Part shown: in pieces, positions 1 to 64,000 of the stretch
Layout of the letters: each line of letters opens with the position of its first letter
Numbering within the stretch: the stretch's first letter is position 1
DNA from: Fistulifera solaris
Taxonomy: Eukaryota
Length of the DNA stretch: 64,000 bases
Assembly: GCA_030295235.1 (NCBI GenBank)
Contig: AP026152.1
Span: 434,001-498,000 of the forward strand
Direction of reading: 5' to 3'
Position numbers and translations under genes: made by a program
Notes under the pieces: generated by a model
Database searches by the model: none
Told to the model about the DNA's origin: nothing
The model's input: the letters and a program-made list of their open reading frames with translations, nothing else

Positions 1-1086
1 CAAAATACTAATAATCTTACGAAGATACGAAATACACCCCACTTCAACAACCTTTTGTATAACAAATGCAACAACGAAAAAGAGATAACTTCGTCAGAAT
101 GTAATGGTTATCGTATCAACGCTGCCGATGGGAAAAGAATGAAGAAGTTATGTTTTTGTTATTTTTTTTTGTTTTTCGTTTGCGTTTTGTTGTCGCGATC
201 GTCCAATGATTTCCTGCTGTCGCAGAGGTTTTACCTGCGCGATTGACTGCCAGTCGTGCGTAGAGAACGGCGGTCATCGTCATTCGCAATCGTCCATCGT
301 GTCATCAACCAGCTGTCCGTTGAGCTGTCTCAGCTCCTATGTATCATACTGGCACGCGTGAGCGTACTTAATAGGAAACAACCGCAGCGACTGGACACAC
401 GATCGAATGCTATCGAACTTCAGAGCCACGTTGCGCCCCGTAGACTTTTGTACGGATCCGAAATAGCGGGAAAACTCACTCGAGGAAAAGTTTTTCTCTT
501 TCGTCGCTTTCGTCGTCTCCTCTCGCTTCGTTCACAACACAGCTCGCCTCGTGCTGTTGCTGTGTGTGACTTGGTTGTTCTCCTTTGCTTTCTTTTTCAA
601 TAGGGCCACCATTGCCCTCTCTTAATTATATTCTCATTTTTAAAAACAAAATTGTGAGTTGTAGTAGTTAATGGTGAACGCGTTGCAATGATAGAGACGA
701 ACTCTTCCATTTTGTTCGGTTGCCTGCGGTGTTAGTGCGTAAAGGAGTACCGACGGACAGGCGAACGAAGAGTCAACACGGCAAAAAAGTCGCTGTTTGT
801 TTCCTCAGCGCATTCTTGTCTTGCATTTCTTCCTATTGCTCATTCTTTGATTATGCATTCTTTGCTTTAACAGTAAGGATTAATTAAAAAGACAGCAAAC
901 TAGGGAACAGTCGGGGAAGTCTCACTCCTCTTTAGGGAGTCATCTTGCTTTTCGCGTCCTTGTTGGACTTTTTTCGGAAATAGGCACCGAAATCGACAGC
1001 TTGTTATCTACTTTACGATCGCCGAGAAAAAGTTGAACTTGCCTGGTTCTGCATTTTTCATCAATATCGAAAAGTTCTGCTTGTTT

Positions 1087-2735
1087 ATGAATCAAACAAT
1101 GGCAACAGTATCGACGATGAATCGACCTCCCCGCCCGGTCGCTCCGCCCCCAATGGCACGGAGCGGCCTCCCCGACCCCCTACAAAACCCCCACCGCCCC
1201 CACCCCCGCGCAAAAGCGCTCCTCCCCCACCACCTTCATCGACAAAACGCCCGGGGCTTCCGAATGACGAACATGAACCTGAGATTAAAAAACGTCGCGG
1301 TTCGGTTTCGATAATGGCACCGGTTGTGATGCGTGACGTGAACGTCTTTGACAAGAAACATCAAGTTGGTCAAGGTACGTTTTTCGCGGGAGAGCATTAA
1401 ACCTTGGAACTTCTTTTCTCAATTCGCGTTCTGTTTCATCCTTTAAAGGTACATATGGTAGTGTTTTTGTCGGCCAAGACAAAGTCACTCGCGAAATCGT
1501 TGCTCTGAAACGTATCAATACGGAACAAGAAGAGAACGGTTTCCCCATTACCGCTATTCGCGAAGTCAAAATCTTAAAAGCTCTGCGACATGTCAATATT
1601 GTCAACTTGAAGGAGATTGTCACGTCAAAGGGTGCGTGCATGCTGTTTTCTGTGTGTTGACTGGCGGAAATAAAGTTTCGCGTGTTGTTGCGCTTTCCAC
1701 GAAGCAGTACGCAGTTCTGTCCGCCTACATGAAACGGCAGTTATCTATCACAGGTCGTGCTCTTTTTCTCGCCCGCTCTGTATACACCCTGCCACAATGT
1801 TTGTGCTGTTGTTGTGTTCGTATTATGTTTGCAAAGCCCGTCACAATCATTCTGACGTTCTTCGTTTTTCACCATTTTTGTTTGGGTGTTGCGTTGGTGC
1901 CACTTTAGAACAAGGTGAAATCCCGAAGAACGTATTTATGGTCTTTGAGTACCTCGAGTATGATCTTACGGGAGTTTTGGACACTCCCGAGATCCGCTTT
2001 ACTCAAGACCACATTAAGTCATGGTCTCAGCAGCTTCTCAGCGGAGTTCACTACATGCATATCAACAAGGTCATTCATCGCGATCTCAAGTCGTCGAACT
2101 TGCTTATTAATAAGAAAGGGCAGCTTAAGATTGCGGACTGGGGTCTTGCTCGTAGCTGGAACGATGAGATGAAGCGATTGACCAACAAGGTCATCACGCT
2201 TTGGTACCGACCTCCCGAACTGTTGCTTGGCTGTGCGAAGTACACGTCCAAGATCGACATGTGGAGTGTTGGTTGCATCATTGCTGAGATGTTCCGCAGA
2301 ACCGGACTGTTCAAAGGATCGAGCGAAGCCACTCAGCTTGACTTGATCTTCCGCACGTGTGGCCACCCGAGCGAAGAAAATTGGCCTCATATCAATGAGA
2401 TGTGTCCTCTCTGGCGGAAGTTCGAGCCGAAAGAAAACGAGCGATTGCCCGATCGTTTACGCGAGGCTTTGAAGGCCAACCTTCCTCGTCCGGAATGGAT
2501 GACAGAGAACGCCATCAGTCTTATTTCCAAACTCATAACTATGGACCCTAACCAGCGTTGGTCCGCGTTGGAGGCGCTAGATGCTGATTACTTTTTCGAA
2601 AATCCCATCGTGAAGACGGCTGACAAGCTTTCTATGAACTTTTCCGTCCATTCTGTTCACGAGTGGGAATGTCGCCGTAAATTTGAGCAGAAAATGGCTC
2701 AGGCTAGAGCTCAGCAAGCAACCGCCAACAATTAA
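1087..2735 (+). CDS. CDKC: Cyclin-dependent kinase, C-type (CDK9/12/13-like, PITAIRE), with Pro-rich N-terminus; introns 1375-1448 and 1632-1908
   Basis: Spliced translation gives VGQG/TYGSVF...VALKRI...GFPITAIREVKILKALRH...HRDLKSSN...IADWGLAR...VITLWYRPPELLLG. Both introns are GT-AG and keep frame. The start is uncertain: ATG 1087 is one base out of frame with the Pro-rich region, and the first in-frame ATG is 1314. Confidence 0.93.
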
Positions 2736-2834
2736 AAAAAACTCCACAAAAATACACCGTTACTCCAGGCAACCCAACTTCATGTGTAGTGTTTCGTGCA
2801 ACCTTCGACAAACGGATTATTCTCCTCTTTCTGC

Positions 2835-2855
2835 TTCTCTCTCTCTCTCCTCTCT
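2835..2855. repeat. (CT)n microsatellite downstream of the CDK stop codon
   Basis: ttctctctctctctcctctct read directly. Confidence 0.7.
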
Positions 2856-3035
2856 GACTAAAACATAGAAAAATTATCCACAGCTCGATTAACTTAGTCA
2901 ATTATTTATGCACAAACACGTTAGTATAGGTAGCTTTTCCTATCAAGTTGACACAATGTCTTTTCGTTGTTCTTCTAATAATTTATAAATGTAGATAGTA
3001 GCTTTCGTCCGTAGCCATTTGTCGGCCCGATCACT

Positions 3036-3848
3036 TCAATTGCAACCTTGACCGCCTCCTGCGACGGCACGATAGTAACGATTGTCACAATAGGTCGGTC
3101 GGCTGCCACTGCTCGATGCCGCTTGCTCGGCCAATTTCTCATCGTAGCGCAGCTGACTCAGCATGTCCGGATCGTACTGATCAAACATTGGTTTCGCCGA
3201 GTTTGCCGCATTGAATGCAATGACGGATGCGAAACATAAGGCCGCCGTCGCCATGGTGAATTTCTTGAGACGCTCCACAACGGGCTTGACTTCATTGGCA
3301 TACAAGAATCGGTCACGCTGTAATTCGGTCGGAGTTTTCATTTCAATATCACCGTCATACCATCCCGTTTCTTCGTATTCAATTACTTTGGAAGTTAATC
3401 TCTGACCCAGATAATCCCACCCGGAATAAAGACGAATCATGACGACCATGACCAGAAAGATAGCTCCGACATTCGCGGCGGCCAGTTTTTGTACTAAATA
3501 TCCTTCCTGTGTAAATGTCGCACCCGCAATCGGATAGCAGACCGCTGCAAATGAAATCGAATACAGTAGAACGAGACGTGTCAACAAGCCTTTGCTTCCG
3601 GATTCTTTGTTGGCCCAGCCGAACATGGGTTGATTCGAAACATCCATGTATTCATTGACGGGCCGTTGTGCTTCAGGAACTGCTTCGGCCCCAAAGCTAG
3701 TGTCGGGCAGTAACTTTTCGAACTCTTCACTGTTCGTACTCGACAGACATCGAGTCGGTCGCGTTTGACTCGGCATTTGAAATCCGGAACTGATGTTAAT
3801 GCCCAGCACCACCATCGAAATGCAAAAACTCAACCACAATTTCGTCAT
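3036..3848 (-). CDS. Plastid-targeted CGLD27/Ycf36 (DUF1230) membrane protein
   Basis: Motif RLYSGWDYLGQRLTSKVIEYEETGWYDG, three hydrophobic segments, signal peptide ending SSG-F. Confidence 0.85.
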   Translation of the reverse strand: MTKLWLSFCISMVVLGINISSGFQMPSQTRPTRCLSSTNSEEFEKLLPDTSFGAEAVPEAQRPVNEYMDVSNQPMFGWANKESGSKGLLTRLVLLYSISFAAVCYPIAGATFTQEGYLVQKLAAANVGAIFLVMVVMIRLYSGWDYLGQRLTSKVIEYEETGWYDGDIEMKTPTELQRDRFLYANEVKPVVERLKKFTMATAALCFASVIAFNAANSAKPMFDQYDPDMLSQLRYDEKLAEQAASSSGSRPTYCDNRYYRAVAGGGQGCN

Positions 3849-4338
3849 GTTGATTGAGGTTACAAATGATTTTATAAGGGACCGCGAAGACAGACTGTTT
3901 CAATCAATTCCTTTTGTAAACGAGAACTAAATGGTGAACGAAAGCTCAAATCGATCTTCTTTCTCAATCGAAATAAGAGATAAACACCGCTTCTTCTGTT
4001 TCGAAATGCACCAAAATGGAACAGAAAAAAGGACGAGAAAGGCAACGACGAGAAAGCAACGAGTGTTTTTACACTCCAACTTTGTGTACTTCGGAAGCTG
4101 CGTGCTGCGTCAGCTTACTTTTGCATGCAGTGTCCGGAGCGTGCTGCGCCCGTGTTGAACCGGTCCGACATGGTAGCGGATTGATAATGTGACCGATTTT
4201 TTGAAAGGAAATGCTAGGATCTATAATTCGAACATCACAGCATTCTTGATTGACAATGAACTACTATAACCTTCTGAAACGGTCTTTTACTCGAGTTTCG
4301 TGTCATAGCTCCTGGGAAGCTACTACATCTGTCTTTTC

Positions 4339-5323
4339 TTAAGCAAGTGGCTTACCATCGGCACCTAATAAGCCACCACCGGCTCGATTCTTTTCCAGTC
4401 TCTTTCCATCCGCTCCTAACAGCGTGGGTCCTCCACCAATTCCGGCAGACATGACTTCGAGTAATTGAATTTTGAAAAATAGGGTGGACCCTCCAGGAAT
4501 ACGCCCATCGGGAGTTCCCATTTCCCCGTATCCTTGTTCTGGAGGAATACCCAGCATCGCGGTTTCACCCTGGTGCATTTTCAACACACCATCCCGCCAA
4601 CCGGGAATGACACCCGCCAAAGGAAACACAACTGGATCACCCGATAATGTGGTATCAAAGATTGTGCCGTCAGCCAAGGTACCGTGATAATGGATCTTCA
4701 CCGTACTGGATTTGGTGGGACGAATGCCGTTTCCTTTTCCTTCCGGGCCATATTCCAAGACATGCAAAACAACACCCGAGTCCAATACTTCAACTCCTTC
4801 TGTTTTCTTCATTTCTTCTAACATTTCTCGGCCAGCACTTTCCATTCGCTCTTTAATAGCGTTGCTGTTGAGGCAAAACATGAAGCAAGGCATTCGACAT
4901 GAGACGACGACAAAACTATGACCAAGCATCCGAAAATTTCACTCACGCTCGTTGTGTAATGAGTTCATTGAGTTCTCCTCCACGACGCTGCAATAGTTCA
5001 CGCTGTCCTTCATTCGCCAATCGTCCAATTACCGTATCCAACAATCCCTTGGCCACACACGTCAACTCGGCACTATTTTCCACCAAGGGTCGAACATCCC
5101 CCAACTGGCGTGCTAAATTGACGCCCAAAGCATACACCAGCTCTTCGTGCGAGCCCGCTTCGTACGGAGACTTTTCAATGTTGGCGACCATTTCGGTGGA
5201 CGACGACTCTTCTGCTAAACACAGACGATGCTCTTTCCGTGTCGACAAGTTGACATTGAACGCATGCGTGGCAGCAGGCAAAGCCGCACATATCAGTATT
5301 AGGGACAGTTGAGAGAATAGCAT
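4339..5323 (-). CDS. Plastid-targeted FKBP-type peptidyl-prolyl isomerase (FkpA/Mip-like N-domain + FKBP domain); intron 4865-4946
   Basis: VKIHYHGTLADGTIFDT, VIPGWRDGVLKM, IPPEQGYG, IPGGSTLFFKIQLL; YALGVNLARQL N-domain; signal peptide ...ATHA-F; the GT-AG intron joins the two ORFs in frame. Confidence 0.9.
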
Positions 5324-5651
5324 GACAACGAGTGGATTGAAAGCCTTGTTGGATGCGAACACTGTCTCGATTGCAAAAACAACAATGAAAAGGAACCATC
5401 AAAAATTGTGCGGTGCTCGCTTTTCTATTATCCTTCGATTTTTGCCGACGGACATCCTGTTAGTACCGGTGTGAGCTTGAAAACGGTTTTACTATGGACA
5501 AAAGTGTAGACTGGTTTCAGTCATGATTGATTTTACCCTTTTCTAATGTTTGTTAGAAGTACATCGCTATTAGCAAAATATATCTACAATTGAATTTTGG
5601 ATCTGTGGACCGAACAATAGAAAGGACTGCCCAAGCGCGATGGCTGCGATA

Positions 5652-7252
5652 TCACGGTTCCATGATCTCTTGCAGCCATGATTCAACTAACTGAGCGACT
5701 TGGGAATGTACTAGCTGGACATCAGGCGTATCTTCTTGAAGCTGATGTGTCAGATCCGAGTGGTGTGCGCCGTTTTCCATTGTCAACACGACAACGTCCG
5801 CAAACGATTCCGGATAGGAGGTAGGATACCATCCATCGTTCTTTCCGTTCGTCAAAACCAACCGCGTAGTGTTTGTCAAGTCCGATAAAGCAAATACTTT
5901 TTCCATGTAGTCGGGATCCATTAAAATGTCAAAATTGTTTCGGCAGTAGTCAGCGTCTTTATGTAAATCGTATGGGTGTTGAGGCCACATGCTGTGCTCT
6001 GATTTGCCGATCATGGGCACCAGATAACAACACAGCGCACCCCACAAGTCATCGTCATCATCGTCATCGCTTGCAGAACTCATCGAGTGACACTCACTTG
6101 AGCCGGAAATCATTTCAATATATTCCTTTATGCGCTGTGCGACCGAGATTTGCGTGTTTTCAAAGGTCGAGCATCCCTGAAAGAATTGCCGTTCAGGATC
6201 GGGTGGGTAGTAGTCCATTAACGTGTTTCCAAAGTTGGACGATGTGTAGCCGATAATCTCCCGGGCAACGTCTACACCCAGCATGTCTTTACTGAGATCC
6301 GAGCAAATACCATAATCCGTCACTTTCCTAAGAGTTCTCCATGATGCGTAATCGGATTGAGATCCGCTTGCACTTGGGCTACAACGGATCTCACGGCGTC
6401 GGAGCAACCTTGTGACACTCGATCCGCTACTTGAGTAATATAATCATAATAAGCATAAGGACTGCTTGCATGCTGAAAAGAAAGAGACAAGGAGAAGCAG
6501 CGTAGGCCATATCAATCATGTCCGGAAACGATTTGCGCAAGAGAACCGACAAGAGACCAGCATACGACCCCCCTACTGTCAGGACGGGACAGTAGGTTGC
6601 TGAGCCACGAGGTCCACAGCCCAGTTCCTTTCTTTTAAACTGAACAAAATAAAGATAGTCTTGTATGGCCTGTCTGGGTGTAAGTTGTTGTCGAATGTCC
6701 TGAGCCGTGAAATTTTGAACCGGAAAGGACTCACCAAAATATCTACAAAGATTAAAGAAAAAAGAGCATCAGCACGCCCTTCTTAACTCAACTTCACAAC
6801 TTAAGCATAAGGTACGCACCGGTGTTCAGGATTAAAGGTGGCGGCATCAAATCGTTCCGCCAAAACTTCCGAGACGAAAGGATAGAGGATTCGTTCCAGG
6901 GGCCCTTCTGCCTCCAATGAGATTCTCATATATGATTGAGTAAATGTGAGCGATATGGATCAATCGGATTCGTCGCGGATACCAGCTCGACGACGGCGGT
7001 TGGCTGCAACACGGTAGAATCAGTAATGGGGGTCTCGGTAAAGGCAAAGAGCAACGCTAAAAACGCCCAACAAAAGCCCATTCCTATTGACAACGTTATC
7101 CCGTTCGTGCTGTTGGTAGGACTTTCGAAGCATGGCTCAACGGATGACGAATCCGATGAAAACGCCGAAGAGGAGTCGTCGCTCTTTTCGTCATCTTCTG
7201 GGACGTCACTCCACGACAAATCCGAAAGAATACTTCCGTAATTTGAGTTCAT
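5652..7252 (-). pseudogene. Serine carboxypeptidase S28 family (Pro-X carboxypeptidase-like), frameshifted, possibly decayed; intron 6743-6819
   Basis: Reconstructed across frames: N-terminal TM anchor, EGPLERILYPF, EHR/YFGES across the intron, TVGGSYAG nucleophile motif, NGKNDGW, NGAHHSDL. Needs at least 3 frame changes (~6960, ~6470, ~6330). Confidence 0.7.
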
Positions 7253-7631
7253 GGTTATAAATGGTCAAAAGGCTTCAGCAGTGACTATTGCGGTATCATC
7301 GGGCTTCGTAAAGTGTCAATAAAACATACTCCGGGGTATAAAGCGAAGGAATTTCAAAACGCCGTGGAAAAACAGAAAAAACATCATCAAAAGCAGTTGT
7401 CTCACTCCAATTAGGGTAAAGGATAAAAATTTTCAGGACTGGCTCATTATACTTCATTCACGCTTTCATGCTTTCACCTTTCACCCTACACTTTACCTGG
7501 TAGCGAACCAAACACTTTCTCTTTTGCTAAAGACACTCCTGAGATATAGTCTCATTTGCATCATTTCAGATAATAAACGAGAGAAGGCAGCTCAATAACA
7601 ACAACTGTAGGGGCATTCGTGATTCTGAACA

Positions 7632-9101
7632 CTATCCTCTTGTTACTGATTCGTGACTGCTGGCATCATCCTCTTCCGACTCGCTGCTCTCATTTTCGCC
7701 TCTTTTATCATTGTTTAACGTAGCCACCGATCGATAAGCGCGATATTCGTCACCTCTGAACTCGTCGTACCTGTCCTCATATCGATCTTCCCCTTCAAAA
7801 AGACGACACGTATCCGCGATGCGATCATTGATACTCTGTTTTCGTGGTACCAAGGCATCCGAGATCCGCGATCTAGCCCATAAGCGAAAGACTTCCGAAA
7901 CCGAATCAAGAAGAGATGATATGGTTACGGGGTTCAGTAAAGTCGTGCGGGTCGCCACTTCCGTTATATTTTCCGCTATCTGAGGTAGCATTGCGAATTC
8001 TTCGTCGACATCCAACTCATCCAGTATCAACGGGTACACTTGCTGAATGAATGGAACGGTAGAGAGCTCTGGGCGAAACTTGCCAGCTTTTATATTGATA
8101 CACCCGGGGTACGCTTTCAACAAGAGAATAAGTACTTCTTGAACAAGAGGTCGGTTGCAACGATTCGCTAGCATGTGTATCGGCAGATATCCATGGCCGC
8201 AAATCTGTTGACGGACCAGATCCGAATGTTCAGAAATGAGATAGCGGCATATTTTGGCGACATTTGGCGTGCATCTGTTGGGAAATCCGAAGTCGTCCAA
8301 CTCGATGCCAAATCGGCGTGAAAATTCAAGATTTTCGTCTCGCTCGGCAAGAGCAGAGCAAACTTCATGTAGCAAAGTATACCCGTGTTCAGTCCTGTGA
8401 TGCACTGCCTTTGGATACTGCTCAGCCATCCAAATGAAGGTATCTGCGTCGGGCATTTCAGATCCTGACAGGCTTATTACTAGTGGGTAGCCGCCCATGA
8501 ACTTTGTACTGTCCTTTTCTCGAAGTCCTTGCGGGTTTAACTCGTAAAACTTTCGGATGGTTACATTGGAAATTTGTTGATTGGCGTACCACCGGATCAT
8601 ATCGAAGTGCGGCTTCTTCTTTTGGCATACGTTGTGCTCGAACACCCATGGGTAGCACTCCAGGATCCAAGGAAGCAGCAAATCGCAGCTTCGTGCATGA
8701 TTCGCAATCAAATGAATAGGCGCGAGCTTCATTTTCTTACTGTATTCATGCCGCTCCCATACTAGTGCATGCGGATTTGCTTCGATGAGAAACCGGGTGA
8801 TGTCGGGGCCTGCGTAGCTGAACTTCTCACACACCACGTACAGCAACGAGCGCATATCTCTTTTATCATTCGTAAAAATAGTTCGGGTAAGGATAGGATG
8901 AGCCGAGACTGCTTCTTTGATGTGTTGTATCCAAGGCACAGCAAAAACTTCCCCATAATCGACACCTACATCTTCTACCTCCGCTTCGTTGTAGACCACA
9001 TTGCAGCTTTCTTCAAACAACGCGAAGAGCTCTTTCTGCAAAACTGGATCCAACTCCGTATCTAAGATTGGCTCGAGAGATGCGGGTACGTCATATGACA
9101 T
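7632..9101 (-). CDS. Array paralog A: uncharacterised protein with degenerate ankyrin-like repeats and acidic tail (489 aa)
   Basis: Intact intronless ORF with family motifs MSYDVP..PILDTEL, AHPILTRT, FLIEANPHAL, YPWVF, FYELNPQGL, PDADTFIWMAEQYP, GYLPIHMLANRCNRPLVQ. Confidence 0.85.
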   Translation of the reverse strand: MSYDVPASLEPILDTELDPVLQKELFALFEESCNVVYNEAEVEDVGVDYGEVFAVPWIQHIKEAVSAHPILTRTIFTNDKRDMRSLLYVVCEKFSYAGPDITRFLIEANPHALVWERHEYSKKMKLAPIHLIANHARSCDLLLPWILECYPWVFEHNVCQKKKPHFDMIRWYANQQISNVTIRKFYELNPQGLREKDSTKFMGGYPLVISLSGSEMPDADTFIWMAEQYPKAVHHRTEHGYTLLHEVCSALAERDENLEFSRRFGIELDDFGFPNRCTPNVAKICRYLISEHSDLVRQQICGHGYLPIHMLANRCNRPLVQEVLILLLKAYPGCINIKAGKFRPELSTVPFIQQVYPLILDELDVDEEFAMLPQIAENITEVATRTTLLNPVTISSLLDSVSEVFRLWARSRISDALVPRKQSINDRIADTCRLFEGEDRYEDRYDEFRGDEYRAYRSVATLNNDKRGENESSESEEDDASSHESVTRG

Positions 9102-9604
9102 CTTGGTTTGCTGATTCTAAATCTCAGGAGGTGATATGCTCGTCGACAAAAATAATGCAAAGAAAAACTCGGAATAGACGACGAAACATAAACGCGCGAC
9201 GGTCTGTTGTCGATGCGGGCGATGTTATTTAAAGCCACTAAGACTAATGTTCGAGGGAGTTAAAGTCGTTGTAACTAGATAGGGCTTGTAATGAATGCTT
9301 CCGGTGTTTTCATAGTATCAAATGGAGAAGGAGGCTACAACAGTGATCGGCGTCATTGGGGTTCAAAGCGTTAGAAGCGAGCAACATCAACCCTGTCGCG
9401 CAAAAAACATGAACACATTGTCTCACTCCAAATAGGATCTGATAGTTCCCAAGGCTGGCTGATAGTGTCTTTCACCGGATTACATTTTCTTGCGGAGGAA
9501 CTCTTGCGATTGCCTGATATGTGATATGCAATATGCAATACATCAAAAGAGAGCTACGGCGACTTGGACAATCTAGAAGGACTACCATGTACTTGTATCT
9601 TGTA

Positions 9605-11083
9605 TCATCTTTCTTCATGATGATTTATGAAGAAATTACTAGCATCGTCATCGTCTCTTCCGATTCGCTCTTCGTAACAATATCCATATCTCCTTAAGCC
9701 GTTAAACATAGTGACAGAAAGAAACGCAAGATATTCGTCACCGCCGAATCCGTCGTAGTTGTCCTCATAACGATCTTCCCCTTCAAAAAGAATACATGTA
9801 TCCGCGATGCGTTCATTGAGAGTCTGTCTTCGTGCCGACAAGACATCCGAGACTCGTAGATTAGTCCATAAGTGGAACACTTCTGAAACGGAACCAAAGA
9901 GAGAAGCTTTCTTGCTGGACTTGCCCGGCGCGTCCGTAGATGTCGTACGACTCGTCGGAAAGGCCCCCGCTTTAGCCATTTTTTCCGCTATGTGGAACAG
10001 CGTTGAAATTTCTTCGTCGATAGCCAGCTCATCCAGTATTAGCGGGTGCACTTGTTGAATGAATGGGACAGAGGAAAGTTCGGGACAAAATTTGCCGGCT
10101 TTAATGCTGACACAATCGGGGTATGCTCTCAACAAAAGAACTGCTATTTCTTGAACCAGCCGTCGATTGCAACGATTTGCTAGCATGTGTACAGGTAGGT
10201 ATCCGTGGCCTTGCACTTGTTGGCGAATTAAACTTGGGTGTTCGGCTATAAGAAAGCGGCATATCTTGGCGACATTGGGCGTGCATCTGGTGGGAAACCC
10301 GGCGTCGACAGCATTGCCGAGATGGCGCGCAGCTAATGTAGAGCAAACCTTATGCAACATAGTATATCCCCGTTTGTTTCTGTGATAAACTGCGTCTGGG
10401 TATTCTTGAGCCATCCAGATGAAGGTGTCTGCATCTGGCACTCCAGCTCCCGACATGCTTATCGTAAGTGGGTAGCCGCCCATATGTGGTTCATCGTCGT
10501 TTTCTCGAAGTCCTTGAGGGTATAATTCGTAAAAACGCCGGACAGTTTCAGTAGAAATTTGTTTCATGGCGTAAAACCGCATCATATTCAAGTGAGGTTT
10601 CTTCGTTCGGCATAGTTTGTGCTCAAACACCCACGGGTAGCGCTCCAGCATCCAAGGAAATAGCTCACAACCCCAAGCGCACTTCCCTATCAACAGGATA
10701 GGAATAAGTTTGGGTCCGATACTGTTACCACGCCGCTCCCAGAGAAGTGCATGCGGGTTTACTTCAATGAGAAATTTGGTAATATTGGGGCCCGCGTAAT
10801 TGAACTTTTCGCTAACAACATCTAATAGCGAGCGTATGTCCCCTTTTTCGTAGGCTGCAATAGTTCGAGCAAAGATAGGATGAGCCGAGACTTCTTCGCT
10901 AATGTGTTGAATCCAAGGCAGAGCAAAAGTTTCCGCGATATCGAAATCCAAGCGTTCCACCTCCGCCTCATTGAAGAAAATGTCGTAACTTTCTTCAAAC
11001 AGTGCCATGAACTTCTTCTGCAACTCCGGGTCCAATGCCGGAGCTAAGACGGGCTCAAACGAGTCCGGTGTATTGTTTGCCAT
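9605..11083 (-). CDS. Array paralog B (492 aa), closest relative of A
   Basis: Same motif series; tail FEGEDRYEDNYDGFGGDEYLAF matches A's FEGEDRYEDRYDEFRGDEYRAY. Confidence 0.85.
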   Translation of the reverse strand: MANNTPDSFEPVLAPALDPELQKKFMALFEESYDIFFNEAEVERLDFDIAETFALPWIQHISEEVSAHPIFARTIAAYEKGDIRSLLDVVSEKFNYAGPNITKFLIEVNPHALLWERRGNSIGPKLIPILLIGKCAWGCELFPWMLERYPWVFEHKLCRTKKPHLNMMRFYAMKQISTETVRRFYELYPQGLRENDDEPHMGGYPLTISMSGAGVPDADTFIWMAQEYPDAVYHRNKRGYTMLHKVCSTLAARHLGNAVDAGFPTRCTPNVAKICRFLIAEHPSLIRQQVQGHGYLPVHMLANRCNRRLVQEIAVLLLRAYPDCVSIKAGKFCPELSSVPFIQQVHPLILDELAIDEEISTLFHIAEKMAKAGAFPTSRTTSTDAPGKSSKKASLFGSVSEVFHLWTNLRVSDVLSARRQTLNERIADTCILFEGEDRYEDNYDGFGGDEYLAFLSVTMFNGLRRYGYCYEERIGRDDDDASNFFINHHEER

Positions 11084-11518
11084 GTTGAATCTTTAGAGAG
11101 TATGTTTTATAGAAAGAGCAAAGACGACGATGAGAAAATACGCGGAGTGAAAAGATCTTTTTCTACTTACTCCTATGCTCGTGATGCGATGCAACAAAAA
11201 CGTCGTGTGAACCATTAAGGTTCACGTTCAATGGGATTCATGACGCGAGACGAGTGACACGATGAACCAAGCTAACTATAGTGAATTAGTATCGGTAGGC
11301 CTATAAGAGATAAGATATACTCCCGTACTTGGTAATGTAATGATGATACTGAACCACGTTTGGCTATATATGCGTTAGCCGTAAAATATAGCCCCTAACA
11401 AAACTCCCCCTTGATGGCAAAACAATGCTTACCCGTTTTGGCCTGGTGCATCCCAGGCTTCCTTACTCGTTAGTAAATTACGCAGTTCAGGCATAAAAAA
11501 ATACTGACGCTATCCAAG

Positions 11519-12980
11519 CTAAGCTCCCCCATAGTTCTCCTCTTCCGAACGGCGGCTCGTGTAATAATTTCCAAACACATCCATGTTTGGGTTGAAAACA
11601 CGTTCTACATCTCTTTCAAAATCTTCGTATAGGTCATTCGCGCGATCTTCCGCTTCAAAAACCCGACAGCTGCCCGCGATGCGCTCATGGATACGCTGCT
11701 TTCGACAATCCAAGACATTCGAGATTCGCGATCTAGCCCATGAGCGAAATATTTCCGCAACGGTACCGAAGAGGGAATGCGTGACAGCCGGGCCAGTCGG
11801 AGCCTCGAGCCTCGATAAACATCATCTGAGGTGTTGATAAGACAGCCGCTCCCAGCAGATTGTCTGCGGTTAGGGACAACATTAAAATCTCTTCGTCGAT
11901 TTCCGTCGCGTTCAGAATCAGTGGGCGCAAGTTTTGAATGAACGGAACTGTACAAAGGGCGGGACGAAATTCTCCCGCCTTCACGCTGACACAGTCAGGG
12001 TACGCTCTCAACAGAAGAACAACTATTTCTTGAACCAGTGGTCGGTTGCAACGATGTGCCAGCATATGAATCGGTAAGTATCCACGATCCTTTACTTGCT
12101 CGCGGGTTAGATCAGGATGGGCGGTAATGAGGAAACGGCAAATTTTTGCCAATGTAAGTGCGCGTTGGCTGGACGTTTCTGTACGGTCTTCCTCCATTAC
12201 TTCCAAATGCAATTCATCTCTTTCACCAAGCCTCAGGCATAATTCATGCAAAATAGTATATCCGCGATCGATTTTCACATACACAACGCCTGGGTACTAT
12301 TCGGCCATCCAGATGAAGAGATCCGGGTCGGGTAGTTCCGGTCCAGCTATGCTTATTGACAGAGGGTAGCCGCCCCTTATCCGATACGGTGATCTATCCT
12401 TCTCTTGAAGTCCTTGTGGGTATAAATCGTAAAATTTCCACACGGTTTCTGTCGAACAGTGGCGCTCGGCGTAACAACGCATCATGTTTAAGTGTGATGG
12501 ATTCTTTCGACATACTCTGTGCGCAAACACCCATACGTAGTGCTCAGCGATCCATAGAAGCAAGTCGCAAGTCTCAGGATAGTTCCCTATTAAATGAACT
12601 GGTGCACGTTTTCCTGAGCCTCTCCTATAGCGCCGTTTCCAGAGCAGTGCATGCGGGTTGGCTTCAATGAGCAGCTTGGTACTGGTGTTACTTTGGTCAC
12701 GATGGCCTATCATTTCGCAGGACACGTCGAGTAATGACCACATTCTTTTTTGCGTGTTGACGACACGAGCGAGGATCGGATCCTTGACAAGAGCATCGCT
12801 CAAACTTTCATAGAAAGAACTCGCTATAGCTGCTACCAATTCGAAACCCAAAAGTCGAGCTTCATGTCCTGAGAAAAGATCGTAGCCCTCCCAAAACAAG
12901 GAAGTAAACGTTTCATGCAGCTCCGCTGTAAGTTCGGTATCTAATACTGGCTTGAATGACTCGGTTTTCTCGTATGCCAT
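11519..12980 (-). pseudogene. Array paralog C, inactivated
   Basis: In-frame TAG at 12297-12299 where other copies have Gln (WMAEQYP). A 7-bp tandem duplication GAGCCTC (11800-11813) shifts the frame before SLFGTVAEIFRSWARSRIS. Confidence 0.8.
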
Positions 12981-13361
12981 GATGCCATGATGACTTTCGT
13001 TTCAAGTAAAGAAAAAATGTCGTCTTGTTTCATTTGGGTCGCAACAGAATAGCGCAGACGTGCACGATGACAGTCGTGGCGCAATACCAGGTATGTCGAT
13101 ATGCGATGCCGCTTGTCTGCCGCAAAAGTTTGCTGAGAGTTAGGGTTACTATATTCAATACGAGCAATAAAAAACTTTAGTGCCAAGTGCCAACCAAGCT
13201 GACAACAACTAGACCCAACCCTCTCCGCGAAGAGAGTAGCTTGTGACCAAAAGACAAATCATTCGAATAGATTGAGAGATTGTTTTCGCAAGCTGTATGG
13301 AGTAAACTTTTTCAACGTTCTCCGATCCTTATTTCTTTCCTTATTTCTTTAGATAAAAAAA

Positions 13362-15161
13362 TCATCGTTTTCGTTTGCGCCCCGCTTCATACTCAAGTGC
13401 GAACTCACTAGCTTCTTGCTTCCGGCCGCCTGTACAAGTATCGACTTCGATATAAGCGTCGTATCGTGTATCGACGATCTGGGACGCGCACTCTCCATTC
13501 CAGTTCTCTTCTTGTACGATTTCGTCGACTACGTCGCTGCCCCTTCTATTTACTGTTTCATGTTCACGACCAGCATCCTCGGTGGAAAAGCCGTCGGCCT
13601 TTTCATAGACATTCTCTAGCGTCAGATCGTCACTCCTCACCTCTTCCCCGGTTTCGTGCTCTACTTGTTCATCAATGTCATCAACAACATCGTCGATTTC
13701 TGCTTCTGAGAATTCATCAGGACCTAGATTATCTACCGAAGGATCTCCGTCTCTGTCGCCCTCGTCTTCGAAGTTATTATAGAGATTTTCGTCGCGGTTT
13801 AAATTGTCGTCTTCTTCCCCGATTTCGTTAAGATCATTGTCGTCTGCTTCGTCCCAGTCCACAAGTTCCGCTATTTCGTCGGAAACATCCATGATATTGC
13901 AAAAACCTTTCATGTAGCTTTGATATATTTGTTTCTCTGGCAATAAATCACCGGAGATTCTCAGCTCCACCCAGCAACGGAAGACTTCAGAGACGGAGTT
14001 AAAGAGAGAAGAATGCAAACCTTTTATCGGTTCAGTCGATGTTCCGAAATTGTTTGCTGGAAGATCCGTTGCATCTACCATGTTTTGGGAGCATTGTACT
14101 AGCAACGCGATCTCCTCTTCAATCGCTAACTCTGCGAGAATGAGCGGATGGACGCGACGGATGAATCGGACACGGGAAAGTTCGGAATACACATTGCCCG
14201 CCTTTACTTGCACACACTCGGGGTACGCTTTCAGCAAGAGAATTACGATTTGCTGTACAATCGGTCGATTGCAACGGTGGGCTAACATGTGAATTGGCAA
14301 GTAACCATCGTCGTCTTTCTGGCGGATCAATTGAGGATGCTTAGAAATAAGGAAACGGCATATCTTTGCCATGTTGGGCGAACATTTGAAGGGTTTAGGA
14401 AAAACTAGATGCGTGTCCCTTTTCTCAGCCAACGAGGCACAAACTTCGTGAAGCAAAGTAAAGTTTTCACCGTAGTCGTCGTGAACTGCCTCAGGGTACT
14501 GCTCCGCCATCCAGATAAACAGATCGGCATCTGGCTCATGGCGCCCTGTCAGACTGACCATTAACGGGTTACCCAAGCGGCCCTCTTCACCTTTCTCGGC
14601 AAGCCCTTCTGGGTACAACTCATAGAATTTTCGTATTTCTTGTGTATGCTCCAAGCAGCAACTTAAGTCGTTGACAGAGCATTTTACCATTGACAAATGA
14701 GGGGGATATTGTTGACATAACTCGTGCTTGAATATCCACGGATAGCGCTCCACAATCCAGGGAAACAGCACAAAATTATCGGTGTGCCCCGTTAACATGT
14801 AAATGGGACCGCGGTAAACTTTATTATCAGTATCGGCCCATAGTAGCGCATGCGGATTTGCTTCGATGAGAAATTTAATTGCTTTATGACATAAGTAGAG
14901 AGTTCTGTCGCACACAATTTTTAGCAGCGTCCACTTGCGATGATTGTATACGTAAACAGTCCGAGCCAGAATAGGATGTGCCGAGACCGATTCCTTTATG
15001 TGTTGATACAAACGCTCGGCGGCGGAATCTATGTCGTCGAAATCGTCATGCTGGCAAACGGCGCAGATCTCGTCGTACAAGACATGAAACTCGTCGTGCA
15101 ATTCTGCTGGCAAATCTGTATCCAGAACTGGCTCGAACTCTTCGGGTATCTCGTATGACAT
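13362..15161 (-). CDS. Array paralog D (599 aa) with long D/E-rich tail ending RKRKR
   Basis: Start MSYEIPEEFEPVLDTDL at 15161; all family motifs present; intact ORF. Confidence 0.85.
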   Translation of the reverse strand: MSYEIPEEFEPVLDTDLPAELHDEFHVLYDEICAVCQHDDFDDIDSAAERLYQHIKESVSAHPILARTVYVYNHRKWTLLKIVCDRTLYLCHKAIKFLIEANPHALLWADTDNKVYRGPIYMLTGHTDNFVLFPWIVERYPWIFKHELCQQYPPHLSMVKCSVNDLSCCLEHTQEIRKFYELYPEGLAEKGEEGRLGNPLMVSLTGRHEPDADLFIWMAEQYPEAVHDDYGENFTLLHEVCASLAEKRDTHLVFPKPFKCSPNMAKICRFLISKHPQLIRQKDDDGYLPIHMLAHRCNRPIVQQIVILLLKAYPECVQVKAGNVYSELSRVRFIRRVHPLILAELAIEEEIALLVQCSQNMVDATDLPANNFGTSTEPIKGLHSSLFNSVSEVFRCWVELRISGDLLPEKQIYQSYMKGFCNIMDVSDEIAELVDWDEADDNDLNEIGEEDDNLNRDENLYNNFEDEGDRDGDPSVDNLGPDEFSEAEIDDVVDDIDEQVEHETGEEVRSDDLTLENVYEKADGFSTEDAGREHETVNRRGSDVVDEIVQEENWNGECASQIVDTRYDAYIEVDTCTGGRKQEASEFALEYEAGRKRKR

Positions 15162-15727
15162 TCTGGCTTTCGTTTTGAATGATAAATTAAAGAGGATGAA
15201 TAACTTAAGAAACGACGAACAAAATGCGAACAAAAACCCGGCTTGACTGAACTTTCAGTCCCGGAGGCTAGAAGCATCTTTCTCACTATTATCGTTCCGC
15301 TTCTTCACATCTTTCCTTTCACAGCAACGGCATGACTAGACTAAATCGAAACCAAAGAGGAAGGCAGTCAAGGTTGAAAAGCGTTACTTTACGAAAATAA
15401 AACTTATATTACAAGCGGGGGCGACCTCGAAAAGACTTTATTAGGGTGTAGATAATTTATGCTAACCAAAGACACGAGTCCATTATCTCGCGAATATTTC
15501 ATCGCTTTCCTTTTCACCCCCGACTATTCAAGCACACTGCGGTGTGAATCTTCCGCTTATAGATTTCGCTAAAAATAATGGTATCTCTGTCATTTTGACG
15601 GTTTTAAGCGCTTCCTACTGCATGAAAAGACAAAACAACTTCAGGCTTCAGCTTCTCCGGTTTATTTTTAATCGATTGTGACGACTCGTGACTGCCATCG
15701 CCTTCGGTGAAGCAAATAAGAGCGGTA

Positions 15728-17339
15728 TCATCGTTTTCGTTTCAGTCCACACTCAAATGTAAACATATGAACTTGATTCCGGTTGCCGGTATCGACTTCT
15801 CTGAGACCACCTCCTCCGTCATTGGCGATCTCGACAGCACGAGCTTCATTCCCGTTGTTTTCTTGTGCGATTTCGTCGGGTCTGTCGATGTCTCTATTTA
15901 ATGGTTCCGGCGCATGATCTTCGCTCCTGTCCTCTTCCGCCTCGACATTACTGGGAATGTCGTCGTTCTCAGAGTTGGCATCATCTTCGTTGTTACCGTG
16001 CGAGGCATCGTTGTCCTCTCCAATCGAGCCGTCTTCCTCCAACTCTTCGTCTGATTCGTCGGCTCCTTCGAGGATACGTCCGAAGTATTCAATGGAATTT
16101 TGAAATAATTGTTTCTCTTTTGATAGATCGGAAACTCTGAGATTCGCCCAAGAGCAAAATACTTCCGAAAGGGATTCGAAGAAAGAGGATTTCGCTACGG
16201 ATTGGGCTGCTGCAGTTGACGAAGAAATGTTTCTTGAAGGCATCTTTGCTGCTTCGATCACATTTCGCGATATCTGTTTCAAGGAGGCACTCTCTTTCTC
16301 GAGTCTCGATATTACAAAAGCAATCGGATGAGCCACCCGAATGAACGGAAGCGATAACAGCTTGGGATTTTCTAAGACGCACTCGGGATAAGCTTTCAGC
16401 AAAGAACCACAATTTGCTGCACGAGTGGCCGATTGCAACGATGCGCAAGCAAATCAAATGGCAAACACCCGTCATCATCTTTCTGCTGAATCAGATGAGG
16501 ATACTTAGAAATGAGGTAGCGACAAATATTGGCCGTGTCAGGACAGCATTTGTTGGTTTTTGGCATGCGTGTATCTTCTTTTTCGGTCAGTAAGGAACAC
16601 GCCTGATGCAGCATGTTACAACCTCCCGGGAAAATGTCGTTTACAGCTTCGGGATATCTTTCTGCCATCCAGATAAACATTTCCGCATCGGGTGCCCTCC
16701 AACCCAGCATTGTCACCGAAAGCGGGTATCCGAAGCGATTTGCTTCGTCTTTTTCACCGAGCCCTTGCGGGTATAACTCATAAAATTCTCTACAAGCCTC
16801 AATGTTTTCCAGAGTACAGATGTCGTTGAAGATACCGTGCACCATCTTTAGGTGGGGCGGAACCTTTGACACATTTCACTTTGAAAAATCCATGGATAGC
16901 GCTCCACAATCCATGGAAGCAACACACTGTGCCAAGTATCCTCCGCAATCATATAAATGGGTGCACCTTGGTGATATTTGTAAGGATCACCGCCATTTGA
17001 CCACAGTAGGGCATACGGATTCGCCTCGATTACGAGCTGGATTGTTTTGCAGCACTCTCCAAGAGTCTCATCGATAAGAATTTCCAAAAGCGACTGCTTG
17101 TCTGTTTTGTCGATCGTTCGGGCAAGAATAGGATTGGCTGAGATCTCTTCCTGTACGGTTTGGTGCAAGCGGTCAGCGGCGACGTCTATAGATTCTACAG
17201 ATTCTTCTTCTTCGCCACCGTGAATGATCCTTCTAAAGTCAAAGACCTCCTTCAACAACGCATGAAACTTGTTGCGCAACTCTGGTGACAAATCCGTATC
17301 TAACAATGGCCTAACTAGCTCGGTTGATTCGTGTGACAT
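15728..17339 (-). CDS. Array paralog E, split into three ORFs by two 1-nt deletions; tail ends LKRKR
   Basis: MSHESTELVRPLLDTDLSPEL start. Frame breaks at ~16860 (C-run; CQRF/PPHLKM) and ~16400 (T-run; IVVL/LKAYPEC) are each repaired by one added base. Confidence 0.75.
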
Positions 17340-17776
17340 GTTGTGTTCTTTCAGATAATTGTGATTGTTATTATAGAGCGTTGAGAAGCAATGCGATGAC
17401 TCGCACTAGTGCTTTCGCAACAAACGGCGTCGAACATGCTTTTCTTCATGTTTTTGGAGGGAGAAAAGCAGCCTCGCGGTTCGCGCACTTTGATCGGCTA
17501 AACAAATGGACCGACGGGCTCGCACTGGATCCCGGTCACATCAAACATAGAAGAATGAATACCGGTACCAGGTACCGTATCGTCGCGGGCACGAACGCCA
17601 TGCTAAAACGCAAACACAAAGCAACGCGCGCGCAAAGGTGTCCATTGCGTACGTATGTCGTCCGTATTCCGCATGCCGATGCGATCGACCAAGCGTTTTG
17701 ATTATTTTTGATAAGTAATTGTTCCGTTTCATTTTCCTTCTTGTTCATAGCTGCTTTTACACTTTCAAAATACATT

Positions 17777-19267
17777 ATGCGGTGTAAACATCCCTATATC
17801 AAGCTCCATTCAGTATTCTTGCTGTTAATTTTCTCATCAATATGCCGGACAAATGCGTTTCTTTTATCACCTGCCCAGCAAAGGACGATAGTTCGATCTT
17901 CTTTTCATCGAACAGAGTTAGATGCAATCAAACGTCCCAACAAGCCGACTGGTAATGCTACAAGCAACAAAAACAAAGCAAACGGTAATAATAACAAAAA
18001 GAAAAAAGCCTCAGCTGCAACAGCCCCGAACTTCGTCATCAGCTTCCCCTTCAGAACCTGCGAAAAGAAAGACAGTAGTAGAAAGACCAAAAGCTCGACA
18101 CCGCCGTGGCAAGTCCTCAGTACAAAAGAGGCAAAAGCTAATATATCGAAAGAAATAGATCGAAGGAACCAAATCAAAGAGGGGCTGGCGCCCACTCATC
18201 GACCTACGGCATCCAAAAACTCATCTCGCGAGTCGAAGATCCTGTCGAAGGATTTTCTCGCGGACGCAGATCGTAAATTGTTGAATTGGAAACCATTCAA
18301 TCCCGATAAAGCAATCATGGGTATGAAAATGGTCGGCGCTTACTTGGATGACCGTCAACTACCGCCCCGCTTGGGTGTACCCGAGGTGGCTTTCTTGGGT
18401 CGATCCAACGTGGGCAAATCGAGTCTCCTCAACCGACTCACCGCCTCGGCCGTCCAATCCTCTACCAAAGCGCGTGTCGGCAAAACACCGGGTGCAACTG
18501 CGAGTGTAAACCTTTACTCGCTGTACAATCGTAAGGAAAAGGATCTACTAGGATTTGTCGATTTGCCCGGGTTCGGTTTCGCTAAATTGTCGAAGGATAC
18601 CAAGGCGGCCGTCGAAGCGGCAGCCGAAAATTATCTCGGCAAACGAAAAGAACTAATGCTGGGTATACTATTAGTGGATATTCGGAGAATACCGAGCGAA
18701 GATGATCGTGCCGTATTGGCGGCCTTGTTTGATATGGGAGTGCCCATTGCCGTCGTCGCCACCAAGACGGACAAGATTTCGTCGTTGAATGAACGAGAGA
18801 AACAGTTACTGGAAATCAATCAACAATTGGGTTTGCCGGAAGGTCAGCCACTCTGTGTGAGCAGCGTGACGGGCGAAGGAATTCGCGATTTGTGGAGAAT
18901 CGTTTTAGAGGCATGCGAAGCGGGTGTAGCCGAGAAATTCGCACAGTATCAAGAAAAGTCTGAAGAAACGGACGATGAGGACGACTATGACGATGACGAA
19001 GAAGAAGAAGGTATGGGTGCGTTCGAAGACTCAGAGGATATAGTTTACGATCAGGGCTATGACTGGGTCCATGGAAATTATTATGAGGGTGATACGGATG
19101 AGGAAGACGGCGAATATTTGGGAGATGATGATTCGTACGAATTTGAGGACGACGATGATTTCTTTTACGACCCCGATATTTCCAATGTACAGAATAATTC
19201 TCCCAAAGAAACACTCAAGGAACTAAGAAAAAGAGTCCGAGATATGGAACGAAGAGGGGATGTGTAA
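17777..19267 (+). CDS. engB: Plastid-targeted EngB/YihA (YsxC) ribosome-biogenesis GTPase with acidic C-terminus
   Basis: PEVAFLGRSNVGKSSLLN, KTPGAT, DLPGFG, TKTDK, SS; signal peptide ...TNA-F. Confidence 0.9.
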   Translation: MRCKHPYIKLHSVFLLLIFSSICRTNAFLLSPAQQRTIVRSSFHRTELDAIKRPNKPTGNATSNKNKANGNNNKKKKASAATAPNFVISFPFRTCEKKDSSRKTKSSTPPWQVLSTKEAKANISKEIDRRNQIKEGLAPTHRPTASKNSSRESKILSKDFLADADRKLLNWKPFNPDKAIMGMKMVGAYLDDRQLPPRLGVPEVAFLGRSNVGKSSLLNRLTASAVQSSTKARVGKTPGATASVNLYSLYNRKEKDLLGFVDLPGFGFAKLSKDTKAAVEAAAENYLGKRKELMLGILLVDIRRIPSEDDRAVLAALFDMGVPIAVVATKTDKISSLNEREKQLLEINQQLGLPEGQPLCVSSVTGEGIRDLWRIVLEACEAGVAEKFAQYQEKSEETDDEDDYDDDEEEEGMGAFEDSEDIVYDQGYDWVHGNYYEGDTDEEDGEYLGDDDSYEFEDDDDFFYDPDISNVQNNSPKETLKELRKRVRDMERRGDV

Positions 19268-19320
19268 ACTGACATTTAGTAACAAATAGGTAGATTAATT
19301 CGCCAAATTTATGTGCGCTT

Positions 19321-20292
19321 TCACTCTTTGGCGGCTTGCAACAGCGCGTTGCGCATCTCACTACTATCCTTGCTCGAAGAAGGAACAAACGTTGTCTTAC
19401 AATGGGGAGCGGATCCGACACTTTGAATCATATCAAAGTATTGAGTGAGGAGTAACAGGTCCATGACATCTTTCGTACCAGCACCTTGTACATTACTGGA
19501 AAAGTCCACAATGCTTGATCTCAAACCATCGACAATAGCCTTGCGCTGTTTCGAAACTCCCACACCGGATAAATACTTCGATTCTGCTTCCGCTTCGGCT
19601 GCTTTGACTTGAAGAATCTTGTCTCCTTCCGCCCGTTCCGCAATCGCATACTTCAATCGCTTCGAACTGTTAATTTCGTTCATGGCATTCTTGTTGTATC
19701 CATAGTGTGAGTATCATGCGATTCGGCCGACTATTCTTTAGCTTCGACAACTTACTTTGACACGTTGATCCGGATCGAGATCGGTGATCAGCACTTGTAC
19801 AATTTGATACCCATAATTCGTCATCGTTTCTGCTAGAGCATTCTTTACCGTCAATGCCAATTCTTCTTTGGCTTCAAAGACAGCATCGAGTTCCAAGCTT
19901 GGAAGTTCCGAGCGCATGACCTATACAGCAAGAGCGAAAGCGGTAAGAAGGAGGAGTAAGTCCGAAATACAAAGAACCGTAGTACGTACATCGTACACAT
20001 GCGCCGTAATTTGTTGGGTGGGATTGGTGAGCGCATAGTAGGCATCAAACACTTTTTCACGCAACACTTGATACTGCACCGAAACGACCGCCATGAGAAA
20101 GACATTGTCGAGTGTTTTGGTCTCCACTCTCACATTGAGTTGCTGCACACGAAAAGATAACTTCCCCACGAGTTGCTCCATGGGACAAATGGTGTAATTG
20201 AACCCAGGTTGCACCAATCGCGAAAAGAGACCAAAGCGTTCGACCACTCCGACTTCGGCGGTCTGAATAATGAAGCAGCATGGAAAACACAT
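19321..20292 (-). CDS. Hypersensitive-induced response (HIR)-type SPFH/band-7 protein; introns 19921-19989 and 19690-19755
   Basis: RVQQLNVRVETKTLDNVF, AYYALTNPTQQITAHVYD/VMRSELP, AMNEIN, AEAEAESKYLSGVGVSKQRKAIVDGLR, DVMDLLLLTQYFD; Cys-rich N-terminus MCFPCC. Confidence 0.92.
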
Positions 20293-20831
20293 GATGAATA
20301 ATGGCGGTGATATTCGCAAAAGATGAGGTGCAATGATTTGAACGGAAAAGAGGATCGCAATGAGCTTATCAAGGCTCTTCCTTCTGCAAAAACGTCAATA
20401 ATACGTTTCTCTACTAATGCCGGGGCGTATTTGTATTGGTTGAACGACTTTGAACGATACCGGGTTGGGGCGAAACATAAAAGATTGCAACAACATCAAA
20501 ATGCAAGGCGAGCTTCCGATTCGATTGAGCTCTTCAGTTTTCACTATCGAATACGGAGTACTTTGTAATGATATCTTGCGAGGCCGGGCTCTACATTACT
20601 CCGTATTTATTATTTGTGACTTTGAATACCGCTACGAATGTCGGGTACCGGATCCCTCGAAAAAGATCGCGCAATAAAGATTTCGACGCGTTGGCGACGC
20701 GACGATGACACACTTTCCCGATAATTATGCGACGAAACAGATTCAAGTTCGCACCGCGTCCTTTCTATTTTTGTTGCGAGTGCGTGAAGTAGACTATGTG
20801 AAGTGTGAAAACGATGCCATTTTTCGTGAAT

Positions 20832-21109
20832 CCTTGAAATTTTACTATGAAACGGAATGTTAGTTTACGCCAGCCAAGACTGGATTGTACAGTAGCCATA
20901 AACCGAACAACAAAGGGTTCCGTTTTGTGTCATTCAATTGCGAATATAATTATATTTACGGGTAAATAACGTCGCAGCAATAATGATTCTCAACTACTTG
21001 TTAAGAGTTTCTCATATTTTCACGTCGAAAATCCGAGGATGGACACCTTGAATTTTCACTATGAAACAAAGTGTTGGTTTACGCCAGCCAAGACTGGATT
21101 GTACAGTAG
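20832..21109. repeat. Two copies of a ~64-bp direct repeat (20832-20895 and 21046-21109) with a perfect 33-bp core
   Basis: gtttacgccagccaagactggattgtacagtag at 20863-20895 and 21077-21109; flanking ccttgaa..tt.actatgaaac also shared. Confidence 0.9.
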
Positions 21110-21227
21110 TCATGAAACACAATTGTTTCATTCAGCTCGCACGCAGTCGCATTCATGGGGACCATGGGACAATAAAGCATTCTTTGGCAAAGAAAACACC
21201 TGATTAGCATTCTAGACAATAAGCAAC

Positions 21228-22550
21228 ATGACATACGAGATTCCCGATGAGCCCGAGGCAATCCTTGATACGGCATTGCCACCGGAAATGCAGAAAGCGT
21301 TTCGTGCACTCTTCTGCCATCCTGTCTTCGACTTTCCCATCGCTTATGATAGAAAGCACGAGCCAGCGGAAGAGGCGGCTATGCTCTTGTATCAAGACAT
21401 CAAAAAAGAACTTTCGGCGCATCCCATCCTGGCGCGTACAATCAACTTAAACAGACAGACACGCCCGTTTTCAAGACAGACACTCTTAGAAAAAGTCATC
21501 GTAGACCGAACCAGTGCCTGTCGGGACACTATTCAGTTCCTCATTGAGGCAAATCCACACGCCTTGATATGGGAGCATGGAGTTCGTCGTCATGGTTGTC
21601 GTGGCATTCCAGTCGCACTGATTCATCTGCTAGGGGAAAGCTACTGGGGAGAAGGACTACTTCCGTGGATAGTGGATAAATATCCTTGGGTATTTCAGCA
21701 CCCACTGTGTCAAAAATTTCCACCGCATATTGCGATGGTGAGATCATGGGTCCGCACTCAATGTGACTTGGAAACCGTTCGAAACTTCTATAAATTGTAC
21801 CCACAGGGACTCCGCGAGAAAGAACACAAGTCCTATCCGCTATGGGTTAGTCTAAGGGGATACGTTGCGCCCAATTCAGACTTCTTTATCTGGATGGCGA
21901 AACAGTATCCAGAGGCTGTATATTACGAACCATCTCGCGGTTATACTCTACTGCACGATTTCTGTGTTTTACTTGCCAAGCAAGTCGTGAAATCTTCCGA
22001 GTGGTCCACGATGAACGTGGCAAACATATTCCGCTTCCTCGTTTCGGAACATCCCAGTCTAGTTCGACAAACATACAGCGGATGGTTGCCCATTCACTTT
22101 CTTGCTCGTTCTTGCGAGTGGCCCATTGTACAAGAAGTTGTGATTCTTTTGTTAAGAGCGTACCCCGAGAGCGTACGAACAAGATCTACGAATGCGCACA
22201 TGACGGAGCTCTCTCAGGTCCCATTTATCCAGGCAGTGCATCCATTCATCGTAAAAGAACTGGAAATCGATGACGAGATTGCGTTGCTGAATCCAATTTC
22301 GGAAAATTTAATTGAGGCAGCCAGTGTATCGACGACTCATCGAGTTTCATTGACGAGTGCAAGCGATGATAGTTCTGCACGGATTGCTGCTATTTTTGAT
22401 TCCCTTTCTATAGCGTTTCAGTGTTGGGCCAATCAACGAGTGGATGCTTTATCAGTACAGAAGCAGCAAATTGCAAAGTCTCTTGATGAAGCGGGTAAGC
22501 GGTTCTTAGCAGTACGCGACAACAGCAGTAACGACCACTCAGAGGATTGA
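21228..22550 (+). CDS. Array paralog F (440 aa), essentially lacking the acidic tail
   Basis: MTYEIPDEPEAILDTALPPEM, AHPILART, FLIEANPHAL, FYKLYPQGL, FIWMAKQYP, WLPIHFLARSC; intact. Confidence 0.85.
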   Translation: MTYEIPDEPEAILDTALPPEMQKAFRALFCHPVFDFPIAYDRKHEPAEEAAMLLYQDIKKELSAHPILARTINLNRQTRPFSRQTLLEKVIVDRTSACRDTIQFLIEANPHALIWEHGVRRHGCRGIPVALIHLLGESYWGEGLLPWIVDKYPWVFQHPLCQKFPPHIAMVRSWVRTQCDLETVRNFYKLYPQGLREKEHKSYPLWVSLRGYVAPNSDFFIWMAKQYPEAVYYEPSRGYTLLHDFCVLLAKQVVKSSEWSTMNVANIFRFLVSEHPSLVRQTYSGWLPIHFLARSCEWPIVQEVVILLLRAYPESVRTRSTNAHMTELSQVPFIQAVHPFIVKELEIDDEIALLNPISENLIEAASVSTTHRVSLTSASDDSSARIAAIFDSLSIAFQCWANQRVDALSVQKQQIAKSLDEAGKRFLAVRDNSSNDHSED

Positions 22551-23286
22551 TTAAGATTTCGAAAATGATTCGCCTAAAATGCTTTTGTACCGTAAGATGA
22601 GCAAGATGGCGTCTGTTGGGAGCCCACGTGGATCACCGATAAAGTTTCTACGAATTACATCCGCATTTGTAGTAGTTGCCCCTCGAAAATGAGATCGCAA
22701 GCTCCAAGCCAATTCATCTATAAGCGCCCTCAAGAGACTAGAAAAGCCGAAACACTGCCTGTTGAATACCTCGTAAGGAGCAAGGAAGCACCTTAGATTT
22801 TCTGGAGAATACTCCGAAATGTATATGAATTATCAGCTTATCAGGTCCTGCGTACAGAGTACTGGTAGTGGTAGCAGGTACCATTAAGGACGTAAGGTTA
22901 TACTCCGTAAATAATTTGGTTCTAACTTCTAACCATACTGTAGAATTTTCCTTGTCAGTGTCAGATCCACGAATGAATCGCACCGCTTTAATAATAACTC
23001 GGAAGTTCGATGGCGTGCAGCCAGCAAAAGAAAAACAAAGCGGATTTTATTGTAAATAAGAAAGCGTGTTTTTGATTTCTGAATAAAAGGTGAGATGAGA
23101 AATGATTTATCGTCGAAAGTATGATGCTTGATCTTTCAAAAGACCTGTTCAATCACCGGTACCCTTACAAGTCTTGTCTCGACCACTCCCCCCTTTGTCA
23201 AGTGAACAAGAATTGCTTTGCGACTTTTGCTGTCGAATAGTTCTCTTATATCTTTATGAAACTACCTGATTGAAAAGTGCAACATC

Positions 23287-24812
23287 ATGTCGTACGAAAT
23301 ACCAGAATCGTCGAAGCCGATCCTCGATTCGGAATTGCCAGCGGACTTGCAAAGAACGTTTCATGAAGTGTGTATCAATGCAGACTCTATTTGTTCGTTT
23401 TACGAATTTATGGAACCAATGGAAAACTTTAGCACAATCTTTGATCGACAGCAAGATTTGAAGGCAGTAGTCTTGGCACATCCTGTCTTGGCACGAACGG
23501 TGACGAATGACAGTTGCAAGATATCGCTACTGAAAATTATTGCCACGAGCAACGGCCAACTTCTTCGGCGAACCCTTGAATTCCTCCTGCATACCAACCC
23601 GTATGCACTACTGTACCCAGGTTCCCGGAGGTGCAATTGCCTCATTCATGACATTGCGGCGGATAGTAGGAACTGTTTTTGCTCCCATGGATTGCCGAAC
23701 ACTATCCGTGGGTGTTCCAGCATGCTTTGTGCCAGCGAAGGCCACCCCACATTAAAATGATGAAATGCTACATCAAGGGCCGGTGCAGCCTAGAAACTGT
23801 CCGGAACTTTTACGAATGGTACCCGCAAGGTCTTCAGGAAAAAGATACCGCTAGTCCGCAGCACGTGTCCCTGTATCCCCTGTCGCTGTACTGTGAGGGA
23901 TTGGCTGATCCCGACGCCGATTTCTTTATCTGGATGGCTAAGCAATTCCCTGACGCTGTACATGATAAACTTACTATGGGGCGTACTATGCTGCAAAAGA
24001 TTTGTTTTTCACTTTGCACGCCGAACTTAGCCAAAATTTGCCGTTTCCTTATTACCGAACATGCTGGTCTCATACGCGAAAAAGGAACTAATGGATGGCC
24101 TCTGCCGATTCAAGCGCTGGCTATAGGTTGCAATCGTCCCCTGGTGCAGGAAATGATTGTTCTTATGCTGAAAACGTGTCCCGAGTGTATCAAAGGCAGT
24201 TCAGGGAACTGGCTCAAGGACCTTTCATCAGTTGCGTTTCTTCAACAAGTTCATCCGCTCATTGTACGCGAATTGGAAATCAATGAAGAGATTAATGTAC
24301 TCACTCAGATGTCGAATAACATTACAAAAGCAGCAACCCTGACGTCCCATCAATCTAGGAATGAAACAGGGAGCAAAGGCGTGAAATCGGCTCTTTTTCA
24401 TTCCATGTCGGTAGTCTATTGTTCCTGGTCAAACCTAAGAACCTGTAGCGGCTTACCGGAGCAGAAGCAACAAATACAAGACAAAATATCGGAAGTATGT
24501 CGTCGCTGGGAAGGGGACAACGACGTTCCTCAGATAGAGTGGGAACTAGAAATAATGGCAGTAGAAGTAGGAATAGGATTGCTAGATTGGATGGCCAACG
24601 ATGATGATGACGGCAATTATAATGATCGCTTCTTAAGAGAGGATCGCGCCTCTGAGAATGAGGAGAACGAAAACTATTCCTTCGGAAGCAGATGTTGTTG
24701 GCCTTTCAACCGAAATCGAGGACGCGGTCGACGACAACGTCACTGTCGGAGTCCAGAGTCCCGAAGATTACGACATTTCCTTCGATAGCGAGCAGTATAG
24801 GTGTTTAAGATG
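23287..24812 (+). CDS. Array paralog G, frameshifted at ~23680 and probably ~24680
   Basis: MSYEIPESSKPILDSELPADL start; T-run break (NCF/LLPWIAEHYPWVF); an acidic tail continues in another frame (EADVVGLSTEIEDAVDD...). Confidence 0.75.
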
Positions 24813-24849
24813 ATCGTTTATGCATCTGAGCGTGATGGGAATGGCTTAG

Positions 24850-26400
24850 ACAACCAAAATTTGCCGTTTTCTTATCACCAACATCGTGATTTGATCCTCC
24901 AAGATATGTACCGGTATCATAGCGGTCATCTACCGATTGTTATGCTAACACATCGATGCAACCGTCCTCTGGTGCAGGACGTGGCTGTTCTCGTGATGAA
25001 AACATGCCTTGAGTGTGAAAGATAGGGCAGGCATCTGACTCCCTTGACTTTCTACGAATCCGTTCATTCAGCAAGTTCATCGGCTTGTTGTGCAAGACTC
25101 AGAATTCGATAAGGAGATGTCTTTCCAGCTTAAGTGTCGAATTTTATTGCCAGGGCAGCTATCAAGACGACGCATCGATCTAAGAGACAAGCGGACGGTA
25201 TCGTCATGAAATCGGCCTTACTTGGTTCTCTTTCGGGAGTTTTCCGCTCGTGGGCGGACCTTCGAATACAGAAGCAACAAATACAAGAGCAAATAATAGC
25301 GGAGTGTGTCGTAATGCGGAAGGAGATTACGTTCCTGAAAGAGTGTGGATTGCAGATCAAATGAGAGTAACTTTACAAAGATTTGATGGCGCATCCCGAC
25401 GCCGATATTGACGACGATGATGATGACGTTGTTTCTAGGGGCCGCGGATATGCGTTAAACAGCGAAGACGAAGTTGAAGTTGAAGACGAATGAGAAGGGT
25501 ATGGCGCTTTTGGGCCGGAAAGCGAAGAGGACGAACGCTTTTTTTTCTGAAAACGCCAAGCACTTAAAATCCGTATTTTGGGAAAGATTTGACAGTGTCG
25601 ACAGTATCGATAGTGACACCTCTCGTGGAGGTAATTCATCGCATTCTGACAATAATGGCAAGAACTCACCCGAAATCGACGCTGCTGATAACTCAAGTAT
25701 GAGAATTGTTGGTCGGAAGAGGATAAAGAAGACGATGATGTATGATGATTTTCCCAGGAAGATGAATCTAACGGCAATGTTTCCACCGCCGTTGAAGCGC
25801 ACGACGACGTCTTCACCGCCATTGCGGAAATGAAGACTTCTATGACGATCGCTCTCCTGAAACTGAGAATGAGGAGGGTGTGTTTGATGACAGCAAGGCG
25901 AATAACTACGATTATGAAGATCAGTCCCCTGAGACAGACGATGTTCACAAGCGTGCTGATGAAGTAGATCAGTACAAAGGCGATAGTACGTCTGACGGTG
26001 AGATTGAAGAGGATGACGCACCACATAAATCGAGGAAGAAGCTTGCTCTCATGAAGAACCTGGCGAGATCGATATTTCCGCCGCAATTGAAGAGGACGAT
26101 GACGTTTCCACTGACGTTGAGGATAATGAAGAACATGACTGCTATCATGAAAATAAGTCCCCTGAGACCGACGACGTATACGAGCGCGCTGATGAAGCAG
26201 CTCAGCACGAAGACGTTCGTTCGTCTGACGACGAGATCGGAGAGGATGATGCACCAGATGAAATTGAGGAAGAAGCTGACGAGATCGATGAAGTTGGTTG
26301 TGCCGAAAGCGATGGCCATGAGGATTATTACGACTACGACGATTACGTTGTTTGCGACGACTACGATTACTACGGCAATGACTATTCGGCTGGCGGATAG
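24850..26400 (+). pseudogene. Array paralog H: 5'-truncated, multiply disrupted remnant with very long acidic tail
   Basis: Fragments KICRFLI, GHLPIVMLTHRCNRPLVQDVAVLVMKTC, PFIQQVHRLV, SLSGVFRSWADLRIQKQQIQ, then ~1 kb of D/E codons interrupted by stops and frameshifts. Confidence 0.75.
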
Positions 26401-26476
26401 AGCTATCGAAAGCTCGTTGAGCACGGTTATGAGTAGAGATATTGTTTGAGACTACATCTGCCGTTCACTTCTAGAA

Positions 26477-27116
26477 CTAGCTATTGTTTTCGGCGCCTTC
26501 CGAGAAAAATTGACTCAGTTTGTAGTGTTTGTCGTCGTCCTCCGATTTTGGTCTGTGACGATGATGTTTCTTCCGGCGTTTCCTGGAGCTGTCATCACTT
26601 TCCGAGTCACTGCTGCTACTCTCCCTATGCCGGTGTTTCCTCTTTTGTGTTTTCGTTTCTGTTTTTTCTTGCTGTGCTTTTTATGGTCTCCACTGCTCTC
26701 GGAACTCTCTTCCGAAGTGCTCTCGTCCGAAGAGGACTCGTCCTCTTTCCGTCGTCTGCGTTTCTTCTTCTTTTTCTTTGATTTTACTGATTTCCGCGCC
26801 AGCAGTCGATCACGTTGTTCGTCTAATTTCCTTCGATACAATTCCATTTCCTGTTCATTGGTTTCGTCTAAATTTAACTTATCATGATTGTCCTTTTGTA
26901 TTGCTCCCACGTGGGTCGATTCGCATCCGCCAATTTTTCGGCAATCGTTCGTTCTTCCCGACCCGTCATGAGACGCATCACCGCGTCCATTTGGGCGCTC
27001 GGAGGAGGCACCGCCGTAGTAGCTGTGCGCTGTTGGGCGGCAAAGCGAGCATCTTGTGCCGGACGATCGGCCACTTTCGAATAGTCGACGAGGGATTTGC
27101 GTGGAGGATCACTCAT
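26477..27116 (-). CDS. FAM133-like Lys/Ser-rich nuclear protein (frameshifted)
   Basis: RTIAEKLADANRPTWEQYK resembles the FAM133 RPTWE motif; poly-K/R and S/E tracts; ends KHYKLSQFFSEGAENNS; frame breaks at ~26890 and ~26630. Confidence 0.55.
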
Positions 27117-27500
27117 TGTGTCAAGTGTGTTTTGTGATGTGCAAAAGACCCTTTGTGGTTGGAGATTTTGTGCGGTCAAAAAAAAATATTTATTTGCGTG
27201 TCGTCGCAACAAAAAATCTCCTCCACATCATCATCGACAACGGTTCGGGTTATTGTGTCACGGATGTTTTTAGTCTTATTACAGCAGTATTCATGCTACA
27301 TATACAGCATACAGTTCGACTGTTCGGGTTGCCATTATTTGCCATCGCCAAAGATCCGCTTTCTGCGTCATCCGTCGCGCCCTTGCGCAAAACGCAACAA
27401 TAAGAAACGCGGCATCGTGTTGACACTTCTCTCAACAATTACAATACCGATAGACAGACACGCCTTGTCTTCGCATAAAAAGTCAAAGAGCAATCGAATA

Positions 27501-28226
27501 ATGAGGGCGCTTCTTTCCTGTTTTCTTCTCGTGGCGGCATCGCAAGCCTTTCAACCTGTCCTACCCGAGATCTCGTCTTTTCGAACGACGGCTCTTCAAA
27601 TGGCCGATTCCTCGAATGTCGATCGTCGAAAGTTTTTGCTACAAACCATCGCTGCCTCTGCTTTCCTGACTCCCCTTGCAGCACAAGCCATCGGCCCCGT
27701 CCGTATCTCATTGACTCCCACGTCGTACATCGCTCGGACGTGTCCACCCAACAAACCCATTCCAGGACAAAAGGCCATGCAGGGCATGCGGGGACTTTGC
27801 GTCACCGTCCAAGCGACGTTAAACGATCCTGTCCCGAAAGAACTCGAAAAAGTTGGTGTCTATGGGTTCATTACGGACGGAGATACCGGAGACTCGGTGT
27901 TGGCGAACAACCCGGATCTCAGTACGGATGCGGGACAATTTGCCATTGTCGAAAAAGTAAAGACGACCGATAAGACGATTGAATTCGAATTCATTGCGGC
28001 CGTCCCTCGCGAAAAAGATTTGACGCAATACGACAATGGGATCGGACCGCTCAACTTTGAAAGTTTGCGATTGGTGAGTTTCCCGGGGGGACAGCAATAC
28101 GGTGAGATCAATCCGTGCGAAATGAACGAATTCAGTACCGAGTGTGAAGAATGGGAAGAACAAAATGGGCCCTACACGAAAGGAAAATTTATGATGGAAA
28201 GTAACAGCCGTACCAAAGGACGCTAA
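27501..28226 (+). CDS. Uncharacterised protein predicted for the thylakoid lumen
   Basis: Signal peptide MRALLSCFLLVAASQA-F, transit region, twin-Arg VDRRKFL + hydrophobic helix + AQA cleavage site. Confidence 0.8.
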   Translation: MRALLSCFLLVAASQAFQPVLPEISSFRTTALQMADSSNVDRRKFLLQTIAASAFLTPLAAQAIGPVRISLTPTSYIARTCPPNKPIPGQKAMQGMRGLCVTVQATLNDPVPKELEKVGVYGFITDGDTGDSVLANNPDLSTDAGQFAIVEKVKTTDKTIEFEFIAAVPREKDLTQYDNGIGPLNFESLRLVSFPGGQQYGEINPCEMNEFSTECEEWEEQNGPYTKGKFMMESNSRTKGR

Positions 28227-28344
28227 AGACGAAGTCGATTGATTGCCAGAAAACGACATTGCTAAAATATATAGGGAAGCATTAGTACTCTACTTCAAAG
28301 GAAGACGTGATAATGCTGTTCAGTCTGCTCTCATATATCTTTTT

Positions 28345-29910
28345 TTAAATTTCTCCGGCAGTACGTCCGGTTAAATCACCAATATCCTTATGACTTTCGT
28401 CCCACAGAGTATGGAAGGTTTGACCGGATGGTTTGTCGACACGCTCGTACGTGTGCCCGCCAAAGAAATCGCGCTGCGCTTGAATTAGATTCGCGGGCAA
28501 TCGGCCTCGACGGTATTGATCATAATACGACAATCCCGCCGATAAAGCGGGTGTCGCGATACCACACGCCACTCCCAAACTGACAATGCGTCGCCAGGCC
28601 ATGTGGCGGGCATTCAATTCGGCCGAAAAGCCACTTTTGTCCACCAACAGATTGGCTAGACCCGGGTTGTTGGTCAATGCGTTGGTAATCTTAGTGAGCA
28701 ACGCCGCGCGAATGATGCATCCGCCCCGCCACATACTCGCGCACAATGACAAGTCGACATCCCAGCCGTGCTTATCAGATGCCGCCCGGATGATACTGAG
28801 ACCCTGTGCATAAGAAGTGACCTTGGCGCAATACAAAGCGGATTGCAAGTCCGAAATGATCTGGTCCTTGTCCACGAGAGGTTTACTTTCCTCCGGTGGA
28901 CCTTCGAGAAGTTTTTCGGCGGCTACGCGTTCTTCCTTTCGGGCCGATAAATAGCGACTATCGAGCGAGGCTGCAATCACGGGAGCAGCTACACTTTGCT
29001 CGGCGGCCTCTTGCACTGTCCAGCGTCCCGTCCCTTTCATTCCTGTTTTATCGAGAATTTGATCCACCACATATCCATTTGCGTCGGCATCGTCGCGGTC
29101 TTCCTTCTTGGCAAGAATCTTGGCCGTGATTTCAATCAAATACGATTCCAGCTCACCCTTATTCCATTCGTGAAATAGATCCGACATTTCTTTATTGCTC
29201 ATTCCAACGATCGTCTGGAGCATGTGCATAGGAATATATGTTGAGAGGGGTGCTGACGTAGACTACCACCAGATCAAACGCAGACGTACCTTGAGAATAT
29301 CGTACACTTCACTAATCAATTGCATGTCCCCATACTCGATTCCGTTGTGCACCATTTTGACGTAATTCCCGGCTCCGATAGGTCCACAATATCCAGTACA
29401 AGGCGTTCCGTCGGGTGCCTTGGCGGCGCATTTCATCAGAATGGGTTCAATCATATCGTACGCTTCTTTTGGACCACCAGGCATGAGGGAAGGACCATTG
29501 CGTGCACCCTCTTCTCCACCCGAGATCCCCATACCAATAAATAAGATTCCTTTCTCAGCTAATTCAGTAGAACGACGAATTTGATGGGGGAACCATTCGT
29601 TTCCACCGTCAATAATCAAATCTCCTTCTTCCAGATATTCCGACAAGGCCTCAATGGTCATATCGACCGGTTTTCCCGCTTGTACCAAAATGACAATTTT
29701 GCGTGGCTTTTTCAACTTCGAACAAAAGTCTTGTGGCGAGTCGGACGGAGTAATGGGCAAATTGCCTTCGTTCTGGGCCCGGGCCACGGTCGTCACGACC
29801 TTGCTGTGCGAACGATTCCCCACACAGACCGAAAAGCCGTGGGAGGCCATGTTGAGAGCAAAGTTTTGCCCCATGATGGCGAGACCGTACATTCCAATGT
29901 CGCAACTCAT
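28345..29910 (-). CDS. gnd: 6-phosphogluconate dehydrogenase, decarboxylating (no targeting presequence); intron 29215-29289
   Basis: IGMYGLAIMGQNFALN, DGGNE, GISGGEEGARNGPSLMPGG, VKMVHNGIEYGDMQLI, GMKGTGRWT, WRGGCIIRA, NLIQAQRDFFGGHTYER. Confidence 0.97.
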
Positions 29911-31106
29911 ACTGTGAGGGAGCAAAGTAACAGATTTAGTGAAGATTGTTAGGCTTTGTTAAAGCATAAACGTAAAGACACTCCTCCGATGATGTTACTT
30001 TCGTCATGACATCCTTAAACGCACCTGTATTTTTCAGACTATTATAGCTTATAATATATGAAGGTCCTTGTCTTCCTTCGATTAATGAAGGTAAGAAAAG
30101 AGAAGAAGAATAGGCCCTTCTTTTGCAAAGGGAAAGAAGGAAAGCGACTTCCAACTCCGTATCATCGAATGCGATCTTCGTCGAACATCCGCGTCGGAGG
30201 GAATTCGCTGCCGTTTTTAGGAGCTTTATTATCGGTGCACCTTGAATCTAAACGGTGTACCCCCAGAGTACTCCCAAAAGGATAGTCGAAATCCATATGA
30301 ATCTATTGGAACCGGTGTGACATGTAACAGATCTTAGCAGATTAGTGCTCTCTAGAGAGAAAGATCAATGGGTAAAAATGCAATTAAAATAATTGTAATC
30401 AGTGTATTCATTCTTTTTCCTTCGATTTACTTGTGTCAAGATTTCTCTTATCGACGTGCTTCTTGAGTTTTTTTTTAACATGGGTGGCAGTTCTTCGAAA
30501 TCGGATAATGGTGACTATGGCATAAAATGTAGACGACTTTTTTCGACTGAGGACTCGACTCCAGTCAAGAAACAACATTGACATATTATTGGTAGCGGTC
30601 TCTGGGGTTTTTTCGTGTCTTTCTCAAACATTACGATGCTCAAGAGCGTCTTAAAGCATTAACCTTTGTGATGTGACTTAAGATCGCATAATGCTGGGAT
30701 TCTGATCGATCATCCACGCGTGTGTTGTTTTCGTAAAATGACTATAGCACAGAGTGTTGGTTTACGACTTTCCACGACTCAGTTGATTTTAGTCCCGTAA
30801 ATGACAACAGCGATGCTTCGTTCGTGATTGCGTCATCCGTCGCGCCACGAAACGGTGTTGAAGTCAACTTTTGTTTCGTCTCGAAAGACTTCCTTTTGAT
30901 AAGAAGGACAAAGTATCTAGTCTATGAAACACGTGACAAGTAGACACTCATCGTCTTCAAAAGGACCGCACACGACAACACGACTCAGTCAATTGATCGA
31001 AAAGCACTTACACCATCCGATAACAAGTCAGTGTGCATTAGAACGTTGTAAAAGTCAAGCGACAAGCTCATAAAAATCAGACACACGAAACAAAAATAGA
31101 GACAAT

Positions 31107-32252
31107 ATGAGAAAGCATGCATGCACACTGGCCGTTGTGCTTCTCGCGCACAACACTTATGCCTTTACTTCCATGAAACCCCATTTAACCCGAAATATCC
31201 ATTCAACGCCCAGGACGACATTGCTCAAGGCTGAAACTTCCGACGATCAAATCGAACGACTGCGATCGGAAGCGGCTCGCTTGCGAGCCGAAGCGGCTGC
31301 TCTGGAGGCGCGTCAAGCCGCCGAAATGGCACAAGCCGTCGAAAAAGTCTTCCAAAAATTCGATACCAACAAGGATGGAGAAATTTCTCTCGCCGAACTC
31401 AAGGCGGGCTTGGAAAATGCTTTCAAGCTGGAATTATCCGAAGATCGTGTGCGTAAGTTGATGGAAGCCTTTGACAAGAGTGGAGACGGAGCCTTACAGT
31501 TGGATGAATTCGTTGGAGTCGATCGATTCCGCAACAAACTAGACGCATTAGCGCGTGATGAACGCGCCAAGGCGTTGGAAAAGGCCAAGATTGCCAAGCA
31601 AGAAGCCGATGTTTCTCGTCTTCTCGAAGCACAAGTAGCGAGAATCAATGATGGTCCTCCGACTCCGACGGATCGAATTGTTTCCATTCTTCCGTATTTA
31701 TTCCCTTTAATGGATGGCCTGCAATACGCCAGTTTCCTTTTATTGAAAAATCAAGACAATCCGTTGGCGGTCCTGTCGTTGATCACTTACACGCTGTATC
31801 GAGCCATCCCCTTTGGTGGATTCATTGCTTTCTTTGCACTCTTTTACGTCGCGGGAAAACCCGAAATCAATCGCCTGGTGCGATTCAATACACAACAAGC
31901 CATCTATTTGGACATTGCGTTGTTCTTTCCTGGTTTAATTACGGGTCTCTTTGCCATTCTCGGCGGACCCGTCGATCCGACCTTGGCCGAAGTCACCAAC
32001 GATGCCATCTTTTTCACGTTAGCGGCGGCCATCCTGTACTCGGTAGGCAGTTCCTTGTTGGGAATCTATCCCGATAAGATTCCCTTCATTTCGGACGCTG
32101 TCGCGAACCGCATTCCGCCTGCGGAAAAGATTATGAAGGACAACAAGGACTTTTTGGATATGATTATCAAGAACGGAGGGAAGTTGCCCAAAGACTTGGT
32201 CGGACCAAACGGAGATGCTCTGGAAAAGAAAGATGAAGACAAGAAAAAGTAA
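31107..32252 (+). CDS. Plastid Tic20-family protein with N-terminal EF-hand pair
   Basis: Signal peptide ...TYA-F; EF loops DTNKDGEISLAE and DKSGDGALQLDE; Tic20 signatures SILPYLFPLMDG and LVRFNTQQAIYLDI. Confidence 0.85.
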   Translation: MRKHACTLAVVLLAHNTYAFTSMKPHLTRNIHSTPRTTLLKAETSDDQIERLRSEAARLRAEAAALEARQAAEMAQAVEKVFQKFDTNKDGEISLAELKAGLENAFKLELSEDRVRKLMEAFDKSGDGALQLDEFVGVDRFRNKLDALARDERAKALEKAKIAKQEADVSRLLEAQVARINDGPPTPTDRIVSILPYLFPLMDGLQYASFLLLKNQDNPLAVLSLITYTLYRAIPFGGFIAFFALFYVAGKPEINRLVRFNTQQAIYLDIALFFPGLITGLFAILGGPVDPTLAEVTNDAIFFTLAAAILYSVGSSLLGIYPDKIPFISDAVANRIPPAEKIMKDNKDFLDMIIKNGGKLPKDLVGPNGDALEKKDEDKKK

Positions 32253-32392
32253 TAAGCTGACGATTTGAATTGAATAGTTCATGTACCGTGTGGGTCGCTC
32301 GTTTGAACAAACCAGACAAAATAATATTGAAATAATGTTCTAAATACATGAAAATCAAAGATGAAAAACTACTCTTACTATCAAATACCCGC

Positions 32393-33233
32393 TTACGACG
32401 GCGGAACCAAGACTTGGTGCAACCAGTCGAGTTTCGTAACATCGCCCCCAATGTGCTGCAAATCCCGTTCAAATTGTTCCAACAATCCCAAGGGTTGTCG
32501 TTTACGGGACGGTACCATGACATGTTCCGCATCTTCCATTTCATCTACGGTCCGTCTTTTTTCTCGTTCTTGCATTTCTTGCATCAATGCTTCCGCCTCT
32601 TGTTGTCGACGCAGCAGGAGCGGCACGGCTTGTACGACGGCTTGTATTTCCGGCAACGAAATTTGGGAAGGATTCGTGTCGAGTGCCTTTTGTGCCAACA
32701 ACGCCGCATATTCCGTTTGTGTGACCGTTTGTTGCAACTGCTGACGACGCATTTGGGTCAATTGATAACGATCGCGCAATTGCTGCAATTCGTCTTGCAA
32801 ACGCTGTAACGCTTCGTGCGGATGTTCGTTCTCCTTTGCAATAACTTTTTGCCGCAATGATCCGTTCATCTTCTTCGACTACCGCGTCTTGCATTTCCAT
32901 GTCGGTGTCGATTTCTTCTTCGTCTTCGACTTTGTCGTCGGAAACAAATTGCTGCAGAATCAGCGCCCGGCGTTTCGGCGGATACTGCGCAATCGAAAAG
33001 ACGTGACGTCTGGCGTACACTTCGGCAATATCCATGCCACGATAATAGGCGGGAAGCAGAGTTTCTAGCAACTTTTCGATGCGGGTAGCATTGGCCATGG
33101 GCATGGACGTTCCGACGCTCGATCGCATGTGCTCCTCCAAGAGAGCCGTCATGACATCGGCGAGTTCCGCATTGAGCGTCCCAAACAATTGGGCGTCTTC
33201 TTGCACCAAATGTTCGTCTGTTTGTTCTGTCAT
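32393..33233 (-). CDS. Coiled-coil protein resembling kinetochore Mis12 (frameshift ~32850)
   Basis: IEKLLETLLPAYYRGMDIAEVYARRHVFSI resembles the Mis12 'KLETLL...D.FE.Y..RNIFSI' segment, followed by a Q/E-rich coiled coil. Confidence 0.55.
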
Positions 33234-33736
33234 TTCGTTGTTGTTGTGTTTGAATGAATAATGCGTGAGTCTCTTTCCCAAAGTGTTGTTGTGATTGAGG
33301 TGATCATTATTTCTTTCATCATTGTCGTGCCATTTTTTTCGTCAATGCAGGGCGAGAGGCGTGACAGGCGCGACGAAGGAAATAAATAGAAGAAATCATG
33401 TCAAGAAGACGTTTCATGATTAACACAAATTTGTTTCAATGTAACCTTTATTATACGGTGAAATTGTAGGACACACTCGGCCATCTGGTCCAACCTCCAC
33501 CCCTCACCCCTTCATCCTGCGTCAGAAAAAGACACGAGGAACGTTTTTGATGGCCGCAGCCACTTGATTTTTTTGTTTTTCTTTTTTTTCTGTCGTCGTG
33601 CCGACGTTGGTGAAAAAGAGACGCTTCTAACGTGCGTTTGTTCTTATAAGCAATACCCTACAATCATTATTACTCATCGAATTGACGTGATCGAATCATT
33701 TTATTCAATTTCGCTCAATCTTTCTTTTACTTTACA

Positions 33737-34789
33737 ATGTTCATCAAACATCTCGTCGTTCTGCTCCTCCCGGCCGCCGCCCACGCGTTTGTCGTCGTGC
33801 CTTCGGTGGCTACAACCATGCCGAAACCTCTGTTCCTTTCCAGTGTCTCGACGGAAGAGCGCTTTACCATTTTTGTGGGAAATATTCCTTCGGGTAAGAT
33901 CGTGAAGAGAATCATAATAGAGAGATGCTTCCATTCATTTCCAGGTCTCACGGTTGCGTTCTCTTCTTTCGTTCTTTCAGACTCGACGCAAGAAGGACTC
34001 GAAGCACTGTTTTCCCAACACGGATCGGTGAGTTCGGTCAATGTACCGACGAACCGCGAAACCGGTCAAGTGCGGGGGTTTGCCTTTGTGGACATGAGTA
34101 CCGCGGACGGTATGCAAGCCGCCATTGATGCCTTGAATGGAGAAGACTTTCACGGTAACGAATTGCGCGTATCCGAGTCGGTGCCGAAAGATCAATTAAA
34201 GAAGAAAGACAATAAAAACAAGGGTGTTGTTATGGAAGGATACAAAAAGCTTTATGTCGGTAACCTTCCGTACGATATTGATCGCGACGAATTGTCCGAA
34301 TTCTTTTCTACCTACGGTGATTTGCAAGATATTTACATTCCTACGAATGCCGACACCGGTTCCGGTCGTGGCTTTGCCTTTCTCACTTTGAAGGAAGAAG
34401 ATGCCAACCGCGCTGTGAGTGAGGCGAACGGGAAAGAGTTCAATGGACGTCCTTTGGTGGTCAATGAACCGTTGCAGGCGGGAGAACGACCGGCAAGACC
34501 TACCCGAAACAATAACAACAATAACAGCAACAACGTCAAGTTGTACGTCGGCAATTTGAGTTTCTACACGGTCCGCGAGACGTTGCAAGAAATCTTTGAA
34601 GAATTCGGGACCGTCATTGACTGTTACATGCCCGAAGATCCCGAGACGGGTGGTACACGAGGATTCGGGTTCGTGACAATGTCCAAGGATGCCGCCGATC
34701 GGGCCGTGGCCGAGATTGATGGGTGTGAAGTGGATGGTCGCGCGATTCGTGTGAATGTGGCGCAACCCAAGGGACGTGGTAGAAATTAA
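33737..34789 (+). CDS. Plastid-targeted RNA-binding protein with three RRM domains; in-frame intron 33894-33980
   Basis: Signal peptide ...AHA-F; RNP2 IFVGNI/LYVGNL x3 and RNP1 RGFAFV, RGFAFL, RGFGFV; 87-nt GTAAG...TTTCAG intron. Confidence 0.92.
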   Translation: MFIKHLVVLLLPAAAHAFVVVPSVATTMPKPLFLSSVSTEERFTIFVGNIPSGKIVKRIIIERCFHSFPGLTVAFSSFVLSDSTQEGLEALFSQHGSVSSVNVPTNRETGQVRGFAFVDMSTADGMQAAIDALNGEDFHGNELRVSESVPKDQLKKKDNKNKGVVMEGYKKLYVGNLPYDIDRDELSEFFSTYGDLQDIYIPTNADTGSGRGFAFLTLKEEDANRAVSEANGKEFNGRPLVVNEPLQAGERPARPTRNNNNNNSNNVKLYVGNLSFYTVRETLQEIFEEFGTVIDCYMPEDPETGGTRGFGFVTMSKDAADRAVAEIDGCEVDGRAIRVNVAQPKGRGRN

Positions 34790-34908
34790 GGAGACTTTTG
34801 CAATCCGTGAATCAGTATTTATCTTCTTTTCTGTTTCGCAATCAAATCGATGGATATTTACAAATAATGATAATGATAAAAATCAATCTGTTTTTCTATT
34901 GTGACTTA

Positions 34909-35990
34909 TCAATCATGCATTTCGACCGGTAAAGATTGGACAAGACGACCGACAAAGTCTCGCAAAGCCAAAGACGCGGTGGCCTCGGGGAACAGCTCGG
35001 TAAACGATTTGCCCATTTCACACGATTTCAGTAAGTCCGGATCGAGAGGAAGTCGCCCCCAAAATGGTACAACATAATCGTGGCACATTCGCTCCGTTCC
35101 ACCGGTGCCAGCAAAGAAATCCGAGGCCACTAAACAATCCAGCACTTCCGGACATTTCTCCCTCAGCGTCGCCAGAATGGCTTCGGTACAATCCGACCCG
35201 TGCGCGGATAGGAACCGCAATTGGTTCATGCGGGCCTGAAAGGTGCCCATGTTTTCCACAACACCCAGTACGGGTACCGACGTCTTTTGCAAAACGACAA
35301 TTCCTTGCGCACGTCCGCCAAACTGACTTCTTCCGGTGTCGTAACAACAATGGCCCCGGCAATGTTTTGCGCCTTTTGTAGATATTGGACGGTCGAAATG
35401 TGCTCATCGCTGGTTCCGGGTGGCGTATCAACAATCAAATAATCCAAGCCGTCAGTTTCCCCAGTCCAGTCGACTTCGGTCAGAAATTGTTGAATGAGAG
35501 CATTTTTCCGTGGCCCTCTCCAAATCACCGCTTGATTGTGATCGGACAGCAGGAACGAAATGCTCATGACGGCGATATTACTGCTACTGTACACGGGAAT
35601 CCATGACCCGGACCCCGAATGACGCACAGTTTGTGCGACATAATCGTCTCCGAGCACCATCCGCGGCGCCGAGGGTCCGCACAAATCCACATCGAGCAAT
35701 CCCACGGCGTAGCCTTGGGAAGCCAACGTGTGACAGAGCTGCGCTGCTACCGTACTTTTTCCCACACCACCTTTGCCCGAAATGACCAATACCACGTGCT
35801 GTACATTCCGTAAGCTATGACGCAGTTGTTGTGCTTCGGCTTCGGCTTTCGCGATGGCTTCCGGAGACGAAAACGCGCCGGAAGCACAAGCGCCTTGATT
35901 CGGACATCCCTCACACGCGGAGGCTTTCCCGGCGCTTTCCGAAGTCGGGCCGACGCAATTTTCGTTGGCGTTGGAAGGTGCTTCTTGCAT
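34909..35990 (-). CDS. NBP35: Cytosolic Fe-S cluster assembly factor NBP35/NUBP1 (frameshift ~35288)
   Basis: N-terminal C..GKASACEGCPNQGAC cluster motif, SGKGGVGKST, DVDLCGPS, IWRGPRK, DTPPGTSDEH, VVTTPEEV, GVVENMG. Confidence 0.92.
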
Positions 35991-36417
35991 TTGCAGTGAT
36001 TGAAAGAAGCAGAAACACAAGGAGGATAATAGTCGACGAGTAAGAAAGGTAAAAATTGTAAATGCAAAAACTGCAAAATGAACATCTGTCGCCGCCGGAA
36101 AAGCATGGAAATCCGCGTTCCGCGTTTTATCTTACAGTAAATCAGTCGTGCTTGAGTGGAATTTGGAATGAGGAATGTCATTGCAAAATACCTTATCTAT
36201 CACACTATAAACCCAAAGTGTACCACAACTTTTACACGATTGAATCTCAGTCATGAGGGTGGCGTCACAAACACAGCACAACGGATGCAAAAAACGCATA
36301 GATTTCATTTTCACAAATCCGAACAGATTCTTTCATTCATTTCGAGTTTTTGTTATGCTGCAAGTCCTACTATACATTACTTGACTTGTCGCGAAACGAA
36401 ATCATATAACTGACATT

Positions 36418-39366
36418 ATGGAAAGGAAGATTGAGGATTCGGCAAAGCTACCGGAAGAGGAGAAGAAAGAGAGTGAGCATGCTGAAACAAGCTCTTTCGG
36501 TCGAAGCGAAAAACACGACAATGAGAACCGTCCGTTGAGTAGTAATAACACGGAAAGAAAGACAAGAGCAACGACTCAAAACTCCTCATCCAAACGAACT
36601 GTTTCATCCAAGTTACTTTATTGGATCGGATTCCTGTTGCGTTTCGTGTTTTTGGATATTGCGATCGCTCTGGTGTTTGCCCTGTCGTTGACAACAATTT
36701 ATCTGGGACGATTCACCGATGAGTACTTGCTTCCCGCTGGAAAACTCATGACTTGGAATTCCCAGCGCGCGGCACGTGAATTGACCTACTTTCATCGATA
36801 TTGCGACGAAGAGGACCAGAGTACGCATAACGCGGCCGATTTGCTCGTTGACAGCAACGCCGAGGATGCGACCCAGGTCATGCTGACGCACGGAGCAGCC
36901 ATGTTTCCCAATCTCTTATCGGAAGAAACGGCGACCGAGTTGCGTGACTTTATTTTGGAACAAAATAAGAAGAATGAGAACATGATTTATGTCATTGAGA
37001 ATACCAATCGCTGGTCCTTCTACTTGACGGTGGATCAGCATCCATCGGTTTCGAAAGCACTTCATGAACTGCTCAATACCAATCCACTACTCATTGAATC
37101 GTTAGAGAAAATTACAGGCCCGAATCCGGCCGTCATCGAGCTTACCACCATCACCAGCGCGTACGGGGCGGTCGATCAACATTGGCACCAAGATGTCGTA
37201 CCCGAAAACAACGGCGCGAAATATTCTCGCAATTTTGTGCCATCGTACTCGTTGTTCATTCCTTTACAAAATACGACCGCCGCCATGGGTGCCACGGGAT
37301 TGTGTCCTGGAACGACCATGTGTGCCGATGGGTGCGGAACATTCTGTGCCGAGACGGGTTTTCGACTTTCGCAGGCGACTCCGGAAGGAAATTGGCCCGT
37401 GGGGTGGGGTGCTCTTGTCAATCAACAAACGACCCATATGGGCGCCGGACACACCGATCCCCAAGGTCCCCACCGAGTGGTCATGGTCATCACGTTCGCG
37501 CCCCATCCACGATTTGGTCCTCGTGAATTGGAAACGCGGATGATCGGCATGGGTGGGTCGTATTCCCTGCACTGGTCCCAATGGGGTCATACGCTGCGGG
37601 ACTTTTCGAATCCTCAACGGTACATGAGGCAGCCTTGGCGAACATTAAGGAGTTTGGGACTGTACAAACCTTCTGGTACAGATTGGGGCTGGGATTTCGT
37701 GAGTCAAACACTACAACGTGTGATGAACGGCGATGTTGGTTATTATCTCGACGATCTGGTTGAGTTTGTAGAAAAGGTGGATTTCCTTTTCTTCCACAAT
37801 ATTTGCAAGGTCAACTGCCTCCTGGAGAGATCAGAAGCGCTCGCGCTGGATGGCTTCAAATTTTGGAAAGCACGATCGAGAAATTGCATGGCTTTGCCCG
37901 ACTAGCTTATACTCGCTACCTGATTGTGGCAACGGTGCTGATTGTAATAACTGCATTGTGTGGAGAAAAGCCTTTTGCTCGGAGTGTCGCCATGGCGATG
38001 CGGATAGGAATAGTACATCTGTTCATATTTTCTTTGAGTTGGTGGGCGTGGAACACCATGGAGAGTGGTAGCTGGGCTTTGAATGTCCGTCGCTCAGCAG
38101 CATTTCGCGTTCCCATTGGGCCGCATCCCATGTATCCCGACATTCCTGCCTCGATTCCACTCAACGATGATGTCTTGATTTTGAACGAAATGAAATCATC
38201 TTACATGGCATCGTTCAACGATGTGCTGGAAGTCATGCATCCCGGCAACAAGTACTTCAATGATCTTATCGACACCAGTAGCAAAGGATACCAGTCGCTA
38301 CCAAACATTTTGCAAGAAAGGCTGCGAACGAGTATTGTAGATTCACTATACGGTGATCAGAGGAGAATCCTGACCAAGAACGCGGGAGGTAATTGGGCTG
38401 AGGTAGATCGCAATCACGCCATCTGGTATTGCCACAAGCAACTCGCGGTTAGAAGCAACGATTTGGTCGAGTTGTCTATGAATTATCTTGATCATGCTCT
38501 GATGGAAACGCGATTCGGGTACTTTCGTCACACTGTTATGCACCAGAAGCACATTCCAATGTTTTTGATGAAACTGCAGTCCGATCTCTTGCGGCTTTCA
38601 CCGCACCCAAAAGCGCATCCAAAGGAGGAACAACCGTCCAACACCTTTTTGGCGCGCAGCGGGTTTACCAAAACCCCCAACATTGAATAACGAAAGCTAT
38701 CGATGGCAAGAGAGCAGCCCACTCATGTCATTGCGAGAAGCTGAAGATCCGTTTCCGGGGGGCGTGGTCAGCGGAGGGTGACGAAGTAGAAGCTTTGTAC
38801 GCGAGTGATTCGAGAGGTAGGTTTTGCAAAAATGTTCGGATTGTTGCCTCCGTTGACGTTTCATCTCGGTACCTTATCATTTCCTTTCTGCAATAGAATG
38901 GTATAAAGGAACAATCATAAGAGCCAGCTCGGATCGATTGACCTGGACCGTACGATTCGACGACGGGGATGTTGTCAATAACGTCTGTGCGCAATGCGTG
39001 CGTCCTTTCGTTCCCTATCAACAGGGAGAACGTGTGGAAGTGCGCATTTCCGATTCCGCATTTGCGGCCGGGCACGTAGCGGCAGTCAAAGACGGTAGTT
39101 ACGACGTGACCTTGGAAGATGGCAGCATTGTTTCTGGTGCGTCGAGTGCCGAGATGCGACGGGTAGATGACGTTTCAAACGAAGAGGAAGATGATGACGT
39201 GATCATAGAGCCTGGAGATCGTGTGATGGCCATGTTTCCCGGTCTGCCGAAGAAATGGTTCCCTGGCGTGATTGAAGAACAGAATGAGGACGGATCGTTT
39301 GCCATTCAATACGACGACGGTGATTATGCACCTCGAGTTGATCCTCGTCACGTCCGATTACTGTAA
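36418..39366 (+). CDS. Membrane-anchored PhyH-like Fe(II)/2-oxoglutarate dioxygenase fused to a HPGN (DUF6824-like) module and three Tudor/Agenet-like domains; intron ~38817-38896; several frameshifts
   Basis: TM helix; QHWHQD and HMGAG...HRVVM (HxD...H facial triad); two further TM helices; DDVL...HPGNKYFNDLI; repeats EGDEVEALY...WYKGTI...VRFDDGD, GERVEVR...YDVTLEDG, PGDRVMAMF...WFPGVI...IQYDDGD. Confidence 0.7.
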
Positions 39367-39477
39367 TGTTAGCATCGAACAGGCATAGATGTCTTGGAAA
39401 ACGCTTCTAGCGTTGCTTCTCGGATTTGGCGTCTTTGAACAGCCTTTTAAATATTTTCCTCTTGTATTAATAAATAT

Positions 39478-39983
39478 AGCTTAGCCAGAAACATTGCTGT
39501 GCATTGTGTATGTAAGAGATCTAGGCGCAAAGAGGAAAAGAAAAGATGTGGGCTCTCTCTATAACCTTTGCGAGATCGAGATCTATGTCTAACCCTAACT
39601 ATAAGCACTCTCTCTTAATTATTCCAGCCGGGCGACAATCTTCCTTGGGTGCATGACAGACGAAAGGCGTAAGATTTGTACTGCAATAACGTTTGTTTTG
39701 TTGACAATAAAGATCGTTCATCGTTGCAACAGCTTAGCCAGAAACATTGCTGTGCATTGTGTATGTAAGAGATCTAGGCGCAAAGAGGAAAAGAAAAGAT
39801 GTGGGCTCTCTCTATAACCTTTGCGAGATCGAGATCTATGTCTAACCCTAACTATAAGCACTCTCTCTTAATCATTCCAGCCGGGCGACAATCTTCCTTG
39901 GGTGCATGACAGACGAAAGGCGTAAGATTTGTACTGCAATAACGTTTGTTTTGTTGACAATAAAGATCGTTCATCGTTGCAAC
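39478..39983. repeat. 253-bp head-to-tail tandem duplication (39478-39730, 39731-39983)
   Basis: Both copies read directly; the single difference found is ctcttaattattcc vs ctcttaatcattcc. Confidence 0.95.
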
Positions 39984-40036
39984 ACGCTTGTGTTGGCTTG
40001 CGATCCAACATTGCTGTCCGCATTTCGTTGACAGCC

Positions 40037-43000
40037 ATGGACGCGGCATCTTCTCATTCCTTCGGGATTTCTGAAATCCCAGGATCGCCTTCGTTCCGCA
40101 ACTCGGCCGTAAACGCGATTGCGGTCATTCCCTTATTGAGCAGTAAGCGCGACGGAGACGATGCTTCTACCAAGTCCACCAAGTCCTTCGGTGATCTGTT
40201 CGATGCGCTGCGTCGATATACTCAAAGCTTCGGAAATTCGGCGTCTTCGGAAGGTGAAGACTTTTATCTTATCGTTCCGAATAGTAGTTTAACGAGACCA
40301 GGTGACTGGAAATACGATGAAACGCCCTTGAAAGGTTTTCACTGGCAGCACGGCTGTCAGCGAATGCGCCTCTTTGACGGGCGCCCGGAATATTCGCGTT
40401 TGGCCCACGACCGCTTAATGAATCATACCATCGCCCGAGAATGGATCGATTTGTGTCCGAGTCGCCGCACGGCCGCTGTCATTGGTGTGTTGAACGTTCA
40501 CGATTGTCACGATATTTCCGATCTTCATCGGGCCGAAGAAGAACTACGAAAATGGGCCGAGAAGTACGCATCGCCTCCGTACGAAGTCTCGGCACACGGG
40601 AAAGATGCCGAACGGGATCATCCCGTATACCGGATGTTTGTGTACGACAGCTTTGACGAAGTGGGTCAGAAAATTGATTTGTCACACTCCAAGATGGGCT
40701 CCCAAATTTTGGCATTTCCGCCGACCGATGATTCACACGCGCAAATGATGGATCTTCATTTGAACGTAGTCATCAACGATCTAGCGGTCGCGATCTTCCG
40801 AGACCTCGAGTCCAAGATTCGGGAGTCGGATCAAATCCGGAACGCGGCGAATCCACCGGCACCGTCGCAAAACAGTGTATTGAGTCGCATTATATCGGCG
40901 AGTAATAGTGAAAAATCTGACCCATCCAAAGATGGAAAATTAAATGTCGGAAGACTGGCGGGTTTGGTGAGTGCGGGCAATCCATTGGCGGACACCGAGG
41001 CGGATGACGCGAGCACGGTAGGAGGCAACACCGAAGCAACATCGAGCGGGTCGGTGGATGGTTCATCGTTCAAGGCGAGTTCCTCGTTACCGCTTCTTTT
41101 AACGCCACTGGATACATACTGGGAGCAAGCCAACTTGACGCGAAAAGACATGGACGATATTCGGAAACGAGACATGGGCCGGCGCGAAAAGTACTCCGCG
41201 GATTTGGCCCTCTTGGCCGGCTCTCCTTTAGATGCGTACGAACGATACCTGAAAGCGGCGGAATTGTGCAAAAGTTCGTCGGCTTCGGACCCATTGTGGT
41301 ATGCGGCGAGTCTCGAAGGATGTGCCGGTGCGCATATTTCCATGGCGGAAGCGGGAGGTTACAATGTCGATGAATATTTGGAAAACAATTTTCAGCTGCC
41401 CAAAGACTTTTTTCATTTGATGAAAATTCCGGAGGGTGAGAAGTATTCGAATGTGAAGCAAACTCTCCCTGATGTCGTCATTGCCCTTTGCGAGGAAGCT
41501 TTAGCAATTGTCAGCCGGAACGCACTTCTCTCGGCCTATCGCGCTGAAATCTTGTTGAAGATGGCATGGTATTTATCGGATTTGGCAGAAAGACATCAAA
41601 GGTGTCGTTGGGGTGAAGGTGATGGCTGCTATGCAGGAGAACCTGGAAGCACACCACGATGGGAACGCACGTCTGTCTTCGCGTTGGATTTCGATACTGA
41701 AAAACTACGTGAAAATGGGTCATCGAATGCCCGAAAGCATACACTGAAGCGAATTGCAAAGATTTGCGAGCTGTTGGGTACAGCAAGCAGTCTGAGCTCT
41801 CTTCATTCAGGCACCAGGGTAGATATTGCAGCTCAAGCTGTGAGCATCTGTTTGCAAGGTATAAAGGTGAGTTCCACGTTTTGATTAAACGTCTCGGAAG
41901 AAAAAAAAACTCTAATTTTTACCCTTTCAGCCGACCAGCTTCGGGGTGGTTGAGAGTGCGCCTGTCGTTCTCAATCGGAAAGCAGCTTTTTACGCCGCAA
42001 TAGCAGCAGACGCAGCAGGGACCGACTCATCATCCAGCGCAATGCAACTATGGTTATTGACAACGCGGCTTTACTCCAGGATCCGGGCCCATCCTATGGA
42101 TGGGCAACATTACGATCTGCATGTCTCAGTACGCTTGCATCGAGAGGAAACTCGCCTCTGTGTTTGAAAGCGGCAGAAGAGCTTCTTTCCTTACTTTCTA
42201 CTCTCGAGCCAAGTAGGAAGATGGATGATGTGCCGGACAGTGATGATGACCAAGAAGAGGCGAGTATTAAAGTATCAGTAATGGACATCAGTAGTCATGG
42301 CTCTACACACGAAGAAAGCAAGCAACAGGACGAGCCAACCGACTTGGATGAGAAAAATGGTGTCGACGCTACGTCGAAAATAACGTCGACCAAAGTCTTT
42401 GCAAAACAACTTAGAGATACGATTACAACATTTGCAAGCTCTTCGTCCTCATTCATTGCTCAGCAGTCAAAATGGGCGACCGACGAACCACTAGCTAACT
42501 TGCTAGTTCCGCTAGGGGAATCTTCATCACTGTCTATCCTCGCGACAGACTTACATTGCGTTTGGCCGAGCTCTGATCTGAGCAAATGCTCCTCAGTTCA
42601 AAACCAGTGCCTTAATTGTCTCAGCCTTCTGCGACGAGCATTGACTACGCCATCACAGAGTTGTTCGAATTTTCCGTTGATTTATGCTGATGAAGTCAAA
42701 CCGCCAGGTCCACTATTTGTAATTTCAGCTAGTGCAGCATGCGTTGTCTCTGAGATAGAAAGCGTCAAAAGTGTATCTCACGCTGCCGCCGGGGACGCGG
42801 CCAATCCAGCAATGTCGACGTTTTACAATCCGTTTGAATCCAAGAGAAACGCAGGGGGGCGAGAGAAAGCGAGAAACATACTTGAGGGAGAGGAGCGTGT
42901 TGTTTCTGTCAAGTTTGGAAACAAGCTATCCGTATCCGTTGAAGTAACGAATGCCCAATTGATATTTAAAGAAAGTGAATCGATATTGCCAGTGTCTACG

Positions 43001-44738
43001 CCTCTCGCTTTCGCTGTTCCAGCAAACACTTCAGATTTTACCGTGTATTTTCCACTTACAGTGATAAGTCGAGGCCCTCAGGGAAGTGCTGATGCGATGG
43101 GGACTATACACATCAAAGGGATTGAATGCGAGTGCTTGGGGCAAGTGGAATTTATCCAGCTATCAATTGATTCCGAGGACCGTGGATATTCTCAATTATC
43201 GAACAATATATTACCCATCCCTACGTCCGTGTATCCTTTTGCTCCGAAAACCAAAAAGATTACTGGTGATGATCCCGAATCGTTAAAAGCTTTAATTCAA
43301 GCCTTTCCTTCCCAACCAACGCTGGAACTTCGCTTAGCAGAATCGGATCTACCTGTGAGTAAACTGTCGGCTGCTATTAAAAACGCTGCATTATACACAA
43401 GTGTTCCTCTCCGACTATTTTCGAGCGGTGGGGCATTTAACAGAGGAAACGTTGAACACTTGGAAATCTTTGTATTGGGCAGTGCTGGTATCAACCAGAA
43501 AATCTACGATAGCTCAGCACCACCTTCTGAAAATGAAAGCGACGACGAATTTCTTAAAGGCTGGCTAGTAACCAAAACGTCAGCCCCTCTGAAAATAAGA
43601 GCAAAACCAGCAACCTTGAGCATGAAAGGGATTTATGGACAGAACACTCAAAACGACGATGCAAACACCATTCGATTCCAGATAGCATCTGGATACGATG
43701 CAAATAAGAAACTCCCCTCATTATCAACGCTCAATTTCAAGTTCCGCTACAGTGGAAGCTCTCGAGGAGGACTTCAGGTATGGAGGTCAAAAAGTTTTGT
43801 GATGGAAATCACGGCCTCTAGCGGTCCATGCATCTCGTCGATTTCGTTTTTACAAGAAGCAAAGATTAGTCATTTGATAGAGGAGTTGTGTGCGAAAGAA
43901 CCGAGCTTTAGCACCCAGCAAACCGAGGAGCAAGCTTATAGTGTTGGGGAAAGTGTGTCGGCGAATCTCTGCAACACAGAAGTTGGGATATTTGTTACAG
44001 TGACAAACGCATCAGACTACACGGTTGAGCTCTCAAGAGAAGATGGTTATTTGGGCGAAGCAGCTTCTGTTCCCATCGACAAACTTTTGTTGCGTCCATT
44101 AGTAAACGTGAAGATTCCCATGACTTTGTCCAGGATTAAAGTAAGCACGAAGGACGATATCTTCAAAAATATTGTTGATAAGATACAAAGTTCAGCTGTC
44201 TTGGTCTGGAAGACCGAAGGGTCATCTTTAGAGGAAAATAAAGGCCAGATACGCATTCCACGGAGTTGTTTGGAGGATTTGGTTCGAAGAGAGACATCTC
44301 TTGTTTCAAAATTGATTGAACCTCCTCTTACTTTTGAAATCTGCGTGGACAATTTCTCATCAGCAGAGGCCACGAAAGACATAGGGCTTGGAAGCCCAGG
44401 AGCGAAAGTGTCTGCGGTTCTCAAAGTAGCCGACTGGGTTACCGAAGAAGAGAAAAAAATCGAACGATGCAGTTATTGAATTGGTTTGTGTCCATGAAAA
44501 CGGCACGTCCATGTCGCGCGACCTGTTTCACTGGGCTGGCAAAGTCAGTCATAGGGTGAAACTTTCTTCTGAATCATTCGCGCATAGTGCACGCATTATA
44601 TTTCATCGACCCGGTGTATATATCGTTACAGCTTGTGCGAAGTTTGTAGACGTTGACAAGAGCCAGAATCGTGGAATGGAAATGTGGTGCGCTCCTTTCT
44701 CCCGACGCATTGTTGTCAGCGACATGATGGCGCAGTAA
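40037..44738 (+). CDS. TRAPPC9: TRAPP II subunit TRAPPC9/Trs120-like; intron 41867-41930; frameshifts ~42076 and ~44460
   Basis: GRREKYSADLALLAGSPLDAYERY...DPLWYAASLEG, RKAAFYA, GWATL, FYNPF and beta-rich C-terminal domains. Confidence 0.8.
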
Positions 44739-44949
44739 ATCTCTTAGCATAACGGCGTACATTTCTGATCAATGCAAGCAGACTGTTAATTACGCTGTTA
44801 ATATAATGAATAATGATCAAGAGTTCGCTCTTGAGTGTACGTGTAACAAGATAAAGGTTTGGAACCTCCTCCGATATCATGGGGAAGGCCTTCAATTAAA
44901 CGCCGACTGGGACCCAGACCGAAAAGCACGAATTGTTTTGAAAGAATCT

Positions 44950-46287
44950 CTACTCTTTCAAAACTGCATCTCTCAATTTTTCTCGCATCTCGGGTCCAAA
45001 TCCTATCCAATCGCAATACCCTTCGACGCTCCCGTATTCCGTTTCAATCGCCACCAAAATGTCCCTCATGACAGCCGGTGGCGCTCCCAAGAATGTCTTT
45101 GCGTCCAAATTACGCTGAGAAAGAGCACCAACCATAGCTTGGTGATCATTCATCTCGGCATAGACATTCGCCGACAGCGTGTAGTCTTCCACAATGTCTT
45201 CCGATTTCACACCACACAAAGCCAAAATGATAGCAGCGATGATTCCAGTCCTATCCTTTCCAGCCGTGCAGTAAAATGCAATGGGATGGCGATTTCTGTC
45301 CGCACATAACTCCAACACGTGGCGAATACCGGGATTGGCATACCGCAACAAGAGCTCATTCAACATTTGCAGCCCTCCACCGTTGATTTCGTCCAAGAAC
45401 GGCTTCTTTGCCGAGCTTCTTACTCGACGAGAAAGAATAGCCCCCGGTGATTTCAAGATGGACTTGGTAATATCCCGTTTTCGGACTCGACTGAGAGTGC
45501 CTTTGACATACTTGAACTCGTTCATCAAGCTGACAAAGTGTCGTTCTTTTCGATTTTGCCCCGCATCATAGACCATGGTTTCTGCATCATCTTGCGCACA
45601 ATCGGTTGTTTCATATCCGCAATCTCCGTCGTCCTCTGCATCGACGGTCAAGGCTTGTTCCAGTCGCGCCGGATCATCACTGAGCACCGCATCGACGACT
45701 TCACGAGGAGTATTGACGGCGGTCTTACGATCTTGCATCAAGCGCTTAAAGACGTTCCGGGAGCGAACCGGTCCTTCTCCGACTTTGAGTTCGCGCAAAC
45801 AGCCCTCCTTTCCGCGACCTCGTTCTTGCCATACCACATTGGTGAACTCCTTGAAAACATCTTCGCGCATCAACGTCGGATCATCTTTTAGTTCGGTCGG
45901 CGATCGCAAATCCACCAGCGTTTTGAAGCCCACTTTTTGAAATAATAGTTGAATGTCTTCTTCGGTGGCATCACTGACGCGTCCCATACGAAAAATGCGT
46001 CCCGGTTGAATGGGGGAATTTCGCACGGACGCCAAATCACGGGCATTTTTTACCTTTTGCAACGGCAAATTGCGTTCTTCGCACAAGGCTTTGCAATGCT
46101 GTAAAAAAGTCGTTTGATCGGAATCGTCCAACATGGGTTCATCGGGTTTCAAAACAGATTGTGTAAAGAGTTGGGTGGTGGTTCGCATGTCACGATGGAA
46201 ATTCCACGAACAGGATTTTCCGGAAAGGAGAAGTGCCAGAAGCGAACACAGTCGTTTGCGAGCGGAATAACTGGATGCAGGCACCAT
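44950..46287 (-). CDS. PtpB/LipA-type (Y_phosphatase3) protein tyrosine/lipid phosphatase
   Basis: NARDLAS, LVDLRSPTE, FYCTAGKDRTG P-loop, IVEDYTLS, YGSVEGY. Confidence 0.88.
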   Translation of the reverse strand: MVPASSYSARKRLCSLLALLLSGKSCSWNFHRDMRTTTQLFTQSVLKPDEPMLDDSDQTTFLQHCKALCEERNLPLQKVKNARDLASVRNSPIQPGRIFRMGRVSDATEEDIQLLFQKVGFKTLVDLRSPTELKDDPTLMREDVFKEFTNVVWQERGRGKEGCLRELKVGEGPVRSRNVFKRLMQDRKTAVNTPREVVDAVLSDDPARLEQALTVDAEDDGDCGYETTDCAQDDAETMVYDAGQNRKERHFVSLMNEFKYVKGTLSRVRKRDITKSILKSPGAILSRRVRSSAKKPFLDEINGGGLQMLNELLLRYANPGIRHVLELCADRNRHPIAFYCTAGKDRTGIIAAIILALCGVKSEDIVEDYTLSANVYAEMNDHQAMVGALSQRNLDAKTFLGAPPAVMRDILVAIETEYGSVEGYCDWIGFGPEMREKLRDAVLKE

Positions 46288-46993
46288 AGTATACTCGATT
46301 ACAAAATTATGATGAATTATTTGTTGAATGACAAACGGTAGAAACGATTTTGAAAGGAAGAAAGAATGTTCATCCTAGAACGGATCTTTGAAATTCAAAA
46401 GCAACGTATCAATTGCTACCAAGGCGTCGTAGACCGTGTTGCATGTCGCACATTTGTCGCCGTGTCGTTGCAACGACGACATCAAACCTCGACGACGTCA
46501 GAAACGGGGAGGGGACGAAGACCAAACGGTAAGCAAGACGTCCTATCCGTGACCTAGTGCAATACAGTCCCGGAATGTGTCAACCGACCAACTACCAAGG
46601 GCGATGCAATTACCGCAATTTTTCTCAATATGTATTAGCATCATACACTGACATCATGAATTAATGGATTAACTAGTTTGTTTGCTTGCGTTGCAGCGAA
46701 GAATGTCAACGTAATAATGTTTCAAAACACTCCAACGGTGTTGACTATCGTCAAAAGTGTGGACGGAACGACCATCCGACTCCATTGAAATCCAGTCCCG
46801 AACAAATTCGTTTCTTGACGCAAGAGCAAGAACCCTTTTTCTCTTGGCAATGGTGGTGACAAATTCGTGTATTTTGTAGCGCAATGTCATCAATGAATCT
46901 TTATGTTAGAATGGTGATTTTTTAGGGGCACAGTACTTGAAAAATAATGACTTGGAAATCGCAACTTTTATACTATACAATAAAGTGTAGGTT

Positions 46994-49900
46994 CTAAGGA
47001 TTCCGACTTAACACTACGCCAGTCCCGGATAAGGAAACTCCTCGCACCGCCCTCATTCTTTTCATCCGATCATTGAAAACCTTAGCAACACTTATGAATT
47101 CCTCTTGCAATATTCTTTCAGACCGAATACTCGCTAAGATGAAGAAATGATATAAACAGTTTATGGCGGGTACGGTAGTTGAGATTGTGCATAGTTCCTT
47201 TACATAGCCAATCAAACCACTGCTTATTACTCCGTACGCTCTACAATTCATCGCGGCGTGCCTTTTTGACAAAGGTTGAGGGCTATTATTTTCAAGTGCC
47301 CGCTTCGTTTCATTGGTATCCATGGCGAGAAGATTTTCAGGTCGCAAATTCTTCTCCGAAAATGCGACAGCGCTAAAGGATCCCAAGGGTGTGATCTTCC
47401 CTCCCGTCCGAATTCCTTCTGGCGTATCCTGCAGACCAAGAGAATGAGCGGAGAGCACATAGTACGTCCGCAGCACGGAACTCAGAGACGCAGCGCCTTG
47501 CATTTTCGAGAGCTCCGTCTTCACAGAATCGGGTAAATTCTTGCAATTCTCCAAGTGCATTCTCTGAAACTCTCGAACTGATTCATAAATGCCGCTCACA
47601 GTCGAAGGGTATGCGACGGCACTCATGCACGCGGCGCCAGCGATCGCGCAATGGACGCATCGTATCCCGATTTGCCCCTCTTTGATATGATACTTTCTTT
47701 CCTTGGTAGCTACTCTCACATCCTCTTTCGATGCCGCAAACACCTCGATTTGTCGCCTTATAAAACAATCGGTATCCGACAGCCATTCCTTATCTTCTGG
47801 CATCGCCAACAAAACTCTAGATGATGGGGATGGAGGCCCGTCCTGTGTAGCAGCTTGCTTCAGCACCGTGGCAGCTTCGGCTCCGGGTCGTACTAATGGA
47901 AGGATGCTCTCGTCGCTGCTGCTGTTACTTTTGTCGGGGGACTCTTTAGCGGGGGAGACGTTCACCGTCAACATCGCCGCATTGCTTTTCGCAAAAGCAT
48001 TGAGCGGTCCCGTCAAAGCCTTCCTGTTCGCATCCATCAATTTAGGGTCATCATCGTGCAGTCGTCTCCACATGCGACGAAAGAAAACCTTTGAGATCCG
48101 CGGGGGAGACGTGACATCTGCTCTTTATGATTGTTCTTTAGTTCAAGCAGAGCATTCTTAACGTTCTCCGGACAGCGGCGGCATTTGATAACATGGGCCG
48201 GTATTTCAGCAAAACTGTTTGCTAACCGATCGACATCACTCCAAAAGAACTTTCTGGCATTTTTGCCTTCCACAGCGCAGTGCACGCATTCTAAACCACC
48301 GTAACCAATTTTGATGTTTTCCCGTTTGCCGCCTCGAGTTCTTCGGTCTGATTCAGTAAAACGCACCAAACGCAGTTGCTTCATGAGAAAGAAAAAGTAA
48401 TCCGTCAGCAATAACCGATCTTCATCCACGACGAGCCGTGCGGATTCCGGAAGCTCTCGTCCATGTACATCGACAACGCTCCTATCAATCTGCGAGAGAA
48501 GGTCGATTGCGCTGTCGTTTACGCCACCTTCCAAGCTTCTCCCACTCAGAGGCCTCGACACACGCTGCGGTTCATCCAAAACAACTCGTGACTCTGCCAA
48601 GTTTTGTTGATTTCCTTGAGGACCGAATCGATTTGGTGAAACGTTGCCCCATCCTAATTGCGGATTCGAAAAGCCAGCGTACGGATGCGAGAGATGTCCT
48701 GCGTGATCATAGTATGTGGGAACCGGCATTCCGTGCATGTGATTGTAACTTCGGCAAAGAGATAAGTGATAGTCGACGAAAGGCTTGATAGGTGGGACTT
48801 TGCTGGGAGTAGACCAGATATATTGATCGTCCCTGAGCGCAGGAGGGAGGTGATTGCAATATCGACAGACCCAGTCCCCGTTTCTCTCTTGCAAGAACGG
48901 CATCATGTGGTCTGGTCTTGCGACATTACGCATCTGCTGTTTGTCTTCGCCCGAGGCAACGGATCTATTCATTGACGACTCATCAAGTGGCATCGGTTCT
49001 AACTGGTCAAATCCATGTTCGCTCCGATCAAGTGGCGAATCGATCATCCCAATTGATGGATGAGACGAGTGATCGTCTTCGGGGAAATCGGAGTTTAGCG
49101 AGAAACGCCTCTGATACGATCGATACGTGGCTGGCTCATTTCGAAACTCCGCTTCTCGTCGCTTGAGTTCGGACGAAATTTCATTAAATGATCTCTCCGA
49201 ATTTAACATAATGCCGTTCCCGTCAGCGCTGGTAACAATTCCCAGTTGTTGACATCGGGTTATGCAAAAGTCTTGTAATACTTTTTGAAACACTTGTTCT
49301 TGAAGCCAATCTGGTGATGATTCGTCTCGGATGCGTTGTCGTTTTCTCTTGGATTGCTCCACAATAGTTTTGATGCCGGTCGGAGCCGATTCGCACGATG
49401 ACAGGTGATCTTGCGCCAGCTGACGAACACTCTTTCCCACTTCTTCGACTTGTTCCGGAATCGTAACCGCGCCGGGTATTATAGTGCCACGAGCACAAAA
49501 AGAACACCGTAGAGCCAACTGCCTTACAGATTGCGAGTCGAAACGAGGCAACGTAAATAGCTCCAAACTCTTACAAGCAGCAGCATCCGCTTCCTCCATG
49601 TAGCCTTTGTCTTCATTCATCCCCATTAGAGGAAACGACACTTTGTCTCCTCGAACGATATTTCGGGCCGGCATTTCCCGTTGCGGAGAATATCCCATGG
49701 GCTGGAAGTGATTCCCCATCGGATTGTATCCATCCATCATAGGTACAAACGGAAAAGTGGATTGAACAGATCGGTAAAACATTCTCCGGTGTTGACACAC
49801 GTGTTCATGATCTTGTGCGTCATGGAAGTTGCTGAACGGTGCCGTACAATAAACACAAGACCAAATACCCCGCATGTGATTTGGCATAGTACGATAATCA

Positions 49901-50025
49901 CCCTCTATCGCAGTCTTTCTCTTATTATTCGATGTAACACCAGCATCGGGCGACACGGAAATATTGGTGTGATGGGAATGAATAATGGATGCACCGATGG
50001 CGTGTTCCGCTACTGCCGCTACCAT
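46994..50025 (-). CDS. Large protein with repeated CxxC...H...C modules, putative Zn-binding regulator (frameshift ~48085; C-terminus uncertain)
   Basis: WSCVYC..HEHVC; LRCSFC...DHLSSC; WVCRYC...YHLSLC; GLECVHC...AHVIKCRRC; GIRCVHC...MHLENC. Confidence 0.7.
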
Positions 50026-50766
50026 CCAGTTCGACCGGGGGTCACTGCTCGACCCTCTTTCTTATCGTTACTTTTGTTTTTCGAGTGGAAGTCGATGCGG
50101 GTTGCTTTTTCGTTGCGTTGACTCTGTCTTACGACTAAAGACTGTTTTCATAACAACGACTGCATTCGGACGAAAGTGCTTCTCGGTGGATTTTGAATGC
50201 GAGCCAGCCGAGCCTTTGCGCTATCAAAATTCCTAAATAGGCCTTTCCCGGCGTCCGTTCGTGCGCTTGGAAGTAGAAAGACCTCTATAGTCAGTAGCTA
50301 AATTAGTCGTTGAGTCAGGTATGCCCCAACCAGAAACACCGAGCATCTCACATTTCGTGGGACTGCCTCTCGGCTTCTTGCGTGTTCCTCGGTTCGTCCA
50401 TTCTGACCCACTACGACGACAACCAGTACCGATGCGTCAACCGACTGCGATTGCAGCGATCGGAAGAGAGCTAAGGAGGTCAGTCAGTACCTGTTGCCTT
50501 TGTTTGCAAACGACATTCAACATCTAGTCGTCCCTCAATCAATCTTCTCTTTGTTGACACATCTTTTTTTTAAAAAATATGTACGTGTGTACTGGTAGCT
50601 TCGGTCTGTACTCTAGAAACAAAACGATTCATTGCAAGTCACTTTGTGCTCTACTTGGCTGATAATGTACTAGAATAACATGAATCAGATTGTCAAGCAG
50701 TACCTGGTACTGTTTTGTTGTTTAATAGAAAATCATTGTAGCTATCAGCGCAAGTATGCTTGAATA

Positions 50767-51483
50767 TTAATAGTTCGCTCCCAAGGGCATTGCGGCAGCC
50801 GCGTCTTGATCCTTGAGTTTCTGTCCTTTCACGCCGGTAGCAACAAAACTGAAGCTTTGGCCTGGTTGCCATCCTGCATCCACTGCTTCCTTCATTGACT
50901 TTTTCGTCAGCCATTCGGGTGCTACTTCGGCTGGTGCATCTGCCTTCTGTTTCGATTTCTTCGAACGTTTCGGTACTGGCGGAGGAAATGAGATACGTTC
51001 AATCGTCATTTCGCTTCGGGAGCTTTCAAAGGGTCGGATGTTGTTCTGTTGTAGCGCTTCGAGAACCGTTTCTCGGGCACACTCGTCCATGGTAAAGGCA
51101 CGGTACGTCGGTTCTAAATGCGGCGGAATCGTCCCGGGACGAAATCCCTGGAAACGCTGCTGCTTGGCGTCCGCGATAATCTTTTTGTAAATGGCTTGAC
51201 TAAATCGACCCAGATCCGCTTCCACGCCATCGATGGTGACAATCCATTCGGTTACCGAGCCTTCCACCAGCTGGATGGAACACCCTTGGATCGCTCCACC
51301 GGCCACGACATCGCCGGTCCATTCTTCGGCGCGCAAATAGACGTGATTACGGATTCCAGAAGTTCCCTTTTCAATTATTAATGTGCCTTTTGAATGATGC
51401 CGTCGTATGAATGGTTGTTGAGTGAACCCTTGCGCCGGAACTAGCACCGATAACGCAATGTAAATGTACGTCGGCAATTTCAT
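50767..51483 (-). CDS. Plastid-targeted protein with trigger-factor ribosome-binding (N-terminal) domain
   Basis: Signal peptide ...AQG-F; FQGFRPGTIP resembles the trigger-factor GFRxGxxP signature. Confidence 0.7.
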   Translation of the reverse strand: MKLPTYIYIALSVLVPAQGFTQQPFIRRHHSKGTLIIEKGTSGIRNHVYLRAEEWTGDVVAGGAIQGCSIQLVEGSVTEWIVTIDGVEADLGRFSQAIYKKIIADAKQQRFQGFRPGTIPPHLEPTYRAFTMDECARETVLEALQQNNIRPFESSRSEMTIERISFPPPVPKRSKKSKQKADAPAEVAPEWLTKKSMKEAVDAGWQPGQSFSFVATGVKGQKLKDQDAAAAMPLGANY

Positions 51484-52014
51484 TATTTATTTGGTGAAAC
51501 AATCAAAATCGTTCGACTTTTCAAAAGCGGCTACTGATGAGACGCAAATTGTCTACGACCTGCGCACTATAACCAAGGGAGCGAAGTGAATGCTGCAACG
51601 AGCACGAAAGAAGTTGTCAAATAATGAGTGTCACTCTCCTTCGCTGATTTATTTGTCATGGTGCGGTATGAATTTTTTGTTGTCGGCGGAAAGTCGCACT
51701 GTATAGCACATTGTGTCGACGACGTCTCGCCACGACTGAATTTCAGTCATGAGTATATGTCTTTTGGAAGTTATTACTTGTACAGTACTACGTATTTGTC
51801 ATTTATTATTATTGGACTATTTATCCATAGCCATTGAGAGAAACTACCTGGTACGTAATGAACGCTGTCAGTGGTTGACAATTATTTCCCAATTGAGCGC
51901 ACGTTATACGCAAATTGTTCAAGTCGGATGAATAGCAAAGCCAGTAGGAAAAATTACACGAAAACAGATACGTCAAACCATGACCCAATCATCTAACAAC
52001 AGTTATCCTCCTAG

Positions 52015-53487
52015 CTAGAGCCGACAGACATAGGAACTACTTTGCGTCACATATCGAACCCATCGATACGGAGTATATCCGACCATGTTCTCGGCCACAC
52101 GCAAATATCGCACTTGCAGATTCGACACATTGTACATGGGGATCTCAAAGCACATGTTGATGGGACCCATCTGCCTTCGGATCTGCGTTGTACACGGCTT
52201 ATTCAAAGTCACTTTGACTTTCATGGTTTGTTCGGCGCCGCCCGGGAACTTTTTCATCGTCCACACAATCTTGTGTTCGGCGGCCACATATTCGGCACTC
52301 GCGTGACCCGTCCCGGGCGCGTTGATCAAACTGCACGAGGCCGCGGCGACGACACCTTGAGGCATCGGCATTTCCACCAGGACATTGGCACCAAAGTGAT
52401 TGCTGGGCATTTCGGCACGGATCAATACGGTTATTTCTACCTTGGTGGGACTGACTTCGTCCATGGACGGGAAAATCCGGAACGGTGTCGGATATTCTCC
52501 CGTAATGCGATAATTTAAGACGACAAATTCCCCGTCGGGTGGAATAAAAGACAAAGTCCGGGCCGATTCAAATTCGTTCCGATTGACACAGTCGTTAAAG
52601 TTCATATCATCCACACAGACGGATCCGTATTTTCCCGAATGTTTTCCAATGACCAAATCTTCATTGAGCGCGAGACGCAATTCGGGATTGCCGGCCAAGT
52701 ACGATTTCATTTGAATGCAGCCATCGATGGTACTGTTCAGGACGTAGCCATTGTTGGAGAAGAGCACATTGAGTCTCTCCAATATATCGACAAAGATTTC
52801 ACTATTCTGTTGTCCCGTGGTTTTTCGGCCATTCGCACTGACCGAGGAAATGACCGGTTTGTGGACGGCCGCCGCCGACGCCGTCTTTGGGTTGACCATA
52901 TTGCCCGTCAACGGCACGGAATCCACGACGATGGGTTCATTGTACACGAATGACTTTAAATTTTCCGTGCGTGTGACCTGCGGATACCCGAAATCGATCA
53001 TTTCATCGAGCAATTCATAACAGAGAATGAAATTTTTCCGTAAAGCTTCTTCCGACAGTGTCCCGCAATAATCTTTGAATATCCGCGCAATTGTCGAGAG
53101 AAGCTGTTGGAAGGGGAGGTGAGAGAGAGGCGAAGATGTGTGATAGACACACAAAACGACACGTACCTCCAAGACAGTATTCGGAGACACATTTCGTGCT
53201 GACGAAGCCCCCAACACCAATCCATTGCGTCGAATGTGAAAATACGTCAAACCATCCGGCATGACAAAGACCGGCGGAGCGTCTCCCACCCGTTTCTTGT
53301 TTTCGAGAGAAGTTGTCGAAATATCTTCGGCATCTTCCGCCACGGACTTGGTATCATCCCAAAATTGGATTTTCCGAAAAAAGGCTTCCGTATGCGTCCG
53401 TTCGTGGGCGCCCATCTCGGACGAGCGATACTGTTTCGCGAGAATCGTGTCACCGCGCGGAGATAATACGAAAAAGTTGTGAATCAT
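52015..53487 (-). CDS. AP4M1: Adaptor complex medium chain, AP-4 mu type; in-frame intron 53104-53166
   Basis: FFVLSPRGD, KDYCGTLSEEALRKNFILCYELLDEMIDFGYPQ, EIFVDILE, MKSYLAGNPELRLALNEDL, IPPDGEF, PYRWVRYVTQSSSYVCRL. Confidence 0.9.
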   Translation of the reverse strand: MIHNFFVLSPRGDTILAKQYRSSEMGAHERTHTEAFFRKIQFWDDTKSVAEDAEDISTTSLENKKRVGDAPPVFVMPDGLTYFHIRRNGLVLGASSARNVSPNTVLEVRVVLCVYHTSSPLSHLPFQQLLSTIARIFKDYCGTLSEEALRKNFILCYELLDEMIDFGYPQVTRTENLKSFVYNEPIVVDSVPLTGNMVNPKTASAAAVHKPVISSVSANGRKTTGQQNSEIFVDILERLNVLFSNNGYVLNSTIDGCIQMKSYLAGNPELRLALNEDLVIGKHSGKYGSVCVDDMNFNDCVNRNEFESARTLSFIPPDGEFVVLNYRITGEYPTPFRIFPSMDEVSPTKVEITVLIRAEMPSNHFGANVLVEMPMPQGVVAAASCSLINAPGTGHASAEYVAAEHKIVWTMKKFPGGAEQTMKVKVTLNKPCTTQIRRQMGPINMCFEIPMYNVSNLQVRYLRVAENMVGYTPYRWVRYVTQSSSYVCRL

Positions 53488-54085
53488 GTCGTTGAGTTTT
53501 TGTTGTTCGTTTGCGTTGATGGCGAGCAGTGATTCCTTGCGAGCAATGACTTTTAGCAAAGGTGCGGTAACCACCAACGTGATGCCGATACGGGTGCGTT
53601 GGGTTGTAGTACGCAAAGTAAAGACGTTAGGATGACTTTTCGAAGCAATCCACGTAAATTCGGGTCTTTCGAGCGTATTCAATTGATACTAATTAGTGAT
53701 TGTATTGAGGAAAGGGAACGGCGATGGCCATGGTCCTTCGATGGTTGAAGCGTTGTTAGTTAGTTAGTTGTTTTGCAACGCACTCATCGCGTCGCGTGCT
53801 CGCTCGGAAGCTATGTACTATAGCTGTAACAGTACCTTACAACACATTCAACGTCTCCATTGTATTAATCCGAAACATTGCAAAGGTCACACCGTTATTA
53901 TCAAGATGCCCGTGTACTCCACTCCCGAGCGTGACTGAATCTTCGTGAAGCTTCCATGCTCATCTCCGTCCGCGACGACGACGACCATGGCCATTTTTAT
54001 AGGCACATCGACGCGATCCATAGGATCCTTCAAAAACACATTTCTTGATTTTTATACACATCAAATATATATTCACTAATATCAG

Positions 54086-55324
54086 ATGAGTTCCAGTAAT
54101 AAAGAAGCACTCGCGATCGAACATTGCGAACGCATGGCGCAACGACACCCCGATTTGGCGGCGGACTATTATCAACCCTTCCAACAATATTTGGAAACGA
54201 AACGCTGGCATCAATTGACCCTCAAAATCTTGGAGTTTGTTGAGGACCGGAAAAATGTACGCATCGATGAACAGGGACATTCATTTTTGACACTGTACGA
54301 TCAAGTCGTTCGTCCGTTCGATGCGAAATGGCATCCCTTGTCGTGGGCCCGCATTGCGGCGGCCGTCGCCGGAGCCCTCGCGGAACACGATCTGACCGCC
54401 GCAAAGGCGTTGCTGGAAGATTTAATTGCACAAAAAGAAACCTTAGGCACCGTCGCGACCATTTATGCACAATCGAAACATTCCTTATTGTGTTTGCAGA
54501 GTCTGCCCCTTGCGGCGGAAGGGGAACGCTCCACCGCACTGGACGCGATTCTGTCAGTGATTCGATCCAATTCGGCTGTTTTAAATGAATTACTGATCAG
54601 TGATCCGTTCGATCAAGCCATCGTGAATGCGGCACATTTGGAACAAGCCATGATGTATTACAAGATTGTCGGTCCGGCGGAAGCCTTTTACGAACAGGCC
54701 ATTCAATTTCTCCATTACGCTCCCACTCCATCGCCGGCAAGTAGTGTCAATTATCATCAATTGGCCGTTGACCTGTGTTTGGCGGCATTGACGGCGGATG
54801 GTGTCTACAATTTGGGTCAAGTCTTGGAAAGTGCTCCGAAACCATTGATTCTGTCTTTGCGGGACAGTCCCGAAGGGTGGTTGGTCGATTTGTTGCAAGC
54901 GTGTGCCGATGGCGATTTGACCCAATTCCAGCAATTGACGAAACAGCATGCGGACGCCATTCAACACCAACCGGCGTTGGTCCATCGTGCGACGGCCGTG
55001 CATGAAAAACTCACACTATTGGCGTTGGTCAAAATGGTATTTTCCAAACCCGCCCACGAACGAACGTTGTCCTTTGCGGAAATGGCCGGACAATTGATGG
55101 TGGCAGAAGATCAAGTCGAATGGATTCTCATGCGGGCGCTCAGTGTCAAATTAATTAAAGGATCCATCGATCAAGTGAATCAAACATTGCAAGTCACGTG
55201 GGTGTTGCCACGCGTTTTGAACCAAGAACAACTCGTGAGCCTGGCGGGACGCTATGGGGAATGGGCCGCCAAAGTCGGTCGCATACAAGAAAAAATTCAA
55301 GATCAAACCGTCACGTTTGCGTAA
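54086..55324 (+). CDS. RPN9: 26S proteasome regulatory subunit RPN9/PSMD13
   Basis: KRWHQLT, ALTADGVYNLGQVL, PCI domain RTLSFAEMA...VEWILMRALSVKLIKGSIDQV...VTWVLPRVL. Confidence 0.93.
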   Translation: MSSSNKEALAIEHCERMAQRHPDLAADYYQPFQQYLETKRWHQLTLKILEFVEDRKNVRIDEQGHSFLTLYDQVVRPFDAKWHPLSWARIAAAVAGALAEHDLTAAKALLEDLIAQKETLGTVATIYAQSKHSLLCLQSLPLAAEGERSTALDAILSVIRSNSAVLNELLISDPFDQAIVNAAHLEQAMMYYKIVGPAEAFYEQAIQFLHYAPTPSPASSVNYHQLAVDLCLAALTADGVYNLGQVLESAPKPLILSLRDSPEGWLVDLLQACADGDLTQFQQLTKQHADAIQHQPALVHRATAVHEKLTLLALVKMVFSKPAHERTLSFAEMAGQLMVAEDQVEWILMRALSVKLIKGSIDQVNQTLQVTWVLPRVLNQEQLVSLAGRYGEWAAKVGRIQEKIQDQTVTFA

Positions 55325-55376
55325 AACAAAGAAAGGGTAAATGATAGATACCGAATGAATAGCAATTATTTTACAA

Positions 55377-56612
55377 TCAGAAATGAACTGAATCTCTATA
55401 GAAAACTGGCCCCCGACGTGAGCGCATCTGTGTCGCCCAGTCGCTGGATAGAGGAACCAACTCCGTCCAGCCTCGACGATCCGCAGACTCCACATCAACA
55501 TTATCGTCGGGTATTCGCAATCCCATCCTTTCTTCTTCATCTTCGTCGGACCCTTGGGTTGAAACCGAACTATTTTCGTCATTGGATTCCGCCTCTTCCA
55601 TAAAAGGAACCCATTCTCCTTGATCATTTGGCACTAGTAGAGTACCATTCGCATTCCAAGCGACGCGATCAATCCAAGGTACCAGATCGTTTCCGTATTC
55701 GACACGCGCCGACAAGCAGGTCAAGACAACAAAAGCACCACAGAACGGGATATTCCAATACGGTTGGAGCAAAAATTCCGTATACCACCAAAATAAGCCT
55801 ACCAGACCTCCGGTCAGGGATTGCGGAGAAACAAGCATCAGTATCGAGATGCAGAGAAAGTAGGAAACGGAAGGTGATAGGAACTGCCAATTTTTTAGCC
55901 ACGGCAAAATTTGGGGCGCCACAAAAGGATATTGCAGATGAAAGATCAGTAACATCGTTGCCGTGAGAGTGGTGGGAGTCGTCGAAAGTGGCCGAACGAG
56001 TAGTTTCGTTCTTAAAGAAGCGAGGGGATCGGTCGCAGCGGAGGAAGAACGTGGTACAACTTGATCCAAACAACGAATCAAGATTTGATGGAGCGCCAGT
56101 TCTGTTACAGACGCCAAGATCCCCCAACTTAGTAATATTCTCGCATAATTCCATCGGGACTGATGTAGATTGTATTCTTCTTCGAGTGCCCGACACGACC
56201 AGACAATGTGACAATTGTACAATACGAGGGGAGCCGCACCCAAATGGGTCATCCAACGATCGATGCGCAGCAGGATATCTCGGATTTTATCAAAAGTAGC
56301 TCGATGGGATGATGATTCGTCGTCATGGCCCATTTCTATCACTCGATCGGATATTATTCTTTCTTCGTACGGATGATGGTTGTGGAAGAATCGGCAACTC
56401 TCGAAAAAGGACGTCGTGGGCACCGGATGCAACCATATAGTCATCCACAGTCGATGAAATCGTTTCCTTTCGATCACATTCCGATAATTGACTGTAACGG
56501 CTTCTCGTCGTTGATTCCATTGCCAGAGAAATAGGACGTGCCACACCATCACCGTGGACATGGAGATTGGCGAAATAATTTCCATTCTGGATGCGTCTAG
56601 CAATCTCTCCAT
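55377..56612 (-). CDS. Multi-pass membrane protein, rhomboid-like, probably catalytically inactive
   Basis: FHRLWMTIWLH and LYN..VWSCRALE resemble rhomboid-family loop motifs; several TM segments; no GxSG motif seen. Confidence 0.45.
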   Translation of the reverse strand: MERLLDASRMEIISPISMSTVMVWHVLFLWQWNQRREAVTVNYRNVIERKRFHRLWMTIWLHPVPTTSFFESCRFFHNHHPYEERIISDRVIEMGHDDESSSHRATFDKIRDILLRIDRWMTHLGAAPLVLYNCHIVWSCRALEEEYNLHQSRWNYARILLSWGILASVTELALHQILIRCLDQVVPRSSSAATDPLASLRTKLLVRPLSTTPTTLTATMLLIFHLQYPFVAPQILPWLKNWQFLSPSVSYFLCISILMLVSPQSLTGGLVGLFWWYTEFLLQPYWNIPFCGAFVVLTCLSARVEYGNDLVPWIDRVAWNANGTLLVPNDQGEWVPFMEEAESNDENSSVSTQGSDEDEEERMGLRIPDDNVDVESADRRGWTELVPLSSDWATQMRSRRGPVFYRDSVHF

Positions 56613-57078
56613 TCAAGCTGTGCTATGTCTTGTATTTGCTTTTGGGATTTTTATCCGTTGAATGATGAAAAGATAAATACGGCTCAAGTTGGTCTCCATG
56701 GTCACAACAGTCAACACAACAAAAATAATGTCAAAAATACGTCATGATCATTCATGACTAAAATGTAGGGCAGTCGCGTGTCGAAAAACGGACAGCACTT
56801 TGGGCGTACAGTAAACTATGAAGGACAAATAACGGTACGACTACCCGTTCAACTCTAACCTTAAAGCCGAAATGATTTTGTTGCGACGACCGCTGTTTTT
56901 TTTTGGATGCGGACGAGTTATTTTTTGTTGCGGCCTTATTGATGAATGAAACAATCTTTCAACTAAAATAATCTTCCAATTGATTACAAAACCATCTAGT
57001 TTATCGCTTCAGTCATTCTTTGTCAATCCTACCGCTCGAAGGAACAGTCGCAAGCAAACGCTTAAGTAAATCGAAAAA

Positions 57079-60000
57079 ATGGCCGAAACACCCGACGACA
57101 AGGAAAAGAAACGCAAGAAACAATACAAACGCATGGGAAAGATTCTGGCGGCCGCATGGGAATGGGATTCTTCCTTTCAAGATAAAGATAATGACAATGT
57201 GGAATGGTTGTGTTTAACGGATGTGGGTCAAAGTTTAGATCAAAAGGCGTACCGACTCGGTCGTCATGGATGGGAAGATTTTGCCCGCGACGTCGGTAGC
57301 GTCTACCATTGGCACATTCACAAGTAAGTAATTCCGCTCATTCTCAATTACTATTTCTCTGCTTGTGACACAATTTGTGGTCTTGTTGACAATGCATGCA
57401 GTGTGCGACCAAGCGCTTTGTTTTTCCTTACCTACTTCGCTAACAGCTGTCCCTTTGTTGCTTCGTCTTCAGAAAAACAGCGTTAGCTACCAAAGCGAAA
57501 TCCTGTATCAAGAAAGCCAAAGATGTCTTTGCGAAAGTGGACGAATCTCTGGCGAAGATCGTGACGGAGTACGTGCCGAAACCAGAGTCCACCAAGAAAC
57601 GGAAAACGGAAGATGCACATCATCATAGCCCGAACAAAAGAGCAAAGCCGCCAATAAAAACAGTGAACTGGCCGAACGGGAAGAACGAGCCATGGAACTG
57701 TTAGCTACATTCATTGAGGAACGACGGGGCCAGCGGTCGCAAGTATCGGGCTTCTCGGCACGGGTCACGCGCAAGTCGTCGGGCGGGAAATTTGATACGA
57801 ATTTTTTCAACGAAGCAGGTCGACGATTTCGTTCCATGCTCGAAGTGGGACGTTTTCTGGGTCTCGTCACCGATGAACGGTCGGCGGGTGTTCGCCGCAA
57901 GAGCGGAACGTCGTCTTCCCGCGAACAAGAAGCCGAGAAAAAGGCGATTCGGAAGGAGCTCGACAAATTACGAAAGACACTTCATAGGGCACAGAAAGCT
58001 TTGGATGATTTTGTTACGGAACGAAAGGACTCTGGACATCCGCAAGACAGCATGCAGCTCGCCGATGAAGATGACACTGCTGCTATGGATCAATCAGGTC
58101 TCCAACAATCGTCTGGCATGCCGAGTCGTATTGCTGCTGCGAGAACTCCCGACATTGAGCGCTTCCCCGGGCTTCCCGATGGTTGCATTCCGGACGTATT
58201 AATGACATGGAATTTTCTGTGTACATTCGAACGCGCCGTCAATCTTACACCGGTGAGCTTGGACGACTTTGTGGATGCTCTCACGTACATGCCTCCGGCG
58301 GGACAGATGGGTGATGATCTTCTGTCACCCCCGGTGTATTTAGCGGAAGCGCATTTGGGTCTTCTCAAGCTACTCTTAGAGGATCGGGCGAGTGACGACT
58401 GGTGGTGGAGCGTGTTGGAATCGGACGAGACGGACTTGCACGAAAATCTCAACGAAGACACGGAGACGGGACCAATGGTTCCTCCACCCATCAAGGTTGA
58501 CATGTTGGCACTTCTTCAGGAAGTAGAGGACCCTCTGATAACCACAAGCTGGCTATCCGCTCTGGAAGCCGCCTGTAGTGCCAACAGCAATGACAGAAAA
58601 CAATTTCGGGAATCTATAAAAACTACAATGAAACTCGTGACAAATAAGTGGGCCTTGGCGTTTTTGCGTAAAGCCTTAAGTCATGACAAAAGTTCGAATT
58701 GCGAATTTGCAAAGAAGGCTGCGAGGTGGCTTTGTCGAAGGTTCCGAGAGGCTCGTCCCGATCTAACAGATAGAACTGTCAAGAGCAACGATGCCATTAA
58801 GGCCCGCGAAAAAGTGGCGGAGGAAATAAGCAAGCTGATGGACGACTTGCCAGAATCCGTTCCGGTGGTTGGCAACGATGATATATCAGACACTGAATAC
58901 GACGACGACGATGATAGTGACGACGATTCTGACGATGAAGACGTTGACCAGGAGCATGTTGCAAACCCTAGCAGTTCCATAGATGACTCGCAAAAAGCAG
59001 CTAGTTCTATTCCACCGAAACCGCTTCCTACATTCGTGGATATGCTTTTACCTCCAGCCAAGCCAAACGCTTATGACGAATTTGTAAATGCTTTCTCTTG
59101 GCCCCATCTTGTTGGCGCAACTCTTCTACGAATATTGCATCGAAAAAGACGCATTTTAAATGAGGTTGACGACAGCCTACGCGATAAGAATCAGTGCAAC
59201 CCATTAGTCGCATCGGAACGCCGAGAAAGAGAGCGCATCGCTGTCGCTAGGGTGTTGACTGAATGCATTGAGAGTGTTGATCATGGATCGGTTTTCGAAA
59301 AATCGATTAATCATTTATGCAATGGTGGCAATTACATAACCTTATCCGCCCTCGAAAGGTTATGCATACTTCGAGGCCTCATTGAAGCTGCATACGACTC
59401 GGTGAAAGTCAATGATGTCGTCATTGGTAATTACAAGCAAAGAATGAGCGCAATGAAAGCTTTAGAAATGGAGCAGAGGCGAGCCAAAAAGGAAGCCAAG
59501 GAAAAAGCTGCCGCTGACGAAGCCGCTGCTCGAGAACAGCTTGCAGCGGAAGCCAGAGAAAAGTTCTTGGACGAAAAGCGAGAAGAAATTTTGAAGCTTA
59601 ATGAAAAATCGAAGGAATTTTCCGATGAAGTAATGGAATCTTTGACTGACGAGGATATAATCGAATTTGATGAGGATATTAAAGCAGATTACGATGCTTT
59701 GCCCAGTCCTGAGTCATTTAACAAGGCAGAAGTCAACGAGATGGTAAAACGTTTACAAGAAGCTGCAGCGTTTGATACCGAGTCTCTCCGTGTTGTTACA
59801 ATGGAGGAGCTTGTTGAACGTGAGAGGCTAGAACTGGAAGAAATGGAAGCTGGACTCTCCGGTTTAGGAGGCGAGGATGCTCTACATGATTTAGAGCTAG
59901 ATCGAGACACTTTCAGGTCCATAGAGCGGCTCGTGAGGGACATTGCTAAAGCGAAAGCTTTGTCTGAGAAACTTCCCGGTATGCGTGCTGTGGCTTTGGA

Positions 60001-61730
60001 TCAACTCAAAGATGCAATTGTCGATGGCACCATGAAAGTGCTTCGCAGCGCTATTGCATCAGCTAAGAAGGCGAAATTGACTGGTCCAGATGATGAAACC
60101 GGAGGCATCTGGGCTGTTGATATTATGAGAGACGCAGCTCTAGAACTTGACAAAGCGAAACAAAACAAACGGGTTTTTGATGCGCAGAAAGACCTTATCG
60201 CGAAACGCAACAAGTGCTTTATTCGTTGTGAGCCCATAGGCCAAGACCGCTTTGGCAACTGCTTTTGGACATTTAATGCTGAAGAAGCTGGGCATATCTG
60301 GGTGGAAACGGAGTACAATCTCGTAGGCGATCAAATGGAGGAATCTGAAAACCCGGGTTTTGTCAATCTTAAACGCGAACGCTCAGATATTAAGGTTGGT
60401 GCCGAGGACATGGAATCAGATTTTCTCGCTACCGATGATCCTGCTTTGCGGCTATTTAGCCGACAGGAATACCACTCCGCTGGATTCAGTTCGTCGCTTG
60501 TCAAACGCCACTGGGGATGCCATCTTACGGAGGAATCTTTGCGCTCCGTCATTAAAATGCTGGACAGTAGTAAAGAGAAAGAACAGGCGTTAAAAGCCAA
60601 ACTTAAGGACTCCCTAGAAGAGATCGTGGAGAGTTCTGAAAAGCATGATTTGGGCACGGAGGAGCTCGAAGACGAGGAGAATGGCGACTCTATTCTTGGC
60701 ACCAATCATTTGCTCGTTGACGGTGATGAAGACGTACTGCAAGCGGCAAAAAGGCTTTGAATGCCGAAATAACCGATTCCCAAATGATTTGTGACATAAA
60801 GTCTGCAATAGGGCTCAAAATACGGGTACGTTTAGTCGTTGGTGAATCGAAGGATTCGTCAGTGGCGAAGTATGAGGACGGGGAGGTCCTTGGTTGGCTG
60901 ACACGTAAATACAAAGTCGAGAGTCAAGATATGAATGAGGAAGAAGACGCAGTTATTGTGAAAATAAGAAAGATTCCAGTGTGGAAAGTGCGTACAGCGA
61001 GGGGCAAAGTAGTATGGCTAGATGGTGTTGAACTTCTAGAAAGTTTTCTCAGGTCCAAGAAGCGACAAAAGAAGTAGGCTACTTCGAAAATGACTCTTCC
61101 TTTCTTGCTTACAGAAATCATAGCGGCCGCCATTGTGGGAAGGCTAGTGAAGCACCCTATTCCGCCAGTCCCATCTTTCTTGCACGCTGGATGGTAAAAC
61201 GGGAATCAGAACTATACCCGAAATTAAAAATACGGAGTTATGACAACACTTGGGGAGGAAAGAGTGGAGCTAGGAATGAGTGGACAAATCAGATGAAAGA
61301 TTTTGCGTATGACTTCGCTACTACAAAGCAGGGATTACTCACACTCGAGCAGGCCTTTTTCGAATTGACATTGGGCTTTTCGGAGTATCAGAATGCGCCG
61401 GAAGAAGTTGACGTTCAAGCCGCTTTAGACGACCCGACCCAACGGATCGAGATCGAGCTGGAATCGATTGAAAAATCTGCCCCAGGTCTCTGGAATACAC
61501 CCCTCTCCAGAGCCGTTTTCATTGAAATAGTGTCGAAGTGTACTACAACCGGATTCCTTGCCCTTGCCTTTGATTTACTATGCAGGAACACTTTGAAGTA
61601 CCTTCAGCGTCATCGACTTTTAGACGTTCGCCCTGAGCGAGATTTATCAAGCTATCAGACTTTTGTGGGCAGCAGAACAACACGGCGGATGAATGCCTGG
61701 CAACAACAGCAAGATGCGTACTATGAATGA
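57079..61730 (+). CDS. BAZ/ACF-like chromatin-remodelling partner: MBD-like + DDT + WHIM1 + WHIM2/WSD; intron 57324-57472; frameshifts ~57635, ~60750, ~61070
   Basis: FFNEAGRRFRSMLEVGRFLG (MBD-like); DVLMTWNFLCTFERAVNLTPVSLDDFVDAL (DDT); YITLSALERLCILRGLIE (WHIM1); CEPIGQDRFGNCFWTF (WHIM2/WSD). Confidence 0.78.
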
Positions 61731-61823
61731 AAGGTGCGACGATACGAATTCGTCTAAATTTATTGTATGATAATTTTATGATTTTATACCTACTCTATTG
61801 AATGTTAACCTGTGTTTGTTAGC

Positions 61824-63675
61824 TCACTGGTCGACTACCGGCGATAGAAAGACAGAACTTGCTTCAATGTTCTGAGCGAACTCGGCATGATTCAAACCTT
61901 CCGTATCTTTGTAAGACACGACCGTGGGAACACTAAACTCTCTAAGGGCATCGCTGACTGACATTACGCCCATGGCCGAAGAGCGTCTTCCGGCGAAAGG
62001 CAGTGTATCGGGGGACCTTCCACACTGACTATTCAAGTTTATCTTTCCAAAAATAGCAGAAAACCGATCTAAGATGAGAGCAGTTTCCTTTGGATTTTCG
62101 GTAAATATAGAAACTTGCTGTGCATAAGGACCCTCTTTACCAAACTTGAGGACCTGTTCAAGACTATCGTACGGAGCGATAGGGACTAGTGGACCGAATT
62201 GTTCCTCCTAAATTGTTCGTTGATTAGACCACTGATAATTGTGAAGCAATGTACAAGAAACAAAGATACTTACATGGAAGATTTCCATATTCTCACTGAT
62301 GGACAAAAATAATTAGGTACTCGGAGTATACGAAAACAAATGAGCACTGTCCAGAAAAAAGAAAAAGACTTACCTGACGGGATAAAGAACAGCGGGGATC
62401 ATTAATGTACTGTCGTTACCACCAATGATTTTACCACCATTTTCATTCATTACTCGCGCTCCCTTGCTCACTGCGTCTGTTAACAACGAATTCATATATT
62501 GGATACGTCCTTCATTGGGAAGTGGGGTGATGTTCGAGGGGGAGGGGTTGAGCTGTGTCTTCCGCATGATTCTGCCAAGGAAGACCGACGCGTAGCGCTT
62601 CTACTTTCTTCGTCAAAAGCAATGCAAAGTCTTCCGCACTTGCACGAGGCACAAAAATTAATTTCAAAGCAGTGCACCTTTGTCCATTAAAGGAAAGGCT
62701 TCCCAATACGATTTCGTTCAATGCATTGTCCAGAAGCGCTTCCTTCCCACTCTCAAAGATATCCGGAAGAACGATACCCATATTATTAGCTTCCAGCTGT
62801 AAAAAGACTTTAAGACGATGGGGATGTGGATGACTATGAATCAATTGATCGGCAGCCTTAGAGCCCCCGATAAATGCCAGGCCATCAATGAGGCCCGATT
62901 CCATGAGGGGAGGCATGGTTTTGCGACCCGAACCCGATAGGAAATTGACAGTACCCGGCGGTAACACCTTATTGAAAGCTTCCATGGTGAGCAAATGAGC
63001 AAGGCCTCCCACAGCGGGGATCTTCATGAGAATAATGTTGCCTGTGAGCAGCGCCGGAATCATGGCGGCATAACTCTCGTTGATGGGATAATTGTAAGGC
63101 GCCAAGCACATAATGATCCCAATGGCAGCTCGACGAATGATCGCCCGAGTCGAGCCGATCGATTGCCATACTCCTTTGTACTCATCGTCGCTTTTGATGG
63201 TTTGAATGACCCGTTTGGCGAAATCAACGGTGCGATCAAATTCGGCTTCGGCATCCTTCCGATTCTTTCCAATCTCCCACATGAGCGTCGTAACAATTTC
63301 CTCTCGAACTTTCGCCAACTCTTCAAATACTGCTTCAATCGCACGGCATCGTTCCGCTAAACTCATCTGAGGCCACACGCCCATGCCTCCATCCCAAGCT
63401 TGGACGGCGACTTGCAGAACTTGTAAAGCATCCTGCGATGTGAATTGTGGCATTTTCCCTATAACTACTTTCTTGAATGGCTTGGAGCCATCTTCCAGAC
63501 AAGTGTCGGCATCCTCATCAATTTGACAGCACGCGACAACGTCTTGCCAAGGTCGTTCGGCCGTTTCTTCGAACGAGGTGGAGACCGGCGACCAAATTTG
63601 AGGAGTGACGTTCGGAGCGTCGGCAGCGCAGCTGACGCTGACGATCAATAGCGCAGCGGCAAATGTAAGCTTCAT
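61824..63675 (-). CDS. Non-phosphorylating NADP-dependent GAPDH (GAPN/ALDH11) with N-terminal signal peptide; introns 62296-62373 and 62208-62273; frameshift ~62540
   Basis: APYNYPINE, AFIGGS, LQLEANN, SLSFNGQRCTA, EEQFGP, INLNSQCGRSPDTLPFAGRRSSAMGVMSVSDALREFS. Confidence 0.85.
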
Positions 63676-64000
63676 TTCTCTGTGAGGAGCTTCTAAAGTG
63701 GATTGAAGTTATAAAGAGGGTGTATTATTGAATACCTATGGCAATGTCACCTGGCGAACGTGAAAGAATGTGAATGTTGTTGATGTGAAACAAAAGCAAC
63801 ACGTCACCATAACTTAGTGAACACGTTCAGTACATATCACTGTCGCATCGTAAGCAGTTAGTTAATCAACAAACATCAAAAGCCTTGACTATAGTTCAAG
63901 GTGTATATTACTTTTCTCATGACTAACTTCCAGTCGCGAGCTGGGTTACATTTGCTCTCCTTTTCTTCATAGTTTCTCCGCTAACATTTAATGAGGAGCG

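Follow-up and report, generated by a model that had tools for sequence, protein, structure and literature searches.

Eight members of an old family of ankyrin-type proteins, in two divergent blocks on a chromosome stretch of the diatom Fistulifera solaris

In a window of 64,000 nucleotides from Fistulifera solaris, an allodiploid diatom, I find eight copies of one family of ankyrin-type proteins, arranged in two blocks between 7635 and 25361, with copies A to E on the minus strand and copies F to H on the plus strand. On balance, these copies probably belong to an old diatom family whose members are soluble adaptor or sequestering proteins inside the cell, with binding grooves that drift and a birth-and-death turnover of copies. 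As a family it appears to be undescribed, but it is of a familiar kind; a literature search, with most subscription journals outside its reach, returned no paper on it, and the word 'ankyrin' is absent from the available text of the F. solaris assembly preprint (10.1101/2021.11.10.468027). The copies and the features between them are as follows.

7632..9101, minus strand: copy A, open, 489 aa; the C33 homoeolog is a 3' fragment only
9605..11083, minus strand: copy B, open, 492 aa; sister of A (62% aa identity, dS 0.78)
11519..12980, minus strand: copy C, pseudogene, with a TAG at 12297-12299 and a 7-bp duplication near 11810
13362..15161, minus strand: copy D, open, 599 aa; the C33 homoeolog is broken
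15728..17339, minus strand: copy E (FisN_14Hh222), open in reality, 537 aa; tail terminus KRKR
17702..19267, plus strand: MMR_HSR1-type GTPase gene (Pfam E 1e-14), outside the family, between the blocks
19321..20394, minus strand: Band-7/SPFH gene with two introns, outside the family, between the blocks
20832..21116, no strand: about 1.2 units of a dispersed 236-bp tandem repeat family, upstream of F and outside the gene family
21228..22550, plus strand: copy F, open, 440 aa, with a short tail; the C33 homoeolog has a stop and a frameshift
23287..24788, plus strand: copy G, open in reality, with a single-base assembly error at 23675
24879..26400, plus strand: copy H, a 5'-truncated remnant that keeps profile positions 271-423, then a decayed acidic tail

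A search with a profile built from 31 homologues recovered the whole copies at E < 1e-50 and the pieces of H at 7e-12 to 6e-5, which gives seven full-length copies and one remnant; the number and orientation of copies in an earlier note on this DNA are thereby confirmed, and its ordered series of motifs is present in order. Neighbouring copies are offset by 1.8-2.4 kb within A-E and F-G and by 1.6 kb from G to H, in line with the spacing of about 2 kb given before. The single array of the earlier note does not stand, however, as the gap of 3.9 kb between E and F carries the two unrelated genes listed above and divides the copies into two divergent blocks. Nor does the family extend to 26400, since 25360-26400 is the decayed acidic tail of H and lies outside the family core. 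No 6-8-mer that could represent a shared promoter motif was clearly over shuffles in the 250 bp upstream of 20 copies.

Each of copies A, B, D and F forms one open reading frame. The earlier note had described intact and broken copies side by side, which holds for C and H. The frameshifts of E and G, however, come from the assembly, and six of the eight copies are therefore open, with only C and H broken. At 16864 in E and at 23675 in G one base was lost in a run of Ts, and the extra base is present alike in contigs of X1 and X2, two public sequencing runs. The second single-base error in E, at about 16400, is spanned by an X2 contig with exactly one gap, and E is continuous over both breaks in three database records (526-537 aa). 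Introns behind these breaks were rejected, as the breaks are single-base indels and joints in RNA-like contigs occur in the Band-7 gene only. The TAG of copy C is spanned by an X1 contig with nine listed substitutions, none of them at the stop, and the database protein P0063 terminates at this TAG; judging by the number of gaps in the X1 contig, the 7-bp duplication is probably real as well. The C33 homoeolog of C has its stop later, at a different site. Copy H is without profile positions 1-270, and its stops and frameshifts are confirmed by an X2 contig with 0 other letters; it is closest to FisN_14Lu250, a C33 copy (DNA identity about 71%).

RNA-like contigs cover copies D (on its 3' part), E, G (on its 5' and 3' parts) and H, where the contig begins inside G and has a poly(A) end at 26454. 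The underlying runs X4 and X5, neither of them on record as RNA, are guessed to be RNA from two spliced joints and this poly(A) end. Copies A, B, C and F have no or almost no cover in X4 and X5, which is no statement on their silence. Six gene names are absent from the 11 supplements, as available, of the homoeolog-expression paper (PMC5935921).

The ankyrin-like fold proposed in the earlier note is upheld by an AlphaFold2 model (pLDDT 90.2, pTM 0.87) and by fold searches. About seven degenerate ankyrin repeats are predicted, followed by a long antiparallel helical hairpin of 90 residues and, in most copies, by an acidic tail; in copy A the solenoid occupies residues ~18-350 and the hairpin 350-435, after which the acidic tail begins. 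The fold searches returned ankyrin proteins throughout, the listed rows being ankyrin proteins or DARPin complexes, with a best VIA match at Z 13.8 (rmsd 3.0, 170 aligned), ankyrin-B as the top match of Foldseek (E 9.6e-4), and listed ankyrin clusters in the atlas that include a mostly diatom cluster of 165 members at 0.96; viral matches are generic ankyrins at 10-18% identity. In Pfam, the window copies stay below the cut-offs of the Ank clan (best E 0.005) and 42 close members reach a best E of 0.001, while several full-length distant relatives, e.g. P0059, P0076 and P0097, pass the gathering cut-off. No PDB sequence matched the family profile at E up to 1, and there is still no assignment to a characterised single-function family. 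The C-terminal part alone is a plain two-helix hairpin, and its identification as a known domain was rejected, as its matches are generic coiled coils only (best Z 8.9). Matches to HTH_upst_double_PIN below the cut-off in 13 of the 42 members all lie on one repeat and were taken as chance.

Neither a signal peptide nor a membrane helix is predicted in family proteins, and the maximum 19-residue hydropathy was 1.32-1.45 in all six proteins tested. An acidic tail is found in 59 of the 126 homologues that reach the end of the core, and in copy D it is long and ends in RKRKR; a terminal basic motif occurs in 6 of the 126 records, three of them one gene. Pfam profiles revealed no nucleotide-binding or signalling domain in the window copies, the 42 members or the full-length relatives, nor any such match among proteins of 943-2690 aa, the latter being weak evidence. 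Two distant relatives contain a barrel-like insert, which in one of them has weak chromo/Tudor-like matches, and this relative also shows a sub-threshold DEK_C match. P0035, a family protein with a pentapeptide domain, was rejected as a true fusion, since it looks like two merged neighbouring genes. The Cys, His and Trp residues noted earlier as conserved are partly so, but none is invariant (conservation in Cys and His columns is 52-95% across 63 sequences) and several occupy ankyrin core positions, and they are therefore no pointer to a catalytic or metal site. Open copy E is without His156 and His309. An enzyme or metal site was rejected, as no Cys or His is invariant in the 63 sequences; a structural metal is possible in some copies.

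The genome of F. solaris contains at least 40 family copies at 11 places, and a full-length homologue is present in Thalassiothrix, from a transcriptome. Paralog dS ranges from 0.72 to 4.6 (36 pairs) and is above the value of about 0.27 between the subgenomes, so that the array is old and its duplications predate the subgenome split. Both sister pairs seen earlier, A/B and D/E, have a bootstrap of 100. Birth-and-death evolution, as already proposed, is borne out by the death of C and H and by the different homoeologous copy sets of the two subgenomes.

For homoeolog rates 16 family rows were run, of which C32b1-3 (about 64% DNA identity, not true homoeologs), A (65 codons only) and C25_1 (122 codons only) did not enter the comparison. 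In the five pairs open in both subgenomes dN/dS is 0.15-0.49, the upper value belonging to copy B and its open homoeolog FisN_14Lh220, against a median of 0.105 in 26 neighbouring ORF segments (Mann-Whitney p 0.004). The family evolves faster than its neighbouring genes, yet under purifying selection: open homoeolog pairs reject neutrality (LRT 13-123), dN/dS is mostly 0.2-0.35 along long paralog branches, and it is below 1 in every pair. These rates bear on the reading that most copies are dispensable duplicates in slow decay, with one or a few keeping an ancestral job. Among the seven full-length genes of the window, B and E alone have an open copy demonstrated in each subgenome (the partner of G aside), copy F and its broken homoeolog are not distinguishable from neutral (dN/dS 0.84, LRT 0.9), and C was broken independently in each subgenome, all of which would fit such decay. 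However, the purifying rates just given and the intact start contexts and reading frames of six copies speak against it, and I consider this reading unlikely.

Variation is concentrated on the ankyrin binding face, as had been anticipated: mean site dN/dS is 0.70 for 32 concave positions, 0.29 for 29 convex positions and 0.20 for 64 core positions (p 9e-6), with repeat registers set by hand after the list of fast sites was seen and binding positions taken from DARPin design. In the open homoeologs 41 of 188 concave and 21 of 140 convex codons differ, which is not significant (p 0.15). Such a groove, being the fastest-changing part of the repeats, could belong to proteins that act inside the cell as sensors of, or decoys for, viral, parasite or non-self proteins and that are under diversifying selection, and both the uneven survival of so many copies between the subgenomes and the better fit of M8 over M7 (2dL 25.5 and 29.6) agree with an arms race of this kind. 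However, the extra M8 class has a dN/dS of only 1.08-1.16 and is no better than neutral; against M8a, p is 0.36 for strict columns, 0.064 (borderline) for loose columns and 0.88 in open homoeolog pairs. When selection was simulated, with either 10% of sites at 1.5 or 5% of sites at 2.0, 2dL reached 36 and 94 in the two of five replicates that finished (three gave NaN). These site models were run on 26 of the 31 extracted copies with custom GY94-type code, branch lengths being taken from an M0 fit in IQ-TREE, kept fixed and rescaled, and M8 from two starts. On these models positive selection was rejected, as no site class is significantly above 1. There are also no recent duplicates, the youngest dS being 0.72, and no signalling or nucleotide-binding domain was found, so I hold the arms race to be quite unlikely. 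The description of the array as rapidly diversifying, in the adaptive sense, is not supported, given its age, the pairwise dN/dS below 1 and an M8 that is not better than M8a.

The explanation preferred here, a drifting family of intracellular adaptors, would run as follows. Tandem amplification would have taken place in the Fistulifera lineage before the split of the two subgenomes. As computed here, the outer helices are conserved and the concave groove changes at a near neutral rate among paralogs, with copies dying and being kept unevenly. The groove of each copy may grip one protein target, in which case the paralogs would differ in specificity, and the conserved back and the hairpin may supply stability or a common partner. 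Conservation of the hairpin is unremarkable, with a mean site dN/dS of 0.48 and 102 differing codons out of 409 in the homoeolog comparison, which weakens its role in binding a shared partner. The acidic tail may help to hold basic targets, by analogy with IkappaB-like inhibitors or chaperones, and the terminal KRKR of D, of E and of one copy on C32 may direct these proteins to a role in the nucleus. The divergence presumably owes most to relaxed purifying selection and to redundancy, and not to a sustained arms race.

There is a slim chance that these proteins are natural DARPin-like receptors, whose constant back and hairpin would sit on one shared machine, such as a ubiquitin ligase or chromatin complex, while some 20 grooves per subgenome sample foreign or self proteins, with episodic selection too brief for site models; diatoms would then have a system of intracellular recognition not characterised before. 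The family could also consist of substrate receptors of cullin-RING ligases, like ASB, FEM1 and viral ankyrin-PRANC proteins, with a C-terminal helix on Skp1 or Elongin C. A variable binding face and tandem turnover are typical of E3 substrate receptors and fit here, and ASB and FEM1 structures are among the fold matches via their ankyrin parts. The conserved VSEVFxxWxxL, by eye, resembles the end of an F-box, but it lies inside a long helix and is paired within the hairpin. Up to E 0.1 the 42 members match 12 families, among which F-box, SOCS and PRANC are absent, and up to E 0.001 no SOCS/BC box, F-box or PRANC was found in 66 relatives (best five families for three long proteins), which makes this reading very improbable. 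Candidate partners of the Skp1 or Elongin C type are present in the genome.

The 'undescribed system' of the earlier note is overstated, because no second component was found. What remains is a definable diatom ankyrin family missed by standard profiles, with a confident model and a pattern of constant back and variable groove. It can be used for annotation, and it carries the warning that reads are needed before a frameshift in this assembly is taken for a pseudogene. Should the groove repertoire sense viruses or partners, it would be a testable handle on diatom intracellular recognition; according to the available text of PMC13276009, genome editing has been reported in F. solaris.

Among known proteins, dAnk1-3 of Thalassiosira pseudonana (PMC9894196, PMC13652820) are diatom ankyrin proteins, described as cytosolic in the available text (PMC9894196), and by eye, from the supplement, they share the LPxH...LLxAYP repeat type and a C-terminal coiled-coil-like part; a difference is that standard profiles detect dAnk repeats. 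A similar role, docking on the silica deposition vesicle and tuning the valve pattern, is improbable for the window family: the dAnk head motifs, as read from the published sequences, occur in 0 of 206 proteins, and dAnk2/3 have been described as proteins that all diatoms may have, whereas the window family consists of many decaying copies. The tandemly expanded ankyrin family HOM000035 of Bathycoccus, with 149 copies (PMC3491373), and the 113 ankyrin-labelled genes of Nitzschia inconspicua (PMC8329260) are likewise lineage-specific tandem expansions with no known function, a likeness by description only in the available text; unlike in the window family, the repeats of HOM000035 genes are C-terminal, behind an unknown N-terminal part. 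With NLR-like arms-race arrays the family has birth-and-death turnover in tandem clusters in common, but a significant site class with dN/dS > 1 on the binding surface was not found here. IkappaB-type inhibitors combine an ankyrin stack with an acidic PEST tail, and the same succession of stack and acidic tail is seen in the window family, which differs from them (1nfi is among the fold matches) in its extra 90-residue hairpin and an identity of 13-14%. With the ankyrin superfamily at large (Pfam Ank, Ank_2 and Ank_4; ankyrin-B 5y4f, p100 4ot9, DARPins) it shares stacked helix pairs with connecting loops, TPLH-like motifs and a variable concave face, but its fixed N-terminal motifs, short extra helices and long C-terminal hairpin set it apart as a separate family.

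The eight-copy array of ankyrin-like genes proposed in an earlier note is real. A search with a profile of 31 homologues locates eight copies in the window, A to E on the minus strand and F to H on the plus strand; the ordered motif series and the spacing of about 2 kb hold, as do the sister pairings of A with B and of D with E. However, unrelated genes split the array into two divergently oriented blocks, A-E and F-H, between which lie a GTPase gene, a Band-7 gene and a repeat piece:

20832-21116: piece of a 236-bp tandem repeat, found in short head-to-tail runs in the assembly

With the same profile, applied to stretches fetched around genome matches, at least 40 copies are found at 11 places (grouped by hand) in the 51.7-Mb assembly of 62 contigs, and a second genome search gave no new places for the family. 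Among named homologues, the nearest are proteins of Fistulifera solaris that bear paired H and L names; according to the available text of PMC5935921, this species is allopolyploid and carries two subgenomes. The window is collinear with contig C33 (approximately 77-88% DNA identity), whose copies I took as the homoeologs of the window copies.

The 236-bp repeat has at least 170 matches in the assembly. As the 150 matches listed lie on contigs C1, 3, 5, 7, 9, 11, 13, 15, 17, 21, 23, 25, 30, 32, 36, 38 and 42, and the repeat is absent from the homoeologous C33 interval, it may be restricted to one subgenome. Contig depth at the window piece is about 1500, versus 10-20. On C5, a run of the repeat (loci L051/L062, G000:C5:1568117-1569045) directly precedes a Skp1_POZ-family match, the partner of an Elongin C-like gene on C6. 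A separate 253-bp tandem duplication, 99% identical, lies between two genes at 39478-39989.

The suspected ankyrin-like fold was borne out by an AlphaFold2 model (42-row alignment, pLDDT 90.2, pTM 0.87) with predicted helix pairs from position 19 to about 350, followed by helices at 350-389 and 394-435; fold searches with this model lead to ankyrin proteins, and the atlas agrees. The hairpin searched alone matches generic coiled coils only. The proteins are intracellular in character, with no signal peptide or membrane helix evident from hydropathy; an acidic tail is present in 59 of 126 homologues, and a KRKR terminus in D, E and one C32 copy. Among 63 sequences the proposed conservation of Cys, His and Trp stands for Trp145 and Trp408 (98%), but the Cys and His columns are only 52-95% conserved, and prolines alone are invariant. 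His245 and His309 correspond to the His of the TPLH motif of ankyrin repeats.

A profile search against 1.84 billion representatives gave 487 matches at E ≤0.001 (104 at 1e-30), the best 150 of which were listed. Among 20 clusters checked for their source, one carried the name F. solaris, and another held a full-length homologue (E 1e-93) that stems from a transcriptome of Thalassiothrix antarctica. As, in addition, proteins of other samples branch among the F. solaris paralogs in the tree, the family is older and wider than one species; more distant proteins form groups of their own, with weak deep nodes. No fused forms were seen among proteins of 943-2690 aa, which is weak evidence. The distant relatives P0162 and P0164 (744-812 aa) carry an N-terminal extension, a partial extra module, with a barrel-like insert; in P0162 only, this insert has sub-threshold chromo/Tudor-like matches next to a weak DEK_C match, a lead only.

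The reported coexistence of intact and broken copies is true of C and H, whose stop codon and lesions, respectively, are retained in public-run contigs (four runs were compared over 7300-26700), but not of E and G. Runs X1 and X2 each have one extra T at both frameshift sites, 16864 in E and 23675 in G, and E is a continuous protein in three database records. Because both breaks are located in T runs, and the same comparison shows at least 12 one-base indels (two, at 18002 and 18062, in the GTPase ORF), these frameshifts are assembly errors, which leaves six of the eight window copies open. Several frameshifted copies on other contigs are likewise continuous in the database proteins P0009, P0015, P0019, P0043, P0044 and P0045, thus fewer copies are truly dead than the assembly suggests, and ORF calls across it need read support. 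Copy turnover is genuine even after these errors are removed: on C33, A is represented by no more than a fragment, C, D and F have broken homoeologs, and FisN_14Lu249 lacks a counterpart in the window. When 23075-26277 is compared with G000:C33:477554-481757, the third of the plus-strand copies on C33 pairs with G and the second with H, so that the two homoeologous intervals do not share the same order.

In the comparison of the two subgenomes, the controls, 26 ORF segments from the neighbourhood, have a median dN/dS of 0.105 and a median dS of 0.27. Where both members of a family pair are open (five pairs), dN/dS is 0.15, 0.26, 0.33, 0.37 and 0.49 (p 0.004); where one partner is broken or uncertain, it is 0.38-0.84. 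The family evolves fast but not uniquely so, since values of 0.34 and 0.57 occur in two of the control ORFs. Between paralogs, dS ranges from 0.72 to 4.6 and mostly falls at 1.6-2.6 (dN/dS 0.12-0.54), therefore every duplication precedes the subgenome split, and the tandem origin is old. The description 'rapidly diversifying', taken in an adaptive sense, is not supported by these values, nor by the site models, which find no class significantly above 1 (M8 vs. M8a, p 0.36 on 276 strict columns, p 0.064 on 364 loose columns, p 0.88 in the five open homoeolog pairs). M8 is better than M7, a gain accounted for by a near-neutral class of approximately 13-18% of sites, and simulations (n = 2) indicate that a lasting class at dN/dS 1.5-2.0 would have been detected; recognition driven by an arms race is accordingly improbable. 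Of the positive selection looked for on repeat surfaces, what remains is that fast sites concentrate on the concave face (mean site dN/dS 0.70 vs. 0.29 on the convex face, p 9e-6; strict columns p 5e-4), with registers assigned by hand after the fast-site list had been seen; all outer-helix offsets average 0.09-0.46, and between homoeologs the contrast is not significant (p 0.15). The scaffold is under purifying selection and the groove is loosely constrained. Drifting redundancy of the duplicates is an unlikely reading of the array.

At least some copies appear to be expressed, as had been asked of the array. Runs X4 and X5, judged RNA-like from their behaviour (database records label none of the runs RNA), both skip two Band-7 gene introns. 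In their contigs, D is represented by its 3' part, E by its tail (depth 4) and G by its two ends; the H region is covered as well, with a poly(A) end at 26454 in X5. A single RNA-like contig (24741-26454), which starts within G, extends across the dead copy H as far as the poly(A). The 3' untranslated region of G may thus be 1.7 kb long and include H, although the contig is no proof of one transcript.

With moderate confidence, I propose that the groove of each copy binds a target protein, with a preference that differs by paralog, and that the bound target would be held, shielded or delivered, possibly with the acidic tail assisting; a nuclear location is conceivable for some copies. That the variable grooves form a recognition repertoire feeding one shared machine appears improbable.

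Literature searches found no published description of the array family, while tandem expansions of ankyrin genes with unknown function are already reported from algae in the available text of PMC3491373 and PMC8329260. The head motifs of the Thalassiosira pseudonana dAnks, as far as the available part of PMC9894196 gives them, are absent from the family, which is not placed with these proteins, and a dAnk-like role in silica is very unlikely. Nor is it placed with ankyrin E3 receptors, as 42 members searched at E up to 0.1 match no box profile, and a role as ubiquitin-ligase receptor is most improbable. With no signalling domain and no dN/dS class significantly above 1, it is not placed with NLR-like arrays either. 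By fold, the array proteins belong to the ankyrin-repeat superfamily.
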